Positions 1 to 64,000 of a stretch of DNA of 64,000 nt are shown here, one piece after another (within the stretch, counting starts at the first letter, position 1; each line of letters opens with the position of its first letter). Under the pieces are notes generated by a model that was not told the DNA's origin, ran no database searches, and saw only the letters and a list, made by a program, of their open reading frames with translations. The DNA is from Rhabdothermincola salaria (GTDB lineage: Bacteria > Actinomycetota > Acidimicrobiia > Acidimicrobiales > Acidimicrobilacustridaceae): contig NZ_JAJQXW010000001.1 of NCBI RefSeq assembly GCF_021246445.1, positions 496,001 to 560,000 on the forward strand, given 5' to 3'. The position numbers and the translations under genes were made by a program.

Positions 1-58
1 CCGGGCGGCCTCTCTGCCGCCGTCTCGCCTCGGCGCTCGTTTCCATGGAGGAACCCCG

Positions 59-580
59 ATGACCGACACCGTGACCGGTGAGATGACCGAGACGTACAGC
101 CGCAAGGTCGGCGACCGTCTACGGGCCATCCGACGCCAGAAGCGGCTGAGCCTCCAGGACGTGGAGGCGGCGTCGGACCTCGAGTTCAAGGCGTCGGTGC
201 TGGGCGCGTACGAGCGCGGGGAGCGGGCCATCTCGGTCCCGCGCCTGCAGCGGCTGGCCCGCTTCTACAACGTCCCGGTCGATCAGCTGCTGCCCAACGA
301 CGACGGCCCCGCCTTCGCCGAGGACGGGCCCGCGATGGGCATCATCGACGAGCGCTCCTTCACCATCGACCTGCGCCGCCTCGAGGACCTCACCGGCCCC
401 GAGGCCGACATGTTGAACCGCTACCTGAGCATGATCCAGGTGCAACGCCAGGACTTCAACGGTCGGGTGCTCACCATCCGCAAGGACGACCTGCGAGCCA
501 TCGCCTGCATCCTCGGCGTGGGCCCGAGTTCGGCCACCGAGCGTCTCGGCGACCTGGGACTCGGCCACGGCGTCTCCTGA
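59..580 (+). CDS. bldD: BldD-like XRE-family transcriptional regulator with C-terminal c-di-GMP-binding domain
   Basis: N-terminal XRE HTH (GDRLRAIRRQKRLSLQDVE...GAYERGERAISVPRLQRLARFYNVPV) and C-terminal RQDFNGRVLTIRKDD align with Streptomyces BldD (RGDYNGKVLSIRQDD). GGAGGA RBS upstream; the ATG at 83 is an alternative start. Confidence 0.85.
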   Translation: MTDTVTGEMTETYSRKVGDRLRAIRRQKRLSLQDVEAASDLEFKASVLGAYERGERAISVPRLQRLARFYNVPVDQLLPNDDGPAFAEDGPAMGIIDERSFTIDLRRLEDLTGPEADMLNRYLSMIQVQRQDFNGRVLTIRKDDLRAIACILGVGPSSATERLGDLGLGHGVS

Positions 581-584
581 CCCG

Positions 585-1682
585 GTGACGTCGGCCCCCC
601 TCGGGGCGCCCGCCCCGGCCTTCGGCGTCTACGTCCACATCCCGTTCTGCGCTCGTCGCTGCGACTACTGCGCGTTCGCCACCTGGACCGACCGCCACCA
701 CCTGACTGACGCCTACCTCGGCGCCGTGCGCGCCGACATCGACGGTCACCGTCGCTCGGGGGCCATGGGCCCCGCCACCTCCGTGTTCGTCGGCGGTGGC
801 ACCCCGTCGCTGGTGCCGGCGGCCGACCTCGTCGCCGTGCTGGCCGGCATCCCGCTGGCCCCGGGCGCCGAGGTCACCGTCGAGTGCAACCCCGACACCG
901 TCGACGAGCACTCGCTGGCGACCTATCGGGCCGGCGGGGTGACCCGGCTCTCGTTCGGCGTGCAGTCGATGGTGCCCGAGGTGCTCGTCGCCCTCGGACG
1001 TTCCCACGACCCCGACAACGTCAGGCGCGCCGTGGACGCGGCGCGAGCCGTCGGGTTCGAGACGTTCAACCTCGATCTCATCTACGGCGGTGCGGGCGAG
1101 ACGCTGGCGCAGTGGCGCACCACCCTGGAGGCGGTGGTGGCCCTCGACCCGCCTCATGTGAGCGCCTACGCCTTGACCGTCGAGGCCGGTACCCCGTTGG
1201 CCGCCGACCCGGCCCGTCACCCCGACGACGACGATCAGGCCGACAAGTACCTCATGGCCGACGAGGTCCTGGGCGCCTCCGGGTTGGAGAACTACGAGAT
1301 CTCCAACTGGGCCCGTGCGGGGCACCGTTGCCGCCACAACGAGCTCTACTGGGCGCAGGGCGACTACCTGGGCGTTGGTTGTGCCGCCCACTCGCATCGG
1401 GGCGGGCGCCGGTGGTGGAACCTGCGCACCCCGGAGCGCTACATCGAGGCGGTGCAGGCCGGCGAGTCCACCGAGGCGGCCCACGAGGACCTCGACGACG
1501 ACCGCCGGCGCATCGAGGGGCTGCAGCTGTCGTTGCGCACCGGGGCCGGCGTGCCCGAAGCGGCGCTGGCCGCCGACGACCTGGCGGTGCTCGACGGGCT
1601 GGTCGAGCACCGCGCCGGTCGGATCCGGCTGACCGTCGAGGGTCGTCTCCTGGCCAACGAGGTGGCCGTCCGCCTGCGCTGA
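585..1682 (+). CDS. hemW: Radical SAM heme chaperone HemW (HemN-like)
   Basis: YVHIPFCARRCDYCAF radical SAM motif with the HemW-type His, GGGTPS, and YEISNW...HNELYW. Confidence 0.9.
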   Translation: MTSAPLGAPAPAFGVYVHIPFCARRCDYCAFATWTDRHHLTDAYLGAVRADIDGHRRSGAMGPATSVFVGGGTPSLVPAADLVAVLAGIPLAPGAEVTVECNPDTVDEHSLATYRAGGVTRLSFGVQSMVPEVLVALGRSHDPDNVRRAVDAARAVGFETFNLDLIYGGAGETLAQWRTTLEAVVALDPPHVSAYALTVEAGTPLAADPARHPDDDDQADKYLMADEVLGASGLENYEISNWARAGHRCRHNELYWAQGDYLGVGCAAHSHRGGRRWWNLRTPERYIEAVQAGESTEAAHEDLDDDRRRIEGLQLSLRTGAGVPEAALAADDLAVLDGLVEHRAGRIRLTVEGRLLANEVAVRLR

Positions 1683-1690
1683 CGGCATCG

Positions 1691-2626
1691 TCAACGGGTG
1701 GTCGTCGACGGGTCGGGCAGGTCGAACACCTGCCCCACCATCACCAGGTCGGGATCGGAGGGCACCACCAGCCGATCGCGGTTGGTCTCGACGAGGGCGG
1801 TGAGATAGGTCGCCACCTCCTGGTCGGCCGGTGGACGAGCGAGGTGGTCGGTGAGGACGGCCGTGGCCACGTGCCAGAGGTGTTCGCCGGGTTGGATCCG
1901 CCACGTGGCCTGGGGGTCCGTCGGCCGCGCGGGGGTCGCCTCGGGGTCTGCCGGGGTCGGGGCGGGTTCGGCGGGGGCTGGGTCCGTGGACGGCAGGTCG
2001 GACCCGATGCCGGGTGGGATGTCGTCGAGGGCCATCACCACGGCTCGCTCGGTGGGGCCCGTGGCGGACGGGCCTGTGGTGGCGGGGCCCGTGGCGGACG
2101 GGCCTGTGGTGGAGGGGGTCGCGGCGACGGCCGTGTCGGCCACGGGCCGGTCGGGGAGCACCATCACCGTGGCGACCTGGCGAGCGGGCTCGCCCGTGGC
2201 GGCGGCCGCCGCGCCCGGGGCGAGGGTGGCGGTGGCCAGGGCCACGCCGGCGGCGGTGTGCACCAGGCGTCGCACCGCCGGCAGGCAGAGGCGATCGACG
2301 AAACCCACCAGCCGGCGTCGTCGCCGCAGCGGGCTGCGGTGCACGACGAGGCCGAGGACGCCGGTGGCGGCGGTCCAGGTGATGAGGCCCAGGCCGACGA
2401 GGCGCACCACGGCGAACGCGGCGACGATCGGGTCGGTGGTGGTGAGCCACTGGACGAAGCCCTGGTGGTCGTAGGTGTCGGGACCGGGCAGGGCGTGCCC
2501 CGTCCACCACAGCACGCCGGCCACCACGGCGAGGACGGCTGCGCCGAGCACCAACGTGCGGGTCGGCCGGGTCGGCGCGGGTGCGCTCGCGGCGGCGGAA
2601 CCGGCAGGAGGATGGATCGTACTCAT
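1691..2626 (-). CDS. Membrane-anchored LysM domain protein
   Basis: N-terminal TM helices, Pro/Thr/Ala linker, C-terminal LysM (WRIQPGEHLWHVA...DPDLVMVGQVFDLP). The ATG at 2626 overlaps the upstream stop (ATGA). Confidence 0.8.
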   Translation of the reverse strand: MSTIHPPAGSAAASAPAPTRPTRTLVLGAAVLAVVAGVLWWTGHALPGPDTYDHQGFVQWLTTTDPIVAAFAVVRLVGLGLITWTAATGVLGLVVHRSPLRRRRRLVGFVDRLCLPAVRRLVHTAAGVALATATLAPGAAAAATGEPARQVATVMVLPDRPVADTAVAATPSTTGPSATGPATTGPSATGPTERAVVMALDDIPPGIGSDLPSTDPAPAEPAPTPADPEATPARPTDPQATWRIQPGEHLWHVATAVLTDHLARPPADQEVATYLTALVETNRDRLVVPSDPDLVMVGQVFDLPDPSTTTR

Positions 2627-4269
2627 CGCCAGGCCTCCGGACCGAAGGCGGTGGTGGTCCCCTGGGCGTCGCTCACGACCAGTGGCGTGCAGCCGGCGGT
2701 GTCGGGTTCCCCTGCCTGCAGGGCCACGCCGCCGGCGACGCTGGTGCCCGGTTCGGTGGCGTGGGGGACCCCCGGTTCGGGCCACGACCAGAACACGAAG
2801 AGGGCGCCGGTCTCGGGGCGCAGCACGGCGGGCACCTCGCGACCTGTGCAGTGCCAGTCGCCCACGGCCACCACGTCGCCGGGACCGCCCACTGCATAGC
2901 GGCGGCCGCCGTGCTCGACGACCGTGGCCTCCCCCTCGGGCGGGGTCGTCTCGGTGGTGGTGCTCGCGTCCGGTGCCGGCTGCGGCCCGCGACTCGCGGC
3001 CTCGGTGTGGTCGGTGGCGGGGGCGTCCGATCGGGCGGGGTCGGCGCTGGTGACGGTGGTGGGCGCTGGTGGGTCCGCCACCGACGGGGCCGGCGCCGTG
3101 GCCGAGGAGGTGCCACCCAGCCAGGCCGACACACCGAAGAAGGCGGCGAGCGACATGGCGGCGACGCCTCCGACCGCGGCGACGGGCCCGACCGGGAGTG
3201 GCCGCCGTGCGGGGTCGTCGTCCGGCCGTAGTCGGGCGATGTCGCCGAAGAGGCGGTCGGAGGGGTGGACGGGGTCATCGGCCCGGGGCGAGTCGATGAC
3301 CACTCTGGTCGCGCCGCCGAACTGGCCCGGGATGGGCTCCGAGGGCCGGGGGTCGGCGCCCTCGCGGCGGTCGGGGTCTCGACGAGTTCCTTGCGGCGGA
3401 GACCCGTCGTCTCGGTGGTGGTCGTTGTCGGCGACGAGGTCGACGCGGTCGGCGGGTGCGAGCCGTCCACGGTCGACGTCGCCGAGGAGACGGATGAGGG
3501 GATCGACGGCGCCGTCGGCGGTGCTCGTCGGGGCGGGCGCTTCCGTCGTCTCGTCGGGGCCGTCCGCCCCGCGGGTCGGACCGGACCCCCACGGGCGGCC
3601 GAGCGCAGCCTCGGGCACGGCCCGGCGAACGGCGTCGACGAACGCCTGCAGCCCTGGTCGGCAGGTGGGGTCGGGACCCGTGGCCTGGGCGGCCACTCCG
3701 AGCAGCGCCCGCCGCTGGGCCCGGGTGCGGCGGTCGTCGCGGCGGCGCCGACCGTCGGCCTCCGTCGCTCGAGTGGTCGAGGCGCCACCGCCGTCGGCGT
3801 CGAGCAGGTCGGCCAGGAGGCGGCCGAGCCCGGCGACGTCGTCGGAGGGGCGGACGGGATCTCGACCGTCGTCGCGTGCGTCGAGGCGCCGGGCGTCGCC
3901 GAAGCCGCAGAGGACCGGTCGACCGTAGGGGTCGAGCAGCACGTGGCTGGGATCGAGGCCGCCGTGGACCACCCCGAGGCCGTGCAGGTCCCGCACGGTC
4001 GCCGCCACCGCCACGACCAGCCCGGCCGCCCGGGCGGGGGTGAGCGGCCGGGCGAGGTCGGCCGTGGACCGGCTCCCGACCCACCGGGTGTGGACCTCCG
4101 GTTCGCCGTCGGCGTCCACCAGGCCGACGAGCTCCACCACGCCCGGGTGGTGAAGACCATCGAGGATCGCTGCTTCCCGCCGGCCCCGGTCGGGTTCGTC
4201 GGGTGGGGGCGACTTCGCCGCCACCAGTCGACCACCGTCGTCGTGCACCACTCGGACCCGATCTCCCAT
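2623..4269 (-). CDS. Degenerate Ser/Thr kinase-like (pseudokinase) membrane protein
   Basis: REAAILDGLHHPGVVEL, VVHGGLDPSHVLL and VLCGFG (HRD and DFG altered), DDVAGLG; one TM helix and an extracellular GDWHCTG domain. Start uncertain; the ORF is open to 4413. Confidence 0.7.
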   Translation of the reverse strand: MGDRVRVVHDDGGRLVAAKSPPPDEPDRGRREAAILDGLHHPGVVELVGLVDADGEPEVHTRWVGSRSTADLARPLTPARAAGLVVAVAATVRDLHGLGVVHGGLDPSHVLLDPYGRPVLCGFGDARRLDARDDGRDPVRPSDDVAGLGRLLADLLDADGGGASTTRATEADGRRRRDDRRTRAQRRALLGVAAQATGPDPTCRPGLQAFVDAVRRAVPEAALGRPWGSGPTRGADGPDETTEAPAPTSTADGAVDPLIRLLGDVDRGRLAPADRVDLVADNDHHRDDGSPPQGTRRDPDRREGADPRPSEPIPGQFGGATRVVIDSPRADDPVHPSDRLFGDIARLRPDDDPARRPLPVGPVAAVGGVAAMSLAAFFGVSAWLGGTSSATAPAPSVADPPAPTTVTSADPARSDAPATDHTEAASRGPQPAPDASTTTETTPPEGEATVVEHGGRRYAVGGPGDVVAVGDWHCTGREVPAVLRPETGALFVFWSWPEPGVPHATEPGTSVAGGVALQAGEPDTAGCTPLVVSDAQGTTTAFGPEAWR

Positions 4270-4405
4270 ACCGGCAGTGTTGACCCCAGAACAACGGAAA
4301 AGCAATGAAAAACTCGAAAAGGTCTGAGGTGATCGAACACGCGAGGCGGAGCACGTTCCGGCACGTAGCCTGGGAGCGTCCGCGGCACAGGGAGTCGGCC
4401 CAGGG

Positions 4406-5050
4406 GTGAGCACGCACTACGAGGTGCTGGGCGTGGCGGCCACCGCCAGTCCCGAGGCCATTCGAGGCGCCTATGTGGCCATTGCCAAGGCCAACCACCC
4501 CGACCGGCGTGCGTCGGATGATCCGGCCCGCCGGGCCGCGGCCGACGCCACCATGAAGCGGGCCAACCAGGCGTGGTTCGTCCTGCGCGATCCCGGTCGC
4601 CGCTCCGAGTACGACCGCACGCTGTCCCGGCCGGCGACGGCCCCGTCGTCATCGACCGCGTCGGCGCGGCCATCGGGCGGGGTGGGGGGCGAGCGCATCG
4701 CGTCGGGGGTCGTCGTGCCCGCGGCCCATGCCGGCTTCTTCCGGTGGGTGCCCGTCGTCGTCGCCGTCGTGGTGCTGGGCGGGATCCTCGTCTTCAGCGC
4801 CTACGCCACGTCCCAGGACACCACCACCCCGACCGGTCCGACGACCACCGCGCCGACGTTCCCCGTGGGGTCGTGCGTCCTCGTGGCCGCGCTCGACACC
4901 GGCCCGCAGCCGGTGAAGGTGGCGTGCGGCACCGGCAACTCGGCTCGGGTGGACTCCATCGTGGCGACACCCCGGCCGTGCCCGCCCGACAGCGTGGGCC
5001 TCCCCCTCGACGACAACCGCACCACCCTGTGCCTGAAGAGCACCCGCTGA
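4406..5050 (+). CDS. J-domain (DnaJ-like) membrane protein
   Basis: THYEVLGV...AKANHPD J-domain with HPD motif, TM helix, C-terminal Cys-containing extracellular domain. Confidence 0.85.
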   Translation: MSTHYEVLGVAATASPEAIRGAYVAIAKANHPDRRASDDPARRAAADATMKRANQAWFVLRDPGRRSEYDRTLSRPATAPSSSTASARPSGGVGGERIASGVVVPAAHAGFFRWVPVVVAVVVLGGILVFSAYATSQDTTTPTGPTTTAPTFPVGSCVLVAALDTGPQPVKVACGTGNSARVDSIVATPRPCPPDSVGLPLDDNRTTLCLKSTR

Positions 5051-5077
5051 CTCGGTGCGGTTCCTAGGCTGGACCCC

Positions 5078-5452
5078 GTGCTGCGTGCCACCGGACTCGA
5101 TCATGTCGTGCTCAACGTCGCCGACGCCCGCCGGTCGCTCGCCTGGTGGCGAGATCTGCTGGGGGCCGAGGCGGTCCGTCTCGAGGAGTGGGAGGCGGGC
5201 GACGCGCCGTTCCTCTCCGTGCGCCTCGACGCCACGACGATCATCGACCTGTTCGAGACGGAACGAACGGGCGTGAACGCCGATCACCTCTGCGTGGTGG
5301 TCGAGGGGGGCGACCTCGCCGAGGTGGCGGCCTCGGGCACCTTCGACGTGCTCGGGGCGCCGGCCACCCTGTTCGGCGCGCAGGGTTGGGGCACGGGGCT
5401 GTACGTGCGCGACCCCGACGGCAACACCGTGGAGCTGCGCACCTACCCCTGA
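5078..5452 (+). CDS. VOC/glyoxalase family protein
   Basis: LDHVVLNV...DHLCVVV...LYVRDPDGNTVELR. Confidence 0.85.
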   Translation: MLRATGLDHVVLNVADARRSLAWWRDLLGAEAVRLEEWEAGDAPFLSVRLDATTIIDLFETERTGVNADHLCVVVEGGDLAEVAASGTFDVLGAPATLFGAQGWGTGLYVRDPDGNTVELRTYP

Positions 5453-5526
5453 CGCGATCGACGCCCCACGGGACGCCCGGCCCCGGTTGGGCGCCTCTCG
5501 TCGGCTGGGATAGGGTCATCGGCCCC

Positions 5527-5600
5527 GGGCGTATGGCTCAGTTGGCTAGAGCGCTGCCTTCACACGGCAGAGGTCACAGGTTCGAGTCCTGTTACGCCCA
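5527..5600 (+). tRNA. tRNA-Val(CAC)
   Basis: Acceptor stem GGGCGTA/TACGCCC, D-arm GCTCAGTTGGCTAGAGC, anticodon arm CTGCC-TT-CAC-AC-GGCAG, T-arm ACAGG-TTCGAGT-CCTGT; no encoded CCA. Confidence 0.97.
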
Positions 5601-5605
5601 CCCGG

Positions 5606-5631
5606 AAGCCCCGCCATCGGCGGGGCTTTCT
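5606..5631 (+). terminator. Intrinsic terminator-like hairpin after tRNA-Val
   Basis: AAGCCCCGCC-ATC-GGCGGGGCTT followed by a short pyrimidine tail. Confidence 0.7.
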
Positions 5632-5737
5632 ACGCGTACGGGGCACTGTGCCGCGGACGTACCGCGAGCCCGTCGGGGCACACGGATCGCCGCCCGGCTC
5701 GACCGCCTCAGGACGGCGGCTCAGGTAAGTCGGGGGG

Positions 5738-6127
5738 TCACCGTCGGCCGAGCAGGGCGGACAGCTCGTCGCTGACGTCGCCGAGGGCGGTGATGCCGCC
5801 CTGGCGGTAGGCCACCCAGGACGGTCCTGGGTCGAGCGAGGCGTCGGCCGCGTCCTGCCAGGCCTCCAGGAGTGACTGCACCAGGGCGAGCAGCGACACG
5901 GTGTCGACCACTCCGTGGGTGCGGGCGGCGCGCTGGGCTTCGGCCAGCGCAGCCATCCGCCCCTCGGCGTGCTTGACCGTGGCGGCGCCGTCACGCCCGT
6001 CGATGCGGCAGAGGGGTGCCCCGCCGCTCGCGGCCGTGAGGTCGGCCTCGGCTCGGGCTCGAGCCTGCGCGAGCAGGTCCAGTGGGTCCTGCACGACTTC
6101 GACGCTATCGGGTCGCGAGGGGAGCAC
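5738..6127 (-). CDS. Hypothetical protein
   Basis: Helical, protein-like composition (LCRIDG...KHAEGR...WVAYRQGG); AGGAG RBS upstream. Confidence 0.6.
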   Translation of the reverse strand: MLPSRPDSVEVVQDPLDLLAQARARAEADLTAASGGAPLCRIDGRDGAATVKHAEGRMAALAEAQRAARTHGVVDTVSLLALVQSLLEAWQDAADASLDPGPSWVAYRQGGITALGDVSDELSALLGRR

Positions 6128-6275
6128 GCTCCTGCGCGCCGGGCGGGTGATGCTCGCCTCTCGGTCGCCTGGCGCGGCCGCAGGGTCGGCGGATCATCCT
6201 CGCTCTCGCACATGGTGCGATCGGCGTCGTTCCGGGGACTTCGTGCCCTGTGATCAACGCCGACAGGTGCAGACG

Positions 6276-7628
6276 ATGCCAGCAGTGACCTCCCCTGCGA
6301 CAGCCTCCCGTCGCCAGCGGATCCTGGCGGCAGCTGCAGCCCTGCTCGGTCTGCTCGCGCTCGTGGTGCTGGTGGCCGTGCCGGCTCGCCCGGCCGGCGC
6401 CCAAGAGGATGGTGGTCGGGATGGGGTCGATCGCTCCGAGGTGGTGGTCGAGGTCTTCTGGGGCGATGGGTGCCCGCACTGCGAGGCCCTCCTGCAGTTC
6501 CTCGACGAGCTCACCGGTCGCGTCGACGGGGTGACGGTGGTCGCACGAGAGGTCTGGTACGACCGGGCCGCCCAGCAGCTCATGGGGGAGCGGGCCCGGG
6601 CCATCGGTGTCCGCTCCGACGCGGTGCCGTTGACCATCGTGGGCGATCAGGCGTGGGTTGGCTACAGCGGACCGATCGGTGCCCAGATCGAGGCCGCCGT
6701 CCTCCGCCAGCGTGGGGGAGCTGCGCCGGCACCGAGCGGTGGCGACGCGGTGCCCGATGCCGGGGAGGCGACGGTCATCGACGTCCCGCTCGTGGGCGAG
6801 GTCGACGTGCAGGGTCGTTCGTTGCTGGTGGCCACCGCACTCATCGCCGTGGTCGACGGGTTGAACCCCTGCTCGCTGTGGGTCCTGACCATGCTGCTGG
6901 CTCTGGTGTTGCACACCGGTTCGCGCCGGCGAGTGGCCGCGATCGGCGGCACGTTCCTGTTCGTGACCACTCTCGTCTACGGCTTGTTCATCGTCGGGGT
7001 GTACGGGGCGATGTCGCTCGTCGGCTCGCTCGGCTGGATCCGGGCACTGGTCGCCGTGTTCGCCATCTGCTTCGGGCTGGTGAACGTCAAGGACTACCTG
7101 TGGTTCGGCGCCGGTCCATCGCTCACCATCGCTGATGAGCGAAAGCCACGCCTGTACCGGCGCGCCCGTTCCCTGGCCGGGGCCGATCTGGCCTTGCCGG
7201 CGGCGCTGGTCGCCGCGGCGGTGATGGCTGCCGGGGTGGCCCTGGTCGAGTTGCCGTGCACCGCCGGGTTCCCGGTGGTGTGGAGCGATCTGGTCGCCAA
7301 CACGGGTGCGTCGGGAGCGACCTTCGGGGTGCTGTTGGCGGTCTACCTCGTCGTCTACCTGCTCGACGAGCTGGTGGTCTTCGGTGCGGCGGTGGTCACG
7401 ATGCGGGTGACCAAGCTCCAGGAACGCCACGGGCGGGCCCTCAAGCTGGTCGGCGGGATGGTGATGATCGTGATCGGCTTCACCATCGTCACCGCCCCAC
7501 AGGTCCTCGAGGAGCCCGTCGGGTCCCTGGTCGTCTTCCTCGTCGCTGCGGGACTGAGTGCGCTGGTGGTCCTGGTGGATCGAGTCGTCCGGCGGCGCCT
7601 CCCGGCGCGGTCGGAGTCGGGCCGCTGA
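6276..7628 (+). CDS. Glutaredoxin-domain / DsbD-CcdA-like membrane redox protein
   Basis: Signal peptide, FWGDGCPHC thioredoxin-fold motif, then a multi-TM domain with DGLNPC and ELPCT cysteines. Confidence 0.8.
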   Translation: MPAVTSPATASRRQRILAAAAALLGLLALVVLVAVPARPAGAQEDGGRDGVDRSEVVVEVFWGDGCPHCEALLQFLDELTGRVDGVTVVAREVWYDRAAQQLMGERARAIGVRSDAVPLTIVGDQAWVGYSGPIGAQIEAAVLRQRGGAAPAPSGGDAVPDAGEATVIDVPLVGEVDVQGRSLLVATALIAVVDGLNPCSLWVLTMLLALVLHTGSRRRVAAIGGTFLFVTTLVYGLFIVGVYGAMSLVGSLGWIRALVAVFAICFGLVNVKDYLWFGAGPSLTIADERKPRLYRRARSLAGADLALPAALVAAAVMAAGVALVELPCTAGFPVVWSDLVANTGASGATFGVLLAVYLVVYLLDELVVFGAAVVTMRVTKLQERHGRALKLVGGMVMIVIGFTIVTAPQVLEEPVGSLVVFLVAAGLSALVVLVDRVVRRRLPARSESGR

Positions 7629-7638
7629 CTCCGGCAGC

Positions 7639-8316
7639 TCAGCCGGAGAGCCCGGAGAGGCCGTTGCCGAGGACCTTGGCGCCGAGCAGCAGCAACACCA
7701 CGGTCATGATGGCGGCGTTGTGGTCGGTCATGAACCGACGCACGGAGCGGAGGCTCCGGGAGGCAGGGGCCGGGGCGACGAGGGAGAACACCACCGACCC
7801 GACCACGCTGAGCGAAGCGATGGCGACGAAGGCCGCCACCGCCAGCGCCTCACCATCGGCCTCGAGCCCGGCCTGGGCGATGGAGGCGGCGGCGGCCAGG
7901 GTGAGCACCAGGTTCTTGGGGTTGGCCGCCGAGAGGGCCAGGCCGAGCACCAACGCCCGGCCGGGGCCCATGGCGTCGATGCCGGCCATCCAGCCGGGCA
8001 TCTCGGGGGTGCTGCCCGGCGCCGGTCGCTTGCGCCACTGGCGGCCCGCCATGGTGAACAGCGCGACGGCGAGGGCCATCTGCAGCCAGTTCACGCCGGT
8101 CGCGACGTCGGAGTCGGGGTCGCTGGCCCCTCCGGCGACGAGGACCACGAGCACGCTCACCACGCTGAGCCCGACCACCCAGCCCACCGCGAACGTCGGT
8201 CCTGCGGACCGGGCCCGGGGGCCGGCCAGCACCATCACCACCGCCACGACCGGGAAGGGACTGAGAGCGACCGCCATCGCCGTGGGTAGCAGATCGGCGA
8301 TCGCGTCGACGGTCAT
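7639..8316 (-). CDS. GAP/Sap family membrane protein (LysE superfamily)
   Basis: AVALSPFPVVAVV...WRKRP...PGWM...ANPKNL motif pattern. Confidence 0.8.
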   Translation of the reverse strand: MTVDAIADLLPTAMAVALSPFPVVAVVMVLAGPRARSAGPTFAVGWVVGLSVVSVLVVLVAGGASDPDSDVATGVNWLQMALAVALFTMAGRQWRKRPAPGSTPEMPGWMAGIDAMGPGRALVLGLALSAANPKNLVLTLAAAASIAQAGLEADGEALAVAAFVAIASLSVVGSVVFSLVAPAPASRSLRSVRRFMTDHNAAIMTVVLLLLGAKVLGNGLSGLSG

Positions 8317-8406
8317 CGTGGGGAGTCTGGCAGCGGCGTCGGGCCTGGTGGGTGAGCGCCCGCCCGATGCCCGACAACAGGCGGTCCGCGTGCCAGGATT
8401 CCCGCC

Positions 8407-9387
8407 GTGTTGAGCCTCTCCGATGCCGACATCGCCCGCATGCGGGGCCAGCTCTTCTTCGAGGGCGACGGAGCCGCCCACAAGCTGAGCCGCTACTGGT
8501 TGCTGTTGTTGTTGGCCGCGGTGATCGCGTCGGCGGGGGTGGTGGCGGACTCCACCGCCACCGTCATCGGCGCCATGATCGTGGCGCCGCTCATGGTGCC
8601 CATCCTCGGCACCCTGCTCGGGGTGGTCCTCGCCGATCGCGACAACCTCATCCGCTGCGTCGTGCTCGTGGTGGCCGGTTCGGCCGCGGTGGTCGGTGTC
8701 GGCTACCTGCTCGGGGTGCTGGTCGAGCCGATCGTGGCAGCCTCCACCAACGGCCAGGTGGCCGGTCGGGTGTCGCCTCGCCTGGTGGACCTGATCGCCG
8801 CCCTCGCGACCGGGGCGGTCGGGTCCGTCGCCCTCGCCCGGGAGGACATCTCCGACACGCTGCCCGGCGTCGCCATCTCCATCTCGCTCGTGCCGCCCCT
8901 GGCCGTGGTGGGCCTGACGCTGGAGTCGGGGGCGCCCGAAGAAGCGTTCGGGGCGCTGCTGTTGTTCCTCACCAACGTGAGCGCCATCCTCGGCAGTGGC
9001 CTGGCGGTCATGGCCGCCTACCGGGTGCACCGTCTGGTGGAGCCCCGACCCGAGGGGTCGGTCCGGACGCTCCGCCGGGGTCGGGCCACCGCGGCGATCA
9101 TCGTGAGCCTCGTGGTCATCTCCATCCCTTTGGGGCTGACCTCGGCCCGGGTGACCGCCGACCGCAACACCGAGGCGACCGTCGACCAGGTGGTCGGCTC
9201 CTGGGCCGAAGCCGCCGGCTGGGACCTCGTGGGCATCACGACCACGTCCGAGGGAGTGTCCGTGAGGGTCACCGGCCAACTGCCCGAACCCGAGGTGGGG
9301 GACCTGCGCGCCGAGCTCGACACGGCCGGCCTGGCCGGCACGGAAGTGGAGCTCGAGCTCATCCCGGTGACCCGCCTCACCCTCTGA
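8407..9387 (+). CDS. DUF389 family membrane protein
   Basis: IASAGVVADSTATVIGAMIVAPLM and LPGVAISISLVPPL signatures. Confidence 0.85.
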   Translation: MLSLSDADIARMRGQLFFEGDGAAHKLSRYWLLLLLAAVIASAGVVADSTATVIGAMIVAPLMVPILGTLLGVVLADRDNLIRCVVLVVAGSAAVVGVGYLLGVLVEPIVAASTNGQVAGRVSPRLVDLIAALATGAVGSVALAREDISDTLPGVAISISLVPPLAVVGLTLESGAPEEAFGALLLFLTNVSAILGSGLAVMAAYRVHRLVEPRPEGSVRTLRRGRATAAIIVSLVVISIPLGLTSARVTADRNTEATVDQVVGSWAEAAGWDLVGITTTSEGVSVRVTGQLPEPEVGDLRAELDTAGLAGTEVELELIPVTRLTL

Positions 9388-9520
9388 AGCCAGATCCCGG
9401 CCGGCGCCGGTTGGGTCGAAAGGCCCTGCGTCCGCGACGAGGCCGGCGGGTAGGGTCGAACCCGGAGTGCCGGGAAGTCTGGTCGGCTCGTATTCGTGGA
9501 CCGCCGACGAAAGGCGACCG

Positions 9521-12307
9521 ATGACCAGCACCGCACGCGAGGCCACGAGCCTGGCGGAGGTCGACGAGGCCGACCACCACGCCCTGGCCTCCCACGAGGT
9601 CATCCTCCTCCTCGAGACCGACGTCGATCGCGGCCTCGATACCGCCGAGGCCGAGCGTCGAGTCGGGCGCTACGGGCCGAACGAGCTCGACGCGGCGGCC
9701 ACGGCCGGCCCCATCCGGCGTCTGCTGCGACAGTTCAACCACCCCCTGATCTACGTGCTGCTCGTGGCCGGGGTCGTCACCCTCGTGTTGGGCGAGTACA
9801 TCGACTCCGGGGTGATCTTCGGGGTGGTCGTGGTGAACTCGATCGTCGGGTTCATCCAGGAGGCCAAGGCCGAGGCCGCCCTGGACGCTCTGCGGTCGAT
9901 GGTGCGCACCGACTCGCGGGTGCGGCGCGACGGGTCCAAGCAGACGCTGCCGTCGGTCGACCTGGTACCGGGGGACGTGGTCTTCGTGGAAGCGGGGGAC
10001 AAGGTCCCCGCCGACCTGCGCCTGGTGGAGGTGAGCGAGCTGCAGGTGGACGAGTCGGCCATGACCGGTGAGTCCGTCCCCGTGCAGAAGGACGAGGTCG
10101 CGCTCGACCCGACCACTCCGGTGGCGGATCGTCGGAACATGGTCTACTCGGGCACCCTGGTCACCGCTGGTACCGGGGTGGGTGTGATCGTGGCCACCGG
10201 CGCGCGCACCGAGCTGGGCGAGATCCATCGTCTGGTGGGCACGGCCGACCGGCTGGCCACCCCGTTGACCAAGAAGCTGACGTGGTTCTCCAAGGTGCTC
10301 ACGGCGGCGATCCTGGGTCTGGCCCTGGTGACGTTCCTGATCGGGTTGGCACGGGGCGAGAGCGGTGTGGACATGTTCACCGCTGCCGTCGCCCTGGCCG
10401 TGGGATCGATCCCCGAGGGGCTCCCGGCCGTCGTGACCATCACCTTGGCCATCGGCGTGAACCGGATGGCTCGCCGGCAAGCCGTGATCCGTCGCATGCC
10501 GGCGGTGGAGACGCTGGGCAGCACGACGGTGGTGTGCTCGGACAAGACCGGCACCCTGACCGAGAACCAGATGACCGTCCGAGTCATCTGGACCGCGGAC
10601 ACCCGCTACGAGGTGACCGGCTCGGGCTACCAGCCCGAAGGGATCATCCGGGTGCTGCCGGAGGGCGTTGGCTCCGCCGACGGAGAGGGTGGTCCCGACC
10701 GCGGTGGGGTGGACCTCGACGAAGAGGGGGCGCTGCACTGGACCCTGACCGTCGGCGTCGCGTGCAACGACGCCCGCCTCAACCGAGAGGGGGAGACCTG
10801 GACCGTGGTGGGGGACCCCACCGAAGCGGCCCTCCTGGTGGCGGGAGCCAAGGCGAACATCGACCGCAAGGAGCTGAGTCGCGCGCTGCCTCGACGCGGC
10901 GGGATCCCGTTCAGTTCCGATCGCAAGTACATGGTCACCGTCCACGAGGACGGGCAGGAGCAGCGGCGGGTGGCCGTGAAAGGCGCGGTGGAGCGGGTTG
11001 TCGAGCTGTGCCGCCAGGAGCTCCTCGCCGACGGGTCGACCCGGCCGGTCGACCCCGACCGCGTCCACGAGGCGGCCGAGGAGCTGGCGGCCGAGGGCCT
11101 GCGGGTGCTGGCCACCGCCACCGGCCACATCGATCCCGACGTGGCCCCCGATGTCGAGAACATGCGGGGGCAGCTGGTCTTCACCGGGCTGCAAGCCATG
11201 CTCGACCCGCCCCGTCAGGCGGCCATCGACGCCGTCGGCGCCTGCCAACTGGCCGGTATCGACGTGAAGATGATCACTGGCGACCACGCCACCACCGCGA
11301 CGGCCATCGCCGAGCAGCTCGGCATCCTCGGTGAACGCGACGACGGCGACGTGCTGACCGGCCCCGACCTGGCCGAGCTCAACCCCGAGGAGTTCCCGGG
11401 CGCCGTGGAGCGGGCGTCGGTCTTCGCTCGGGTGTCGCCCGAGCAGAAGCTCCGCCTCGTCGAAGGGCTGCAGTCTCGGGGGCACGTGGTGGCCATGACC
11501 GGCGACGGGGTGAACGACGCCCCCGCCCTCCAGCAGGCCGACATCGGCGTGGCCATGGGTCGGGGAGGGACCGAGGTCGCCAAGGAAGCGTCGGACATGG
11601 TCCTCACCGACGACGACTTCGCCACGATCGAGGCGGCCATCGAAGAGGGCCGGGGGGTGTGGGACAACCTCAAGAAGTACATCGTGTGGACCGTGCCGAC
11701 GAACATGGGCGAAGGCCTCGTCATCCTGTCCGCCATCGTGCTCGGGCTGGCCCTGCCGATCCTCCCGGTGCAGATCCTCTGGATCAACATGACGACGGCC
11801 CTGGCCCTCGGCCTCATGTTGTCGTTCGAGCCCAAGGAGCACGGCATCATGCGCCGGCCGCCGCGCGACCCGTCCGAACCGCTCTTCAGCGGGACCCTGG
11901 TCGCCCGGATCTTCATGGTGGCCGGTCTGCTGGTCGGCGGCGCGTGGTGGATCTTCGAGTGGGAGCAGGGCAACGGCGCGCCGATCGAGGAGGCCCGAAC
12001 GGCCGCCGTCAACATGTTCATCGCCATCAAGATCGCGTACCTGCTCAGCTGCCGTTCGCTCACCCAACCAATGCGCGAGATCGGGTTCTTCTCCAACCAC
12101 TGGCTGCTGTTCGGGATCGCGGTCCAGGTGGCCGGCCAGATGGCCATCACCTATCTGCCGTTCATGAACACGGTGTTCGGCACGGCGCCGCTCAGCCTCG
12201 GCGCGTGGGGTCTCATCGTCCTCGGAGGGGCGGTGGCGCAGGCGGTCGTGACGACGGACAAGACCGTCCGACGTCGTCTCGCCGAACGGGCGGCCGCCTC
12301 GACCTGA
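9521..12307 (+). CDS. Cation-transporting P-type ATPase (P2A, CtpF/PacL-like)
   Basis: TGES, IPEGLP, DKTGTLT, GDPTE, KGA, MITGD and GDGVNDAPAL motifs. Confidence 0.95.
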   Translation: MTSTAREATSLAEVDEADHHALASHEVILLLETDVDRGLDTAEAERRVGRYGPNELDAAATAGPIRRLLRQFNHPLIYVLLVAGVVTLVLGEYIDSGVIFGVVVVNSIVGFIQEAKAEAALDALRSMVRTDSRVRRDGSKQTLPSVDLVPGDVVFVEAGDKVPADLRLVEVSELQVDESAMTGESVPVQKDEVALDPTTPVADRRNMVYSGTLVTAGTGVGVIVATGARTELGEIHRLVGTADRLATPLTKKLTWFSKVLTAAILGLALVTFLIGLARGESGVDMFTAAVALAVGSIPEGLPAVVTITLAIGVNRMARRQAVIRRMPAVETLGSTTVVCSDKTGTLTENQMTVRVIWTADTRYEVTGSGYQPEGIIRVLPEGVGSADGEGGPDRGGVDLDEEGALHWTLTVGVACNDARLNREGETWTVVGDPTEAALLVAGAKANIDRKELSRALPRRGGIPFSSDRKYMVTVHEDGQEQRRVAVKGAVERVVELCRQELLADGSTRPVDPDRVHEAAEELAAEGLRVLATATGHIDPDVAPDVENMRGQLVFTGLQAMLDPPRQAAIDAVGACQLAGIDVKMITGDHATTATAIAEQLGILGERDDGDVLTGPDLAELNPEEFPGAVERASVFARVSPEQKLRLVEGLQSRGHVVAMTGDGVNDAPALQQADIGVAMGRGGTEVAKEASDMVLTDDDFATIEAAIEEGRGVWDNLKKYIVWTVPTNMGEGLVILSAIVLGLALPILPVQILWINMTTALALGLMLSFEPKEHGIMRRPPRDPSEPLFSGTLVARIFMVAGLLVGGAWWIFEWEQGNGAPIEEARTAAVNMFIAIKIAYLLSCRSLTQPMREIGFFSNHWLLFGIAVQVAGQMAITYLPFMNTVFGTAPLSLGAWGLIVLGGAVAQAVVTTDKTVRRRLAERAAAST

Positions 12308-12400
12308 CGGGGAGCCGTCTCGGCTCGGTCCGCCTGGCGGCGAGGGCTACGGTTGCGCTCGGCCTGCGTCGGTGCGGCCCCCCGAGACCCGAGGAACACG

Positions 12401-12922
12401 ATGAACAAGGCGACGTTGCGCACGCTCAGTGCGGCCGACCAGGACCTGTTGCGCGAGACCGAACCGGCTCGGCTCCGGGAGCTCGACGAGGACGACCTGC
12501 TGGCGTTGCACGCCCGGATCCGTCGGGCCCGCAACAAGTACGCCAAGAACTACCGCCGCCAAGCGGCGTCGCGCGTCACCGCCGACAAGAGTCGGGCGGT
12601 GGCCAGCAAGGCCAACCAGCGCACGTCGGCCAAGGCCGAGGTCTACGAGGACGCCCTGGCCCGGGTGAGCCGTCACCTGGCCAAGGCCGCCCGTCAGAGC
12701 GCCGAGGCCCTGAAGTCCGAGCGTCTGGCCGCCGCACGCGGCCAGAAGGGCAAGGGCAAGGGCGCGTCGGCCAGCAAGGGCAAGGGGCGAGCCAAGGCCT
12801 CGTCGGCCAAGAAGGGCGACGCCAAGGACAACAAGAAGTCCCGCACCCCGATCTCGAAGCGGTCCTCGGCCTCGGCGCGTTCCACCACCCGCCGGGCTCA
12901 GGCGAAGCGGGCCGCCAAGTGA
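12401..12922 (+). CDS. Basic Lys/Ala/Arg-rich hypothetical protein
   Basis: GAGGAA RBS; helical N-terminus (LDEDDLLALHARIRRARNKYAKNYRRQ) and a Lys-rich tail. Confidence 0.75.
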   Translation: MNKATLRTLSAADQDLLRETEPARLRELDEDDLLALHARIRRARNKYAKNYRRQAASRVTADKSRAVASKANQRTSAKAEVYEDALARVSRHLAKAARQSAEALKSERLAAARGQKGKGKGASASKGKGRAKASSAKKGDAKDNKKSRTPISKRSSASARSTTRRAQAKRAAK

Positions 12923-13116
12923 CGGGCCCGATGCCCGCCGCCGGCATCGGCGAGAACCTCTACCTGGCCGAGAACGCCTCCACCCTCAGCTACACCGTCG
13001 ACCTCACCATCGGTGGCGACTCGTGGTCCTACGCCGAGACCACCATGCTGCGCATGCGCGAGTTCGACGAACCCTTCCCCCACACCGACCACAACACCTT
13101 GCACCGCGTCGCCTGA
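12919..13116 (+). pseudogene. C-terminal remnant of a FABP/nitrobindin (DUF1794-like) beta-barrel gene
   Basis: GIGENLYLAENASTLSYTVDLTIGGDSWSYAETTMLRM...HTDHNTLHRV matches the C-terminal strands of this family; the N-terminal part is absent. Confidence 0.6.
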
Positions 13117-13137
13117 CGCGCCCCTGGAGCTGCTCCC

Positions 13138-13473
13138 ATGATCCGATCCCTCTCACGCGCCGCGCTGGCGGCCTCAACGATGGTGGCCGCCCTGGTCCTG
13201 GTCGCCGCGCCGGCGAGCGCCCATCCCGGCCACTCCAGTGGTGACGTCGGCGACGACGTCCGCCATCTGGTTTTCGGTGTCGACCACACGATCGTGGCGG
13301 TCACCCTCGCCGTGACCGTCGTCGCGCTCGTGGCCCTCGGTGTGCTCTCGTGGTTGGCCTCGGTCGGGCGCTCGCCTGTGAAGGTGCCGAAGGGCTTCGC
13401 GACCGGCGTGGCCCGCACCGGGTTCGGGCTGGGAGCTCTGGCCGCTGGTGCCGGGTTGCTCGCCGTTTCCTGA
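13138..13473 (+). CDS. Small membrane protein with HupE/UreJ-like N-terminus
   Basis: Signal peptide ending ASA-HPGH, then HLVFGVDH and two TM helices; much shorter than full HupE. Confidence 0.5.
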   Translation: MIRSLSRAALAASTMVAALVLVAAPASAHPGHSSGDVGDDVRHLVFGVDHTIVAVTLAVTVVALVALGVLSWLASVGRSPVKVPKGFATGVARTGFGLGALAAGAGLLAVS

Positions 13474-13482
13474 GTCGCCTCA

Positions 13483-16030
13483 CTACGACGTCGGCGGAGC
13501 CTGCAGCATCGGGGTGAAGCGGTGCGGTGGCACCGCCGGTGACCACAGGAAGCCCTGGGCCAGCTCACAGTCGAGCCCGAGCAGGGTGGCGCGCTGCTGC
13601 TCGGTCTCGACCCCTTCGGCGACGACCTCGATGCCGAGCAGCCGGGCCACTCCGCAGATGGCCCCCACCAGGGCGACGTCGTCGTCGTTGGGGAGGTCGA
13701 CCACGAAGGACCGGTCGATCTTGAGCTCGTCGATCTCGAGGCGCTTGAGGTAGGCCAGCGACGAGTAGCCCGTGCCGAAGTCGTCGATGGCGACGCGGAC
13801 CCCCATGGCTCGCAGGGCCTGGAGGGTGGCGGTGCTGGGTGTCGAGCACCTCCACCATCGTGCTCTCGGTGACCTCCAGGACGAGCTGGGTGGGGTCCAG
13901 CCCGCTCTCGGCGAGCGCATCGGTGACCACGCCGACCAGGTCGGGGTCGGCCAGCTGCCGGGCCGAGATGTTCACCGACACCGACAGGGCCCGCTCGTCG
14001 TCCGGCCAGGCCGCGGCGTCGTGGCAGGCCTGGCGCAGGATGGCACGGTCGATGGCGCCGATGAGGGCGATCTCCTCGGCGAGGGCGATGAAGTCGTTGG
14101 GTCCGACCGTGCCGATACCCGGACGTTCCCAGCGGGCGAGGGCCTCGGCTCCCACCACCGTGCCGTCCTGGATGCGGACCCGAGGCTGGTAGTGGGGGAC
14201 GATCTCTCCTCGGTCGAGGCCCTGACGCAGGGCGATCTCGGTCTCGAGGCGTCGGCGCGCCCGACCTCGGTCGGCCTGGTCGAACCAGGCGGTGTGGCTG
14301 GGGCCGTGGTCCCCGGCCGGGCCGAGGGCGCCGATGGCGTCGGACAGCAAGGCGTCGGCCTCGGTGCCGAGACGGGACGTGGCCACCCCGACCGAGATCG
14401 ACGGGCGCAGGACGTGGTGGTCGACGGCGACGTCGCTGATGGTGGCCCGCAGGGCGGCGATCCGCTCTTCGACGGTGGTGCGCTCGGCGAGACCGGGGCA
14501 CAGCACGGCGAAGCGGCCGTCGGTCAGGCGACCCACGAACTCGTCGGACGTGACGGCGTTCTCGAGGCAGCGGGCCACGTGCACGACGAGGGCGCCGCTG
14601 GCGTCGTGGCCGAGCGACTGGTCGACGCGGGCCAGCTCGTCGATCTCCATGGTCAGGACGGTGACCCGGCCGTCGAGGCCCTCACGCAGCGCCCGGCGAA
14701 GCCCCTCGACCACCGCGGTGCGGCTGGGCAGGCCGGTGAGGGGGTCGGTGAGGTCGGCCTCGATGTCGGCCTCGCGGCGGCGGGCCTGCTCCATGATGCT
14801 GGCGGCGATGTTGCGCACCTCGTGGACCAGGTCGGTGTCGAGGTCCTCGGGGGGTCGGTCGTCGCGGCCCATGACGAGGGCGACCACGTCGTCGCCACTG
14901 CTGGTGCGGCTTCGCGCCGCCGCCACCCAGCCTCGACTCGCGGGGCCGTGGTCGGCCGCGTCGACGGGTGGCGGCTGGAAGGGGAGGTGGGTGGCCAGGT
15001 TCCCGGAGGTCATGGCCCGGTCCAGCCAGGGCAGCGACGCCAGCGGGACATCGTGGATCATGGCGCGCACCTCGGGAGGCAGGCCCGGGTCGGCGCGGAC
15101 CCGCAGCCGGCCGTCGTGCACCGAGAGCAGGACGACCCGGCGGGCTCCGAGTCGCTCCTCGGCCAGTCGGGCGAGGTCCACCAGGACGTCGTCGACGTCG
15201 ACGCCGGCGACGGCCCGGGCCAGCAACCGGTCGACGCCCTGGCGGAACCGGGCGGCGCGGCGAGCCGACGAGATGTCGCGGATCACGATCTGGAGGTGCT
15301 GGCGGCCCTGCAGTTGCACGACGGTGACGCGGGCACCCACTTCGAGGGTGGCGCCGTCGTCGGCCAGGACGCGGTAGGTGTGGCGCACGACGCGGTCTGG
15401 TCGGCTCCGCACCGAGTCACGGTGCTGTTGGGAGCGGCCCAGGTCGTGGGGGTGCACCACGTCGGCGACGCGTCGGCCCACCACCGGCCGCTCGCGGGCC
15501 CGCAGCAGGAGCTCGGTCGCCTGGTTGGCGTAGACGACGACGCCCGCATCGACGAGCACGACGGCCTCGTCGAGGTTCTCGAGCAGGCTGCGGTAGCGGG
15601 CCCCGAGCTCGCTGCGCTCCTGTTCGGCCTCGACCCAGTCGGTGACGTCGAGGAGGAGCCCCTCGAGCAGGCCCTCGATCGCCGCCCGCCCTCCCTGCTC
15701 CCAGACCCAGCGCACCGCGCCGTCGGCCCGGCGGATCCGGTAGCGCAGGTCGTAGGGCTTCTCCGCGTCGACGGCGATGCTCACCTCGCGGTGCACCATG
15801 GCCAGGTCGTCGGGGTGGATGAAGGCGCTGAAGTCTCGCCCCACGAGGTCGTCGGGCGAGAGGCCCAGGAGGGCCCGGACCTCGCCCCACACGTGGCGCA
15901 CGGTGAAGTCGGCGTCGTGATCGCACAGGTAGGCGATCCCGGGCAGATGGGCGAGCACCGCGTCGGCCGCGCCCTCACCGAGGGTGGTCGCATCCTCGGG
16001 ATCCGGGGCTCTCCCCGCTGAAGTGGTCAC
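13483..16030 (-). pseudogene. PAS-PAS-GAF-GGDEF(degenerate)-EAL phosphodiesterase with a 1-nt frameshift
   Basis: PAS (IHPDDL...RWVWEQG), TDPLTGLP, degenerate TDGRF and GAEALARW in one frame; DDFGTGYSS...KIDRSF...AEGVE...QGF in another. The frames join if one base is removed at 13837-13839. May be a sequencing error. Confidence 0.8.
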
Positions 16031-16149
16031 GTGGTGTGGTGGCTCCCGACTGGTGGGGTGAGCCGTCGATCGCACCAGATTAGTGCGGGGCCCTCCGTCG
16101 GTGGGGATGTCCAGCCGACGGCGGGCCGTGCTCACCGGAGGAGACCAGG

Positions 16150-16164
16150 GGCACGCAGAGTGAG
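16150..16164. promoter_or_regulatory. Candidate BldD box
   Basis: GGCACGCAGAGTGAG matches 8 of 9 fixed positions of NTNACNCWGNGTNAN; lies between the divergent PAS-GGDEF-EAL and DyP genes. Confidence 0.4.
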
Positions 16165-16230
16165 CCCTGGTCGTCGGAGGGCGGAGGGCCGTGCTGTCGG
16201 CGGGGCCGGAGCCGGTGCGAGACTTCGGGC

Positions 16231-17496
16231 ATGTCCCGTCCGGTGAGCCGTCGCCAGCTCCTCGGCGCGGCGGGTGCCGCCGCCGGGGGCTTCGTGGTGG
16301 GCGGCGTCGTGGGGCCCCTGGCGGCGGGCGGCACCGGGGCCGACGACGATCCTGCGCCGCGGGCCGACGCCACGGCGGTCGCCTTCCACGGCGCCCACCA
16401 GGCCGGTGTGGCCACCGCCCCCCAGGCCCACGTCGTGCTGGCCGGCGTCGACATCGCCGGTTCTGCGGCTGAGTTGGCCGCAGTGCTCGACACCTGGTCG
16501 GTGGCCGCCGCCCGGCTCACGGCGGGGGCCCAGGTGGGGGAGCGGTCGCCGAGCTCGCGGCTGCCCCCTGTCGACACGGGTGAGGCCGACGACCGTCCGC
16601 CGTCGCGGCTGACCGTCACCGTGGCGGTCGGGGCGTCGGCGTTCGACCGGTCGGATCGCTTCGGGCTGGCCGCCCGGCGGCCACCGGGCCTCGTCGAGCT
16701 GCCTGCGGTGGCGGGCGACGACCTCGATCCGCGCTTCTCCGGGGGTGACCTCTGCCTCCAGGTCGGTGCCGACGACCTCCAGGTGGCGTTGCACGCCGTG
16801 CGCAACCTGGTGCGGGTGGCCGAGGGGCGCGCCAGCGTGCGCTGGTCCCACGTGGGCACCGGGCCGCCGCCGGGGGCGGCACCGGTGGTCGGCGACGGCG
16901 CGTCGTCTCATCGCAACCTGCTGGGGTTCCGGGAGGGTACGGCCAACCCTCGCCCCGGCCGCCCCCGCTTCGACGACGCGGTCTGGGTGGCCGAGGGTGA
17001 CGACCCGTCCTGGATGGTGGGTGGCACCTATCTGGCGCTTCGCCGCGTCGACCTCGACCTCGGCGCGTGGGAGGAGCTGACCCTCCTCGACCGGGAGCGG
17101 GTGATCGGACGGCACCGCCGCTCGGGGGCCCCGCTCGGCGATGTCGCCGAGGACGCCCCTCTCGAGCTGGAGGCGGAGGGGCCCGACGGGCGCCCCGTCA
17201 CCGATCCCCGTTCGCACGTGGCCGTCGCCCACCGGGCGTCGCAGGGCCGACGACCGCTGTTTCGTCGCAGCTACAACGTGGTGGAGGGCATCCCGCAGGC
17301 CGAGGGGGCCGGCGCCGGTGGTCTGTTGTTCCTGGCCTTCTGCCGTGACCCGGCCGAGCAGTTCACCCCCGTGCTCGAGGCGCTCGCTGCCGGCGACCTG
17401 CTGGGCACCTACCAGCGCACCGTCGCGTCCGGTGTGTTCGCCGTGCTCCCCGGCCTGCGGCCCGGCGACTCCTGGTCCCAGCACCTGTTCGGCTGA
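16231..17496 (+). CDS. Tat-exported Dyp-type peroxidase (EfeB-like)
   Basis: Twin-Arg SRRQLL signal, FHGAHQAGV, RNLLGFREGTANP, GGTY, proximal His (SHVAVAH), RRSYN, GLLFLAF. Confidence 0.85.
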   Translation: MSRPVSRRQLLGAAGAAAGGFVVGGVVGPLAAGGTGADDDPAPRADATAVAFHGAHQAGVATAPQAHVVLAGVDIAGSAAELAAVLDTWSVAAARLTAGAQVGERSPSSRLPPVDTGEADDRPPSRLTVTVAVGASAFDRSDRFGLAARRPPGLVELPAVAGDDLDPRFSGGDLCLQVGADDLQVALHAVRNLVRVAEGRASVRWSHVGTGPPPGAAPVVGDGASSHRNLLGFREGTANPRPGRPRFDDAVWVAEGDDPSWMVGGTYLALRRVDLDLGAWEELTLLDRERVIGRHRRSGAPLGDVAEDAPLELEAEGPDGRPVTDPRSHVAVAHRASQGRRPLFRRSYNVVEGIPQAEGAGAGGLLFLAFCRDPAEQFTPVLEALAAGDLLGTYQRTVASGVFAVLPGLRPGDSWSQHLFG

Positions 17497-17648
17497 GCGG
17501 TGTCGGGGTCCGGCCGGGCTGACGCTCCGCCGGCCACGCGCTGTCCGCTGTCCGCCGTATGCGTCGTGCGTCGTGCGTCGTGCGCGTCTCGCCTCGGCGG
17601 GCCCGCCCGCGGTCGTCCGGCCGGTTCCGACCCATCGTCGGTTGTGAA

Positions 17649-17663
17649 TGTGACAGTGTCACA
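17649..17663. promoter_or_regulatory. Perfect palindrome, candidate repressor operator
   Basis: TGTGACA-G-TGTCACA, AT-richer than background, about 30 nt upstream of the 17696 start. Confidence 0.55.
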
Positions 17664-17695
17664 GGCGACACCTGACGACCCTCTTGGAGAGACCC

Positions 17696-18820
17696 GTGCC
17701 GCCCATCCCCGTCGACGAGTACCCCCTGCACCAGGCCCCGCTGTCCCTGGCCTACCCGGCGTCGAGCGACCGCAACTTCTACGACCGCTGCTACATCAAC
17801 GCCCACGATCGCACCGGCGAGGTCTTCCTCATCACCGGGCTCGGCGTCTACCCGAACCTCGGCGTCATCGACGCCTTCGCCTGCATCCGTCGCGGCGACC
17901 AGCAACACGTCATCCGCATGTCCGACGCCCTCGGTGACGACCGCATGGACCAGTCGGTCGGTCCGTACCGCATCGAGGTCCTCGACCCCCTCAAGGAGCT
18001 GCGGGTGGTGTGCGAGGGCGACGACCACGGCCTCTCGCTCGACCTGCACTGGCGGGGCTCGTACCCGGCGGTCGACGAGTCACCCCACGTGATGCGGGGG
18101 CCGAGCGGCAAGATCATCCTCGACGCCCAGCGCTTCGCCCAGGTGGGCACCTGGGAGGGGTTCATCCGGGTCGACGGCGAGGAGCTCACCGTCTCTCCCG
18201 ACCAGTGGGTCGGCACCCGTGACCGCTCCTGGGGGATCCGCCCCGTCGGCGAGGCCGAGCCCGCCGGACGGGCCGCCGCCGAGCCCGATCCCAACTACGG
18301 GTTCTGGTGGCTCTACTGCCCGATCCGGATGGAGGACCACGCCCTGGTCTTCATCTTCCAGGAGACCGCCGAGGGCCACCGCTTCCTCAACGACGCCCTG
18401 CGGGTGTGGCCCGAAGAGAGCGGCCGGGGGGTCGAGACCCTCGGCTTCCCCAAGGTCGACATCCAGTACCGCTCCGGCACCCGCATCCCCACGGGCGCCA
18501 CCATCACCGCCACCGAGCCCGACGGCACGCCGTTGGTGGTCGAGATCGAGAGCAAGGGCTACGTGGCCCTCGCCGCCGGTTGCGGCTACGGCTCGGATCC
18601 GCAGTGGACCCACGGCCTCTGGAAGGGCCGCGACTGGGTCGAGCGGGCCACCTACGACCTGAACGACCCGGCCAACGCCGCGGCCACCCAGTTCGGCATG
18701 CTCGACCACGTCGGCATCGCCCGCTGCAACGGCCAGGTCGGTGCCGGACTGTTCGAGCACGCCTCCATCGGCCGCCACGATCCCTCGGGGTTCACCGACT
18801 TCATGTCCGTCGCCCCCTGA
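17696..18820 (+). CDS. Conserved actinobacterial hypothetical protein (predicted beta-rich, tocopherol-cyclase/AttH-like)
   Basis: PVDEYPLHQ, DRNFYDRCY, GLGVYPNLGV and RDRSWGIRPVGE motifs, strong GC3 codon bias. GTG 17696 follows GGAGA; the ORF is open from 17684. The fold assignment is tentative. Confidence 0.75.
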   Translation: MPPIPVDEYPLHQAPLSLAYPASSDRNFYDRCYINAHDRTGEVFLITGLGVYPNLGVIDAFACIRRGDQQHVIRMSDALGDDRMDQSVGPYRIEVLDPLKELRVVCEGDDHGLSLDLHWRGSYPAVDESPHVMRGPSGKIILDAQRFAQVGTWEGFIRVDGEELTVSPDQWVGTRDRSWGIRPVGEAEPAGRAAAEPDPNYGFWWLYCPIRMEDHALVFIFQETAEGHRFLNDALRVWPEESGRGVETLGFPKVDIQYRSGTRIPTGATITATEPDGTPLVVEIESKGYVALAAGCGYGSDPQWTHGLWKGRDWVERATYDLNDPANAAATQFGMLDHVGIARCNGQVGAGLFEHASIGRHDPSGFTDFMSVAP

Positions 18821-18832
18821 CGGGTCCCCCAA

Positions 18833-18961
18833 CGACGCTGCGTGCCCCCAACGCTGGGTTGCCCCCACCGCTGGGTGCCCTCAACGCTGGGTGCCCTCAA
18901 CGCTGGGTGCCCTCAACGCTGGGTGCCCTCAACGCTGGGTGCCCTCAACGCTGGATGCCCC
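18833..18961. repeat. 16-bp tandem repeat (unit CAACGCTGGGTGCCCT), about 8 copies
   Basis: Perfect units at 18882, 18898, 18914 and 18930; variants at about 18833, 18849, 18866 and 18946. Confidence 0.9.
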
Positions 18962-18968
18962 CACCGGG

Positions 18969-19079
18969 TTCTTGCATGGTTTCGACGTGCTCCGGCACGC
19001 CGAAACCATGCAACTACGGCAAGTAGACGGTTCTTGCATGGTCTGGGCGTGCCCTGGCACGCCGAAACCATGCAACTAC
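18969..19079 (-). repeat. Tandem pair of 49-nt hairpin repeats, subfamily A (A1 18969-19017, A2 19031-19079)
   Basis: On the minus strand GTAGTTGCATGGTTTCGGCGTGCC...CCATGCAAGAA; 62-nt period; lies between convergent genes. Confidence 0.9.
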
Positions 19080-19092
19080 GGGAAGCGGGATG

Positions 19093-20700
19093 TCAGGCGA
19101 TCTCGACGAGGTCGAGCATCTCGGCGCTGAAGTAGTCGAGCTGGCCCTCGGGCATCATCAGGCAGCGGTCGGGGGCCAGGTGGCGCACGAACTCGGCGTC
19201 GTGGCTGACCACGATCATGGTGCCCGGCCACGACGCCAGGGCCTGGCCGATGGCGGCGCGGCTCATGGGGTCGAGGTTGTTGGTGGGCTCGTCGAGGAGC
19301 AGCAGGTTGTGGCGCCCCGCCACCAGCTGGGCCAGTGCCAGCTTGGTCTTCTCGCCGCCCGACAACGTGGCCGCGTCCTGGAAGGCCTTGTCGCCCGACA
19401 GGCCGAACATGCCGATGAGGGCGCGCAGCATCTCGTCGCCGAGGCCGGCCTGGTCGCGCATGTGGTCGAGGAGTGAGCGTCCTCCCGTGATGCCCTCGTG
19501 CTCCTGGGCGTAGTAGCCGGGCTCGACCCGCAGTCCCAGCTCCACGTCACCGAGGTCGGGTTCGAGCTGCCCGGCGAGCACCTTGAGCAGGGTGGTCTTG
19601 CCGGCGCCGTTGAGGCCCATGATGAGGAGCCGCTCGCCTCGACCGACGTCGAAGCTGACGTCGGAGAACACGTCGAGGGCCCCGAAGCTCTTCCACACCT
19701 CTCGGGCGGTGATCACGGTGCGTCCGCACGACGGGGGTTCCGGGAAGCGCAGGTCGAGCGACCGTCGGGCGGACGGCCCGTCCACCCGGTGCTCCTCGAT
19801 GCGGGCCACCCGGCGGTCGAGGTTCTTGGCCACTCGGGCCCGCTTGGCCGTCTGGCCGCGCATCTTGTCGGCCTGGGCCGAGAGGCGCCGGATCTCGGAC
19901 TGCTGCTGTTCGGCCACCTTGGCCAGGCGCTCCTCGTCGGCGGCTCGGGACTTGAGGTACTGGGAGTAGGTGCCCTTGTACTCGACGATCTCGCCGACGG
20001 CCTCCTCTTCCTCTCGGTCGAGGTGCACGACGCGGGTGATGGCCTCGTCGAGCAGGTCGAGGTCGTGGCTGATGACCAACAGACCGCCGCGGTAGCCCCG
20101 GAGGAACCGCAGGAGCCAGTCGCGCGCGTCGGCGTCGAGGTGGTTGGTGGGTTCGTCGAGCAGCAACAGGTCGGAGCCGGCGAAGAGGATGCGGGCCAGC
20201 TCGAGGCGCCGGCGCTCGCCTCCGGAGAGGGCGCCCAGGGTGAGCTCGAGGCGGTCGGCAGCCAGGCCGAGGCCGTCGACGAAGCGGCGGGCCTCGGCTT
20301 CGGCGCTGTAGCCGCCGTCGTTCTCGAAGCGCTCCTGGGCGTCGGTGAACCGGATGATGTTGCGCTCGCTGGCGTCTTCCTCCATGGCGATGCGCAGCTT
20401 CTCGAGGCGCTCGGCGGCGGCGTCGAGGCCTCGGCCCGACAGGACGTGGGCCAGGCAGTTGGTGTCGTCGGGGACCGGCTCCTGGCGGGGGTCCTGGGAG
20501 AGGTAGCCGGTGGCCCCCTCGCGTCGGGCGGTTCCCGCCTTGGGGGGCACCGCCCCGCCGAGGACCTTGAACAGCGTGGTCTTACCGGCGCCGTTGCGGC
20601 CGACCAGGCCGACCTTGTCGCCGGCGCGCACCTGGAACGTGACGCCGTCGACGATGGTCTTGCCACCGATCTCGACCACCAGGTCCCGTACGTTCAACAC
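19093..20700 (-). CDS. ABC-F family ATP-binding protein
   Basis: Two NBDs (GRNGAGKT and GLNGAGKT; LSGGE twice; LLLDEPTN twice), interdomain linker, no TM segments. Confidence 0.92.
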   Translation of the reverse strand: MLNVRDLVVEIGGKTIVDGVTFQVRAGDKVGLVGRNGAGKTTLFKVLGGAVPPKAGTARREGATGYLSQDPRQEPVPDDTNCLAHVLSGRGLDAAAERLEKLRIAMEEDASERNIIRFTDAQERFENDGGYSAEAEARRFVDGLGLAADRLELTLGALSGGERRRLELARILFAGSDLLLLDEPTNHLDADARDWLLRFLRGYRGGLLVISHDLDLLDEAITRVVHLDREEEEAVGEIVEYKGTYSQYLKSRAADEERLAKVAEQQQSEIRRLSAQADKMRGQTAKRARVAKNLDRRVARIEEHRVDGPSARRSLDLRFPEPPSCGRTVITAREVWKSFGALDVFSDVSFDVGRGERLLIMGLNGAGKTTLLKVLAGQLEPDLGDVELGLRVEPGYYAQEHEGITGGRSLLDHMRDQAGLGDEMLRALIGMFGLSGDKAFQDAATLSGGEKTKLALAQLVAGRHNLLLLDEPTNNLDPMSRAAIGQALASWPGTMIVVSHDAEFVRHLAPDRCLMMPEGQLDYFSAEMLDLVEIA

Positions 20701-20917
20701 CCTCCAAGGATGCCAGCTGGGGTCTCCGGTCCCGACATGCGCCGTTCAGTGGCGCGATATTCACTCACCGTGGTAGATCTGAGGGCGGTTCGCGCTCGAT
20801 GTGGTCACCCGACGAATTTCCGCGCGAAGTGCTTCAGTTGACCGGAACGCGGGCCGAGAACACGGCATCCGAAAATGGTCCGAACGGACCATTCGCGCAT
20901 CAGCCAGGGAGCACCAC

Positions 20918-23260
20918 ATGGAGCCGACGCAGGAGGTGACCACCAAGCCTGCCTCGGCGCGCCTGTCGGTCGCCGTGCTCGTCGTGGGCACCACCTGGGT
21001 CGTCCTGCACGCCGTGGGCTGGCTCGATCCCGAGGCCAAGATCACCTTCGGCCTGCTGGGGCTCACCACCGCGGTGGCCACCGCCGTCGGCGTCTACCGC
21101 TGGAAGCCGGAGCCCCGGTGGCCCTGGCTCACCCTCCTGGCCGCCCAGATCCTGGCGCTCGTCGGTGGTGGGGTCCGGGCCCTGCTCGACACGCTCGGCG
21201 ACCTGAGCCCCGACCGGTCGCTCGTGCCCGACCTGTTGGCCCTTCCCGCCTACATCCTCCTGGCCGTCAGCCTGGCCGGCCTGGCCCGCTCCGCCCTGCG
21301 CAGCCGCGACGCCAACCTCGACGCCGTCCTCGACGCCGTCATCGCCTCGTTGGCCCTGCTCACCCTGGCCTGGGTGTACCTGGTCACCCCGGCCCTGGCC
21401 CAGGCCGACGCCCCGCTGTCGGTGCGCCTGGTGCTGGCGGCCTACCCGCCGGCGTCGATGTTCGTGGTGGCCATGGCCGCCCGCATGCTCTTCACGTCGG
21501 CCCGCAAGCCCCCGGTGGCCTTCCGGCTCGTCATGGCCTGCATGGTCGGGCTGCTCGTCGGCGACGTGCTCTACATGCTCGCCGACACCCGCCTGGCCGA
21601 GATCCCCACCACGATCCTCGATGTGCCCTACGCCATGGCCTACGTCGCCTTGGCCGCCGCGGTGCTGCACCCCTCGATCCGTCGGGTGTCCGAGCCGGTG
21701 AGCGCCGCCGACGACACCCCCCGCATCGGCCGCCTGGTCTTCGTGGCCGCCGCCCTCTCCATCCCGGTCATCGTGTTGCTGGTGCCGGCCGAGACCCTCG
21801 AGACCACCAGCGAGCGGGTCGTCGTGGGCGCCATCGTGTTGTTGCTCACCGGCGCCGCGTCCTGGCGGATGTTCCGGGCGCTGCGCCAGCAGGCCCGGGC
21901 CCAGGATCGCCTGGTGCACCAGGCCACCCACGACGTCCTCACCGGGCTGGGCAACCGCCTGTTCGTGGTCGAGCACCTGACCAAGGCCCTCGACGACGAC
22001 CGGCGCGGCTCCATCGCCGTGCTCGTCATCGACCTCGATCGCTTCAAGTTGGTCAACGACTCGATGGGTCACACCTTCGGTGACGAGCTGTTGTTGGCGG
22101 TGGCTCGCCGGCTCCTGGACAGCGTGCGCCCCGGCGACGTGGTCGCCCGCATCGGTGGTGACGAGTTCATGGTGGTGTTGCACGGGGTGCGTGACGAGTC
22201 CGCCGCTCGCGACGCGGCCGAGCGCACCCGCCTGAGCTTCAAGTACCCGTTGGCCGCCGGCGACGTGGAGATGACCGTGTCGGCCAGCGTCGGTGTGTCC
22301 TACGCCCCGCCCGGCTACCTGCCCGAGGCGGGGGCCGAGTCGCTCCTGCGCGACGCCGACACCGCCATGTCACGGGCCAAGGACGCCGGCCGCGACACCG
22401 TCTCGGTGTTCGACACCTCCATGCGCGAGCGGGTGGCCGAGCGCCTCACCCTCGAGCGCGAGCTGCGCCACGCGCTCGAGCGCGGCGAGCTCGAGGTCTA
22501 CTACCAGCCCAAGTTGCGCCTCTCGGACATGCGGGTGGTCGGCATGGAGGCCCTCCTGCGCTGGAACCACCCCGAGCGGGGCACGGTGCGTCCGGACCTG
22601 TTCATCCCCATCGCCGAGGACACCGGGATGATCGACGAGATCGGCCTGTGGGTACTCGATCAGGCCTGTGGCCACCTGGCCCGCCAGCGGGCCGGGCTGC
22701 GCCAGCCCGAGCTGCTCACCGTCAGCGTGAACCTGTCGGTGCGCCAGCTGCGCGACGACTCCCTGGTCGACAACGTGGCCCGCACCCTGCTGCGCCACGG
22801 GCTGCCCGGCAACGCCCTGTGCCTCGAGCTCACCGAGTCGATGTTCATGGAGAACCTCGATGGCATCCGCCGTCATCTCGAAGCGGTGCGGGCCTGCGGC
22901 GTGAAGATCTCCATCGACGACTTCGGCACCGGCTACTCGTCGCTGGCCTATCTGCGCAGCCTGGCCGTCGACGAGGTCAAGATCGACCGGGCCTTCGTGA
23001 GCGATCTGGACCCCCAGAGCGGTTCGGGCACCAGCGTGGTGGCCGCCGTGGTGGCGATCGCCAGCTCGATGGGCATCGCCACGGTGGCCGAGGGCATCGA
23101 GACCGAGGAGCAGGCCGACGTGCTGCGCGAGCTCGGCTGCACCGAGGGTCAGGGCTTCCTCTACTCCCGTCCGCTGCCCGCCGGTGAGGCGGTGGCGGTG
23201 ATGGAGGAGATCGGCCTGGCGGCCGGCACCCGCCTCCGGGTGGTGCCGCACTCGGCCTGA
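20918..23260 (+). CDS. Multi-TM sensor diguanylate cyclase/phosphodiesterase (GGDEF-EAL)
   Basis: About 9-10 TM helices, HDVLTGLGNR, RPGD I-site, intact GGDEF, MEALLRW, DDFGTGYSS, AEGIE, QGF. Confidence 0.92.
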   Translation: MEPTQEVTTKPASARLSVAVLVVGTTWVVLHAVGWLDPEAKITFGLLGLTTAVATAVGVYRWKPEPRWPWLTLLAAQILALVGGGVRALLDTLGDLSPDRSLVPDLLALPAYILLAVSLAGLARSALRSRDANLDAVLDAVIASLALLTLAWVYLVTPALAQADAPLSVRLVLAAYPPASMFVVAMAARMLFTSARKPPVAFRLVMACMVGLLVGDVLYMLADTRLAEIPTTILDVPYAMAYVALAAAVLHPSIRRVSEPVSAADDTPRIGRLVFVAAALSIPVIVLLVPAETLETTSERVVVGAIVLLLTGAASWRMFRALRQQARAQDRLVHQATHDVLTGLGNRLFVVEHLTKALDDDRRGSIAVLVIDLDRFKLVNDSMGHTFGDELLLAVARRLLDSVRPGDVVARIGGDEFMVVLHGVRDESAARDAAERTRLSFKYPLAAGDVEMTVSASVGVSYAPPGYLPEAGAESLLRDADTAMSRAKDAGRDTVSVFDTSMRERVAERLTLERELRHALERGELEVYYQPKLRLSDMRVVGMEALLRWNHPERGTVRPDLFIPIAEDTGMIDEIGLWVLDQACGHLARQRAGLRQPELLTVSVNLSVRQLRDDSLVDNVARTLLRHGLPGNALCLELTESMFMENLDGIRRHLEAVRACGVKISIDDFGTGYSSLAYLRSLAVDEVKIDRAFVSDLDPQSGSGTSVVAAVVAIASSMGIATVAEGIETEEQADVLRELGCTEGQGFLYSRPLPAGEAVAVMEEIGLAAGTRLRVVPHSA

Positions 23261-23293
23261 CGGTCCCGGCGCGGGTGGCGCGCCGGAGGGGGC

Positions 23294-24052
23294 TCAGCTG
23301 GCGGCGCGCACCCGACCGCTGTCGGCTTCCCACTCGGGGGCCGACACACCGGCTTCGAGGCCACGGCCGAGCCACAGCATCTCGTAGAGGTCGGGGTCGG
23401 TGAAGGCCAGCCGGGGTCCGAACTCCTGCATGTCGCAGTAGCAGGCGATGCTCGACGGCGACCCGAGGTAGCCCTTGGGCTCGAGCCCGGCGAAGGTCTG
23501 CCAGGCCCGGCCGCACACGGCCTGGATGAGGTCGAGGGCCACCAGGTCGAACACGGCGAGGCCGAGCTCCACCCCGCTCTTGGCGGCCAGGGTGATGACG
23601 CCTTGCACCAGGGCCAGGCTGATGAGGCCGTTGGTGGACGACTTGCGGTACTCGGGCATCACCGCGATGGTCGCCACGTCCCAGATGGTGCTGGGGTCGA
23701 CGTCGAGGCCCGAGCGGGCCAGCACGGCGTCGATGTCCTCGCCCCAGATGCGCTCGAGGTCGTTGAGGCTCTTGAAGCCGGCGGGGGAGTCGACGATGAG
23801 GCGGACCACGCCGGCGGGCAGCCGGCGGGGGTGGTCGAGGACGACGAGGAAGACCGACCCGGGCTCGTACTCGTCGTACTCCTCGCGCAGGAACTCCTCG
23901 GTCTCGCCGAAGAACTCGCCGAACACGGCTCGCTCGACGTGGCGACCGAGTTCGGAGCGGGGGTCCGACGCGGGGATGACGTAGAGGCCGAAGGGGGTGG
24001 CGCTGCGCCCTTCCTCTCGCATCACCGCCGAGGCCAGCTCCTGGAGGTCCAC
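23294..24052 (-). CDS. GNAT-fold acyltransferase, N-acyl amino acid synthase (FeeM)/LuxI-like (tentative)
   Basis: VERAVF...EYDEYEPGSVFLVV...AGVVRLI...WDVATIAVMPEYR fits the GNAT beta-strand/motif A layout. Confidence 0.6.
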   Translation of the reverse strand: MDLQELASAVMREEGRSATPFGLYVIPASDPRSELGRHVERAVFGEFFGETEEFLREEYDEYEPGSVFLVVLDHPRRLPAGVVRLIVDSPAGFKSLNDLERIWGEDIDAVLARSGLDVDPSTIWDVATIAVMPEYRKSSTNGLISLALVQGVITLAAKSGVELGLAVFDLVALDLIQAVCGRAWQTFAGLEPKGYLGSPSSIACYCDMQEFGPRLAFTDPDLYEMLWLGRGLEAGVSAPEWEADSGRVRAAS

Positions 24053-24055
24053 CGG

Positions 24056-24442
24056 TCAGAACCCCTTGGCCACGCAGCGGTTGGTGCGGAAGAAGTCGGC
24101 GGTGAAGTCGAGGGCCGCGGTGGGGTCGAAGGCCTTGCAGGTGTAGATGTCGACGCTGAAGAACTTGACCGGTTCCTCCCACGCGTAGAAGTGGGCGCCG
24201 GAGGTCTCCCAGTGGATCCAGCCGGCCCAGCCGTAGAGGTCGGAGCGGTGGGTGGCGGGCTCCATGAGGGCCGTCATGTCGATGACGCCGGAGAGCTGCG
24301 ACAGGTAGCTGGAGATCTCCTCGGCGGAGATGAGGTGGTCGACCTGGCCTTCGATGACGAGGCGCTGGCGATGGATCATGGGCGCCAGGTCGGGGAGCTC
24401 GGCGGGGTCCAGGACGAGCTGGGGGCTTCGTACGTCGATCAC
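24056..24442 (-). CDS. Pyruvoyl-dependent S-adenosylmethionine decarboxylase-like proenzyme
   Basis: 128 aa; GWIHWETSGAHFYAWE aligns with the AdoMetDC self-cleavage segment, plus SVDIYTCKAFDP...F at the C-terminus; GAGGA RBS. Confidence 0.75.
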   Translation of the reverse strand: MIDVRSPQLVLDPAELPDLAPMIHRQRLVIEGQVDHLISAEEISSYLSQLSGVIDMTALMEPATHRSDLYGWAGWIHWETSGAHFYAWEEPVKFFSVDIYTCKAFDPTAALDFTADFFRTNRCVAKGF

Positions 24443-24677
24443 GCTGAGGGGTCCTCATCGGGCCAGGTGGACGCACGGCGCGTCACACGATCGGGACTCC
24501 ACCCGCCGCAGAGTATGGAGGGCGCGGCCCGCCGAGGGAAAGGATCTGCGGCGGATTTCACGCCTTCCGAGCGGATTTCGTCCCGAGTGCGGACGCACCG
24601 TGGCGACAGCCTCACGCTACGTGTGTGTGATCGGTGCATCGGGGTGGGACTGCCCGGACGGGGTAAGGCTGTCGGAC

Positions 24678-25718
24678 ATGGACGCCATCACCATCGAACC
24701 GGGTCGATCGAACAGCGTGCGCCTCGAGCCGGTGCCCGAACCCGGCCCGGAGCAGGGCCCCATCGTGGTGGAGAGCATCGCCACCGGGGTCTGCGGCACC
24801 GATGCCGAGATCGTGGCCGGGGAGTACGGCGAGGCCCCCGAGGGCGAGGGCCGCCTGGTGCTCGGCCACGAGTCGTTGGGGCGCGTCGTCGACCCGGGCC
24901 CCTACGGCGGGTTCGAGGTCGGCGACCTGGTGGTGGGCGTGGTGCGCCGCCCCGACCCGGTGCCGTGCCGCAGCTGTGCGGTGGGGGAGTCGGACATGTG
25001 CCGCAACGGGCGCTTCACCGAGCGGGGCATCAAGGGTCGCCACGGCTTCATGGCCGAGCGGTGGGGCATCGAACCCGAGCACGCCGTGCGGGTGAGCCCC
25101 GCTCTGGGGGCGCTCGGCGTGCTGATGGAGCCGGCGTCGGTGGTGGCCAAGGCGTGGGAGCAGGTCGACCGGGTCGGCGACCGGGCGTTCTGGGAGCCGC
25201 GCACGGTGCTGGTGACCGGGACCGGGCCGATCGGCCTGCTGGCCGCCCTGATCGGGTGCCAGCGGGGCCTCGACGTGGTCGTGCTGGGCCGCCACGACAC
25301 CGGTCCCAAGGCCGACCTGGTGACGGGCCTGGGGGCCCGGCTCGTGTTCGACATCGACGAGCTCGACGACGATCCGGACGTGGTGGTCGAGGCCACCGGT
25401 GCGGGCACGGTGATCGCCGGAGCCCTCGATCGGGTGGCGCCGGGCGGGGTGGTGTGCCTCACCGGCCTGGGCGGTGACGGGCACCGGCCCCGGTCGACCC
25501 TCGCCGAGCTGGCCACCCAGCTGGTGCTCGACAACACGGTGGTGGTCGGCTCGGTGAACGCCAACCGACGCCACTTCGTCAAGGCCCACGACGTGTTGTG
25601 CGCCGCCGACCAGGACTGGCTGGCGGGGCTGATCACCCGTCGCATGAGCCCGACCGAGGCGGTCGACGCCCTGCGCGAGGGCGGCGACGACGTGAAGGCC
25701 GTCGTCGACTGGACCTGA
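24678..25718 (+). CDS. Zinc-dependent glucose 1-dehydrogenase (MDR family)
   Basis: GVCGTD, LGHE, CRSC...DMC, ERGIKG, GTGPIG, GSVNANRRH. Confidence 0.88.
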   Translation: MDAITIEPGRSNSVRLEPVPEPGPEQGPIVVESIATGVCGTDAEIVAGEYGEAPEGEGRLVLGHESLGRVVDPGPYGGFEVGDLVVGVVRRPDPVPCRSCAVGESDMCRNGRFTERGIKGRHGFMAERWGIEPEHAVRVSPALGALGVLMEPASVVAKAWEQVDRVGDRAFWEPRTVLVTGTGPIGLLAALIGCQRGLDVVVLGRHDTGPKADLVTGLGARLVFDIDELDDDPDVVVEATGAGTVIAGALDRVAPGGVVCLTGLGGDGHRPRSTLAELATQLVLDNTVVVGSVNANRRHFVKAHDVLCAADQDWLAGLITRRMSPTEAVDALREGGDDVKAVVDWT

Positions 25719-25838
25719 AGCCGGGCGCCCCGCCCACGACCGGAGCTGATGCCGGGCGCGCCACGGGCGGGACCCGGTGGCGGGTCCCGCCCGTGTGCCG
25801 GGGGGGGGATGGCGTTGTGGCGCGTGGCGCCCGGTGCG

Positions 25839-26006
25839 TCAGCGACGCCCGGCGAGAGCCCGCTCGAGCTCGGTCTTCGACATCTTCGAGCGGCCGGGGA
25901 TCTTGCGGCGCTTGGCCTCGTCGTAGAGCTGGTCGTAGGTGGGGCCGTCGTCCTGAGAGCTTGGTGCCAAGGAGCTGGGGCGGGTGGCGATCTTGGTCAT
26001 GGGCAT
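25839..26006 (-). CDS. Small Rho-N-like/stress protein (55 aa; not in the ORF track)
   Basis: MPMTKIATRPSSLAPSSQDDGPTYDQLYDEAKRRKIPGRSKMSKTELERALAGRR; GGAGGAG RBS; LYDEAK..I.GRSKM.K.EL motif. Confidence 0.75.
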   Translation of the reverse strand: MPMTKIATRPSSLAPSSQDDGPTYDQLYDEAKRRKIPGRSKMSKTELERALAGRR

Positions 26007-26109
26007 GGGGTGGGTTCTCCTCCGATGCGAGACGACGGGGTAGCCGTGCTCCTACCCACTGCGTCGCTGGGCAGACGTGGTGTCGTGGCGAAGCGGTCGC
26101 GTGGCGGCG

Positions 26110-26373
26110 TCAGGACGCCACGTCCTCGCCCGGCTGGGGCACGACCGGCGAGGGCTCGGGTCGCGGATCGATGGGCGAGGGCTCCTCCGGAGGGACCACC
26201 GGGCCGGGTTCGGCCGGGCCCGGCGGGGAGGGGACCACCGGGTCCCCCGGAGTGGGCTCGGGGAGGATCGGCGACGGCTCGTGCCCGGGCAGGATGGGAC
26301 TGGGGTCGGTGGTGGTGGCCCGGGGGCGGCTGGGCGATCCCGCGGGGAGCGGCGCGTGCTGTGTGTGTCGCAT
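26110..26373 (-). CDS. Proline-rich small hypothetical protein
   Basis: Repeated PSPI(L/D)P and PVVP units; GGGTAG just upstream of the start. Confidence 0.45.
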   Translation of the reverse strand: MRHTQHAPLPAGSPSRPRATTTDPSPILPGHEPSPILPEPTPGDPVVPSPPGPAEPGPVVPPEEPSPIDPRPEPSPVVPQPGEDVAS

Positions 26374-26542
26374 GGCCGCGTCCTACCCGAGAGCGCCCAC
26401 CGCTACCCATGGGCGACCGCTCTCGGCCGGATGCTCGGCCGGATGGAGGTCTACGGACCAGCGTCCGGGGGTAGACGCCCCGTCGAGCCGGCCTGCGCGT
26501 CTGCGGCGCGCACCGGACGTCCCGCCGAACGAAGGAGCAGCG

Positions 26543-26743
26543 ATGCCCGACAACGCCGACACCACGCCCGAGACCCAGAGCGCCGACGAGGCCGACGCCG
26601 AGGCGACGCACAAGGCCGATCGCATGCCCACCCCCGAAGAGGAGCGGCTCGCCGAGAGCCAGGAGCTCGATCCCGAGGTGGCCGAGTCCTACAAGGAAGC
26701 GGCCGAGCGCGGTGCCAACGTCAAGGGCGAAGGCGAGATCTGA
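26543..26743 (+). CDS. Small acidic hypothetical protein
   Basis: GAAGGAG RBS; MPDNADTTPET...ADRMPTPEEERLAE...GANVKGEGEI. Confidence 0.75.
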   Translation: MPDNADTTPETQSADEADAEATHKADRMPTPEEERLAESQELDPEVAESYKEAAERGANVKGEGEI

Positions 26744-26825
26744 GTGGGCCGTCGCATGGTGGCAGACCGTCTCCACCCGGTGGGCGTCAGCGCCCCGACG
26801 CCGGGCTCGTCGGTAGGGTGGCACG

Positions 26826-27152
26826 GTGTCCGCTGATCTCGATCAACCGCTCAAGATCGTCGTCTCCTCCGAGGGTGACACCGTCGTGGTGTCGCTCACC
26901 GGGGAGCTCGACCCCCACACCGTGCCGATGCTGGCCGACGAGCTCGATGACGCCATCGACGGCGGCGCCACCTCGGTGGCCCTCGACCTGTCGGGGCTCA
27001 CGTTCATCGATTCGTCGGGCCTCCGGGTGGTGATCGCCACCCACCGGCGCCTCGAGGAGTCCGGTGGCCGCTTGGTGCTGCGAGCCCCGAGCGACACCGT
27101 TCGCCGCCTGCTGGAGCTCACGGGCCTGCTCGGCCACATCGACATCGTCTGA
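26826..27152 (+). CDS. STAS-domain anti-anti-sigma factor (RsbV-like)
   Basis: GELD...LDLSGLTFIDSSGL with the phosphorylatable Ser. Confidence 0.9.
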   Translation: MSADLDQPLKIVVSSEGDTVVVSLTGELDPHTVPMLADELDDAIDGGATSVALDLSGLTFIDSSGLRVVIATHRRLEESGGRLVLRAPSDTVRRLLELTGLLGHIDIV

Positions 27153-27331
27153 CGTACCGATCCGATCAGCATCGCCCAGGGGTGTCCGCCCCCGGGCGAT
27201 GCTGCGTCCGGCACCGGCTCGCGTGCCCACCACCCGTTGCCGCATCCGGTGTCGCCCACCAACCCAACGACCAGCCCTGCGCCGGCCGGCTCCCGCCGCC
27301 GGTGACCGCCGCCGCCCGAGGAGCCCCCGCC

Positions 27332-27718
27332 ATGACCGACGCCGAGTCACGACCGGTCCGTCTCACGTTTCCCGCCGAGGCCCGCAACCTGCGGATCGCT
27401 CGTCTCACCGCGGCCGGTGTCGCCGGTGAGGCCGGCTTCTCGCTCGACGCGATCGAGGACCTGCGGGTGGCGGTCGACGAGCTGTGCGCCGTGCTCGTCG
27501 ACGGCGCCGGGCCCGACGCCGACGCCACCGTCACCTACCGGGTCGTCGGCGACCAGGTGGTCGTCGAGGGGGAGTGCCAGAACGGCGCGGCCGACGCCGA
27601 CCTGCACTCCGTCGCCCGTGAGCTGCTGAAGATGACGACCGACGACTACACCGTGGCCAAGGCCGGCGATCGCGTCTCGTTCCGCATGGTCAAGCAGCGC
27701 CACGCCACGTCGGTGTGA
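27332..27718 (+). CDS. Anti-sigma factor (RsbW-like)
   Basis: LTFPAEARNLRIARL...IEDLRVAVDELC; GAGGAG RBS; coupled to the sigma gene. Confidence 0.8.
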   Translation: MTDAESRPVRLTFPAEARNLRIARLTAAGVAGEAGFSLDAIEDLRVAVDELCAVLVDGAGPDADATVTYRVVGDQVVVEGECQNGAADADLHSVARELLKMTTDDYTVAKAGDRVSFRMVKQRHATSV

Positions 27719-28494
27719 TGATGGCCGAGACCCAGGATCCGCCGATCGCCGAGTGGTTCGTCGAGTTCCGGCGCACTCGCGACCGCCGCCTGCGCAACAA
27801 GCTCGTCGAGCACCACATGCGTGTCGTCGAGTACTCCGTGCGCCGCTACTCGAACCGGGGGGTCCCCACCGAGGACCTGCGCCAGGTCGGGCTCATGGCG
27901 GTGGTCAACGCCGTCGACCGCTTCGACCCCGAGGTCGGGGTGGCCTTCTCCACCTTCGCCAGCCGCACCATCGAGGGCGAACTCAAGCGGTACTTCCGGG
28001 ACAAGACCTGGTCGGTGCGCCCGCCGCGCCGGGCCCAGGAGCTGCACCTCGACCTGCGGCGCACCGACGAGGAGCTCACCCACGCCCTCGGCCGGTCTCC
28101 CACCGTCGCCGAACTGGCCGACGCGCTCGACGTGAGCGAGGACCACGTCCTCGAAGCGCTCGAGGCGGGCACCGCCCACCAGGCGGCCAGCCTCGACCAG
28201 CCCGCACCGGGCGGAGACGACGAGGGGGCCACCCGTGGCGAGCGTCTGCTCGGCGAGGTCGACGGTGGCTTCGGTCGGGTCGACCGCGAGATGATCATCC
28301 GCGAGCTGGTGGCAGGGCTGCCCGAGCGGGAGCGCACGATCATCTTCCTGCGCTTCTTCGAGGGCAAGACCCAGCCCGAGATCGCCGAGATGGTCGGCGT
28401 GAGCCAGTCGTACCTCTCGCGCATCCTGCGGCGCACGCTGCTCGAGCTGAAGGATCGCCTGGGCGACCTCCCCCTCTACGACGAGGGGCTGTAG
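27715..28494 (+). CDS. SigB/SigF/SigG-family sigma factor
   Basis: EDLRQVG...AVDRFDP...FSTFASRTIEGELKRYFRD, GRSPTVAELA, region 4 TQPEIAEMVGVSQ. Confidence 0.93.
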   Translation: MMMAETQDPPIAEWFVEFRRTRDRRLRNKLVEHHMRVVEYSVRRYSNRGVPTEDLRQVGLMAVVNAVDRFDPEVGVAFSTFASRTIEGELKRYFRDKTWSVRPPRRAQELHLDLRRTDEELTHALGRSPTVAELADALDVSEDHVLEALEAGTAHQAASLDQPAPGGDDEGATRGERLLGEVDGGFGRVDREMIIRELVAGLPERERTIIFLRFFEGKTQPEIAEMVGVSQSYLSRILRRTLLELKDRLGDLPLYDEGL

Positions 28495-28777
28495 GACCCC
28501 AGGGTCTCTCTGGCGGCCACGGGCGTGGCCGGGGGCGGTGGATGGGGGCGTTGGTGCGTTCGTTCGGCCTTCGGGGCGGGGCGTTCGGTGCCGCGGGTGG
28601 AACGTCGGGCGCGCCACTGGCCCGCACACCCAGCTCGTCGAGCGGGAAGTGCGGGCCAGTGTGGTGGTGGCGGCAGGCGTGGTGTGGCGGTCATCAGTGA
28701 TGGACCGGCGGGGCCTCGGCCGATCGACCGGCGGCGGTCCAGCGGTGTCGAGCGGCGGCGGCTCGACGCGGTGCGGC

Positions 28778-28900
28778 TCAGGACTCCGGGAAGTCGGACG
28801 TGGGGTGGCCGACGATGCTGTCGGCGGCGAGGGAGAGCAGCAGCACGCCGAGGCCGGCGGCGAGGACGAGGCCGAGCACGGAGACGAAGATCATGGTCAT
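28778..28900 (-). CDS. Small single-TM membrane protein (40 aa)
   Basis: AAGGAG RBS; MTMIFVSVLGLVLAAGLGVLLLSLAADSIVGHPTSDFPES. Confidence 0.5.
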   Translation of the reverse strand: MTMIFVSVLGLVLAAGLGVLLLSLAADSIVGHPTSDFPES

Positions 28901-29031
28901 TCGGGGACGCTCCTTGAGATTCCTGGACAGCAGGTTCCCTACCCGCTCGCGTCGCCCATGTGCCGGTGTCACGGAATCGTCATGGACGGTCCGGCGCGGG
29001 GTGGCGCGGCGTCCGTTCCCGGCTGGGCCGG

Positions 29032-30891
29032 TCAGAGGCCGATGACGGCCACGCTGTCCGGGGGCAGGGCCACGCCGGGGCCCTCGAGAGCCACCGTCTC
29101 GTGGGAGGCCATGAGCAGGTCGGCGTCGGCTCCGGCGCCCGGGATGGGCAGGGTGGCCTGCTCGGCGCCGAGGTTGACGGCGACGGCGACGGCACCGCGG
29201 CGCAGCACCAGGGTGCCGTGAGCGTCGTCGACGGCGACGGTGACGCGGTCGAAGCGGCCGTCGAGCAGGTCCGGTCGGCCGGCGCGCAGCTGCAGGAGGC
29301 GGGCGTACCAGGCCCTCATCTCCGCGTGTCGGCCCGCATCACGCTCGGACCAGTCGAGCACGGCCTCGGTGAAGGTCGCCGGGGACTCGGGGTCGGCCAC
29401 CTCCTCGGGCGACCAGCCGAACTCGGCGAACTCCGCCATCCGTCCGTTGCGCACGGCCTCGGCCAGGGCGGGGTCGGCGTGGTGGTCGGCGAAGAACGGG
29501 AACGGCGCCGATGCCGCCCACTCCTGGCCTTGGAAGAGCATGGGCACGAACGGCGACGTGAACACGAGCGCACCGGCGATCTTGAGGCGATCGGTCGAGA
29601 GCAGGTGGCCGAGCCGTTCGCCCCGGGCCCGGTTGCCGATCTGATCGTGGTTCTGGGCGTAGCCGACGAAGGACGCCCCGCTCAGGCCCTCGGGGGCCCG
29701 CCCGTGGTAGCGGTCGCGGTGCTCGCTGTACTGGCCTCGGTAGACGTAGGCGTGGCGTAGCGACTCGGCCAGCGGCGTGAGGCCCACGTAGTCGGCGTAG
29801 TAGCTGTCGTGCTCACCGGTGAGGGCGGTGTGCACGGCGTGGTGGAAGTCGTCGTTCCAGTGGGCGTCGATGCCGTAGCCGCCCGCGCTGCGGGGTTCGA
29901 GCAGGCGCGGGTCGTTGCGGTCGCTCTCGGCGACGAGCACCAGGCGGCGGCCGAGCTGGTCGGAGAGCTCGTCGACCTCGGTCGCGAGCTGTTCGAGGAT
30001 GTGCACGGCGCTGGTGTCGATGAGGGCGTGCACGGCATCGAGGCGCAGGCCGTCGATGTGGTAGTCGCGCAGCCACATCAGGGCGTTGTCGACGAGGAAG
30101 CGTCGCACCTCGTGGCTGCCGGGGCCCGACAGGTTGACGGCGTCGCCCCACGGGGTGGTGAAGAAGTCGGTGAAGTAGGGCCCGAAGACGCCGAGGTAGT
30201 TCCCCTCGGGCCCGAGGTGGTTGTAGACGACGTCGAGGAGGACGGCGAGGCCGCGCTGGTGGCAGGCGTCGACGAGGGTCTTCAGGTCGTCGGGGTCGCC
30301 GTAGGTGGGGTGGGGGGCGTAGAGGTCGACCCCGTCGTAGCCCCATCCCCAGCGCCCGGCGAAGGCGGCCACCGGCATGAGCTCGACGTGGGTGACGCCG
30401 AGCTCGACGAGCGCGTCGAGGTGCTCGATGGCCGTGCGGAAGGTGCCGCCGTGGTAGTCGTCGCCGGTGGCGGCGGCCACGGTGCGGGGGTCGCCGGTGA
30501 AGGTCCCGATGTGGAGCTCGTAGACGACGGCTCCGGCGAGCGGGCCGGCGTCCCAGCCGTCGTCGTGCCAGGTGAAGGCCTCGTGGTCGAGCACCCGGGA
30601 CGGCCCGTGCACGCCGTGGGGCTGCCACGGGGAGCGGGGGTCGGGACGGGCGTCGCCGCCGTCGACGCGGAACAGGTAGTCGGTGCCGGGGCCGGCGTCG
30701 TCGACGGTGAGGCTCCACCAGCCGCCGTCGTCCGACGTCATGGGCAGCCGGCGGCTGGCTCCGTCGCTGCCGCCCGTGGTGCCGGTGGAGTCGGTGCCCT
30801 GGGGGGCCGCGGTGGGCTCGGTGGTGCGGGTGGGCAGCTCGAGCTCCACCTGCTCGGCGGCCGGCGCCCACACCCGGAACTCATGCGCCAT
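29032..30891 (-). CDS. treZ: Malto-oligosyltrehalose trehalohydrolase (GH13)
   Basis: FRVWAP, YELHIGTFT, WGYDGV, DVVYNHLGPEGNY, DGLRLDAVHA, QNHDQIGNR. Confidence 0.93.
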   Translation of the reverse strand: MAHEFRVWAPAAEQVELELPTRTTEPTAAPQGTDSTGTTGGSDGASRRLPMTSDDGGWWSLTVDDAGPGTDYLFRVDGGDARPDPRSPWQPHGVHGPSRVLDHEAFTWHDDGWDAGPLAGAVVYELHIGTFTGDPRTVAAATGDDYHGGTFRTAIEHLDALVELGVTHVELMPVAAFAGRWGWGYDGVDLYAPHPTYGDPDDLKTLVDACHQRGLAVLLDVVYNHLGPEGNYLGVFGPYFTDFFTTPWGDAVNLSGPGSHEVRRFLVDNALMWLRDYHIDGLRLDAVHALIDTSAVHILEQLATEVDELSDQLGRRLVLVAESDRNDPRLLEPRSAGGYGIDAHWNDDFHHAVHTALTGEHDSYYADYVGLTPLAESLRHAYVYRGQYSEHRDRYHGRAPEGLSGASFVGYAQNHDQIGNRARGERLGHLLSTDRLKIAGALVFTSPFVPMLFQGQEWAASAPFPFFADHHADPALAEAVRNGRMAEFAEFGWSPEEVADPESPATFTEAVLDWSERDAGRHAEMRAWYARLLQLRAGRPDLLDGRFDRVTVAVDDAHGTLVLRRGAVAVAVNLGAEQATLPIPGAGADADLLMASHETVALEGPGVALPPDSVAVIGL

Positions 30892-30968
30892 CGTCGACCC
30901 GATCGTCCTGCGTGTGCGCCTGGCGCTCCGCCGCCCTCTTGCCTGGGTGCGCCCCACCCTCCCAGGCC

Positions 30969-31017
30969 TTCTTGCATGAGATCGACGTCGTGGAGCACGT
31001 CGATCTCATGCGAGTTC
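30969..31017 (-). repeat. 49-nt hairpin repeat, subfamily A (A3)
   Basis: TTCTTGCATGAGATCGACGT...ACGTCGATCTCATGCGAGTTC; stem substitutions are compensatory relative to A1. Confidence 0.8.
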
Positions 31018-31038
31018 GTTGGCGGGAGGCGGGTGACG

Positions 31039-31461
31039 TCATGGGGTGGTGTAGCCGTCGCCGTCGGGGCCATCGGGGTCGAGGCCGCTGCGTCGGCGGG
31101 CCTCGTCGGGATCGACGACGTGGACGGCAGCCTCCTCGGCGCTCGTCGGGCCGTCGGCCGCGGGGTCGAGGTCACCGACCATCGCCGCTTCCTCGTCGGC
31201 GCCGAGCGGATCGTCGGAGGGCTCGTAGAGGCCGCGGGCCACGTGCTCGTCGGGGGTGAGCCGGTCGGGGTTCTCGCGTGCCGCCCGGCCGGCGACGGAG
31301 TCGGCGGTCTCGGTGCCGCCCGCGCCGTAGGCCTCGGCCCCCCACTGGGTGTCGGGTGGCATGTCGTCGAGAGAGGCGCCGGTGGAGGCCTGCCCGGTGT
31401 CGCCCTCGACGTCCTCGTCGAAGGCGTCGAACTGCTCGGCTTGGTCTTGCTCGTCTGCCAT
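31039..31461 (-). CDS. Small acidic DUF5709-like protein
   Basis: Asp/Glu-rich with RAARENPD and SAEEAAVHVV. Confidence 0.7.
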   Translation of the reverse strand: MADEQDQAEQFDAFDEDVEGDTGQASTGASLDDMPPDTQWGAEAYGAGGTETADSVAGRAARENPDRLTPDEHVARGLYEPSDDPLGADEEAAMVGDLDPAADGPTSAEEAAVHVVDPDEARRRSGLDPDGPDGDGYTTP

Positions 31462-31542
31462 GGGGACCATCTTCCCGCGATCGCGTCGGCCCCGAACCAC
31501 GGCCCGAACCACGGCCCTGGGTCCCAGCCCGAAACCTCCCCC

Positions 31543-31591
31543 TTCTTGCATGACATCGGCGCACTCCACCACGCCGATTCCATGCGAGAAG
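31543..31591 (-). repeat. 49-nt hairpin repeat, subfamily A (A4)
   Basis: TTCTTGCATGACATCGGCG...CGCCGATTCCATGCGAGAAG. Confidence 0.75.
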
Positions 31592-31640
31592 CGGGATGGG
31601 GGCGCGGGTCGGCGGGAGAGGTGCGGGCGCGTTCTGGGGG

Positions 31641-33884
<2,244 letters not shown>

Positions 33885-34280
33885 GGCTCCCTTCTAGCCG
33901 AGCTCCGGGCGTATGCGGTCGGCCGACCCCGACTCTTCACATGGCGATGGCGTCGGTCGCCCGTTGTTCGGGCGGGGCGTCGATCCGTTCACCGGTGCCA
34001 TCGGCGGTCCGCTCGGGCGTGCGTGGGATCGCCGTGGCGAGGGCGGCCACCGGTTCTAGCGAGCGCTGCGGGGGGAAGGTTCCCAGTCGACCCGTGGCAG
34101 CAGCCACCAACCGGGCCGACAGGTGTGCCAGCATCGCCGGCACCGACGTCCGCCGAGAGATGCCCTGGAGATGCCCGACGTGATGTCCGCCCCCCGAGAC
34201 CCAGGCATTCGCAGCCGGCGGGGAACGAATGCTCGGGGCGGCTGTCGCGGCGTCGGACCTCCGATCCGGGGGACCCGGCG

Positions 34281-34697
34281 ATGAGCACCCAGCGGGCCAC
34301 GGCGACGTTCGCAGCCGATCTCGAGAGCGCGGCGGCCGCTCGCCACTTCGCCGAGGACCGCCTGCGGGAATGGGGCGCCGAGGAGCTCGTCGAGTCGACC
34401 CGGCTCCTGGTCAGCGAGCTCATGGTCAACGCGGTGCTCCACACCGGCACTCCGGCCAGGCTCACGCTGGAGCTCGACGTGGGTTGTCTGCGCGCCGAGG
34501 TGGTCGATGGCGGCGAGGGGGATGTGGCTCGCCGGCCCTACGAGCCCGATGCCCCGACCGGCCGCGGCCTGATGATCGTCGATGCCCTCGCCACCCGGTG
34601 GGGTGTCGACGAGTTCGACGCGGGCAAGGTCGTGTGGTTCGAGCTGGACCGTCAGCTCACCAGCCCCTCGGTGCGGGGCAGGTCCGCCTCCGGCTGA
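34281..34697 (+). CDS. HATPase_c (RsbW-like) ATP-binding protein
   Basis: LLVSELMVNAVLH, EVVDGG, GRGLMIVDALATRWG, GKVVWFEL. Confidence 0.85.
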   Translation: MSTQRATATFAADLESAAAARHFAEDRLREWGAEELVESTRLLVSELMVNAVLHTGTPARLTLELDVGCLRAEVVDGGEGDVARRPYEPDAPTGRGLMIVDALATRWGVDEFDAGKVVWFELDRQLTSPSVRGRSASG

Positions 34698-34856
34698 GGT
34701 CCCGCCCGCGGCTCTCTGGCTGACGCCCCGCTCTCCGGTCGTGGCTCCGCCCCGGACCCGCCAGCGGAGGCCCCGCGTTCCGACTGGTCCGACGCCCCCG
34801 TTCCGGTTGATCCGACCGGGCACCTCCCCGCCTTCGGCGGATGCGGCCGCGGTGGT

Positions 34857-36203
34857 TCAGCTGACGGTGCGGAGGGTAGCGATGGGCGCCTGGTCGTCGG
34901 CCGGTGGGGCCCCGGCGCCGAGGAGCATCAGCTCGGTGGGGTCCACCGGGTTGAGGTCGCCGGTGCGCACGGCCGGTTGGGCGTGGGTGAGCAGCGTGCG
35001 CAACATGGCCATGGCGAAGGCCTCGGTGTCGAGGTCGGGGTCGAGCTGGCCGGCCTGCTGGGCGGCGCCGACGAGGGCGACGATGCGGGGGATGGGGCCC
35101 CACGTGACGGCCCCGGGCGCGTAGCTCTCGCTCATGCCCGCGAACACGAGGATGGCGCTCTGGGTGAGCGGCTGGGAGCGCTCCATGAGCGCGGTGGCCA
35201 GGGCGATCATGGTCCGCAGCTCGGTGATGGGATCGAGTCCGTCGGGGATGGAGGTGAACGACTCGTCGGCCAGCATCAGGAACACCCCGATGCCGAGGGC
35301 GTGCTTGGAGCCGAACAGGCGGTGGATCTCACCGGCGGAGATGCCGGCAGCGGTGGCCACCTCTTCGATGCTGAGCTCCTGCCATGGCCGTTCGGTGAGC
35401 AGCCCTCGGGCGGTCGCGGCGATGTCGAAGGGGGTGACGACGCGGTCGTGGGTGTGGGCGAACGCCGTCATCTGGCTCTGGGGGGTGGTGCGGCCATGGC
35501 GGACGCGCTCGCCGTCGGAGGGGAAGCGGGTCATGAGGCCCGCCACGACCGGCAGGTCGGCGCCGTCGTCCTGCATGCGGGTGAGCGTGATGAGCATGGC
35601 GAACGCCGCCCAGGAGTACAGCTCGACGGGAGCACCCTCGGGGTCGATGAGGTGGCGAGCCGCGAAGGCGTCCATGAAGGTGGAGTAGAGGGCGGCGAGG
35701 TTGTCCATGGTCACCGGGGGACGGGCCTCCCGGCCCCAGCGGGTGAGCATCAGCTCCGACGCGGCGACCGCTCGCTTCTCGGTGATGCGGTATTGGCGGC
35801 GGAGCTTCTCGGCCACCACCGGGTCGTCGAGCTTGGCCAGCATGCCCAGGCGCACCCGGAGGGCGGGGTCGTCGACCACGGTGCGCAGCTGCATCTGGCA
35901 GGCCTGCTCGAACTGGGCGTGGAGGTCGCCGTCGCCCAGGGCCATCTGGTTCATGAGGTCGACGACGGCGGGGTCGTAGCCGTCGGCGGTTGGGTCGGTG
36001 ATGTGGTCGACCAGCTCGTCGAGGTACTCCTGGGTGGTGCTCCAGTAGGCGTAGAAGGTGGCCCGGGTGATGCCGGCCGCCTTGGCCAGCCGGGAGACGT
36101 TGAGCCCGCCGAAGAGCTCGGCGGGCGGAGTGTCGATCCACAGGTCGAGGCCGGCCTGGAGGACCTTCTCACGTGTGGTGGGGGGGGAGGACGGGTTCGG
36201 CAC
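34857..36203 (-). CDS. Tandem (double) TetR-family regulator
   Basis: Two TetR HTHs: VSRLAKAAGITRATFYAYW and SIEEVATAAGISAGEIHRLFGSK. The GTG at 36203 lies 7 nt after a TATAGT -10, so the gene is probably leaderless. Confidence 0.8.
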   Translation of the reverse strand: MPNPSSPPTTREKVLQAGLDLWIDTPPAELFGGLNVSRLAKAAGITRATFYAYWSTTQEYLDELVDHITDPTADGYDPAVVDLMNQMALGDGDLHAQFEQACQMQLRTVVDDPALRVRLGMLAKLDDPVVAEKLRRQYRITEKRAVAASELMLTRWGREARPPVTMDNLAALYSTFMDAFAARHLIDPEGAPVELYSWAAFAMLITLTRMQDDGADLPVVAGLMTRFPSDGERVRHGRTTPQSQMTAFAHTHDRVVTPFDIAATARGLLTERPWQELSIEEVATAAGISAGEIHRLFGSKHALGIGVFLMLADESFTSIPDGLDPITELRTMIALATALMERSQPLTQSAILVFAGMSESYAPGAVTWGPIPRIVALVGAAQQAGQLDPDLDTEAFAMAMLRTLLTHAQPAVRTGDLNPVDPTELMLLGAGAPPADDQAPIATLRTVS

Positions 36204-36226
36204 GGCCCCGACTATACAGGACTGTT

Positions 36227-36248
36227 CACTAGACACTGATGTCTAGTG
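36227..36248. promoter_or_regulatory. Candidate TetR operator
   Basis: Perfect inverted repeat CACTAGACA-CTGA-TGTCTAGTG just upstream of the tandem TetR -10 (ACTATA at 36211-36216 on +). Confidence 0.7.
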
Positions 36249-36558
36249 CAACGCTCGCTCGTGCTCATTGACCAGGGCGTCAGCGTGCGGTTGTCTGGCC
36301 ACGTGCCGGCGGCCCCGCCGTCGACACGACCGGCTCCGTCCCAGGTCCGTCGCTCACTTCGGTGGGTGAGGTGCCGGGGACAGGCCGGGGCTGGACCGTC
36401 CGGATCACTCCGGGCGCCGGTCGCACTGCGTGCGAGGCGCAGCTCGGCTCGTCATCTGGGCGGCGCGGGCCGAGCGTGCCTCGACGTGGGCCCTGAACCG
36501 GCGACAGCCTCCTTCACCGCCGCCCGGACTCGCTCGAAGCGGCTCGCCCGAACCACGC

Positions 36559-36670
36559 GTAGTTGTCGGGTTAGGGCGTCGACAGGTGACGCTGTTTCCT
36601 GACAGGTTCGCCGGTGGGGTGTTGTTGTCGGGTTAGGGCGTCGACAGGTGACGCTGTTTCCTGACAGGTC
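36559..36670 (+). repeat. Tandem pair of 50-nt hairpin repeats, subfamily B (B1 36559-36608, B2 36621-36670)
   Basis: GT(A/T)GTTGTCGGGTTAGGGCGTCGACAGGTGACGCTGTTTCCTGACAGGT; 62-nt period; immediately downstream of the DUF559 gene. Confidence 0.9.
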
Positions 36671-36686
36671 CGCCGGTGGAACGCGG

Positions 36687-37736
36687 CTACTCGTGCTGGG
36701 GGGCGGGTGGATGGGCGGCGGGGTGAGCGTGTCGGGAGGACCGCACGGCGTTGCGGAGGGTCGCCACGACCCGCCCGGGCTGGTGCCAGACGTCGACCTC
36801 GGCGATCTCGAGCACGGTCCAGCCGCTGGCGCGGAGCCGACCGAGGCGGACCTGGTCGCGCTCGCGGTCGACAAGGCTGCGGTGGTACAGCTCGCTTTGG
36901 ATCTCGACGATGACGGTGGCCTGGCGATGGGTGTAGTCGACCCGTCCGATCACGCCGCCGTCGTCGCCGATCGTCACCTGGCGCTCGAAGCCGGCGACGT
37001 CGTGGTCCCGGAGGATCTGCTCGAAGCGGTGCTCGAGGTTGGAATCGGTCGGCCGGTAGTCCGGATCGCTGCGGTCCTCGAGGATCGAACGCATGGTGCG
37101 GATCCCGGGACGGCCGCGACCTTGCAGATCCTCGAGCATGGCGAGCAGATCGCGGTAGGTGGTGAGCCGCAGGCTCAAGCACCGGTCCGTGAGGCGGGCG
37201 ACGCGATCGGGGTGCACACGGGCGGCGAGGTCGAACAGGGTGCGGGCCGCCGTGGTGACCCGCAGCCCGTCGATCACGGTCACGTGGCCGACGTGGAACC
37301 TCGTGGAGGTGTGGCTCACGGGGGTCCTCGGGTCACGGGCGCGCCGGACCCGCATCACGTGAGGGGGGAGCAGAGCGAACCCGCCGAACCCGAGGACCGC
37401 GGCGGCGGAGGACGTGGCGAGGGCCGCATCATCGCCCTCACGGAGTAGTGCGGCCATGGCGGATCGGCGTTCGGTGGGCGGGGCGCTGACGAAGGACCAG
37501 ACCCGCCTGGTGGCGCTGGCGATCTCGCCGGTCTCCCGCCAGCGACGGAGGCTGTCACGGCCAAGGCCGGCCTCCCGGGCCTGGGCCGAGGTGAACAGCC
37601 CATGCTGGCCGGCCGCGATCTCGCGGACTCGGGTCCTTCGGTCGTCCTTGGGGTGATGGGGTTCACTGGCCAGGATCGCTGGGAGTGGCCCCGGCGGGGT
37701 CGGTATGACCCAAGGGTTCGGCGTGGCATCGTCCAT
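36687..37736 (-). CDS. AbiEi-like wHTH plus DUF559 (Vsr-like PD-(D/E)XK) endonuclease protein
   Basis: N-terminal IAAGQHGLFTSAQAREAGL, middle GLRVTTAARTLFDLA, C-terminal SNLE...RQV...RVD...IVEIQS..YH...RD..L...GWTVL. Confidence 0.85.
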   Translation of the reverse strand: MDDATPNPWVIPTPPGPLPAILASEPHHPKDDRRTRVREIAAGQHGLFTSAQAREAGLGRDSLRRWRETGEIASATRRVWSFVSAPPTERRSAMAALLREGDDAALATSSAAAVLGFGGFALLPPHVMRVRRARDPRTPVSHTSTRFHVGHVTVIDGLRVTTAARTLFDLAARVHPDRVARLTDRCLSLRLTTYRDLLAMLEDLQGRGRPGIRTMRSILEDRSDPDYRPTDSNLEHRFEQILRDHDVAGFERQVTIGDDGGVIGRVDYTHRQATVIVEIQSELYHRSLVDRERDQVRLGRLRASGWTVLEIAEVDVWHQPGRVVATLRNAVRSSRHAHPAAHPPAPQHE

Positions 37737-37870
37737 CTCGACTCCCTGGGACGGGAAGTGGTGGACGGCACGGCCGCCGATCGCCGGAGTCCATCACTGG
37801 AAGCACGCAGTGACAAGGGCACGTTCGGGCGACCGACACATCGAGGCTCGGCTCCTCGCTCGAACCGCGC

Positions 37871-37920
37871 GTAGTTGTCAGGGTTGGGCGTCAACAGGTG
37901 ACGCCCTTTCCTGACAGGTT
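37871..37920 (+). repeat. 50-nt hairpin repeat, subfamily B (B3)
   Basis: GTAGTTGTCAGGGTTGGGCGTCAACAGGTGACGCCCTTTCCTGACAGGTT; same orientation as B1 and B2. Confidence 0.9.
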
Positions 37921-38001
37921 CGCGAGGGCCGGGAAGCCGGGCAGGTCCGGCTGGGAGGGAGACTCCTGGGATCGGCCTCGAGCGGAGTCGGGGGTGAGGC
38001 G

Positions 38002-39150
38002 TCAGGGGGTGAGGGAGCGGCCGATGATCTCCTTCATGATCTCGGTGGTGCCGCCGTAGATGGTCTGGATGCGGGTGTCGAGGTAGGCCCGGGCGATGGG
38101 GTACTCGAGCATGTAGCCGTAGCCGCCGTGGAGCTGCACGCAGCGGTCGACGACCCGCTTCTGCAGCTCGGTCGTCCAGTACTTGGCCATGGCGGCCTCC
38201 TCGACGCTGAGCGTGCCGGCCACGAGGGCTTCCACGCAGCGGTCGACGAACACCTCGCCGATCTGGATCTCGGTGGCCATGTCGGCCAGCTCGAAGCGGC
38301 TGTTCTGGAACGAGGACACCGGGCGACCGAAGGCCTGGCGCTCGTCGGTGTACTCGAGGGTCCAGCGCAGGGCCTGGCGGGCCATGGCGATGGCGCCCAC
38401 GGCGATGGAGAGCCGCTCCTGGGCCAGGTTCTCGACCAGGTGCACGAAGCCCATGCCCTCGGTGCCGAGGAGGTTGTCGACCGGCACGTGCACGTCGTTG
38501 AAGAACAGCTCGGCGGTGTCCTGGCTCTTGAGGCCGACCTTGGCCAGGTTGCGGCCCCGTTCGAAGCCGTCCATGCCCCGTTCGAGCACGATGAGGCTCA
38601 TGCCCTTGTGGCGTTGGCTGGGGTCGGTCTTCACGGCGGTGATCACCAGGTCGGCGTTGATGCCGTTGGTGATGAAGGTCTTGGAGCCGTTGACCACGTA
38701 GTGGTCGCCGTCGCGGATGGCGCTGGTGGACATGCCGGCGAGGTCCGAGCCGATGCCGGGTTCGGTCATGGCGATGGCGGTGATGAGCTCGCCCGAGGCG
38801 ATGCCGGGCAGCCAGCGGGCCTTCTGGTCGTCGGTGGTGAGGCTGAGGAAGTACGGCAGGCAGATGTCGTTGTGCAGGGTGATGCCCAGCCCGGCTCCGC
38901 CGGTGCCGGCGTAGGCCATCTCCTCGGCGAGGACCTGGTTGTAGCGGAAGTCGTCGACCCCGCCGCCGCCGTACTGCTCGGGCGCGGCCATGGCGAGGAA
39001 GCCGTTGTCGCCCGCCTTGGTGAACAGCTCTCGGGGGACGATGCCGGCGCTGTCCCACTCCTCGGTGTGCGGGGTGATCTCCTTGGCCACGAAGGCGCGG
39101 ACGGACTCCCGGAACATCTCGTGGTCGTCGGTGAGCAGCGTGCGTTCCAT
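38002..39150 (-). CDS. Acyl-CoA dehydrogenase (long-chain type)
   Basis: AIAMTEPGIGSDL, NGSKTFITNG, QDTAELFF, CVQLHGGYGYMLEYPI, IYGGTTEIMK. Confidence 0.95.
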   Translation of the reverse strand: MERTLLTDDHEMFRESVRAFVAKEITPHTEEWDSAGIVPRELFTKAGDNGFLAMAAPEQYGGGGVDDFRYNQVLAEEMAYAGTGGAGLGITLHNDICLPYFLSLTTDDQKARWLPGIASGELITAIAMTEPGIGSDLAGMSTSAIRDGDHYVVNGSKTFITNGINADLVITAVKTDPSQRHKGMSLIVLERGMDGFERGRNLAKVGLKSQDTAELFFNDVHVPVDNLLGTEGMGFVHLVENLAQERLSIAVGAIAMARQALRWTLEYTDERQAFGRPVSSFQNSRFELADMATEIQIGEVFVDRCVEALVAGTLSVEEAAMAKYWTTELQKRVVDRCVQLHGGYGYMLEYPIARAYLDTRIQTIYGGTTEIMKEIIGRSLTP

Positions 39151-39213
39151 GGCGGTCAGGCTACGCCTCGGGCGCGCTGGCTGACGAGGCCGTCAGCCAG
39201 AACGAATCCGACG

Positions 39214-39262
39214 TTCTTGCATGGTCTTGGCGCCATGGGGCGCGACGAACGCATGCAAGAAC
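39214..39262. repeat. 49-nt hairpin repeat, subfamily A (A5)
   Basis: TTCTTGCATGGTCTTGGCG...CGACGAACGCATGCAAGAAC. Confidence 0.75.
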
Positions 39263-39343
39263 CGGTTGTGGGGCAGGCTGGTTGTGGGGCCGGTCCGGGG
39301 GGGCGGTCCGGGGGCGGTCCGGGCGGCCTGTCCGCGGGTCGCT

Positions 39344-39748
39344 TCAGCGGGGGCGGCGGCGGGGGTCGACCAGGCCGGGGCCACCCATGGAAGCCGAGAC
39401 GGAGGCCGCCTCACGCAGGCCGTCGGCTGCCGCGACGGTCATCCGCGACAACGAGGCGATGTCGGGGGTGCGCCCGGCGGTGGCGGTGCCGTGCAGGTGG
39501 TCGAGGTGGTGGCGCAGGACCTGGCTGCAGTTGCTCCGGAAGCGCTCGGTGGAGGCTTGGGTGGCGATCCACTCGGGATCGTCGACCCGGGCTTCACGGA
39601 TCCAGTCGAGGGCGGGGGTGGCCGCGACCAGCAGCTCGGCCAGCTCGGGGTACTGCCGGGCCGGGCCCAGGCTGCGAGGACCGAGGTAGCGCCCGCACTG
39701 GCAGGGGCAGAGGGTGGCACTGCTGGGGGGAGTGGTGGTGGCCGCCAT
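39344..39748 (-). CDS. Hypothetical protein with N-terminal CPCxCG motif
   Basis: MAATTTPPSSATLCPCQCGRYLG followed by a helical region with HHLDHLH. Confidence 0.55.
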   Translation of the reverse strand: MAATTTPPSSATLCPCQCGRYLGPRSLGPARQYPELAELLVAATPALDWIREARVDDPEWIATQASTERFRSNCSQVLRHHLDHLHGTATAGRTPDIASLSRMTVAAADGLREAASVSASMGGPGLVDPRRRPR

Positions 39749-39835
39749 GAACTGATTGTGACCCATCTGCCACGCAAAGTGGGCACAATCGCGCCCTCTG
39801 GGGCCAAAACGAGCCGTACGGCCTAGGCGCGCCGC

Positions 39836-40549
39836 TCAGAGCTCGACGTGCACCGCGTGGGGGTGGGCGAGGGTGATCCGGGCATCGTGGAGGTCGGCCT
39901 CGAAGACGTGGCCTCCTGTGGAGCGATCCGCGGCCAGGAGGTGCAGGTGGAAGCCGGCGAACTCGAGGTCGCCGGCGTCGGGCGGGAAGCAGAACCCGAC
40001 CATCGTGCCGACCAGCTCGGGGACGGTGAAGTCGTGCTGGTCGGTGGCGAGCACCTCGGCCAGGGGCCGGTAGGGCGGGTGCTGGCGGGCGACCGATCGA
40101 AAGCGCACCGGCGCGAAGCGGCCCTCGACCCGCAGGGCGTAGCAGCCGTCGGGATCGGGCAGGTGCTCGCGGACGAGGGCCTCGAACCCGGCCCGGTCGA
40201 GAGGCCCGGTGACGTCGATGGTGGTCGCCTCGACCAGGTCGCAGAGCACGGCGAAGGGGACCCGGGCGGTGTCGGGGGCGAGCCGGGCCACGCCGTCGAC
40301 GTCGATGTCCCAGAACTCGCCGTCGACGACGACGAGCTCGCCGTCGAGGCCCTCGAGGGTGCCGATCCCGAAGTGGCCGAGCGGGCGCAGGTCGCCGACG
40401 GTGACGTCGCCCTCGTACGCGCCGGCCTGCACGTCCTGGGCGGTGTGGATCTGGATGATGTCGCCGGGGTCGTGGTCCTCGTCGGTGAGCTGGTCGCTGC
40501 GGAAGGTGTGCACGCGCAGGCGGTGGGCGAGGACGGGGTCGATCGTCAC
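39836..40549 (-). CDS. budA: Alpha-acetolactate decarboxylase
   Basis: GAYEG, GHFGIGTLEGLDGE, RSV..Q.PPY, zinc ligands GFHLH...GGHV. Confidence 0.88.
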   Translation of the reverse strand: MTIDPVLAHRLRVHTFRSDQLTDEDHDPGDIIQIHTAQDVQAGAYEGDVTVGDLRPLGHFGIGTLEGLDGELVVVDGEFWDIDVDGVARLAPDTARVPFAVLCDLVEATTIDVTGPLDRAGFEALVREHLPDPDGCYALRVEGRFAPVRFRSVARQHPPYRPLAEVLATDQHDFTVPELVGTMVGFCFPPDAGDLEFAGFHLHLLAADRSTGGHVFEADLHDARITLAHPHAVHVEL

Positions 40550-40964
40550 GGTCGTGGACCCTACCGACGAGCGGCGCCGTGTCGGGGTGGAAGTCGTCGG
40601 GCTGGTCGGGGAGCGGGCTCGATGTGGCTGCGCCCCAGGGGCCGGACCGGGCAGGCTGGATGTTGGCGGGCTGGTCGGGGACCGGGCGCGATGTCGTCGG
40701 TCTCGAGGGATCGGACCGGGCGGGGGTGCCGGGCTGGCTCTGGGCGGGAGCGGTGGCGCCGGCTCGCGTCACAGGCTCGCGTCACAGCGGGGTGGCGGAG
40801 CGAGCCGGTGTGGAGTCGCGCGAGGATCGGCGCTGGTCGCGTCGGCGGCGTGGCCGCTGCGGTGGGGATGCCGGCCGGGGTGGCCGACGTCGGCTCCGCA
40901 GCGCGTCGTGCCGACCAGGCCCGGCCCGCCCGGCCCGATCCCCGAACGGAGGCTCTCGATCGCT

Positions 40965-41180
40965 GTGACGTCCAGGATCTTCGACATCCCCGGTCTGCCC
41001 GCTCCGGCCCGACGAGCGCTGGTCCGCAACGGCTTGACGTCGTTCGAGGCCGTGGCGGCCTGCGACGAACGAGACCTCGCGGTCCTCCATGGTGTGGGCC
41101 AGCGCACCATCGAGGTGTTGCGTCGTGCCCTGGCCGAGCAGGGTCGAGGCTTCGGCGACCCCACCCCTCCGACTCGCTGA
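40965..41180 (+). CDS. Small helix-hairpin-helix (RNAP alpha-CTD-like) DNA-binding protein
   Basis: LPAPARRAL..NGL...DLAVLHGVGQRTIEVLRRAL; GGAGG RBS. Confidence 0.75.
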   Translation: MTSRIFDIPGLPAPARRALVRNGLTSFEAVAACDERDLAVLHGVGQRTIEVLRRALAEQGRGFGDPTPPTR

Positions 41181-41210
41181 CGGACTCGATCGCTGGCAGT
41201 CGCCGTGCGC

Positions 41211-41322
41211 GTACCTGTCGGATTTCGGCGCCGACAGGTGACGCCCTTTACCGCCAGGTTCGCGAGGGGGCGTGGCTGTCGGCGTTGGGCGTCGAGGGGT
41301 GGTGCTCCTTTTCCGACAGGTG
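41211..41322 (+). repeat. Diverged tandem pair of hairpin repeats, subfamily B (B4 41211-41260, B5 from 41272)
   Basis: GTACCTGTCGGATTTCGGCGCCGACAGGTGACGCCCTTTACCGCCAGGTTCGCG and GTGGCTGTCGGCGTTGGGCGTC...TTCCGACAGGTGCGCG; 61-nt period; lies between convergent genes. Confidence 0.75.
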
Positions 41323-41420
41323 CGCGAGTGAGTTGCGGGAGGGATGGCGCGCGGGGAGGGGGGTGAGCGGCGGGGGCTCGAGGAGGCGAACGCCCGGAGA
41401 GGTGGGCGCCCCGGGGGCGG

Positions 41421-43991
41421 CTACTCGTAGGTGAGCCAGGGGCCGGCGAGGGGTTGCTGGCCCCGGCCGGGGACGGTCCAGTCGCACACGCCGTCGGGGA
41501 AGATGGCGGCCAGGCGCTCGGCCTGGGCGGGGGTGAAGTCGACGGCGTAGACGTCGGAGGCGGCGTCGGCCGGCACGAGGGTGCAGGCGATGGTGGTGCC
41601 CACCAGCGGGGCCCCGGCCTGCTGGCGGGGGTCGGCGTGGAGGGGGAAGGCCTCGTTGCAGGGGCCGTCGAGCTCGTAGGCCTCGGGCCCGGTGAGCACG
41701 GCGCCGTCGGGGAGGCGGCAGCGGTCGGCGCCGTCGCCGGGGCGGGCCTCGGCCAGCAGGGCGGCGCGCACCGAGATGGCTCGCATCTCGTCGGGCGATG
41801 CCACGGCGCTCGGGCGGGCCCGGGCGTCATCCGCGTCACCCGAGTCGTCCGCCTCAGCCGAGTCGGCGGTGGGGGGAGGGTCGGTGTCGGGCGCGGCGGG
41901 CACGAGCGACCAGGCGCCGCTCCACGGGTCGCCGGCGCGGGGGACGGCCTCCACGCCGCCGTAGGAGTCTGCGGCCAGGGCGTCGGCGTCGGTGAGCCAC
42001 TCGTCGAGGAGGCGGACGGCTTCGAGGGTGGTGTTGTCGTGGCCCAGGGCGGCACCGAGGAGGCTGGCCAGATCGGTGATGCCGGGCCTCGACCACATGA
42101 CGAGGTTGGGGTTGGCGGTGCCGTCGCGGAGGGCCAGGCGGTCGCGGATGGCGTAGAGGCGTTGGCGGTCGTGGATGTCGCCGACGGGGTCGTTGTAGAC
42201 GCCGATGAGCAGCACGGGGACGTCGACCAGGCCCCCGGCGCCGTCGTGGGTGAGCGCTCCGCCGGTGGCGGTGGCGCTGCCGGCGGTGAGGCGTCCGTCG
42301 CGGTAGACGCGCTCGAGCACCTCGTCGGAGGCACGGGTGCGGGTGGGCTGCCAGTTGCCGTCGACGTCGTAGCCGCCGATGCCCTCGTTGAGGTCGAGGA
42401 ACTCGTCGACGGAGAGCACGCCCTCGTTGAGGGCGTCGAGCCCGTACTGCACGCCGGTGTTGTCGAGCGGGCTGAGGGCGTAGCCGGTCTCGCGGTCGGT
42501 GCCGAGGAGGTTGACGTTGGAGTCCTGCAGGGTGCAGCGCACGCCGCGGGGGTTCCTGTCGGGGTCGTACTCCTGCCCGGCGTCGAAGAGGGCTTCGGCG
42601 CAGCCGACCGACGGGTCGATGTTCTGCAGGTAGGTGGCCCGCCAGAAGGCGCAGGTGGTGGGGGAGGCGAAGCCGCTGATGGCCAGGCGCTGCTCGTCGG
42701 TGAGGTCGGCGCCCTCACCCGCGCCCTCGCCCGCGGCGTCGGACGGGTCGGCGCTGGTGCCGCCACCGAGCGCCAGCTCGAGCAGGGCGCCCAGCCCGCC
42801 GAGGCCGGTGCCGGCGTCGCCGTACCAGCGGCCCAGGAGCCCGCAGTCGGCCACGCCGCCGGCGATGCTCATGGCGTCGGGGAAGGGGATGGACGGGGCG
42901 ACGGCGTCGAGCAGGCCGGGGTAGTTCTGGGCGATGAGGAGCTGTTGGATGGCGCCGCCGGAGCCGCCCTCGCCGATGGTGTAGCGGGGCAGGCCGTAGG
43001 CCTCGCTGAAGTGCTCCTTGGCCACCATGACGGTCTCGGCGGCCACGACGTCGTTGCAGGCGGTGGCGAAGGTGGTGAGCGACGAGGCCGCCACCGCGTA
43101 GCCGTCGGCCAACAGGTCGGTGGCCAGGGCCGCACCGCTCTCCTCGCCCTGGCCGAAGGTGGCACCGCAGCCGCCGCCGAAGCGGTAGACGAGCCGGCCG
43201 TTCCACGCCGAGTCGTCCCACGCCCGCACCGGGGTGGGCCCGGGCGTGGTGCCGGCGGGGGCCCCGGGGTGGGGGTCGAGCATGGCGAAGGTGGTGATCG
43301 AGCGGTTGAGCACCGCCGTCTCGAGGCGAACGATGAAGGGACGGTCGCCGTCGAGCACGGCGACGTCGTCGGGCACCACCGCGGGGTCGGCGAGGTCGCG
43401 CAGCGTGCCGCTGGTGGTGCGATACATCCATCGGACCTGGCTGCGGGCCCAGCAGTCGTCCTCGGGCGGCCCCAGGCCGGCGGCTTCGGTGGTGCACACG
43501 AAGGGGCTCAGCTGGGGCCCGGAGATGAGGGGGCCGTCGACGGGGTGCACGTCGACGGTGAGCTCGGCTGCCTCGTCGTCGAGCGCCGCGGTGATGGTGC
43601 TCTCGCCGAGGGGGAGGCCCTGCACCACACCGACGAGGCGGGGTGGGGCGTCGGGGGCGGCGTGGGGGTCGTCGGAGAAGGTGAAGGCCGAGGTGACGTC
43701 GCGGCCGTCGACGTCGACGGAGACGTCGTCGAGCGACAGGCCGGTGGGGGAGTCGATGCCGACGAGCACGTTGCCGTTGGTGACGTAGGCGGCCGGGGTG
43801 GACAGCGACAGGATGCGCAGGGGGGCGTCGGGGTCGACGGAGGGGGCGACCGGGCCCGGACGGTCGGCCTCGTCGCCGCCACCGGTGCAGGCGGCGGCCA
43901 CCAGCGCCAGCGCCACGACCACCACCAGCCCCCTGAGCGCTCGAAGGGGACGAGCGGGCGGCGTGGTGAGGCGGCGGTGAGCGATCGGCAT
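41421..43991 (-). CDS. DUF6351-family secreted lipoprotein (tannase-like alpha/beta hydrolase)
   Basis: Lipobox VAAAC, WNGRLVYRFGGGC, TIGEGGSGGAIQQ...NYPGLLD, DNTGVQYGL, IFPDGVCDW. Confidence 0.8.
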   Translation of the reverse strand: MPIAHRRLTTPPARPLRALRGLVVVVALALVAAACTGGGDEADRPGPVAPSVDPDAPLRILSLSTPAAYVTNGNVLVGIDSPTGLSLDDVSVDVDGRDVTSAFTFSDDPHAAPDAPPRLVGVVQGLPLGESTITAALDDEAAELTVDVHPVDGPLISGPQLSPFVCTTEAAGLGPPEDDCWARSQVRWMYRTTSGTLRDLADPAVVPDDVAVLDGDRPFIVRLETAVLNRSITTFAMLDPHPGAPAGTTPGPTPVRAWDDSAWNGRLVYRFGGGCGATFGQGEESGAALATDLLADGYAVAASSLTTFATACNDVVAAETVMVAKEHFSEAYGLPRYTIGEGGSGGAIQQLLIAQNYPGLLDAVAPSIPFPDAMSIAGGVADCGLLGRWYGDAGTGLGGLGALLELALGGGTSADPSDAAGEGAGEGADLTDEQRLAISGFASPTTCAFWRATYLQNIDPSVGCAEALFDAGQEYDPDRNPRGVRCTLQDSNVNLLGTDRETGYALSPLDNTGVQYGLDALNEGVLSVDEFLDLNEGIGGYDVDGNWQPTRTRASDEVLERVYRDGRLTAGSATATGGALTHDGAGGLVDVPVLLIGVYNDPVGDIHDRQRLYAIRDRLALRDGTANPNLVMWSRPGITDLASLLGAALGHDNTTLEAVRLLDEWLTDADALAADSYGGVEAVPRAGDPWSGAWSLVPAAPDTDPPPTADSAEADDSGDADDARARPSAVASPDEMRAISVRAALLAEARPGDGADRCRLPDGAVLTGPEAYELDGPCNEAFPLHADPRQQAGAPLVGTTIACTLVPADAASDVYAVDFTPAQAERLAAIFPDGVCDWTVPGRGQQPLAGPWLTYE

Positions 43992-44160
43992 CGACCGCAG
44001 ACGCTACGGCACGGCCGTGCCCTCGGCCGGGCACCCCGGCGCAATCCCGGGCCGACGCCTGGGGAAGGCCGACGCCGAACCCGGGCATCGGGAGGCGCCG
44101 GGTCAGGTTCTCGCCAGGGTGGCGGAGCCACCGCGGAGAGCGTGCCTATGCTCGCCCTCC

Positions 44161-44832
44161 ATGACCAGGCGAGGTGGGGCTTCCAGCGGCGAGCCGAAGA
44201 CGGCCGACGTGCTGTTGGAGGTGACCATCCGCCTGCTCGGCGAGCACGGTGAGGGCGGTCTGCGCGTCGAGGACGTGCTCAGCGAGGCCGGTGCGTCGCC
44301 CAGCTCGCTGTACCACCACTACGGCAACCGCGACGGGCTGATCGAGGCGGCCCGGGTGATCATGTTCACCCGATCGGTCGCGAGCGACATCGAGGTGCTG
44401 CGGACCATCCTCGACGAGTCCGAGACGGGATCGGAGCTGCTCGAGCGGATCCTGCAGGTCAACCGGGCCGTCCAGGATCCGAACCGCGCCCCGCGACGGC
44501 GCGAGCGCTTGGCCATCCTGGGCTCGGCGGCCGACCGGCCGGCGCTGTGGGCGGCGCTGAGCGAGCAGCAGGACAACCTCACCGCGGTGACCGCCGAGCT
44601 GATCCGAGACGCCCAGGAGCGGGGCCTGATGCGCTCGGACCTCGATGCGCGGGCGGTGGCCTACTTCATCCAGGCCTACACGTTCGGCAGGGTGCTGTCG
44701 GACGTGGCGAGCGAGCCGGTGGACCCCGACGAGTGGATGCGGGTGGTGGATCTCGTGGTGAGCCAGTGGATCGTCACCGACGCCGACACCCCGACGAGCC
44801 CCCCCCGCCGCCGCCGGCGCCCCGCTCGCTAG
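44161..44832 (+). CDS. TetR-family regulator
   Basis: LRVEDVLSEAGASPSSLYHHYGNRDGL HTH; divergent from DUF6351. Confidence 0.88.
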   Translation: MTRRGGASSGEPKTADVLLEVTIRLLGEHGEGGLRVEDVLSEAGASPSSLYHHYGNRDGLIEAARVIMFTRSVASDIEVLRTILDESETGSELLERILQVNRAVQDPNRAPRRRERLAILGSAADRPALWAALSEQQDNLTAVTAELIRDAQERGLMRSDLDARAVAYFIQAYTFGRVLSDVASEPVDPDEWMRVVDLVVSQWIVTDADTPTSPPRRRRRPAR

Positions 44833-44867
44833 CCGCAGCCTTTCCTGGGGTCGTCGTGCCCCTCCTC

Positions 44868-44916
44868 CTAGTTGCATGGTTTCGGCGTGCTCCAGCACGC
44901 CGAAACCATGCAAGAA
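44868..44916 (+). repeat. 49-nt hairpin repeat, subfamily A (A6)
   Basis: CTAGTTGCATGGTTTCGGCGTGCTCCAGCACGCCGAAACCATGCAAGAA, near-perfect stem, opposite orientation to A1 and A2. Confidence 0.9.
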
Positions 44917-44937
44917 GCCGATGGGTGGGAACGCGGA

Positions 44938-44967
44938 GAAGGCCGGCCTCCTCGGAGGCCGGCCTTC
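44938..44967. terminator. Strong hairpin between convergent genes
   Basis: GAAGGCCGGCCTCC-TC-GGAGGCCGGCCTTC. Confidence 0.7.
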
Positions 44968-45022
44968 ACCGGTACAGGGGTCAGTCGTTGCCGACGATCC
45001 CCGTCACATGGCGGGAGTCAGT

Positions 45023-45496
45023 TCAGGCAGTGGCTCGCTTGCGCACCGCGAAGGTGACGAGGGCGCCGACGGCCAGCAGGGCGATGCCGAGCTGGGCGAT
45101 GGGGGCGGAGTCGCCACCGGTGTAGGGCAGGGCGCCAGCGGCGACCGGAGCGGGAGCCGGGCAGGGCACGTTGATGACCGACGAGCGGGACACGCCGCCG
45201 CCGGTGGCGACGAGGGTGTAGGTGCCGCACTCGGCCGGCATGGTGAAGGTGAAGGTGCAGTTGCCGGCGCCGTCGGTGGTGACCGAACCGAGAGCGGCAC
45301 CGTTGAGGGTGAAGTCGACGGCCGTGTCCGGCGGGAAGCCGACGCAGCGGGTGGTGACCTCACCGAGGACCTGCGCCGTGGGCGGGGTCTCGATGGTGGC
45401 ACCGGAGTACTCCTGCGCGCTGGCGGTGCCAGCGAAGGCGAAGATTCCGGCGAGCACGATCGCCAAGGCGGCGATCGAACGGGTGAGCTTGGTCAT
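45023..45496 (-). CDS. Small secreted LPXTG (sortase-substrate) protein
   Basis: Signal peptide ending ASA-Q, beta-rich four-Cys domain, LPYTG, TM helix, basic tail RKR. Confidence 0.85.
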   Translation of the reverse strand: MTKLTRSIAALAIVLAGIFAFAGTASAQEYSGATIETPPTAQVLGEVTTRCVGFPPDTAVDFTLNGAALGSVTTDGAGNCTFTFTMPAECGTYTLVATGGGVSRSSVINVPCPAPAPVAAGALPYTGGDSAPIAQLGIALLAVGALVTFAVRKRATA

Positions 45497-45738
45497 GGGG
45501 GGACCCTTTCGTCTGGGTGTTCGGACGACGGGCCTCCCGCCACGCCGTGCGGCAATGCTCCTACAGCCAGCACCACCTGGTCAATCACCGTAGTGCAATT
45601 CCTCCGCCCGTAGGGGGTTCTTCTTGGTCGGGGCCCGCGATGGCCGTCCATCGCTGCCCGACGGTGGATCGCGCTCGGGGGCATCCGCTCGGACGAGCTC
45701 CTGGGCGGAGAGCGCCCCGCGTGAGCTCGTGGGCTCGC

Positions 45739-48315
45739 TCAGCCGCCGATGGAGAACGGGGGGCCGAGGGGGCCCTCGAACTGCGGCGCCGCGCCCAGGT
45801 CGGGGGCACCTTCGATGCGCACCGTGAGCTGGTCGGGGTTGGCGGTGGGCTGGGGGAGCACCTCGAGGCGGTAGGGCCACGACGGCACCACCCCGGACAG
45901 CTCGAACACCACGGTGCGGGTGGCGCCGGGGCCCACGTCGACGGTGGTGGAGTACACGGGTTGGCCGAACTCGGTCTGGGCCTGCACCCCACCGGGCCGG
46001 CCGTCGACGGTGACGGTGTCGAGGCGGTGGGGGGAGTGGAGGGTGACCACCTGGCGGTTGGTGCCGAAGGGCAGGTCGTTTCTGTTGCCGAGGATGTAGC
46101 GGGGGAGGCCGTCGGCGGGGGCGTCGTTGCGCAGCGCGACGGTGATCGTGGAGGTGAGGGCGCCGGTCTCGGGGTCGACGACGGTGGCCACGTCGATGTC
46201 GCGGAACAAGAAGGTGTCGATCTTGTTGGCCAGCAGGTTGGCCGAGCGCACCGAGAGCACGTCGGAGCCGTCGGGCACCGACCACCGACCCGACAGGCCG
46301 ATGCGGTCGAAGAAGGCCTCGGGTCGCTCGTCGAACACCGACACGCGCAGGTGGCCGTCCTCGACGAGGGGGCCGAGGACGTCGGTGAGGTCGGTGATGC
46401 CGGGCAGGGGCCGGGAGGTGAGGGCGCTGAAGGTGGCGTCGGCCACGTCGCTCAGCAGCTCGCGGCGGTTCGGGTTGTCGCCGTCGAAGCGCACGTACTG
46501 CTCGACGAGGAGGAACTGCTCGGCGTTGTCGGCGCCGATGGTGAGCGTCTCGCCCTCGACCTCCACCTCCACCGGGCCGGTGAGGCGCAGCAGCCCGGCC
46601 AGGGCGGCGGGGTCGGCGTAGATGGCCCCGTCGATCTCGGTGCCGGCGGGCGTCTGGGGGTAGAGCTGGCCGATGACGTCGCGGTTGGTGGGCCAGTCCG
46701 GGCTGGCGCCGGTGTTGCCCACGAAGACCTCGACGAAGTAGGCGCCGTAGCGCTCCTCCCAGTCGGGGGGTGGGTCGAAGGCGTAGGGCGCGGCGAAACC
46801 GCCCTCGGGGTAGAGGCGGCCGATGTTGCCGGTCTCGACCAGGTTCAGGTCGCCGTCGGTGACGTCGAGCAGGCCGAAGGCGCCGATGAAGCCGCCGCCG
46901 TCCCGGCTCTCGGCCGGAGTGGACATGGCCACGAAGTAGCGGGCGGTGCCGTCGGCGCCGAGCAGGGCGGGGGCCACGGCGAGGGCCTCGGCCGCCAGCT
47001 CGGTCTGCTGGGACACATCGGCCAGCTCCTCGCGGAAGCGGTCGAGCTCGTCGTCGACCAGCCCGACCAGCCAGGGGGAGCGCACCGAGTCGACGGCGTC
47101 GAGGGCGCCGGTGACGGTGGTGGCGGAGTCGGCCACCGGCTCCTGCAGGGCCACGATCTGGGCCAGGTCGACCTGGCCGCCTTCGGCGGTGAGGGTGCGG
47201 TAGTCGGCGGTGGAGGCGGTGATGGCGGCGCTGTCGCCGAGGTCACCGCCGGCGGAGGCCACGGCGCGCAGGGCGTCGACGTGCTGGCCGACGACGGGCA
47301 CGTAGCGGCCGGCCCAGGTGAGGGGTCCCTCGAGGCGGTCGGAGGCCCGTTCGAAGTCGAGGGCGGCCAGGCCGAAGCTCTCGGCCGCGGCCGGGGTGTC
47401 GCCGGCCCGGATCAGGTCGAGGCCGTTGGTGGCCTGGTCCTCACCGGCTTCGAGTCGGGTGCGGGACTCGAGGGCGGCCACCGCGGCGCCGATCGACGCC
47501 AGGGCGACCACGGCGACCACCACGTAGGTGGCGCGGCGGGCGACCTTGCGTTCGCGGGTGCGGGCCATGCGGTAGCCGGACCACACGGCGGGCAGCACCG
47601 CGGCCGCGCCGACGAGGGTGGGGAGGCCCACGAAGCCGTAGTCGGGGCCGCGCAGCAGGGCCTGCACGGCGAAGGCGCCGATGAGGGCGGCGGTGAGGCG
47701 GTCACGGCGGTCGGAGAACACCACGATGCCGACCAGCAACAGGGCGGCCACGGCGCTGACCTTGGCGGTGGCGTCGCCGCCGATGCCGACCACGGCCGCC
47801 ACGCCGCCCAACCAGATGAGGGCCCAACGCCGGGCCCGGGAGGCGGCGAACACGACACCGGCGCCGAGCAGGGCGCACCACACCACGTCGGCGGCGCGCA
47901 GGCCCACCGGACGGGCGGGGGACAGGGCGGCCTCGATGGCCGAGACGGCGGCGACCACGGCGATGAGGGTGGGGGTCAGCTCGCGCAGCTTGCGGGCCAG
48001 GGGGCTGCTGGGCCGCCGGGCTCGTGCTCTCGTGCCCGGTCCGCTCGGCCCCCGGCCCGGTCCGGCGTCGCCGGCCGTTCCCCCGTCGCCCCAGTCGTCG
48101 CCTTCGTCCTCCGGGTCCTGGCCTGCACCCCCCGCGGAGGCGGCGGCCGCCGTCGCCCGCTGCTCGTCCACGAGGTCCGAGAAGAGGTCGCCCAGGTCGT
48201 GGCCGCCCGGGTCATGGTCGCGGCGGTCGGCGCCCGGGTCGGGGCCAACGCCCTCGCCAGGCGCCGTGGGGCGGCCGGAGAAGCGGGGATCGCGGGGGTC
48301 GGGGGGAGTGGTCAC
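45739..48315 (-). CDS. DUF4012 domain membrane protein
   Basis: N-terminal TM region, helical stalk, LLGADGTARYFV..STPAESR.GGGFIG, SPDWPT, IDGAIYADP, NKID. The GTG start overlaps the upstream stop. Confidence 0.85.
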   Translation of the reverse strand: MTTPPDPRDPRFSGRPTAPGEGVGPDPGADRRDHDPGGHDLGDLFSDLVDEQRATAAAASAGGAGQDPEDEGDDWGDGGTAGDAGPGRGPSGPGTRARARRPSSPLARKLRELTPTLIAVVAAVSAIEAALSPARPVGLRAADVVWCALLGAGVVFAASRARRWALIWLGGVAAVVGIGGDATAKVSAVAALLLVGIVVFSDRRDRLTAALIGAFAVQALLRGPDYGFVGLPTLVGAAAVLPAVWSGYRMARTRERKVARRATYVVVAVVALASIGAAVAALESRTRLEAGEDQATNGLDLIRAGDTPAAAESFGLAALDFERASDRLEGPLTWAGRYVPVVGQHVDALRAVASAGGDLGDSAAITASTADYRTLTAEGGQVDLAQIVALQEPVADSATTVTGALDAVDSVRSPWLVGLVDDELDRFREELADVSQQTELAAEALAVAPALLGADGTARYFVAMSTPAESRDGGGFIGAFGLLDVTDGDLNLVETGNIGRLYPEGGFAAPYAFDPPPDWEERYGAYFVEVFVGNTGASPDWPTNRDVIGQLYPQTPAGTEIDGAIYADPAALAGLLRLTGPVEVEVEGETLTIGADNAEQFLLVEQYVRFDGDNPNRRELLSDVADATFSALTSRPLPGITDLTDVLGPLVEDGHLRVSVFDERPEAFFDRIGLSGRWSVPDGSDVLSVRSANLLANKIDTFLFRDIDVATVVDPETGALTSTITVALRNDAPADGLPRYILGNRNDLPFGTNRQVVTLHSPHRLDTVTVDGRPGGVQAQTEFGQPVYSTTVDVGPGATRTVVFELSGVVPSWPYRLEVLPQPTANPDQLTVRIEGAPDLGAAPQFEGPLGPPFSIGG

Positions 48316-48893
48316 TCCGAGGCGCGGCCCTCGTCGGCGGTCGTTGTGGCGCCCTCGGTGGTGGCGGTGCCGGTGACGGGGATGGCGTGGTCGGCGCCTT
48401 CGTCCATGGCGGCGCTGATCTCGGAGGCCACCGCGGGCGGGAGGTTGGACCAGATGAGCTTGCCGTCGAAGCGGTTGAGCTCGCGCACCGCGGCTTCGTT
48501 GTCGGCGAAGTCGGTGAGCAGGCACAGGGCGGCGTGGCCGGGCTCGAGCAGACCTTCCATCTCCTTGATGAAGTCGTCGGAGATGCCCTTGTCGATGATC
48601 TTGGCCAGCAGGGCGCCGGCGCCGCCGGTGACGGCACCGGTGACGAGGCCGCCGACGGGGCCGGTGAGCAGGGTGCCGAACAGCAGGCCCCAGAAGGCGC
48701 CGCCGAGGCCGCCTTCGACGGGGGTCATGTCGGTGGTCTCCAGCTTGTGGGCCCGGCCGTCGGCGGTCTTGGAGATGACGACGGCGTCGTCGATGCCGAG
48801 CTTGCCGTCCTTGGCCAGGCGGCCGGCGGCCATCAACATCTCCTGGGCCTTCATGGGGTCGTCGACGGCGATCACGACGAGCTGCTGGGTCAT
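48312..48893 (-). CDS. DUF1269 family protein
   Basis: IDDAVVI, glycine zipper GGAFWGLLFG...GGAGAL, DKGISDDFIKE...PGHAAL. Confidence 0.85.
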   Translation of the reverse strand: MTQQLVVIAVDDPMKAQEMLMAAGRLAKDGKLGIDDAVVISKTADGRAHKLETTDMTPVEGGLGGAFWGLLFGTLLTGPVGGLVTGAVTGGAGALLAKIIDKGISDDFIKEMEGLLEPGHAALCLLTDFADNEAAVRELNRFDGKLIWSNLPPAVASEISAAMDEGADHAIPVTGTATTEGATTTADEGRASE

Positions 48894-49104
48894 CGGTGGC
48901 GGGGCCTTTCACGCGAGGGGCGGGCCGGCGGCCCGCGACGCGCCGCTCACTCTACGACGCGCCCCGCCGGCGGGAGGGCCGCCTGTCGCCCAGCGTGCGG
49001 GCGCCCGGGTCAGCGGGTGCCGAACGCTTCGAGGCGTGCAGGTGCCACTGGTGGAGGTGGCGTTGCGTCTCAGGGCGGGCCGGTTGACCTGAAGGAGGAG
49101 CAGC

Positions 49105-49380
49105 GTGGGGCTTCCGGAGGCGGCGCCGAGCGGCGGTCTAGCATCGCCGGACTTGGGCGAGATGTGGAAGGGACCCGTGGTGTCCGATGCCGCTGCCTCG
49201 CGGCGCGCCTCCGCATCGGCCTCAGGGGGCGCGGCGGCGGAGGTCGCGGGCGCGGTGGCGGCAACCTGCACGGTTCCGGTGGACGTGGTGGAGATCGACG
49301 GCGGCCATGTCTCGATGCTGCGGTCGCCGCACGCCGAGGCGATGGCGGCGGCCATCGTCGAGCAGGTGGGGGCGTCGTGA
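49105..49380 (+). pseudogene. C-terminal fragment of a thioesterase (alpha/beta hydrolase) domain
   Basis: VDVVEIDGGHVSMLRSPHAEAMAAAI resembles the catalytic-His end of NRPS/PKS TE domains; no GxSxG upstream; stop overlaps the next start. Confidence 0.45.
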
Positions 49381-50528
49381 GGGTGCTGCGGGTGTCGCAC
49401 TCGGCGGTCGTGGGTGAGTGGCGTCGGCGGGAGGCCGAGCTGCGCCGCCTGGGGGTGGATGTGGCGCTGGTGTCGGCCAAGGCGTGGGACGAGGGCGGCC
49501 GCCGGGTGGTGCTGCAGCCCGAACCGGGGGTGACGGGGGCGCACACCTGGGGTCGCCATCCGTACCGGTTCGTGTACGACCCGCGGCCGGTGTGGCGGGC
49601 CCTGCGCTCGGGTCCGATCGACGAGCTCGACGTGCTCGACGTGCACGAGGAGCCGGCGGCCCTGGCCACGGCCGAGGTGCTGGCGCTGGAGTGGTTGTCG
49701 CGCCGCCTCCCCGGGCGGGGCCGTCGTCGGGGACGGGCCCGGGTGTGCCTCTACAGCGCCCAGAACATCGCCAAGCGCTATCCGCCGCCGTTCCGGTGGT
49801 TCGAGCGGTGGGCCCTGCGCCGGGCCGACGGCGTGCACAGCTGCAACGCCGAGGCCGGGCGGATCGTGGTGGCCAAGGGCTTCTCCGGGATGGTCGCCGA
49901 CCTCGGCCTGGGCGTCGACCCGCCCCGTGGCGCCCCTCCCGGCGCGTCCCCCGCGGCGTCGGGCGGCGAGTCGTCGAGCCACTCGAACGGTCCGTTGCGG
50001 GTGGGCTACGTGGGGCGCCTCGAGTCCTTCAAGGGGGTGGACGTGGCCGTGCGGGCGGTGGCCGCCGTGGCCGACGCCGAGCTGGTGGTGGTGGGCGACG
50101 GCCCCGAGCGGGGCGCCCTGGTCGCCCTGGCCGACCGGTCGGGGGTGGCCGATCGGGTGCGGTTCCGGGGCCCGGTCGACCACGACGACCTGGGAGCGGT
50201 GTACGCCGCCCTCGACGTGGTCGTCGTCCCATCGCTGGAGACGCCGGCGTGGGTCGAGCAGTTCGGTCGGGTGGCGGTGGAGGCCATGGCCAGCGGGGTG
50301 GCGGTGGTGGTGTCCGACAGCGGTGCCCTGCCCGAGGTGGTGGGCGACGGGGCCGAGGTGGTGCCGTGGGGCGACCCCGACGCGTTGGCCGCGGTGCTGG
50401 CCCGCCTGGCCGTCGACCCGACCGGCCGGGCCCGGTTGGCCGCCGCCGGACGAGCCCGGGCCGGGCACTTCACCTGGGCGGCGGTGGCGGCACGCCACCG
50501 GGCCCTCTACGACGAGGTGGTGGCGTGA
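49377..50528 (+). CDS. GT4 family glycosyltransferase
   Basis: VHEEP, YSAQNI, GYVGRLESFKG, EQFGRVAVEAMASG. Confidence 0.88.
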   Translation: MRVLRVSHSAVVGEWRRREAELRRLGVDVALVSAKAWDEGGRRVVLQPEPGVTGAHTWGRHPYRFVYDPRPVWRALRSGPIDELDVLDVHEEPAALATAEVLALEWLSRRLPGRGRRRGRARVCLYSAQNIAKRYPPPFRWFERWALRRADGVHSCNAEAGRIVVAKGFSGMVADLGLGVDPPRGAPPGASPAASGGESSSHSNGPLRVGYVGRLESFKGVDVAVRAVAAVADAELVVVGDGPERGALVALADRSGVADRVRFRGPVDHDDLGAVYAALDVVVVPSLETPAWVEQFGRVAVEAMASGVAVVVSDSGALPEVVGDGAEVVPWGDPDALAAVLARLAVDPTGRARLAAAGRARAGHFTWAAVAARHRALYDEVVA

Positions 50529-53500
50529 CCGGGCCGGCCGCCCCCGCCCTGGCGCTCGACGTGGTGGTGGTGAGCCACCGCTCGGCCGACCACCTGGCCG
50601 CCTGCCTGGCCGGCCTACCGCCGGAGGCGCACGTGGTGGTGGTGGACAACGCCTCACCGGACGCGTCGGTGGCGGTGGCCGAGGCGGCCGGCGCCGAGGT
50701 GGTGGCCGGGGCGGTCAACGCCGGGTTCGCGGCCGGGGCCAACCGGGGGGCCGCCCTCGGGACGGGCGAGGCGGTGCTGTTCCTCAACCCCGATGCGGTC
50801 GTCGACGCCGACATGGTGCGGGCCCTGGTGCAGCGCCTGGTCGACGAGCCCGACCTGGCGGTGGTGTCGCCGCGGCTGCGCCACCCCGACGGCTCCCAGC
50901 AGCGGGTGTGGTGGCCGTTCCCGTCGCCGGCCTCGGCCTGGTCGGAGGCGATCGGTCGGCACCGGTGGCCGGCGGGACGCCGTGGGCCGTCGGGCCCCAG
51001 GGGCGGGGCCGACGACGGCGTCGGTGGCGCCGCCGGGAGAGGGTTCGTCATCGGGGCGTGCTTCTTGGTGCGCCGGTCGGTGTTCGACGCCCTCGGTGGC
51101 TTCGACACCCGGTTCTGGCTCTACGGCGAGGAGGCCGAGCTGTGCCGTCGGGCGGTCGACGCCGGCTGGCGGGTGGCCGTGGCCGACGACCTCGAGGCGG
51201 CCCACGTGGGTGGGGCCAGCGCCGCGCCGCTGGACCCGGAGGTGTTCGACCACTTCGAGCGGGGCGGCGAGCACTTCGTGGCCGTGCACGCCGGCAAGGC
51301 CGCCCTGGTCTCGTACCGACTTGGCCAGCTGCTGGGGGCTGGGGTGCGGGCGGTGGTGCCCGGCTCGCCCGTGCGCCGCACGTTGCACCGGCTGCGGTCG
51401 CGGCGCCTGGTCGCCCAGCTGGTGCGGCGGCCCACCTCGGTGGCGCTCGACAGCCCGGCCACACGGGCCCCCGGTCGGGGGCTGGTGGTGTGCTCCCTCG
51501 AGCCGTGGGACGAAGTGTGGCGGCGCAACCAGTTCCTGGTGGACACACTGCTGCGGCGCGACCCGGACTTGCGGGTGCTGTTCGTGGAGCCGCCGTTCGA
51601 CTGGGTGCACGAGCGCCGGCGGGGCGCCGGCCGCCGTCGCCGGCGGGGGTTGCGGCCGGTGCCTGGCGAGGGGCGGGTGGTGCGCGTCGAGCCCGGCAAG
51701 GGGTGGCCCCGCCACCTGGGCCCGCTGCGCCTGGGGACGCTGGCCGACCGGTCGCTGCGCCGCCAGGTGCGCGAGGCAGCCGACGAGCTGGGCCTGGTGG
51801 CGCCCCGGCTGTGGGTGAACGACGCCCACTACGCCCACCTGGCCACCCGCACCGGGTGGCCGGCGCTCTACGACGTGACCGACGACTGGTCCGAGGCCGG
51901 CCGTGGCGATCCCGCCGCGGCGCGGGCGGCGGCCCGGGTGCGCGCCGACGAGGCCAAGCTGTTGGCGGAGTGCGAGGCCGTGGTGGTGTGCTCCGAGGCC
52001 CTGGCCGGGCCCCGCCGGGCGGTGCGCCCGGACGTGGAGGTGATCCCCAACGGCGCTGATGTGAGCCGGCTCACGACCCCCCAGCCCCGGCCCGAGGCCA
52101 TGCCGCCCGCCCCCACGGCGGTGTACGTGGGCACCCTGCACGAGGACCGCCTCGACGTCGACCTGGTAGAGGGCCTGGCGGCCGCCCGGCCCGACATGGC
52201 GGTGGTGCTGGTGGGCCCGGACGCCCTGGCACCGGCGGCGCAGGCCCGGCTCGCCACCCACCCGAACGTGCACCTGGTGGGGGCCCGTCCCCAGGGCGAG
52301 GTGGCCGGGTGGCTCCAGCACGCGGACGTGGTGGTGGTGCCCCACGTGGTGTCGGCGTTCACCGAGAGCCTCGACCCGATCAAGGCCTACGAGGTGCTGG
52401 CCGTGGGCCGCCCCACGGTGGCCACGCCGGTGGCCGGGTTCCGCGACCTGGGCGACCCGGTGCGCACGGTGAGCGCCGAGCGGTTCGTGGCCACGGTCGC
52501 CGAACTGGTCGACGCCCGCCCCGTGGCCTCCCGGCCCCGGCCGGTGCCCACCTGGGACGAGCGGGGAGAGGCCTTCGCCGCCGTGCTCGACCGGTTGGGC
52601 CGCGCTGGCGGCCCTGGCCGCCACCGCGATCGTCCCCTGCGGGTGGCGCTGGTGACCCACTGCGCCCAGCTCGGGGGCGCCGAGCTGGCCCTCGAGCGCA
52701 TGGTGCCGGCGGTGCGGGCCCGAGGGGTGGAGGTGGTGGTGGTGCTCGGCGAGCACGGTCCGCTGGCCCACCGGCTGCGCACCGCCGGGGCCACCGTGCT
52801 CGTACGCCCCCTCGATCCCCGCCTCGGGGCCACCCGGCGCGACGAGGTGGTCGGATGGTCGGCCCTCTCCCGTGCCGCCCAGGCCGCCCGGGAGGTGGTC
52901 CGCCTACGCCGCCTGCTGGTGGAGGTGGGCGCCGACGTGGTGCACACCAACTCGCTCAAGGCCCACCTGTACGGCGGGCTGGCCGGGCGCCTGGCCGGGG
53001 CGCCGGTGGTGTGGCACGTGCGCGATCGCATCGCCGCCGACTACCTGCCCCGCCCGGCGGTGGTGGCGCTGCGGGCCCTGGCCCGGCGCCTGCCCTCCGC
53101 GGTGGTGGCCAACTCCGAGGCCACCCGGGCCACGCTCGGTGCCGAGGCCGCCCGGGCCACGGTGGTGCACGATGCCCTGCCCGCCGAGCTGGTGGGCGCG
53201 CCTCCCGGCCCGGCGGCGTCGCCGGGCGGGGAGGGCCCGGGCCGGTGGGGGGCGAAGACGTCCACCGAAGCGCCGGGGCCCCTCGAGGTGGTGATGGTGG
53301 GGCGCCTGGCCCCGTGGAAGGGTCAGCACGTGGTGGTCGACGCGGTGGCCCGGGCGTTCTCGCCGGGGATGGTGCGCCTGCACCTGGTGGGCGCCGCACT
53401 GTTCGGCGAGGACGACTACGAGGCGCAGCTGCGCGCCCAGGTCCGCCGCCTCGGCATCGACGACGACGTGGTGTTCACCGGGTTCGTCGACGACGTGCCC

Positions 53501-53833
53501 GCTCGCCTGGCCGCGGCCGACGTGGTGGTGCACGCGTCGGTGCTGCCCGAGCCGTTCGGGCAGGTGGTCATCGAGGCCATGGCCGCGGGGCGGGCGGTGG
53601 TGGCCGCCGACGCCGGCGGACCGGCCGAGGTGGTCACCGACGGCGTGGACGGGCTGTTGGTGGCCCCCGACGACGTAGATGCCCTGGCCGCCGCCCTCGC
53701 CCGGCTGGCCGCCGATGCGGACCTGCGGGCCCGGCTCGGCCGCGAGGCGGCGCGCACCGCGGCGGTGTTCACCCCGGCCGCGGTGGCCGAGCGCCTGCTG
53801 GGCGTCTACGAGTCCCTGCCCACCCGGCGGTAG
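50525..53833 (+). CDS. Three-domain glycosyltransferase fusion (GT2 + GT4-like + GT4)
   Basis: GT2 (VVVDNAS, NAGFAAGAN, FLNPDA, FWLYGEE), second domain (YDVTDDW, DPIKAYE), third domain (GGAE, GRLAPWKG, EPFGQVVIEAMAAG) in one frame. Confidence 0.85.
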   Translation: MTGPAAPALALDVVVVSHRSADHLAACLAGLPPEAHVVVVDNASPDASVAVAEAAGAEVVAGAVNAGFAAGANRGAALGTGEAVLFLNPDAVVDADMVRALVQRLVDEPDLAVVSPRLRHPDGSQQRVWWPFPSPASAWSEAIGRHRWPAGRRGPSGPRGGADDGVGGAAGRGFVIGACFLVRRSVFDALGGFDTRFWLYGEEAELCRRAVDAGWRVAVADDLEAAHVGGASAAPLDPEVFDHFERGGEHFVAVHAGKAALVSYRLGQLLGAGVRAVVPGSPVRRTLHRLRSRRLVAQLVRRPTSVALDSPATRAPGRGLVVCSLEPWDEVWRRNQFLVDTLLRRDPDLRVLFVEPPFDWVHERRRGAGRRRRRGLRPVPGEGRVVRVEPGKGWPRHLGPLRLGTLADRSLRRQVREAADELGLVAPRLWVNDAHYAHLATRTGWPALYDVTDDWSEAGRGDPAAARAAARVRADEAKLLAECEAVVVCSEALAGPRRAVRPDVEVIPNGADVSRLTTPQPRPEAMPPAPTAVYVGTLHEDRLDVDLVEGLAAARPDMAVVLVGPDALAPAAQARLATHPNVHLVGARPQGEVAGWLQHADVVVVPHVVSAFTESLDPIKAYEVLAVGRPTVATPVAGFRDLGDPVRTVSAERFVATVAELVDARPVASRPRPVPTWDERGEAFAAVLDRLGRAGGPGRHRDRPLRVALVTHCAQLGGAELALERMVPAVRARGVEVVVVLGEHGPLAHRLRTAGATVLVRPLDPRLGATRRDEVVGWSALSRAAQAAREVVRLRRLLVEVGADVVHTNSLKAHLYGGLAGRLAGAPVVWHVRDRIAADYLPRPAVVALRALARRLPSAVVANSEATRATLGAEAARATVVHDALPAELVGAPPGPAASPGGEGPGRWGAKTSTEAPGPLEVVMVGRLAPWKGQHVVVDAVARAFSPGMVRLHLVGAALFGEDDYEAQLRAQVRRLGIDDDVVFTGFVDDVPARLAAADVVVHASVLPEPFGQVVIEAMAAGRAVVAADAGGPAEVVTDGVDGLLVAPDDVDALAAALARLAADADLRARLGREAARTAAVFTPAAVAERLLGVYESLPTRR

Positions 53834-54837
53834 ACGGCGTCGAGGGCGTCGACGTGGCCCTCGATGGTGAAGGCCTCGGCCCACCGCTGGTGCAGGGCGT
53901 CGCCCACGCTCGCCTGCCGTCCCTCGTCGTCGGCCAGGGCCCGCAGCTCGGTGGCCGCCTCGGACGCCGACCCCGGGGTGAACAGCCCGCCGACCCCGGC
54001 CGAGCCGACGGTCTCGAGGTGGGCGCCGCCGGCGGCGGCCACCACTGGGGTGCCCGCGGCCATGGCCTCCACCACGGTGAGGCCGAAGGGTTCGGCGGGG
54101 GCGGGGGCCACCACGATGGACGCCTCGGCCAGGCGGCGGGGCACGTCGCCGACGAACCCGGCGAAGCGCACCGAGCCCTCGACGCCCCCCGAGCGGGCCA
54201 GGGCCTCGAGGCGGGGGCGCTCGGCGCCGTCGCCCACCACGTCGAGGTGCCAGCCCTGCTCGGCCAGGCCGGAGGCGGCCCAGGCCCGCAGGGCGGTGGC
54301 GGTGTCCTTCTCGGCCTCCAGACGTTGGGCGACGAGCACCACCGGCCGGCGGGGGCGCGGCGGCTGGGTCCACGGCACCCCGTTGGGCACCACGTGCACG
54401 CGGGGGTCGCCGAGGTCGAGCCCGGCGCGCTCGGCCACGAAGGCGCTGATGGCCACCTGGGCGGCGAGGAACCGGGGGAGGAGGCGGTAGAGGCGGGCCC
54501 GGCGGCGGCCGGCGCCGCGCTCCTGGGCGAAGTGCACGGTGGCGACGACGGGGGCGTGGTGGCGGGGCCGGGAGGCGACGGCGGCCACCTCGGCGGCGGT
54601 CATGTGGGCGTGCACCACGTCGGGTCGCTGCGAACCCAGCGCCCGGGCGGCGGCCGCCGTTGTCGAGGCGGGGGCCCACTCGGCACCGGCGCCGTCCAGC
54701 GCGGCGGTCATGGGCAAGTGGGCCCCGCCCAGCACGGTGACCTGGTGGCCGAGCTCGGCCTGGCGGGCGGCCACGTAGGTGACGTAGCGCTCGACGCCGG
54801 CGAAGGCGTCGGTGCACACCACGTGCACGACCCTCAT
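53806..54837 (-). CDS. GT4 family glycosyltransferase
   Basis: AGVERYV, RLEAEKD, EPFGLTVVEAMAAGTP; 28-nt tail-to-tail overlap with the fusion gene. Confidence 0.88.
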   Translation of the reverse strand: MRVVHVVCTDAFAGVERYVTYVAARQAELGHQVTVLGGAHLPMTAALDGAGAEWAPASTTAAAARALGSQRPDVVHAHMTAAEVAAVASRPRHHAPVVATVHFAQERGAGRRRARLYRLLPRFLAAQVAISAFVAERAGLDLGDPRVHVVPNGVPWTQPPRPRRPVVLVAQRLEAEKDTATALRAWAASGLAEQGWHLDVVGDGAERPRLEALARSGGVEGSVRFAGFVGDVPRRLAEASIVVAPAPAEPFGLTVVEAMAAGTPVVAAAGGAHLETVGSAGVGGLFTPGSASEAATELRALADDEGRQASVGDALHQRWAEAFTIEGHVDALDAVYRRVGRDS

Positions 54838-54954
54838 GGCCACGATCCGCCCCGAGGGGAGGCGGGGGTCCGCGGGGCTCGACGCACGGGCCGCATGGTA
54901 CGACGGCTCCAAGACCGTCCCGGGCGCTCGGCGGCGTCGCCTATCGTCCGGGCG

Positions 54955-55935
54955 ATGGCCGCCGCCTTTCGTCGAGTCCTGCCCGCGGGGCTCAAGGGCC
55001 GGGTGCGCGAGGCCATCCGGCGCACCGAACGGGGCCGGCGCCTCACCGACGACATCGTCACGCCGACGCCCGAGAAGGCGGCGGGCACGCCCGGTGCGGT
55101 CCACGGTCCGGGCATCCCGATCCTGGCCCTGATGGCCACGTGGAACGAGGAGGAGATCGCCTACGCGTCGGTGCGCCACGCCCTCGCCCTCGGGGTGGAC
55201 GCGGTGTTCGTGCTCGACAACGCCAGCGACGACGCCACCCGCACCGAGGTGGAGGCCGCCGGCGCCACGGTGGTGATGACCTACGCCACCGAGCAGTTCG
55301 ACGAGGCCTTCAAGTACGAGCTGGTCAACCGGCAGATCCCCCGCCTCACCGCCGAGCGGGGCCTCGACCGGGCCTGGTGGCTGATGCTCGACGCCGACGA
55401 GTTCCTGGACGTCCCGGGTGGCTCGCTGCCCGGCTTCCTGGCCGGCGTGGAGGCCGAGGCGAGGGTGGTGGGGGCCCGGGTGTTCGACCACTACCCCTCC
55501 GCCCCCGACGGCTACGTGGCTCGCACGAACCCGTTGGCCCAGCAACCGCTGTGCCGGGAGGTGGGCTACGACGCCTGCCGGGCCGGGCACCACAAGCACC
55601 CGCTGTTCCTGGTCGACGCCGACGCCCCGCCGATCTCGGTGTCGCCGGGGTTCCACACCCTGCGGGCCCGGGGGCGACTGCGCGAGAGCGCCCGCAGCGT
55701 GGTGCTGCACCACCACCCGCTGCGCGACGCCCAGGTGGCTCGGCGCCGCCTCGCCGCCCTGGCGGCCCGTGGCACCACCGCCGACAGCCGCCACCGCCTG
55801 CAGGCCGACGGCCACATGCGGGCCCGTCTGGCCTCCCTCGACGCCGTGTACGCCGGCGACTTCGACGCGGTGATCGACCACCGCACCGGGGGGCGGGGCA
55901 TCCGGGTGCATCCGTGGCCGGAGGTGGCGCCGTGA
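54955..55935 (+). CDS. GT2 family glycosyltransferase
   Basis: ATWNEEE, VLDNASDD, WWLMLDADEF. Confidence 0.82.
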   Translation: MAAAFRRVLPAGLKGRVREAIRRTERGRRLTDDIVTPTPEKAAGTPGAVHGPGIPILALMATWNEEEIAYASVRHALALGVDAVFVLDNASDDATRTEVEAAGATVVMTYATEQFDEAFKYELVNRQIPRLTAERGLDRAWWLMLDADEFLDVPGGSLPGFLAGVEAEARVVGARVFDHYPSAPDGYVARTNPLAQQPLCREVGYDACRAGHHKHPLFLVDADAPPISVSPGFHTLRARGRLRESARSVVLHHHPLRDAQVARRRLAALAARGTTADSRHRLQADGHMRARLASLDAVYAGDFDAVIDHRTGGRGIRVHPWPEVAP

Positions 55936-57116
55936 CCTGGTGGCACCTCACCATGCCGTTCTCCACCGACGGCAGCGCGGTGAACAACGTGATCCGCGAG
56001 GTCACCCGGGCGGCGGCGGCAGACGGCATCGATTCGGTGGTGGTGGGCTCGCACAACCGCACCTACGAGTTCCCCCACGCCCGGGTGGAGACGGTCGACC
56101 ACGCCGCCCACCTCGACCACGAGTACCTGACCCGCCCGCAGATGCTGGCCGACGCCGCCCTGGGCCGGGTGGGCCGGGCCCGGCCGTGGGCGGGGCGCCT
56201 CTACCGGCCGGCGGCCGAGCAGCTGGGCTCGGTCGACGGGCCGGTGTTCGTGCACGAGGGGTTCTACGGGGCGGTGGCCCCGTCGCTGGTGCGCGCCACC
56301 GGCTACGACGGCGGGTTGTTCGTGTACCTGCACGCCCAGGTGTCCAAGACGTACTCGCGGCGCGAGCTGCGGCGCCTGCTCGACCCGGTCGATGCCGTGG
56401 TGTGCGTGTCGGGCGCCATGCGCGACGTGCTCGCCGACCGTCTCGGCGGGGGCCGGTGGGCCGACCGGCTGGCGGTGGTCAACAACGCGGTGGACGTGGA
56501 CCGGTTCACCCCGGCAGTCGCGCAGCCCCACGCCGACGGGTCGGGGCCGCCGGTGGTGCTGTTCGTCGGGGCCATGATCCCCGCCAAGGGCCCCGACGTG
56601 CTCCTCGACGCCCTGGTGCTGCTGGCCGAGCGGGGGGTGGAGGTGCAGGCCCGTTTCGTGGGCAGCTCCACCCATGCCCCCGGGCTGCCGCTGAGCCGGT
56701 TCGAGCGCCGGCTGCGGCGCCGAGCCGAACGCCTGGGCGACCGGGTGACGTTGGTGCCCTACGTGCCCAACGCCGAGGTGCCCGAGCTGTACCGGGCCGC
56801 CGACGTGTTGGTGGTGCCCAGCCAGTTCGCCGACCCGTGCCCGTTGGTGGTGCTGGAGGGGATGGCCTCCGGCCTGGCCGTGGTGGCCACCCCGCGCGGT
56901 GGCGCCCCCGAGATCGGCGCCGACGCAGTGGACTACGCCGACGGGGCCGAGGGCCTGGCCGCGGTGCTGGCCGTGCTGGCCACCGACCCGGAGCGCCGGC
57001 GGGCCCAGGGTGAGCGCGGTCGCCGCCAGGCCGAGGCCTCGACGTGGGCTCACCGTCTCGAGCGGCTGCGCGCCGTGGTCGACGCGACGGCGGCGGGCGC
57101 GGGGTCGGCATCGTGA
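55932..57116 (+). CDS. GT4 family glycosyltransferase
   Basis: LFVGAMIPAKG, PSQFADPCPLVVLEGMASG. Confidence 0.85.
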   Translation: MTWWHLTMPFSTDGSAVNNVIREVTRAAAADGIDSVVVGSHNRTYEFPHARVETVDHAAHLDHEYLTRPQMLADAALGRVGRARPWAGRLYRPAAEQLGSVDGPVFVHEGFYGAVAPSLVRATGYDGGLFVYLHAQVSKTYSRRELRRLLDPVDAVVCVSGAMRDVLADRLGGGRWADRLAVVNNAVDVDRFTPAVAQPHADGSGPPVVLFVGAMIPAKGPDVLLDALVLLAERGVEVQARFVGSSTHAPGLPLSRFERRLRRRAERLGDRVTLVPYVPNAEVPELYRAADVLVVPSQFADPCPLVVLEGMASGLAVVATPRGGAPEIGADAVDYADGAEGLAAVLAVLATDPERRRAQGERGRRQAEASTWAHRLERLRAVVDATAAGAGSAS

Positions 57117-58027
57117 GCCCCGAGCCGACCGAGCCGACCGAGCCGACCGACGCCACCGCAGCGGCCGGAGCCCGGCCCGCGGTCGACCCCGGGGGCGAGC
57201 GGCTGCGCCCGCTGCGCCCGGACTGGCTGATCATCGGCGCCCAGAAGTGCGGGACGACGTCGCTGGCGGTCGCCCTGGGCCGGCACCCCGACATCTTCGT
57301 GCCGGCGGGCAAGGAGGCCCACCACTTCGGCACGGTGCACGACGCCGGGGTGGGCGGTGAGGACTACGCCGGGTTCTTCGCCGGATGGCAGGGCGAGCGC
57401 CTGATCGGTGAAGCCACCCCCGAGTACCTGTACCTGCCGTCGGCGCCCCGCCAGATCCTCGGCTATCTGCCGGAGGTGAGGCTGGTGGCCATGCTGCGCG
57501 ACCCGGTGGACCGGGCCTGGTCGGCGTACTGGCACGGGGTGCGCACCGGCGTGATCCGAGGCAGCTTCGAGCAGGCCCTCGACGACGAGGCGCGGGTGCT
57601 CGGCCGGGGTCGCTACAGCTTCACGTCGCTGGTCGACCGGGGCCGCTACGTCACCCAGCTGCGGCGTTACGAGGCGGCGGGCCTGGACCGGGCGGCGCTG
57701 CACGTGGTGATCTTCGAGGAGCTCGTGGCCGACCCGGTGGCCGGGGTGGAGGCGGTGCAGCGCTTCCTCGGGGTCGAACCGCTGGCGCTGGGCCTGGAGC
57801 TGCGCAACCCGGCGCGCCTCAATCGCCTGCCGGCGGTGCTGCGGGGCCCGGTCTGGCGCCGGCGGGGCACCCGGTGGGGGCGCCATGTCTACGGTCGCAG
57901 CCTGGTGCCCTTCACCCCGCCGCCGATGGCGCCGGCCACCCGGGCCTGCCTGGTCGAGGCGTTCGCCCCGTACAACGAGGCCCTGGCCACCTGGCTCGGC
58001 CGCGATCTGCCCTGGAGCACACCGTGA
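57113..58027 (+). CDS. PAPS-dependent sulfotransferase
   Basis: 5'-PSB IIGAQKCGTTSL, KEAHHF, GEATPEY, 3'-PB LRDPVDRAWS. Confidence 0.9.
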   Translation: MSPEPTEPTEPTDATAAAGARPAVDPGGERLRPLRPDWLIIGAQKCGTTSLAVALGRHPDIFVPAGKEAHHFGTVHDAGVGGEDYAGFFAGWQGERLIGEATPEYLYLPSAPRQILGYLPEVRLVAMLRDPVDRAWSAYWHGVRTGVIRGSFEQALDDEARVLGRGRYSFTSLVDRGRYVTQLRRYEAAGLDRAALHVVIFEELVADPVAGVEAVQRFLGVEPLALGLELRNPARLNRLPAVLRGPVWRRRGTRWGRHVYGRSLVPFTPPPMAPATRACLVEAFAPYNEALATWLGRDLPWSTP

Positions 58028-59067
58028 GTGCCGGCGCCGGCGCCCGCCCGACGGTGTCGGTGGTGATCCCCACCGCGGGCGAGCATCGCCGCTACCGCTT
58101 GCAGCTGGCCCTGTTGTCGTTGCAACGGCAACTGTTGCCGGACGATCACCTCGAGGTGGTGGTGGTGCTCGACGGCGAGGACCCGGGCGACTACGTGGTG
58201 GTGGCCGACGTGGGCCTCGACGTGACCTTGCTGGCCCAGCCCCAGGCGGGACCGGCCACGGCGCGCAACACGGGGTGGCGGGCGACGTCGGGTGACGTGG
58301 TGGCCTTCCTCGACGACGACGTGGCGGTCATGCCGGGGTGGCTCGACGACCTGCGTACGTTCTTCGCCGAGCACCCCGGGGTGGCCGCCGTCGGCGGCAC
58401 CATCGAGCCGCTGCACCCCCGCAACGTGGTGAGTCGGATGATGACCGACTTCGGCCACCTCGACCACCGCCGCGGGCCCCACGGCAAGCGCCTGCTCACC
58501 GCCAACGCTGCTGTCCGGCGCCCGGCCCTCGAGGCCGTGGGCGGGTTCGACGAGTCGTTCCCGCTGGCGGCCGGGGAGGACATGGACCTCTCCGACCGGC
58601 TGGGTCGGGCCGGCTTGGTGGTGACCACGACCGAGGGGGCGACCGTGCTGCACGGGCACCCCCGCCGCCCCCGCTCGATGGTGGCCACCGCCCGCCGCTA
58701 CCGGGCCGGAGGGATTCGACCGGATCTCGACGAGCAGGGGAGCGCGCCCTCGCGGACGCCGTCGGGACCGTCGGTGGTGCCCGGACCGGCAACCGCCCGT
58801 CCGGGGGCCTCGAAGCGCGCCGTGACGGCGGCGCGGCGGGTGGTGGCCGACCGGGTGCACCGTCCGGGTCGTCACCCGGCGGTGGTCGACGTGGTGGACC
58901 TGGTGGTGTTCGGTCTGCCTCAGCTGCGCCACCTGCCTGACCTGGTGGCGCAGGCGCGGGCCGGCCGCACCCGTCCCGGGCCGCTCACCGCGCTGGTGGA
59001 GGCGCTGTTGGAGCTGCGGTGGCGGGTGGAGTTCACCCGCCCGGCGGTCAGGATCGAGCGAACGTGA
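58024..59067 (+). CDS. GT2 family glycosyltransferase
   Basis: VSVVIPT, GPATARN, FLDDD, GGFDESF..GED. Confidence 0.87.
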   Translation: MSAGAGARPTVSVVIPTAGEHRRYRLQLALLSLQRQLLPDDHLEVVVVLDGEDPGDYVVVADVGLDVTLLAQPQAGPATARNTGWRATSGDVVAFLDDDVAVMPGWLDDLRTFFAEHPGVAAVGGTIEPLHPRNVVSRMMTDFGHLDHRRGPHGKRLLTANAAVRRPALEAVGGFDESFPLAAGEDMDLSDRLGRAGLVVTTTEGATVLHGHPRRPRSMVATARRYRAGGIRPDLDEQGSAPSRTPSGPSVVPGPATARPGASKRAVTAARRVVADRVHRPGRHPAVVDVVDLVVFGLPQLRHLPDLVAQARAGRTRPGPLTALVEALLELRWRVEFTRPAVRIERT

Positions 59068-59147
59068 CGAGCGGCGTGTGGTCGCCGTCGTCGGCCTCCC
59101 GGAGTGCGCCGGGAACGTCGGACGACGGGCTCTTGGCCCGCGGTGGC

Positions 59148-60122
59148 TCAGCGGCGGGTGAGGCGACGGAGGCGCTCGGCGGGCGGTGAGGTGGCGGTCA
59201 CCTCGGTGGCCACGCCGGCCAGGTAGGCGACGTGGCGCACGGCGGGGCGGGGGTCGTCGCCGCGCACCAGGTGCACGCCGGCGGCGGCCGCGGTGCGGCA
59301 CGCGGCCCGCAGGGCGGCGGCGAGGCGGATGTCGTCGGCCACGAGCCCGGGGTGGCGGCGGGCGAAGCCGACGAGGCCGCGCCCGTGGAGGAAGGTCTTG
59401 GCCAGCAGGCCGCCGACGGTGGGGGTGAGGCGGTAGTCCACGCGGGCGTCGTCGACCCACACGAAGGCCACGCCGGCCTCGTGGGCACAGCCCTGCAGGT
59501 CGACCTCCTCGAAGCCGACGGCGTGGATGTCTTCGCGGAAGCCGCCGAGGCGCCCCCACAGGGCGCGGGGCAGGGCCAGATTGGCGCCCCAGCCGTACAC
59601 GAAGCCGTTCGCTCCCTCGGCGGGGGCGGGCAGGGCGAACTGCCAGCGACGGGAGCGGGGGCCGCTGAGGGCGGTGGGGTCGAGGGGGCCGGCGGCGATG
59701 CGGTCGGGGCCGTGGCGCAGGGTGCGCCAGTGGGCGTCGAGCCACCCGGGGGTGACGGCGTCGTCGGCGTCGCAGTAGGCGAGGATGCGGCCTCGGGCGG
59801 CGGCGGCGCCGGCGTTGCGGGCCCGGTTGGAGCCGGGCACCGGGCCGGCGTCGACCACCCGCACCGGCACCCGGTGGCCGAGGGGGTGGGCGGCCACCAC
59901 CGCGACGGTGGCGTCGGTGGAGCCGTTGTCGGCCACCACCACCTCCCAGCGGCACCGGGTGGTCTGGGCGGCGAGGGCGTCGAGCTGGGTGGCGATGGTG
60001 GCGGCACCGTCGCGCACGGGGATCACGACGGTCACGTCGACGGTGTCGCGGGCCGTGTCACTGGCTGTGTCCCGGGCCGTGTCGCCGTCCGGCCCGGGGT
60101 CGGGTGCCTGCCCTGCGGTCAC
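59148..60122 (-). CDS. GT2 family glycosyltransferase
   Basis: VTVVIPV, VVADNGSTD, ARNAG, YCDADD. Confidence 0.87.
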   Translation of the reverse strand: MTAGQAPDPGPDGDTARDTASDTARDTVDVTVVIPVRDGAATIATQLDALAAQTTRCRWEVVVADNGSTDATVAVVAAHPLGHRVPVRVVDAGPVPGSNRARNAGAAAARGRILAYCDADDAVTPGWLDAHWRTLRHGPDRIAAGPLDPTALSGPRSRRWQFALPAPAEGANGFVYGWGANLALPRALWGRLGGFREDIHAVGFEEVDLQGCAHEAGVAFVWVDDARVDYRLTPTVGGLLAKTFLHGRGLVGFARRHPGLVADDIRLAAALRAACRTAAAAGVHLVRGDDPRPAVRHVAYLAGVATEVTATSPPAERLRRLTRR

Positions 60123-61201
60123 GATCCCAGCGCGGCGCGCAGCTCGTCGAGGTAGCCGTGCCCGTGGCGCTGGTCGGGTTCGAGGTGGTTGCCCTCGGCC
60201 CATTCGTTCCAGGACTTCACGAACAGCAGGCGCTGCTCGGCGGGGAGCCCGGCGATGGCGTCGAGGTGGCCGAGGGCGGCGTCGACGTGGGTGCGGAACT
60301 TGGCCGGGGTGGAGCCGTGGGCGACCACGCCGCGGCGCCCGGAGCGGGGGGTGTTGTCCCAGTTGGGGTACACGCAGGGCAGCGCCGGGTGCTCGACGGT
60401 GGAGGCGGGGTGGGCGACGGGCTCGGTGGCGTAGGGGTAGATCTCGGGCAGGCCCAGCTTGCGCAGCACCCGCATGCGACGCCGGGCCCACGGCGACGTG
60501 TCGAGGGGGAGGCGCATGGCGCAGGTGGCATCGAAGCCGTCGGCGGCGGCGCGGCGGTAGGAGGGCCCGAGGCCGACGAGGTCGGCGACCTCGGCCACCA
60601 GGTAGAGGCCGCCGAGGTCGGCGTCGTGGGCCATGGCCTGCCAGCGCTCGACGAAGGCGGCGGCGTCGGGCAGGTGCTCGGGGCGGAACACGTAGAACAG
60701 CGGACGGCCGTCGACGCGCACGTAGCGGGGATCACGGAAGGCGTCGAGCAGGTGGTCGAAGTGGGCCCGCTCGTCGTCGGCGCCGGGGTAGGACTGCTCG
60801 ATGAGCACCCGTTCGGGGGCGCCGTGCCACACGCCGGACCAGCTCTGGTTGGCCCAGGCCAGGGCGAAGCCGAAGTCGGGTCGGCCGCTGGCCAGCACCT
60901 CGGTGAAGGGGCGCTCCAGGATGCGGCGGCCGCCGAACCAGTAGTGCCAGTAGACGAAGGCCTCGAGGCCGGCGGCGCGGGCCATCTCGGCCTGGGCGGC
61001 GCGGGTCTCGGGTACCCGCAGGTCGTAGAAGCCGAGGTCGGCGGGCAGGTGGGGTTGGTGGTGGCCGGGGTAGCGGGGGCGGGCCTTGGCCGTGTTGGTC
61101 CACTCGGTGAACCCGGCGCCCCACCACTCGTCGTTCTCGGGTACGGGGTGGTACTGGGGCAGGTAGAAGGCCAGGGCCCTCGCTGCCGGGGCGTCGCTCA
61201 C
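60119..61201 (-). CDS. WbsX / GH99-like protein
   Basis: AFYLPQYHP.PENDEWWG.GFTEWTN, DLGFYDLR, WANQSW, WDNTPR, WNEWAEGNHLEPD. Confidence 0.9.
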   Translation of the reverse strand: MSDAPAARALAFYLPQYHPVPENDEWWGAGFTEWTNTAKARPRYPGHHQPHLPADLGFYDLRVPETRAAQAEMARAAGLEAFVYWHYWFGGRRILERPFTEVLASGRPDFGFALAWANQSWSGVWHGAPERVLIEQSYPGADDERAHFDHLLDAFRDPRYVRVDGRPLFYVFRPEHLPDAAAFVERWQAMAHDADLGGLYLVAEVADLVGLGPSYRRAAADGFDATCAMRLPLDTSPWARRRMRVLRKLGLPEIYPYATEPVAHPASTVEHPALPCVYPNWDNTPRSGRRGVVAHGSTPAKFRTHVDAALGHLDAIAGLPAEQRLLFVKSWNEWAEGNHLEPDQRHGHGYLDELRAALGS

Positions 61202-62499
61202 GCCCGTTCCGATCGCTCGGCGGCTGCGTCGCGGTCCCTCGCCGCAGTGTCAACGGCCCCGCCGCCCTGGACCGGCGGGCCGTTCTCCAGCTGGCGGTAG
61301 GAGAAGTCGGCCAACACCTGCCCGGTGATGGCGTCGGTGCCGGCGGGGTGGGGGTAGGGCAGCAGCTCGGGCACCTCGAACGAGCACACGTTCTCGACGA
61401 GGTCGAAGCGGTTGTAGGGGATGCCCACCTCGAGGCTGACGTGGTAGGTGCCCGGTACCAGCCAGGGGGTGGCGATGGTGAGCTCGGCGGTGAGGTGGCC
61501 GTCGACCTCGAACCAGTCGCCGGTGTGGCGTGAGTCGCAGACCACGACGGCTTCGCCGCGGCGGTTGCGCACCACGACCTGCACGTACACCCGGTGGCGG
61601 TCGTCGCCCTTGGCGCGCAGCGAGAAGCGCACCCGCTTGGGGGCGGCGGTGGTGGTGGGCTCGGAGACGACGGCCACGGACGTGACGGCCACGGGGGTGC
61701 GGGCCCGGGCCCGGGTGGTGGGGATCTCGCCGGAGTGGGTGTCGGCGCCGGAGGTGTCGAGGTAGTGGGCGATGGCGTCGTCGACGGGGCCGAGGTAGTC
61801 GCGCCGGCCCTCGACGAGGACCATGGCCGAGGTGCACAGGCGGGCGACGGAGTCGAGCTGGTGGCTGACGAAGAGCACCGTGCGCCCGTCGGCGGCGACG
61901 TCGTGCATCTTGCCCAGGCACTTGGCCTGGAACTCCTGGTCGCCGACGGCGAGGACCTCGTCGACGAGGAGGATCTCGGTCTGGAGGTGGGCGGCCACGG
62001 CGAAGGCCAGGCGCACGTACATGCCGCTGGAGTAGCGCTTGACGGGGGTGTCGAGGAAGCGTTCGATGCCGGCGAAGTCGACGATGGCGTCGAACTGACG
62101 GTCGATCTCGGTGCGGCGCATGCCGAGGATGGCGCCGTTGAGATAGATGTTCTCGCGCCCGGTGAGCTCGGGGTGAAAGCCGGTGCCGACCTCCAGCAGG
62201 CTGCCGATGCGGCCCCACAGGTCGATGCGCCCGGCGGTGGGCCCGGTGATGCGGGTGAGCAGCTTGAGCAGGGTGGACTTGCCGGCACCGTTGCGGCCGA
62301 TGACGCCCATGACCTCGCCGCGGGGCACGTCGAGGCTGATGTCGCGCAGGGCCCAGAACTCCTCGGTCTGGCTGCGGCGCAGGGGGTGGCGCAGGCGGTC
62401 GAGGGCGACCTGGGCCAGGGTGATGTGGTCGTTGTGGTGGTGGCGGATGGTGTAGGCCTTGGACAGGCCCTCGACGCGGATGGCGAGGTCAGATGACAT
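61198..62499 (-). CDS. wzt: Polysaccharide ABC exporter ATP-binding subunit with C-terminal Wzt-C domain
   Basis: FWALRDI, GRNGAGKS, LLEVGTGFHPELTGREN, YSSGM, DEVLAVGD. Confidence 0.93.
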   Translation of the reverse strand: MSSDLAIRVEGLSKAYTIRHHHNDHITLAQVALDRLRHPLRRSQTEEFWALRDISLDVPRGEVMGVIGRNGAGKSTLLKLLTRITGPTAGRIDLWGRIGSLLEVGTGFHPELTGRENIYLNGAILGMRRTEIDRQFDAIVDFAGIERFLDTPVKRYSSGMYVRLAFAVAAHLQTEILLVDEVLAVGDQEFQAKCLGKMHDVAADGRTVLFVSHQLDSVARLCTSAMVLVEGRRDYLGPVDDAIAHYLDTSGADTHSGEIPTTRARARTPVAVTSVAVVSEPTTTAAPKRVRFSLRAKGDDRHRVYVQVVVRNRRGEAVVVCDSRHTGDWFEVDGHLTAELTIATPWLVPGTYHVSLEVGIPYNRFDLVENVCSFEVPELLPYPHPAGTDAITGQVLADFSYRQLENGPPVQGGGAVDTAARDRDAAAERSERA

Positions 62500-63334
62500 C
62501 GGCGAAGGCCCGTTCCATCCGGCTGAAGATGGCGATACCGGCGGCGAACACGGCGAGGGCGGCCCCGGCGGACCAGGCGGCGAGCACCAGCGAGGGTCGG
62601 GGGGTGCCGATGAGTGCCCAGCGCATGCCTTCGAGCAGGCCGGTGAGGGGGTTGAGCTCGAAGAAGATGCGCGAGCCCTCGGGGACGCTGGCCAGCGTGT
62701 AGGCGACGGGGCTGGCGAAGAGCAGGAACTGCACGGCCACGGGGAGGATGTACTGCACGTCGCGGTAGCGCACCATGAGGGCGCCGGCGGCCAGGCCGAC
62801 GCCGAGGGCCAGGGCCAGCACGAGCAGGAACCACAGCGGCAGGGTGAGCACGCCGAGGCCGGGGTGCACGCCGGTGGCGACGAGCAGCACGACGAGCAGC
62901 CCGAGCGAGACGGCCACGTCGACGAGCGTGGACAACATGGTGGACAGCGGCAGCATCACCCGGGGGAAGTACACCTTGGACACGAGCTGGGCGTTGCCGA
63001 GCAGCGACGAGCTGGTGCGGGTGGTGACCTGGCTGAAGGTGGTCCAGGTGACCATGCCGGCGAGGGTGAACACGAAGTAGGGGATGCCGGCGGGGGCCTC
63101 GAGGTCGGCCACGCCGCCGAAGACGAACGACAGCACGCCGGCGCCGAGGAGGGGCACGAGGATCACCCAGACGGCCCCGAGCACGGTCTGGCGGTAGCGC
63201 AGGGTGATGTCGCGGGCGGCGAGGCGCACCAGCAGCTCGCGGAACTCCCACAGCTCGCGGGGACCGGGGGGCAGCCACGAGCGCTTGGGCCGGATGGTGA
63301 GCAGCGGCTTGGGGAGTGGAGTGGGGTCGGTCAC
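62489..63334 (-). CDS. wzm: Polysaccharide ABC exporter permease
   Basis: RELL..LAARDITLRYRQTVLG, KVYFPR, YRDV, PVAY, LNPL, FADVI. Confidence 0.92.
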   Translation of the reverse strand: MTDPTPLPKPLLTIRPKRSWLPPGPRELWEFRELLVRLAARDITLRYRQTVLGAVWVILVPLLGAGVLSFVFGGVADLEAPAGIPYFVFTLAGMVTWTTFSQVTTRTSSSLLGNAQLVSKVYFPRVMLPLSTMLSTLVDVAVSLGLLVVLLVATGVHPGLGVLTLPLWFLLVLALALGVGLAAGALMVRYRDVQYILPVAVQFLLFASPVAYTLASVPEGSRIFFELNPLTGLLEGMRWALIGTPRPSLVLAAWSAGAALAVFAAGIAIFSRMERAFADVI

Positions 63335-64000
63335 GTGAGGGACGACGGTTCGGCGGCGAACGTCGCCGCCGGGCCGTCGGTCCGGGTGGGGTCGGCGTCG
63401 CCGGTGTTCGCGGGGTCGGTGAGGTCGACCACGTCGGGTGCCTCGTCGGCCCGGGCCCTCATCTGCCGCCACACGACGTGAGGGGTGCGGGCCAGGATCT
63501 GCAGGTCGAGGGCGAGGGACCACTGCTCGACGTAGCGCAGGTCGAGCTCGGTGTACTTGCCGAAGTCGGCGTCGTTGCGTCCGTCGAGCTGCCACAGCCC
63601 GGTGATGCCCTGGGGCATCTCGACCCGGCGGTGGAGCTGGGCGGGGAACTGGGCGTCCTCGGCGGGGAGGGCCGGGCGGGGCCCGACCAGGCTCATGTCG
63701 CCGGCGATGACGTTGAGCAGCTGGGGCAGCTCGTCGAGGCTGGAGTGGCGCAGCCAGCGCCCGATGCGGGTGACCCTGGGGTCGTCGGCCATCTTGAACA
63801 GGGGGCCGAGGCGTTCGTTGCGGTCGAGCAGGGCGGGCTGGTGGTGCTCGGCGCCGCACACCATGGTGCGGAACTTCAACATGGTGAACAGCCGGCCGTC
63901 CTGGCCCACCCGCACCTGCCGGAACAGCACCGGGCGTCCGGAGCTGGCCAGGATGGCCACGGCGATGGCGGCCATGAGGGGCGACAGGACGACGAGCATC
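63331..64000 (-). CDS. Priming sugar transferase (polyprenyl glycosylphosphotransferase), 5' end outside the window
   Basis: FRQVRVG, KFRTM, DPRVTRIGRWLR.SSLDELPQL, GDMSLVGPRP, GITGLWQ. Confidence 0.92.
   Translation of the reverse strand, partial: MLVVLSPLMAAIAVAILASSGRPVLFRQVRVGQDGRLFTMLKFRTMVCGAEHHQPALLDRNERLGPLFKMADDPRVTRIGRWLRHSSLDELPQLLNVIAGDMSLVGPRPALPAEDAQFPAQLHRRVEMPQGITGLWQLDGRNDADFGKYTELDLRYVEQWSLALDLQILARTPHVVWRQMRARADEAPDVVDLTDPANTGDADPTRTDGPAATFAAEPSSLT

Follow-up and report, generated by a model that had tools for sequence, protein, structure and literature searches.

A conserved gene pair for an AdoMetDC-fold protein and a FeeM/LuxI-superfamily acyltransferase beside a membrane GGDEF-EAL gene: a probable unit for synthesis and perception of a small lipid-like signal

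Organisation of the locus

The locus of Rhabdothermincola salaria described here lies in a window of 64,000 nucleotides, by which is meant the whole stretch of DNA that was analysed. The following features were located, in window coordinates.

24443..24656, no strand: divergent intergenic region 5' of the pair, 214 nt on the ORF map, presumed promoter site
24056-24442, minus strand: AdoMetDC-like ORF, 128 aa, GTG start, first gene of the pair
24200..24202, minus strand: Ser81 codon; aligned counterpart in T. maritima-type AdoMetDC is the pyruvoyl-forming Ser63
24137..24139, minus strand: Cys102 codon; aligned counterpart in T. maritima-type AdoMetDC is the catalytic Cys83
23294-24052, minus strand: GNAT-like acyltransferase ORF, 252 aa, GTG start, FeeM/LuxI superfamily, unnamed family
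23261..23293, no strand: spacer of 33 nt between convergent stops, with an 8-bp all-GC inverted repeat (23266-23273 pairs with 23279-23286)
20918-23260, plus strand: GGDEF-EAL membrane protein ORF, 780 aa from ATG, candidate receptor and output protein
20918..21895, plus strand: N-terminal polytopic domain of the GGDEF-EAL protein, residues 1-326, about 10 TM segments, candidate ligand-sensing part
21923..22396, plus strand: GGDEF domain, residues 336-493, Pfam PF00990 138.5 bits, with I-site RPGD and GGDEF motif
22457..23173, plus strand: EAL domain, residues 514-752, Pfam PF00563 243.1 bits

The preliminary description had placed the decarboxylase-like gene 3 nt upstream of the GNAT gene and a convergent GGDEF-EAL gene 33 nt from the end of this operon. 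Both spacings were confirmed by the ORF coordinates (24053-24055 for the gap within the pair and 23261-23293 between the convergent stops). An alternative GTG start at 20801 would give a GGDEF-EAL protein of 819 aa. A terminator scan of the 33-nt spacer was empty and its hairpin folding was equal to that of shuffled sequence (z -0.05), so that the inverted repeat is no evidence for a terminator. The promoter of the pair presumably lies within 24443..24656, where no sigma-70-like site and no Rfam match were found.

The AdoMetDC-fold protein

The 128-aa protein scored 41.4 bits on Pfam PF02675, AdoMet_dc, against a cut-off of 25, and its structural model had a pLDDT of 95.7. The best fold match of the model was T. 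maritima AdoMetDC, 1tmi (TM-score 0.70/0.76, rmsd 2.2), and TM-scores of 0.70-0.76 were found across the class 1b (SpeD/SpeH) structures 1tmi, 1vr7 and 1tlu. The modelled fold is that of class 1 AdoMetDC. The family shares the invariant motif YGWAGW[IV]HWE[TAS]SGAHFY.W..P..FFSVD.Y.C. Section 7 of PMC10407285 states the roles of S63, H68 and C83 in T. maritima-type AdoMetDC. Ser81 is kept without exception in the family (28 of 28 members) and fell on Ser63 when aligned by MAFFT with 13 canonical AdoMetDC sequences from actinobacteria. Cys102 is likewise invariant, hhalign pairing FFSVDIYTC with YAAVDIFTC (probability 90%) and MAFFT being concordant, and the invariant Glu31 aligns with the canonical N-terminal-strand Glu. 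The pyruvoyl Ser and catalytic Cys positions of the class 1b enzymes are thus kept.

Unlike the class 1b enzymes, the protein has Tyr86 in place of the processing His (T. maritima H68), with an invariant His84 two residues earlier, and the residue preceding the pyruvoyl Ser is Thr, Ala or Ser in the family rather than the canonical Glu. The missing His makes self-processing of the protein uncertain. The active-site strand as a whole reads T-S-G-A-H-F-Y where canonical AdoMetDC has E-S-H-x-x-x-H, and cases set out in passages of PMC10407285 show such rewriting accompanying a change of substrate. The NCBIfam SAM-decarboxylase equivalog TIGR03330 gave 18 bits, under its cut-off of 75.65, and the family profile reached none of the solved AdoMetDC structures by sequence. 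Judged by its sequence, the protein is not a canonical AdoMetDC. Of the AdoMetDC-like decarboxylase first proposed, the fold therefore stands through the 1tmi match whereas the canonical enzyme does not, given Tyr for His and the failed equivalog cut-off.

The reported absence of a spermidine synthase from the window was found to extend to the whole genome (97.8% complete), in which PF01564 and TIGR00417 gave no match, though such scans are not very sensitive, one with PF02675 having missed even the 128-aa gene. The missing SpeE and the 18-bit TIGR03330 score appear to count against the pair being part of a spermidine pathway, and the 128-aa gene, unlike those of class 1b, sits with an acyltransferase gene and not with polyamine genes. 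Passages of Li et al. 2023 (PMC10407285) describe SpeDA and SpeDC as arginine and ornithine decarboxylases neofunctionalised from AdoMetDC, with specificity changed where the genome is without SpeE, a setting resembling that of the 128-aa gene. In the searched passages of that paper the terms GNAT, acetyltransferase and Actinobacteria have 0 occurrences each.

The acyltransferase

No Pfam family, Autoind_synth included, matched the 252-aa protein at E <= 0.1, and it matches neither PF00765 nor PF21926. NCBIfam gave only a weak match to the acyltransferase model TIGR03694 (E 7e-4, 19 bits, cut-off 112). The FeeM/LuxI-like GNAT assignment, tentative at the outset, was nevertheless upheld by fold search, in which FeeM and LuxI-type AHL synthases were the best structural matches and BjaI in complex with SAM was the top Foldseek match. 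The nearest named Atlas clusters were all FeeM, Acetyltransf_5 or Autoind_synth, and hhalign against one FeeM-family protein gave a probability of 64% (E 6e-5). The modelled fold is that of GNAT enzymes, and the family of the protein, unnamed and comprising 904 clusters, is part of the FeeM/LuxI superfamily. Many of its invariant residues are polar, as is typical of an active site. The acidic residue D125 is kept in a W-D-x-A-T-x-A-V strand, which hhalign sets on the E-F-S-R-L strand of the FeeM-family protein.

Compared with the LuxI-type AHL synthases BjaI (5w8a), LasI (1ro5), RpaI (6wn0), TofI (3p2h) and EsaI (1kzf), the protein shares the fold and an acidic residue after Trp on the central strand (W124-D125) but is only 9-16% identical in structural alignments, is 40-50 residues longer and has a partner decarboxylase with no LuxI counterpart. 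With the FeeM type it shares weak sequence signals (TIGR03694, hhalign and PF13444, on which a fused family member scores 21.4 bits against a cut-off of 22.4) and falls below every curated cut-off. Unlike the FeeM type, it is paired with a decarboxylase, and no acyl carrier protein gene recurred beside the acyltransferase gene among the loci examined. The pairing with a decarboxylase suggests that the acceptor is an amine and not an amino acid.

The membrane GGDEF-EAL protein

The translation contains the motifs RPGD (I-site), GGDEF, EALLR, DDFGTG, KIDRAF, EGIET and QGFLY, starting at residues 404, 413, 544, 667, 688, 725 and 745, and both active-site motif sets are intact as read from the translation, as originally noted. 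By a Kyte-Doolittle scan, residues 12-319 contain about 10 TM segments joined by short loops, an architecture that would suit a ligand residing in the membrane. For this TM domain Pfam gave only a weak 7TMR-DISM_7TM match (E 0.042) and in the Atlas no named family exceeded 0.77. Homology was found with the corresponding domains of GGDEF-EAL partners in other lineages (hhalign probability 91-94%, E about 1e-7, 236-250 columns), three lineage groups being compared in all, whereas the polytopic histidine-kinase TM domains, used as the negative control, showed no homology (probability <= 1.5%). Given 24 GGDEF matches in the 3.9 Mb genome, adjacency by chance would be of the order of 1%.

Recurrence of the gene neighbourhood

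A census was made of 80 loci, taken from 430 relatives in a species-representative genome collection; many of the 80 are closely related, so that independent events are fewer than the counts suggest. The acyltransferase gene lies directly 3' of the decarboxylase gene in 77 of the 80, spread over several families of Actinomycetota and Saccharibacteria, and one natural fusion of the two was found (P0287, 381 aa). A membrane signalling gene adjoins the pair in 35 loci. In 30 of them it encodes a GGDEF-EAL protein and is convergent, upstream co-directional or downstream co-directional, with overlapping stop and start by ORF calls at one locus (L100). In the other five it encodes a polytopic kinase of GAF-HisKA-HATPase type with about 9 TM segments, and where the distance was measured this gene begins 39-44 nt downstream. 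With the pair together in 77/80 loci and a membrane signalling gene beside it in 35/80, the association is more than chance. The trio had been expected to be conserved together, and the census bears this out, in several gene arrangements and well outside the circle of close relatives.

In the remaining 45 loci the pair has neither a polytopic GGDEF-EAL gene nor a polytopic histidine-kinase gene beside it; nine of these loci have a Ser/Thr kinase gene downstream. In most Micromonosporaceae loci the receptor gene is not adjacent, and in 20 loci of this family an ABC exporter gene lies upstream of the pair. Within Acidimicrobiia, 16 of 18 loci have a receptor orthologue adjoining the acyltransferase gene. 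One Actinoplanes locus (L055) has a GGDEF-EAL protein with a homologous TM domain and falls inside a clade of the acyltransferase tree that is otherwise receptor-less, which indicates, on the sequences, an independent re-association of pair and receptor.

The class was sampled as 251 genomes, namely that of R. salaria and 250 others. Among the 250, the TM domain had a close homologue (E <= 4e-44) in 11/11 genomes with the acyltransferase and in 2/239 without it. Those two, G010 and G089, have no pair, and in G010 the receptor gene is kept beside the same ABC-F gene. Three genomes of the sample (G109, G086 and G216) have the acyltransferase and receptor and no AdoMetDC-fold gene, and no replacement decarboxylase was found at these loci. 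A locus from the search for relatives (L006 of G013) also has no adjacent decarboxylase gene. Since G109, G086 and G216 keep acyltransferase and receptor alone, the decarboxylase step is not obligatory and, on gene content, the decarboxylase is dispensable in some lineages. A partial Mantel comparison of acyltransferase and TM-domain divergence gave r 0.57 over all 16 loci, with 11 of 5000 permutations as high; without three divergent loci the signal fades (r 0.25, 504 of 5000).

Interpretation

The cassette is probably an undescribed system that makes and senses a small lipid-like signal; literature searches found no description of it. From the folds and the gene neighbourhood we infer, at somewhat less than an even chance, that the product of the pair is an N-acyl amine and that its sensor is the adjacent membrane domain. 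The two genes would form a translationally coupled operon for this lipid-like amide. The divergent AdoMetDC-fold enzyme, probably pyruvoyl-dependent, would cleave itself before Ser81 and decarboxylate an amino acid or SAM to a primary amine, which the GNAT enzyme would acylate from acyl-ACP or acyl-CoA. The N-acyl amine would then enter the membrane and be perceived by the ten-helix N-terminal domain of the GGDEF-EAL protein, shifting the balance of c-di-GMP synthesis and hydrolysis. Some other lineages would have these two enzymes wired to the polytopic GAF histidine kinase instead. If this is correct the cassette is an autocrine or quorum-like synthase-receptor unit. The convergent orientation at the present locus counts against this reading, since receptor and synthase are not co-transcribed.

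It is rather unlikely, though plausible, that the product is instead an N-acyl amine or aminolipid of the envelope, like the OlsB-type ornithine lipids, and no signal; the c-di-GMP or kinase neighbour would then monitor or regulate the envelope and biofilm state, the product being no dedicated ligand. The FeeM/Acetyltransf_5 superfamily, of which we take OlsB to be a member, contains lipid N-acyltransferases, and the 45 receptor-less loci and the exporter gene of Micromonosporaceae speak for such a role. Against it, neither another acyltransferase gene nor any further gene of lipid assembly recurred beside the pair among the loci examined, the output of the polytopic sensor switches between GGDEF-EAL and histidine kinase while adjacency stays, which is a receptor-like pattern, and co-occurrence of acyltransferase and receptor is tight (11/11 against 2/239). 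PanZ is a GNAT maturation or regulatory partner of PanD, and the acyltransferase-like protein might similarly serve the pyruvoyl proenzyme, having no biosynthetic role and leaving the GGDEF-EAL protein to respond to a free amine or polyamine, in the way that norspermidine acts on MbaA through NspS. The tight translational coupling of the pair, the single fusion and the absent processing His, for which a cleavage helper is conceivable, fit this proposal. It is nonetheless improbable: the acyltransferase occurs beside the receptor in three genomes without any AdoMetDC-fold gene, its 252 residues have the full FeeM/LuxI architecture with many invariant polar residues of active-site type, and its 904 clusters are conserved to the depth of an enzyme family.

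About equally improbable is a variant of the signal reading with a specific chemistry: the 128-aa protein would still decarboxylate SAM, the LuxI-like enzyme would acylate the resulting decarboxylated SAM, and loss of methylthioadenosine would yield the decarboxy counterpart of an acyl-homoserine lactone, such as an N-acyl-3-aminopropyl derivative. Both proteins come from SAM-binding folds, the top Foldseek match holds SAM, the Ser, Cys and Glu positions of AdoMetDC are kept and no spermidine synthase was found as a competing consumer of decarboxylated SAM. The failed equivalog (18 bits against 75.65) and the same three genomes without an AdoMetDC-fold gene argue against it, as does the rewritten active-site strand, a change tied to a new substrate in passages of PMC10407285. 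That there is no functional link at all, an ordinary polyamine SAM decarboxylase and an unrelated acetyltransferase being chance neighbours of a GGDEF-EAL gene by inherited synteny, is disfavoured and very improbable. The AdoMet_dc label from Pfam, the convergent order within Acidimicrobiia, which could be vertical inheritance, and the G010 receptor beside its ABC-F gene without the pair would agree with it. The adjacency of the pair in 77/80 loci of several families and two phyla, the fusion, the receptor adjacency in three orientations with two output types, the failure to find SpeE in the genome and the sub-threshold equivalog score do not.

Comparison with known signalling systems

In NspS-MbaA of Vibrio cholerae a periplasmic binding protein senses a free polyamine and the synthase genes are not adjacent. 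The proposed system is alike in that an amine-derived molecule would control a membrane GGDEF-EAL protein, but no periplasmic binding protein is encoded at the locus. In LuxM/LuxN and CqsA/CqsS of Vibrio and LqsA/LqsS of Legionella, an autoinducer synthase gene adjoins the gene for a polytopic membrane receptor. The present cassette similarly places a synthase-like gene beside that of a multi-pass sensor without a large external domain, and at five of the 80 loci the sensor is likewise a histidine kinase; the acyltransferase fold is shared with AHL synthases. Unlike these three systems, the putative synthase consists of two enzymes, one of them an AdoMetDC-fold protein, it occurs in Actinomycetota and Saccharibacteria, and the receptor is, here and at 30/80 loci, fused to GGDEF-EAL, so that the predicted output is c-di-GMP and not a phosphorelay.

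Organisation of the locus

The preliminary description had placed two closely spaced genes opposite a convergent gene for a membrane c-di-GMP enzyme. An ORF map agreed with the coordinates and with the spacings of 3 nt and 33 nt claimed for the three genes.

Genes of the candidate cassette
24056-24442, minus strand: decarboxylase-like ORF, 128 aa, AdoMet_dc by Pfam
23294-24052, minus strand: acyltransferase ORF, 252 aa, 3 nt downstream of the 128-aa ORF
20918-23260, plus strand: GGDEF-EAL ORF, 780 aa, convergent, its stop 33 nt from the acyltransferase stop

The GC content of the window is high (0.68-0.78) and the closest named relatives of its genes are found in Iamiaceae and other Acidimicrobiales MAGs. 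A promoter and terminator scan of 20500-25000 returned neither, Rfam gave no match in 19000-27000 at E <= 1, and a GC-rich hairpin between the convergent genes folded no better than shuffled sequences (z -0.05).

An acyltransferase assigned to a new family of the FeeM/LuxI superfamily

The 252-aa protein matched no Pfam family at E <= 0.1 and so did not match the LuxI profile PF00765. NCBIfam gave a weak match to TIGR03694, exosortase-associated N-acyl amino acid synthase (E 7e-4), with a score of 19.1 bits against a cut-off of 111.95. PF21926 had no match in the genome, and a relative fused to the decarboxylase-like protein, P0287, reached 21.4 bits on PF13444 where the cut-off is 22.4. A word-based search found 49 homologues, all nameless, and an exhaustive profile search recovered 904 clusters (at 50% identity) at E <= 1e-3, 322 of them at E <= 1e-30.

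Searches of solved structures by sequence, whether with single proteins or with family profiles, gave nothing meaningful for either the acyltransferase or the decarboxylase-like protein, and only fold comparison placed them. The AlphaFold model of the acyltransferase, built from 38 sequences, had a pLDDT of 94.3 and a pTM of 0.91. Its top Foldseek match was the CoA-dependent AHL synthase BjaI (E 1.5e-8), with FeeM, LasI, MesI and RpaI also among the top rows, and in the ESM Atlas all named neighbour clusters were FeeM, Acetyltransf_5 or Autoind_synth. The predicted model contains the FeeM fold and the LuxI-type AHL-synthase fold with its N-terminal substrate-binding helices. Thus the tentative FeeM/LuxI-like assignment, for which a fold search of 23294-24052 had been proposed, was upheld by both Foldseek and the ESM Atlas.

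FeeM-family sequences for profile comparison were sought in 151 genomes, of which only three were above the cut-off. Comparison of the acyltransferase family with one of these FeeM-family loci (L120) using hhalign found no relation (probability 0.2%), and comparison with another (L121) gave a probability of 64%. As the fold is FeeM/LuxI-like but the sequence scores fall under every curated threshold, the acyltransferase was filed as a new family inside the superfamily, belonging to neither named family. PMC5539150 describes an Acetyltransf_5 protein of Mycobacterium sp. djl-10 that is annotated as LuxI and does not group with Gram-negative LuxI. The representative library also holds a 670-aa protein from low-GC DNA, P0311, in which two acyltransferase domains lie in tandem and which has no Pfam match.

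The decarboxylase-like protein has a rewritten active site

The 128-aa protein scored 41.4 bits on PF02675 (AdoMet_dc, cut-off 25) but only 18.3 bits on the NCBIfam equivalog TIGR03330, where 75.65 are needed. Since it passes the first cut-off and fails the second, it is a member of the superfamily and not a SAM-decarboxylase equivalog. The model of the protein (pLDDT 95.7) was matched by the T. maritima AdoMetDC structures 1tmi, 1vr7 and 1tlu (TM-score 0.69-0.76, rmsd 2.2-2.3) and by Aquifex 2iii, confirming the AdoMetDC alpha-beta sandwich fold; by sequence, the family profile reached no solved AdoMetDC. The family is large: a word-based search found 2881 proteins, and when species-representative genomes were searched with a pattern, 430 of the 455 matches encoded a relative.

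Conservation within the family is strong. Forty columns are invariant in 28 sequences, including YGWAGW.HWE.SGAHFY.W..P..FFSVD.Y.C. For reference, canonical AdoMetDC genes were taken from 14 actinobacterial genomes, the 13 shorter than 200 aa were aligned by MAFFT with the family members, and the C-terminal part of the comparison was anchored by hhalign. Ser81, invariant in all 28 family members, aligns with the pyruvoyl-forming serine (T. maritima S63). Cys102, also invariant, lies in FFSVDIYTC and aligns by MAFFT and by hhalign (probability 90%) with the catalytic cysteine C83 of the canonical YAAVDIFTC, and Glu31 aligns with the conserved first-strand glutamate. The position before Ser81 is threonine here and alanine or serine in relatives, as against glutamate in canonical AdoMetDC. 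The position of T. maritima H68, the processing and catalytic histidine five residues after the serine, is occupied by an invariant Tyr86, with a new invariant His84 two residues before it. Given that S63, H68 and C83 are named as essential in T. maritima AdoMetDC in section 7 of Li et al. (PMC10407285), one of three defining residues is missing from the 128-aa protein. The description of the protein as AdoMetDC-like holds for the fold, the pyruvoyl serine and the catalytic cysteine, but with H68 replaced and the TIGR03330 cut-off missed it is not a canonical AdoMetDC. We read it as a pyruvoyl enzyme that is probably active and whose active site has been rewritten.

No match to profiles of spermidine synthase (PF01564 or TIGR00417), the aminopropyltransferase SpeE that would consume decarboxylated SAM, was found in the 97.8% complete genome, though the same type of scan missed the 128-aa gene itself. 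A whole-genome scan with PF02675 returned no match even though the protein scores 41 bits when scanned directly, and blanks from such scans are therefore weak evidence of absence. The searched passages of PMC10407285, which concerns neofunctionalised SpeD homologues, make no mention of GNAT, acetyltransferase or Actinobacteria.

The two enzymes are tightly coupled

In the best 80 loci of 430 relatives from the species-representative genome collection, the decarboxylase gene is followed directly by the acyltransferase gene in 77, the exceptions being L057, L081 and L087. The preliminary description had suggested checking for recurrence of the trio; the pair proved to recur as such, whereas a polytopic sensor gene adjoins it in 35 of the 80 loci and not in the other 45. 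The sources include Acidimicrobiia and Thermoleophilia, and Micromonosporaceae make up 40 of 77 rows of the acyltransferase tree. Blastococcus contributes six loci, Cryobacterium two and Mycolicibacterium sphagni one. Three loci are from Saccharibacteria: L085 and L095, whose contigs measure 645 and 445 kb and have 47-48% GC, and L091, whose contig is 3.3 kb long. There are also a few MAG bins that carry the labels of other phyla and may have been binned wrongly; L093, for instance, has 75% GC and is labelled Jannaschia. The protein P0287 mentioned above is, over its 381 aa, one continuous fusion of the decarboxylase-like protein and the acyltransferase.

Within the sample of the class Acidimicrobiia, three genomes (G109, G086 and G216) have the acyltransferase and the candidate receptor and no AdoMetDC-fold gene anywhere. 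L006 is a fourth locus without the small decarboxylase gene. Inspection of ORFs by eye at L006, L012, L017 and L019, whose neighbours differ, revealed no replacement decarboxylase. A predicted complex of the two enzymes scored 0.00 against a mark of 0.32, a result that bears neither way.

The neighbouring membrane protein and its relatives

The first 320 residues of the GGDEF-EAL protein contain about ten hydrophobic segments joined by short loops. Both Pfam domains are full length. RPGD precedes the GGDEF motif (residue 413) by five residues, and the EAL part carries EALLR (544), DDFGTG (667), EGIET (725) and QGFLY (745) as well as KIDRAF. All catalytic motifs of both domains are thus present in the sequence, in agreement with the earlier claim that both active sites are intact.

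Among 18 Acidimicrobiia loci with the acyltransferase, some from the same genomes as the set of 80, a GGDEF-EAL gene adjoins in 16 and the decarboxylase gene in 13. Of the two loci lacking the GGDEF-EAL gene, one is that of a distant homologue of 27% identity and the other is cut off by the end of its contig. Among the 80 loci, the 35 immediate polytopic sensor neighbours comprise 30 GGDEF-EAL proteins and five histidine kinases; a Ser/Thr kinase gene lies downstream in nine loci, all of Micromonosporaceae, and 36 have no adjoining signalling gene. The loci without an adjoining polytopic receptor (45 of 80) are therefore more than half.

The arrangement of the sensor gene varies. The GGDEF-EAL gene is convergent to the pair in Acidimicrobiia-type loci. 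Five loci of Blastococcus, one of Actinoplanes (L055) and two from MAGs have it upstream, in the same direction as the pair, and two loci have it downstream in that direction; in one of these two (L100) stop and start overlap according to the ORF calls. The five kinase loci (M. sphagni, the three Saccharibacteria and one MAG) encode a polytopic GAF-HisKA-HATPase protein of about nine TM segments, which starts 39-44 nt past the acyltransferase gene where this was measured. Profile comparison by hhalign showed that GGDEF-EAL partners belonging to three lineage groups have homologous TM domains (probability 91-94%, E ~1e-7, 236-250 columns), and that the equally hydrophobic TM domains of the kinases are not homologous to them (probability <= 1.5%). 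On a quick maximum-likelihood tree of the acyltransferase (IQ-TREE, SH-aLRT support, midpoint root) the partner types required 13 changes, compared with a mean of 38.8 for shuffled labels. The Actinoplanes GGDEF-EAL locus is nested in a clade otherwise lacking such a partner, which indicates that the association arose more than once.

The Ser/Thr kinase gene of the nine Micromonosporaceae loci (L097, L074, L066, L073, L090, L056, L079, L083 and L099) encodes 333 aa and follows the pair on the same strand, at ~6290-7330 of these loci (plus strand). It may represent another type of signalling partner, the third, or its position may reflect only the synteny of close relatives. L097 has a sulfotransferase gene upstream as well. 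In 20 Micromonosporaceae loci (L030, L031, where there are two adjacent genes, and 18 more) the region upstream of the pair holds, on the other strand, genes for ABC exporters whose membrane and ATPase domains are fused; these may serve export of the product or again may be a matter of synteny only.

Co-occurrence and divergence

A phylogenetic profile was made from a single sample, drawn evenly across the class, of 251 genomes including the one studied here. The acyltransferase was found in 12 and the decarboxylase-like gene in 10; some match to the TM domain was found in 49, among them G247, which is flagged as unpublished. Beyond our own genome, 13 have a close homologue of the TM domain (E <= 4e-44): all 11 of the other acyltransferase-positive genomes, and two of the 239 acyltransferase-negative ones (G010 and G089), counts that are given without a test because relatives are not independent. 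In G010, a member of the same family, the locus L118 (G010:C1:1744000-1756000) has a GGDEF-EAL orthologue of 55% identity beside an ABC-F gene, as here, and neither enzyme of the pair is encoded anywhere in that genome. The receptor of G010 is a 'solo', without its presumed synthase.

Across 16 loci the decarboxylase-like protein varied least (mean pairwise identity 0.62), followed by the catalytic part of the GGDEF-EAL protein (0.51), the acyltransferase (0.44) and the TM domain (0.38). The last two, which vary most, are the parts that would set the specificity of signal and receptor. With the catalytic part as control, divergence of the acyltransferase was correlated with that of the TM domain across the 16 loci, with a partial Mantel r of 0.57 that 11 of 5000 permutations reached. 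Removal of three divergent loci lowered r to 0.25, a value that 504 of 5000 permutations reached. As the signal is not robust to dropping these three loci, co-variation of acyltransferase and TM domain is unproven.

Proposed function of the cassette

The preliminary description proposed that the pair makes an N-acyl amine which is sensed by the adjacent membrane domain. The folds, conserved residues, coupling, fusion and neighbourhood were all observed, and from them we infer each chemical step and the relation of ligand to receptor. The decarboxylase-like protein would produce an amine by decarboxylation and the FeeM/LuxI-like enzyme would N-acylate this amine to an amphiphilic product. The loop-poor ten-helix domain would then perceive the product in the membrane and set the balance between synthesis and hydrolysis of c-di-GMP. 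This interpretation is partly supported and is the best reading of the locus, although we hold it tentatively and put it slightly short of an even chance.

Three main rivals have to be set against it. The pair may make an envelope lipid rather than a signal. The GNAT protein may be a PanZ-like helper, the free amine being the active molecule, but this is made less likely by G109, G086 and G216, which keep the acyltransferase together with the receptor and have no AdoMetDC-fold gene. The same retention argues against decarboxylated SAM as an obligatory intermediate, the specific chemistry of the third rival being acylation of that compound. That the neighbourhood is due to chance is unlikely; with 24 GGDEF matches in the 3.9-Mb genome, chance adjacency would be expected at about 1%.

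The nearest functional precedents for synthesis by the pair and sensing by its neighbour are LuxM/LuxN and CqsA/CqsS, in which the genes for autoinducer synthases adjoin those for polytopic receptor kinases; here too a putative synthase gene beside a polytopic sensor recurs across lineages. The present cassette would differ in its two-enzyme synthase, its c-di-GMP output and its other host phyla. Searches of the full text of the literature found no description of the pair, and as far as these searches reach the cassette is uncharacterised in print. Acyl-amide signalling by LuxI-like synthases is regarded as a Gram-negative trait, and we know of no ligands for most membrane c-di-GMP enzymes of Actinomycetota. 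The cassette is a candidate source of the ligand for a ten-helix sensor domain with homologues in several lineages of actinobacteria. It also puts the AdoMetDC fold in a new context, which would be a third fate besides the decarboxylation of SAM and that of arginine or ornithine.

Saccharibacteria live on actinobacterial hosts and, as the enzyme pair occurs in them too, a shared signal would bear on communication between epibiont and host. A wider proposal is that a rewritten AdoMetDC-fold enzyme and a LuxI/FeeM-like acyltransferase define an undescribed family of lipid-amide autoinducers across Actinomycetota and their Saccharibacteria epibionts, with the N-acyl amine read directly by a cognate membrane domain having c-di-GMP or histidine-kinase output. 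The present locus would be one branch of that family. We consider this wider proposal less likely than not. If true, Gram-positive and candidate-phylum bacteria would possess their own form of AHL-like signalling, and a chemical channel might be common to host and epibiont. The pair is small (128 and 252 codons), hence the question of its product is directly testable.

Other features of the surrounding DNA

A second GGDEF gene was found about 6 kb upstream of the cassette at ~14312-14749 on the minus strand (G000:C1:510312-510749 in the genome, E 9e-19), inside an open frame of 983 aa. On the plus strand, 16231-17496 encodes a Dyp-type peroxidase, which matches a TAT signal weakly, and after it comes a 378-aa ORF without a Pfam family (17684-18820). 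The intergenic region between this ORF and the ABC-F gene contains two tandem arrays, one at 18835-18960 with a 16-nt unit repeated 7.8 times (93% matches) and one at 18967-19085 with a 62-nt unit repeated 1.9 times. On the other side of the cassette, 26826-28494 on the plus strand encodes a partner-switching set composed of an anti-sigma antagonist (STAS), an anti-sigma kinase (HATPase_c_2, with a score under the Pfam cut-off) and a sigma factor of group 3. The kinase and sigma factor genes overlap, and the related loci inspected showed no conservation of the set alongside the cassette.

Follow-up and report, generated by a model that had tools for sequence, protein, structure and literature searches.

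How short palindromic repeats arise and are maintained is, to our knowledge, clear only where REP/RAYT systems are concerned, in Proteobacteria and a small number of other groups, and we know of no agent behind the GC-rich hairpins that litter actinobacterial genomes. REP repeats with a RAYT gene were reportedly described by Nunvar in 2010. The promoters of AbiEi antitoxin genes contain inverted repeats to which the antitoxins themselves bind, and proteins of the type described below are, we presume, usually annotated as AbiEi-family antitoxin domain or DUF559 proteins. I-Bth0305I (PDB 3r3p), which belongs to a phage group I intron, is reported to be a homing endonuclease of Vsr-like type (PMC3239194).

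The locus analyzed here lies in a window of 64,000 nt, the whole stretch of Rhabdothermincola salaria DNA that was studied (C1:496001-560000; positions given without a contig are those of the window), and consists of an AbiEi-DUF559 nuclease gene enclosed by copies of a dispersed hairpin, B. The arrangement suggests a type of selfish repeat system that has not been described before, and no published description of such a nuclease-hairpin system was found in the literature. On balance, we lean slightly toward regarding the gene and hairpin B as a cognate pair, forming a selfish or semi-domesticated repeat system with REP/RAYT-like organization and an unrelated enzyme.

The nuclease gene and its flanking hairpins

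The features of the locus are as follows.

36538..36622, + strand: B hairpin U1, past the 3′ end of the gene, outer member of a tandem doublet (direct-repeat copy 36543-36611; nhmmer E 7.5e-16; B model 70.1 bits)
36605..36680, + strand: B hairpin U2, inner member of that doublet (direct-repeat extent 36605-36673; nhmmer extent 36621-36680)
36687..37736, − strand: AbiEi-like/DUF559 nuclease gene (ORF, 349 aa), predicted fusion of an AbiEi-like DNA-binding module with a DUF559/Vsr-like nuclease
36747..37055, − strand: predicted DUF559/Vsr-like nuclease domain, residues 228-330 (Pfam, 26-homologue alignment, PDB sequence matches, Foldseek)
37116..37643, − strand: predicted AbiEi-like module, residues 32-207, winged helix-turn-helix plus AbiEi C-terminal domain (PADLOC, Pfam, Foldseek)
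37737..37849, − strand: leader from the start codon to the upstream hairpin (sequence inspection)
37850..37940, + strand: B hairpin U3, 5′ side of the gene (direct-repeat copy 37855-37923; B model 74.7 bits)
41195..41333, + strand: gene-less tandem B doublet, 3.3 kb from the gene (direct-repeat search, nhmmer)

The intact gene is predicted to encode a complete AbiEi-type DNA-binding module and a Vsr-like PD-(D/E)XK nuclease with conserved acidic and histidine residues. An AbiEi profile covers residues 32-207 (PADLOC, E 4.9e-28), AbiEi_4 matches residues 36-73 in Pfam (29.5 bits, cut-off 25), and the AF2 model of the protein (pLDDT 88) matches the AbiEi structure 6y8q_A in Foldseek (E 2.6e-5, TM 0.67 on target), with the N-terminal winged helix and C-terminal domain of the AbiEi fold both recognized by PADLOC and Foldseek. 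DUF559 (PF04480) scores 26.1 bits in Pfam against a curated cut-off of 20.6, the nuclease domain matches 3hrl (E 3e-5) and 3r3p (E 4e-3) by sequence profile against the PDB, and the Foldseek matches of the model also include 1zel, 3hrl, 1vsr and 3r3p itself (E 8.9e-4, TM 0.68 on target), which bears out the Vsr-like fold named in the sequence-only reading. An alignment of 26 homologues shows no variation at D267, H285 or D294, and at least 90% of the sequences retain E278; the catalytic roles of these four residues are assumed by analogy. Because 3r3p is a homing endonuclease, a role for this nuclease fold in driving selfish DNA has precedent.

Genome-wide searches found this single gene of the AbiEi-DUF559 family and no paralogue. 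A comparison with 87 genomes of the family and 401 of the order brought up no close orthologue, the best identities being 44-46%, and a search for the locus across genome contigs found no relative. An acyl-CoA dehydrogenase gene lies next to the nuclease gene, as does one for a double TetR regulator, and, as had been read from the sequence, neither an AbiEii toxin nor a transposase is adjacent. A search of the entire assembly for Y1_Tnp (PF01797) returned nothing at E<=0.1, control genomes being matched in the same search. Reading the gene as half of an AbiE toxin-antitoxin pair was rejected, with no AbiEii adjacent and no PF08843 match in the genome, as was an integron gene cassette, which would call for attC-like hairpins beside an IntI tyrosine recombinase, tyrosine recombinases (PF00589) having four matches in the genome and none within C1:496001-560000. 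In the leader no promoter was predicted and a consensus scan gave 0 sigma-70-like sites.

The gene had been described as enclosed on both sides by B repeats of the same orientation; the quoted sequences stand where they had been placed, and three copies lie on the + strand (B model 70-75 bits on + versus 48-52 bits on −). The single copy that had been placed on each side holds for the 5′ flank, whereas the left side carries a tandem doublet, so that one hairpin lies upstream of the gene and two lie downstream. The copies 36543-36611, 36605-36673, 37855-37923 and 41195-41263 form one direct-repeat family; the U3 and U1 copies are 88% identical over 69 nt, a 47-nt core of U2 is identical to U1, and the two 600-nt flanks of the gene match each other at blastn E 2e-17. 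Similarity to about 70 nt, taken earlier as extending beyond the hairpin, is present as this 69-nt match, but the outer stem accounts for most of it, the element being a longer one, and in a 25-copy alignment just the outermost 12-13 nt are private to the two copies. Between U2 and the stop codon lie 7 nt (nhmmer extent) or 14 nt (direct-repeat extent), and the predicted folds of U2 and U3 reach −38.1 kcal/mol (z −4.1) and −40.2 kcal/mol (z −5.8).

U1, U2 and U3 are mutual closest relatives, giving the two top-scoring pairs among the 33 copies of the genome (55 and 52; next best 47). The two copies named in the sequence-only reading are the best-preserved B copies of the window, as had been stated, and rank 6th and 11th genome-wide by model score. 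U3 also lies 72 nt past the stop codon of the acyl-CoA dehydrogenase gene (38002-39150, − strand) and fits the general rule that B copies stand just 3′ of a minus-strand gene, an agreement that was counted against a special tie to the nuclease gene.

Hairpin families in this genome and in its relatives

The genome contains 33 B copies, nearly all intergenic, and 40 copies of a second hairpin, A (nhmmer; 38-62 bits for B and 38-67 bits for A). The B unit is a long hairpin of about 21 pairs, in which 82% of cells are paired versus 32-54% with the partners slid; covariation is weak, the observed score being reached by 83/500 shuffles, the copies are diverged, and any spread of B is not recent. 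B doublets are direct tandems in all three cases, and gene-less doublets occur at three other places. An Rfam scan of 36000-42000 at E<=1 returned a chance microRNA match only; B belongs to no known RNA family. A replication-strand cause of the orientation of B was rejected, GC skew being flat and orientation staying the same across the point, near 950 kb of C1, at which the strand bias of genes changes. By eye, about half of the loci show a loose CGAA(C)...(G)TTCG motif at the hairpin bases.

The suggestion that A belongs to another paralogue finds no support in this genome, which has no second paralogue, and neither a partner gene nor a recognizable pseudogene for A was found in the 97.8%-complete assembly. 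An A-like hairpin flanks a paralogue in G010 at nhmmer E 0.096, too weak to count. Because A has 40 copies, no partner gene and no more decay than B, hairpin families are able to persist in a genome that has no gene for them; A was also counted against gene-hairpin pairing. Counted in the same way were an SDR gene lying between two B copies and a LysR gene lying between two A copies, as well as the repeat-dense stretch in which the nuclease gene sits (9/73 A and B copies within 14 kb).

The frequency of flanking repeats at DUF559 genes, which the sequence-only reading had named as decisive, sets the homologues apart from other genes. In related genera, a flank repeat of at least 30 nt occurs at 10/15 homologues versus 0/231 neighboring genes of the same 20-kb regions; in this genome, where a repeat of at least 30 nt at 80% identity between 300-nt flanks was sought, such a repeat occurs on both flanks of 9/2579 crudely called genes, namely the nuclease gene (1/1) and 8/2578 others. 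A RAYT/IS200 gene, named earlier as a rival holder of the best copies, is absent from the genome. The core of the earlier proposal, a non-HUH analogue of REP/RAYT in which the gene of a wHTH-guided PD-(D/E)XK nuclease has a hairpin family of its own, thus withstands these two checks and is partly supported; recognition or movement of the hairpins by the nuclease is a step that we infer.

A shared flank repeat at E<=0.001 is present in 23/27 single-locus relatives, 17 of these having at least 30 nt, and the flanking pairs are direct in 16 of the 23 and inverted in 7, which fits no simple terminal-repeat transposon. The matching of each paralogue to its own repeat subfamily finds no example in this genome, with its one gene, but holds in four multi-paralogue genomes, in which 20/22 testable loci have a shared flank repeat and the hairpins of different paralogues within one genome are mostly unrelated to each other. 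Co-divergence of protein and repeat, proposed earlier as a check, is seen in the correlation of protein identity with flank-repeat similarity (Mantel r 0.39, reached by 0/2000 permutations), although counts of co-divergence and co-occurrence overstate independence because related genomes share descent. Full B matches occur in this genome alone among 87 family genomes; weaker B-like families are present in 8 others, and B-like hairpins flank the homologue on both sides in 4/4 examined of those 8 (G017, G094, G096 and G099).

In G015 the homologue has one hairpin upstream and two downstream, as at this locus. The hairpin-gene-hairpin unit (query 1353-2548) is missing in the congener G089, where 33 nt separate the two flank matches, and the G015 query has 62 matches in G015, 46 in G088 and 3 in G089, none of the last to the hairpin. 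In the genus of G015, therefore, the unit and the dispersed family are present or absent together.

B itself is dispersed and insertion-polymorphic. A solo copy (C1:1402466-1402538) occupies the space between the stop codons of two convergent genes and is absent from 4/4 congeners, which have short unrelated spacers there (6 nt in G004); no target-site duplication was found at this copy, the sole clean case of the two sites examined, the congeners carrying extra DNA at the second (C2:482041), so that the comparison there is not clean. For the nuclease locus, DNA and translated comparisons found no empty site in the congeners G001-G004, because these are syntenic only for the dehydrogenase and the genes to its right and differ to its left. 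G001 lacks the neighboring segment 39151-41420, which lies between A and B hairpins. Among sequencing runs, the best contains 0.14 of the sampled words, and contigs of two lake-water runs (depth 2-4) are nearly identical to portions of the TetR and of the dehydrogenase flank, none of them covering or bridging the gene.

Proposed mechanism and alternative explanations

In the proposed mechanism, the AbiEi-like module would read the palindromic stem of its own hairpin, as duplex or cruciform, and the nuclease domain would nick or cut at or near the hairpin. The break might then lead, through repair or recombination, to copying of hairpins into further intergenic positions, for the most part immediately downstream of genes, and in rare cases to copying of the complete hairpin-gene-hairpin unit. 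The upstream copy possibly doubles as an operator for autoregulation, as in AbiEi antitoxins.

It is also conceivable, if unlikely, that the hairpin-gene-hairpin unit alone is selfish, as a homing-type cassette, the nuclease cutting gene-less hairpin sites and repair copying the gene between units; solo hairpins would then be targets, or footprints of gene loss between direct repeats, and would not be mobilized in trans. The resemblance of the nuclease domain to I-Bth0305I would suit such a cassette, as would the position of the gene between units of an apparent tandem array, the gene-less doublets elsewhere, the direct flanking repeats, which would permit clean loss, and the in-frame stops of many homologues, which recall decaying homing genes. 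However, the empty site in G089 is without any hairpin and G089 lacks the whole family, one gene stands against 33 hairpins, and the solo B that was checked is a new insertion; since its site is hairpin-free in four congeners, hairpins spread on their own. Of the marks of homing, in which cleavage of the gene-less allele lets repair bring the gene in, what was observed here is presence/absence polymorphism of a homologous unit, between G015 and G089.

We consider it quite improbable that the hairpins are regulatory sites moved by something else, either binding sites of the AbiEi-like module (an operator with a dispersed regulon or decoys) or 3′-end transcript hairpins, with the nuclease serving an unrelated role such as defense or repair. 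The full AbiEi-like module and the recognition of inverted repeats in their own promoters by AbiEi antitoxins would accord with binding sites, and by crude gene calls most B copies lie within 100 nt past a stop codon and B is antisense to co-directional neighboring genes in 13/14 cases. This explanation leaves the two copies downstream of the gene, the joint gain or loss of gene and family and, given that no transposase candidate was found, the insertion polymorphism unaccounted for, and a terminator scan found no terminator-like U tract. Coincidence in a variable, repeat-rich region where hairpins gather and accessory genes, the nuclease gene among them, are exchanged is very improbable and already disfavored: the crowding of hairpins around the gene, the lost synteny left of the dehydrogenase, the segment missing in G001 and the bracketed SDR and LysR genes would agree with it, whereas the contrast of homologues with control genes, the separate hairpin of each paralogue, the mutual nearest relationship of the flanking copies and the B-like hairpins around homologues in four other genomes argue against it.

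The pairing of nuclease and hairpin links, reproducibly and specifically, a very common uncharacterized protein type with per-paralogue hairpin families and offers a testable handle on hairpin origin. The link would correct the routine antitoxin annotation of such genes and might account for breaks in synteny and for the turnover of accessory genes where hairpins lie; sequence- or structure-specific nickases are a possible yield. We judge it possible, at somewhat short of even confidence, that the system represents a new class of bacterial mobile DNA, in which an AbiEi reader and a Vsr-like nuclease would mobilize hairpin mini-elements, with co-evolution of paralogue and hairpin, in an independent, non-HUH form of the RAYT/REPIN lifestyle that would occur widely among actinobacteria of high GC content and could remodel both synteny and the 3′ ends of genes.

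Comparison with known systems

With MITEs and insertion sequences the locus shares short non-coding intergenic copies beside one longer, gene-bearing copy. It differs in that no DDE or HUH transposase was found, the one clean insertion has no target-site duplication and the flanking repeats are direct, so that the combination of target-site duplication and terminal inverted repeats that marks such elements is not seen. The likeness to the AbiE type IV toxin-antitoxin lies in residues 32-207, which match AbiEi profiles and structure 6y8q, but here the module is fused to a nuclease and the AbiEii gene is missing.

I-Bth0305I has a common nuclease fold with the protein described here and is reported to be the product of a selfish gene that cuts DNA near its own insertion site (PMC3239194). 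Homing genes lie in an intron or intein or beside a unique target; the nuclease gene here lies outside any intron or intein, in intergenic DNA, with a different DNA-binding module encoded, and its flanks are multi-copy hairpins, not halves of a unique target.

The REP/RAYT systems, or REPtrons, are built on an HUH Y1 transposase (PF01797), whereas the gene here encodes AbiEi_4 and DUF559 in a genome without PF01797. Inverted doublets define REPINs (Bertels and Rainey, 2011; PMC3116915); all three B doublets are direct tandems in which each unit is already a long hairpin. The flanking copies here are also direct, and the host is a high-GC actinobacterium. The organization is nevertheless alike in that the gene is flanked by a palindromic repeat dispersed in the extragenic space of the same genome: Bertels and Rainey describe families of palindromic repeats dispersed in extragenic DNA, each with a single enzyme gene that stands between copies of its family; more than one such family, with a gene to itself, can be present in a genome, as seen here in the relatives, and copies can be tandem or clustered (PMC3116915).

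The nuclease gene and its flanking hairpins

As the sequence-only reading had it, the AbiEi-DUF559 gene is enclosed by repeats of hairpin family B in the same orientation; region 36200-38300 reads as claimed and the observation is real.

36687-37736, - strand: AbiEi_4-DUF559 gene, ORF of 349 aa

A repeat search of the window places 36543-36611, 36605-36673, 37855-37923 and 41195-41263 in one direct-repeat family. On the left of the gene (its 3′ side), two B units stand in tandem, and the inner one falls short of the stop codon by 7 nt (nhmmer extent) or 14 nt (repeat-search extent). The right copy stands upstream of the nuclease gene, 118 nt from its start codon, and follows by 72 nt the stop codon of the next gene on that side, which encodes an acyl-CoA dehydrogenase; the adjoining genes are ordinary. 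Model scores place all three flanking copies on the + strand, at 70-75 bits versus 48-52 on the opposite strand, and B units fold as long hairpins (z of -4.1 and -5.8 for two units). The right copy and the outer left copy are 88% identical over 69 nt. The similarity past the hairpin that had been reported for them stands in part, the outermost 12-13 nt being shared, within alignment A1 (25 copies), by these two alone. The three copies make the two top-scoring pairs of the family, at 55 and 52 against 47 for the pair ranked third; they are the best-preserved B copies of the window, as claimed, but not of the genome.

The protein matches AbiEi_4 at residues 36-73 (29.5 bits, cut-off 25) and DUF559 at residues 228-330 (26.1 bits, cut-off 20.6) in Pfam, and residues 32-207 are covered by AbiEi models in PADLOC (E 4.9e-28); an NCBIfam search of the 349 residues gave nothing useful. 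An AlphaFold2 model built from a 26-sequence alignment has a mean pLDDT of 88. Its first 24 residues are disordered, which suggests that the actual start codon may be internal to the ORF. In Foldseek, the first two thirds of the model resemble the AbiEi antitoxin 6y8q and Rv2827c (1zel), and the final 100 residues resemble the I-Bth0305I homing endonuclease domain 3r3p (PMC3239194), 3hrl and Vsr; 3hrl and 3r3p are also reached by sequence profiles. The invariance of D267, H285 and D294 and the near invariance of E278 among the 26 homologues suggest that the nuclease is probably active, with residue roles assigned by analogy.

This gene is the sole match in the Rhabdothermincola salaria genome to Pfam DUF559 and AbiEi_4 and to the protein itself in tblastn. 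A 26-homologue profile run against all six frames recovers it at E 1.4e-119, and the next match is at E 0.23. PF18741 also matches an unrelated 2043-aa frame on contig C4. No match to Y1_Tnp/RAYT was found in the genome.

Recurrence and pairing in relatives

Searched against the 86 other family genomes, the protein finds 148 matches (E<=1e-10), spread over 41 genomes with up to 10 in one. Identity is 23-57%, and at most 46% across full-length matches; many matches contain in-frame stops, and no closer orthologue was found in 401 order-level genomes. Among single-locus relatives, 29 loci were fetched, two of which had too little flank. Of the 27 testable, 23 have a two-flank repeat at E<=0.001 within 330 nt (17 at >=30 nt), and among the four loci without one, L026 and L040 have B-like hairpins on both sides by covariance model. 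The flanking pair is direct in R. salaria and in 16 of these 23; the remaining 7 have inverted pairs. A loose CGAA(C)...(G)TTCG is seen by eye at both ends of many homologue-side hairpins with differing interiors (L016-L044, L112-L131).

The expectation that DUF559 genes are repeat-flanked more often than other genes is borne out. With bracketing defined as a repeat of >=30 nt at >=80% identity within 300 nt, the 20-kb surroundings of homologues (20 regions) contain 10 bracketed genes among 15 called homologues and none among the 231 remaining genes; five regions, in which no gene was called over the homologue, are outside the 15. In R. salaria the same test is positive for 9 of 2579 genes: the nuclease, an SDR oxidoreductase, a VapC-like, two substrate-binding, three secreted or surface proteins and one membrane protein. 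The SDR gene (C1:1977955-1979104) has same-orientation B copies on its two sides although it does not encode a nuclease.

Four genomes with several paralogues provided 24 loci, 22 of them testable after two with short flanks were set aside. A two-flank repeat is present at 20 of the 22 (<30 nt in three), and hairpins of the same genome are mostly unrelated (normalised scores largely 0.1-0.3). Flank-repeat similarity tracks protein identity (Mantel r 0.39 over 23 loci, reached by 0 of 2000 permutations and inflated by shared descent); the clearest pairs combine protein identities of 75%, 62% and 61% with repeat similarities of 0.90, 0.84 and 0.62. In G015, of genus g12, one hairpin, the gene and two hairpins are set between convergent genes. 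A congener, G089, can be aligned across both neighbouring genes; its flank matches are 33 nt apart versus 1196 nt in G015, and the 39 nt from one stop codon to the other contain no hairpin. The G015 locus has 62 matches in its own genome and 46 in G088, nearly all of them dispersed hairpin copies, and three in G089, none to the hairpin. G089 carries a different paralogue with a different hairpin.

Families B and A across the genome

Iterated nhmmer searches of the genome (3.9 Mb, 72% G+C, 7 contigs) settled at 33 copies of B (E<=1e-3), with three tandem pairs among them. In the 25-copy alignment, the 21-pair two-helix hairpin has 82% of cells paired versus 32-54% with partners slid, but covariation is weak, the observed score being reached by 83 of 500 shuffles; B thus counts as a palindromic element conserved as DNA, not as an RNA under demonstrable selection. 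No Rfam family matches it. Most copies have a stop codon <100 nt upstream, and between co-directional genes B is antisense to both in 13 of 14 copies (window 36543-41333 and genome-wide), by crude gene calls from third-position G+C. Near 950 kb on contig C1 the gene-strand bias switches, but the orientation of B does not.

The copy at C1:1402466-1402538 exactly spans the gap between two convergent stop codons. Both genes align in four congeners, where the spacers are short and unrelated (6 nt in G004), and the insertion shows no target duplication. A second solo-B site was not cleanly comparable with the congeners. As judged from sequence comparison, B is mobile. By covariance model, full-length, high-scoring B occurs in R. 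salaria only among 87 family genomes; three congeners (G001, G002, G004) have none and G003 has one weak match. Weaker B-like families occur in eight genomes, the largest in G017 (20 matches). Because the R. salaria copies are diverged, any activity of B is not recent.

18958-19089, 30955-31014, 31533-31603, 39208-39274, 44859-44929: hairpin family A, outer stem TTCTTGCATGG...CCATGCAAGAA
39151-41420: segment with an A hairpin, a 140-aa ORF without a Pfam match, an alpha-acetolactate decarboxylase gene and a B doublet

Among the 40 copies of family A are three tandem doublets; its stems show obvious compensatory changes, and it is preserved no less well than B. It had been suggested to belong to another paralogue; the genome has no paralogues, and the six-frame profile search found no AbiEi_4-DUF559 partner for A, which is left orphaned. 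An A-like hairpin beside the G010 paralogue (E 0.096) is only suggestive of a link to the gene family. The nuclease gene lies in a 14-kb stretch with 9 of the 73 A and B copies and a hairpin between nearly all genes.

The segment 39151-41420, with A and B at its ends, is absent from G001, where about 70 nt separate the dehydrogenase from the DUF6351 gene. In G002 the dehydrogenase adjoins a gene (L013, G002:C16 9247-10642) whose R. salaria counterpart is 110 kb off, at C1:643010-644389, beside another B copy (C1:644936). From this G002 arrangement, hairpins may mark rearrangement breakpoints. Elsewhere, a 16-nt unit repeated about ten times in tandem (18808-18968) adjoins an A doublet, and 13694-13824 and 22877-23007 form an inverted repeat of 131 nt whose arms are 76% complementary and separated by 9 kb.

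Comparison with known systems

The proposal of a REP/RAYT-like pairing of a non-HUH nuclease with its own hairpins is retained in its core and not in its details, namely paralogues in R. salaria, a partner for A and flanks that are the genome's best copies. The key step, in which the nuclease would act catalytically to spread hairpins, is putative. Orphan A, local hairpin density, mixed flank orientation and diverged B speak against a simple story. A classical MITE or IS is rejected on the clean solo B insertion without visible target duplication, and an integron cassette because none of the genome's four tyrosine recombinases is inside the window; an AbiE toxin-antitoxin pair is dismissed because AbiEii has no match in the genome. 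Openly accessible full-text literature yielded no such link between DUF559 and repeats, judged by title and start of abstract, no paper naming AbiEi together with DUF559, and only unrelated papers on extragenic palindromes with an endonuclease in Actinobacteria. The gene-hairpin arrangement works as in REP/RAYT systems (for REPINs, see PMC3116915), although the R. salaria system is not a member of that family.
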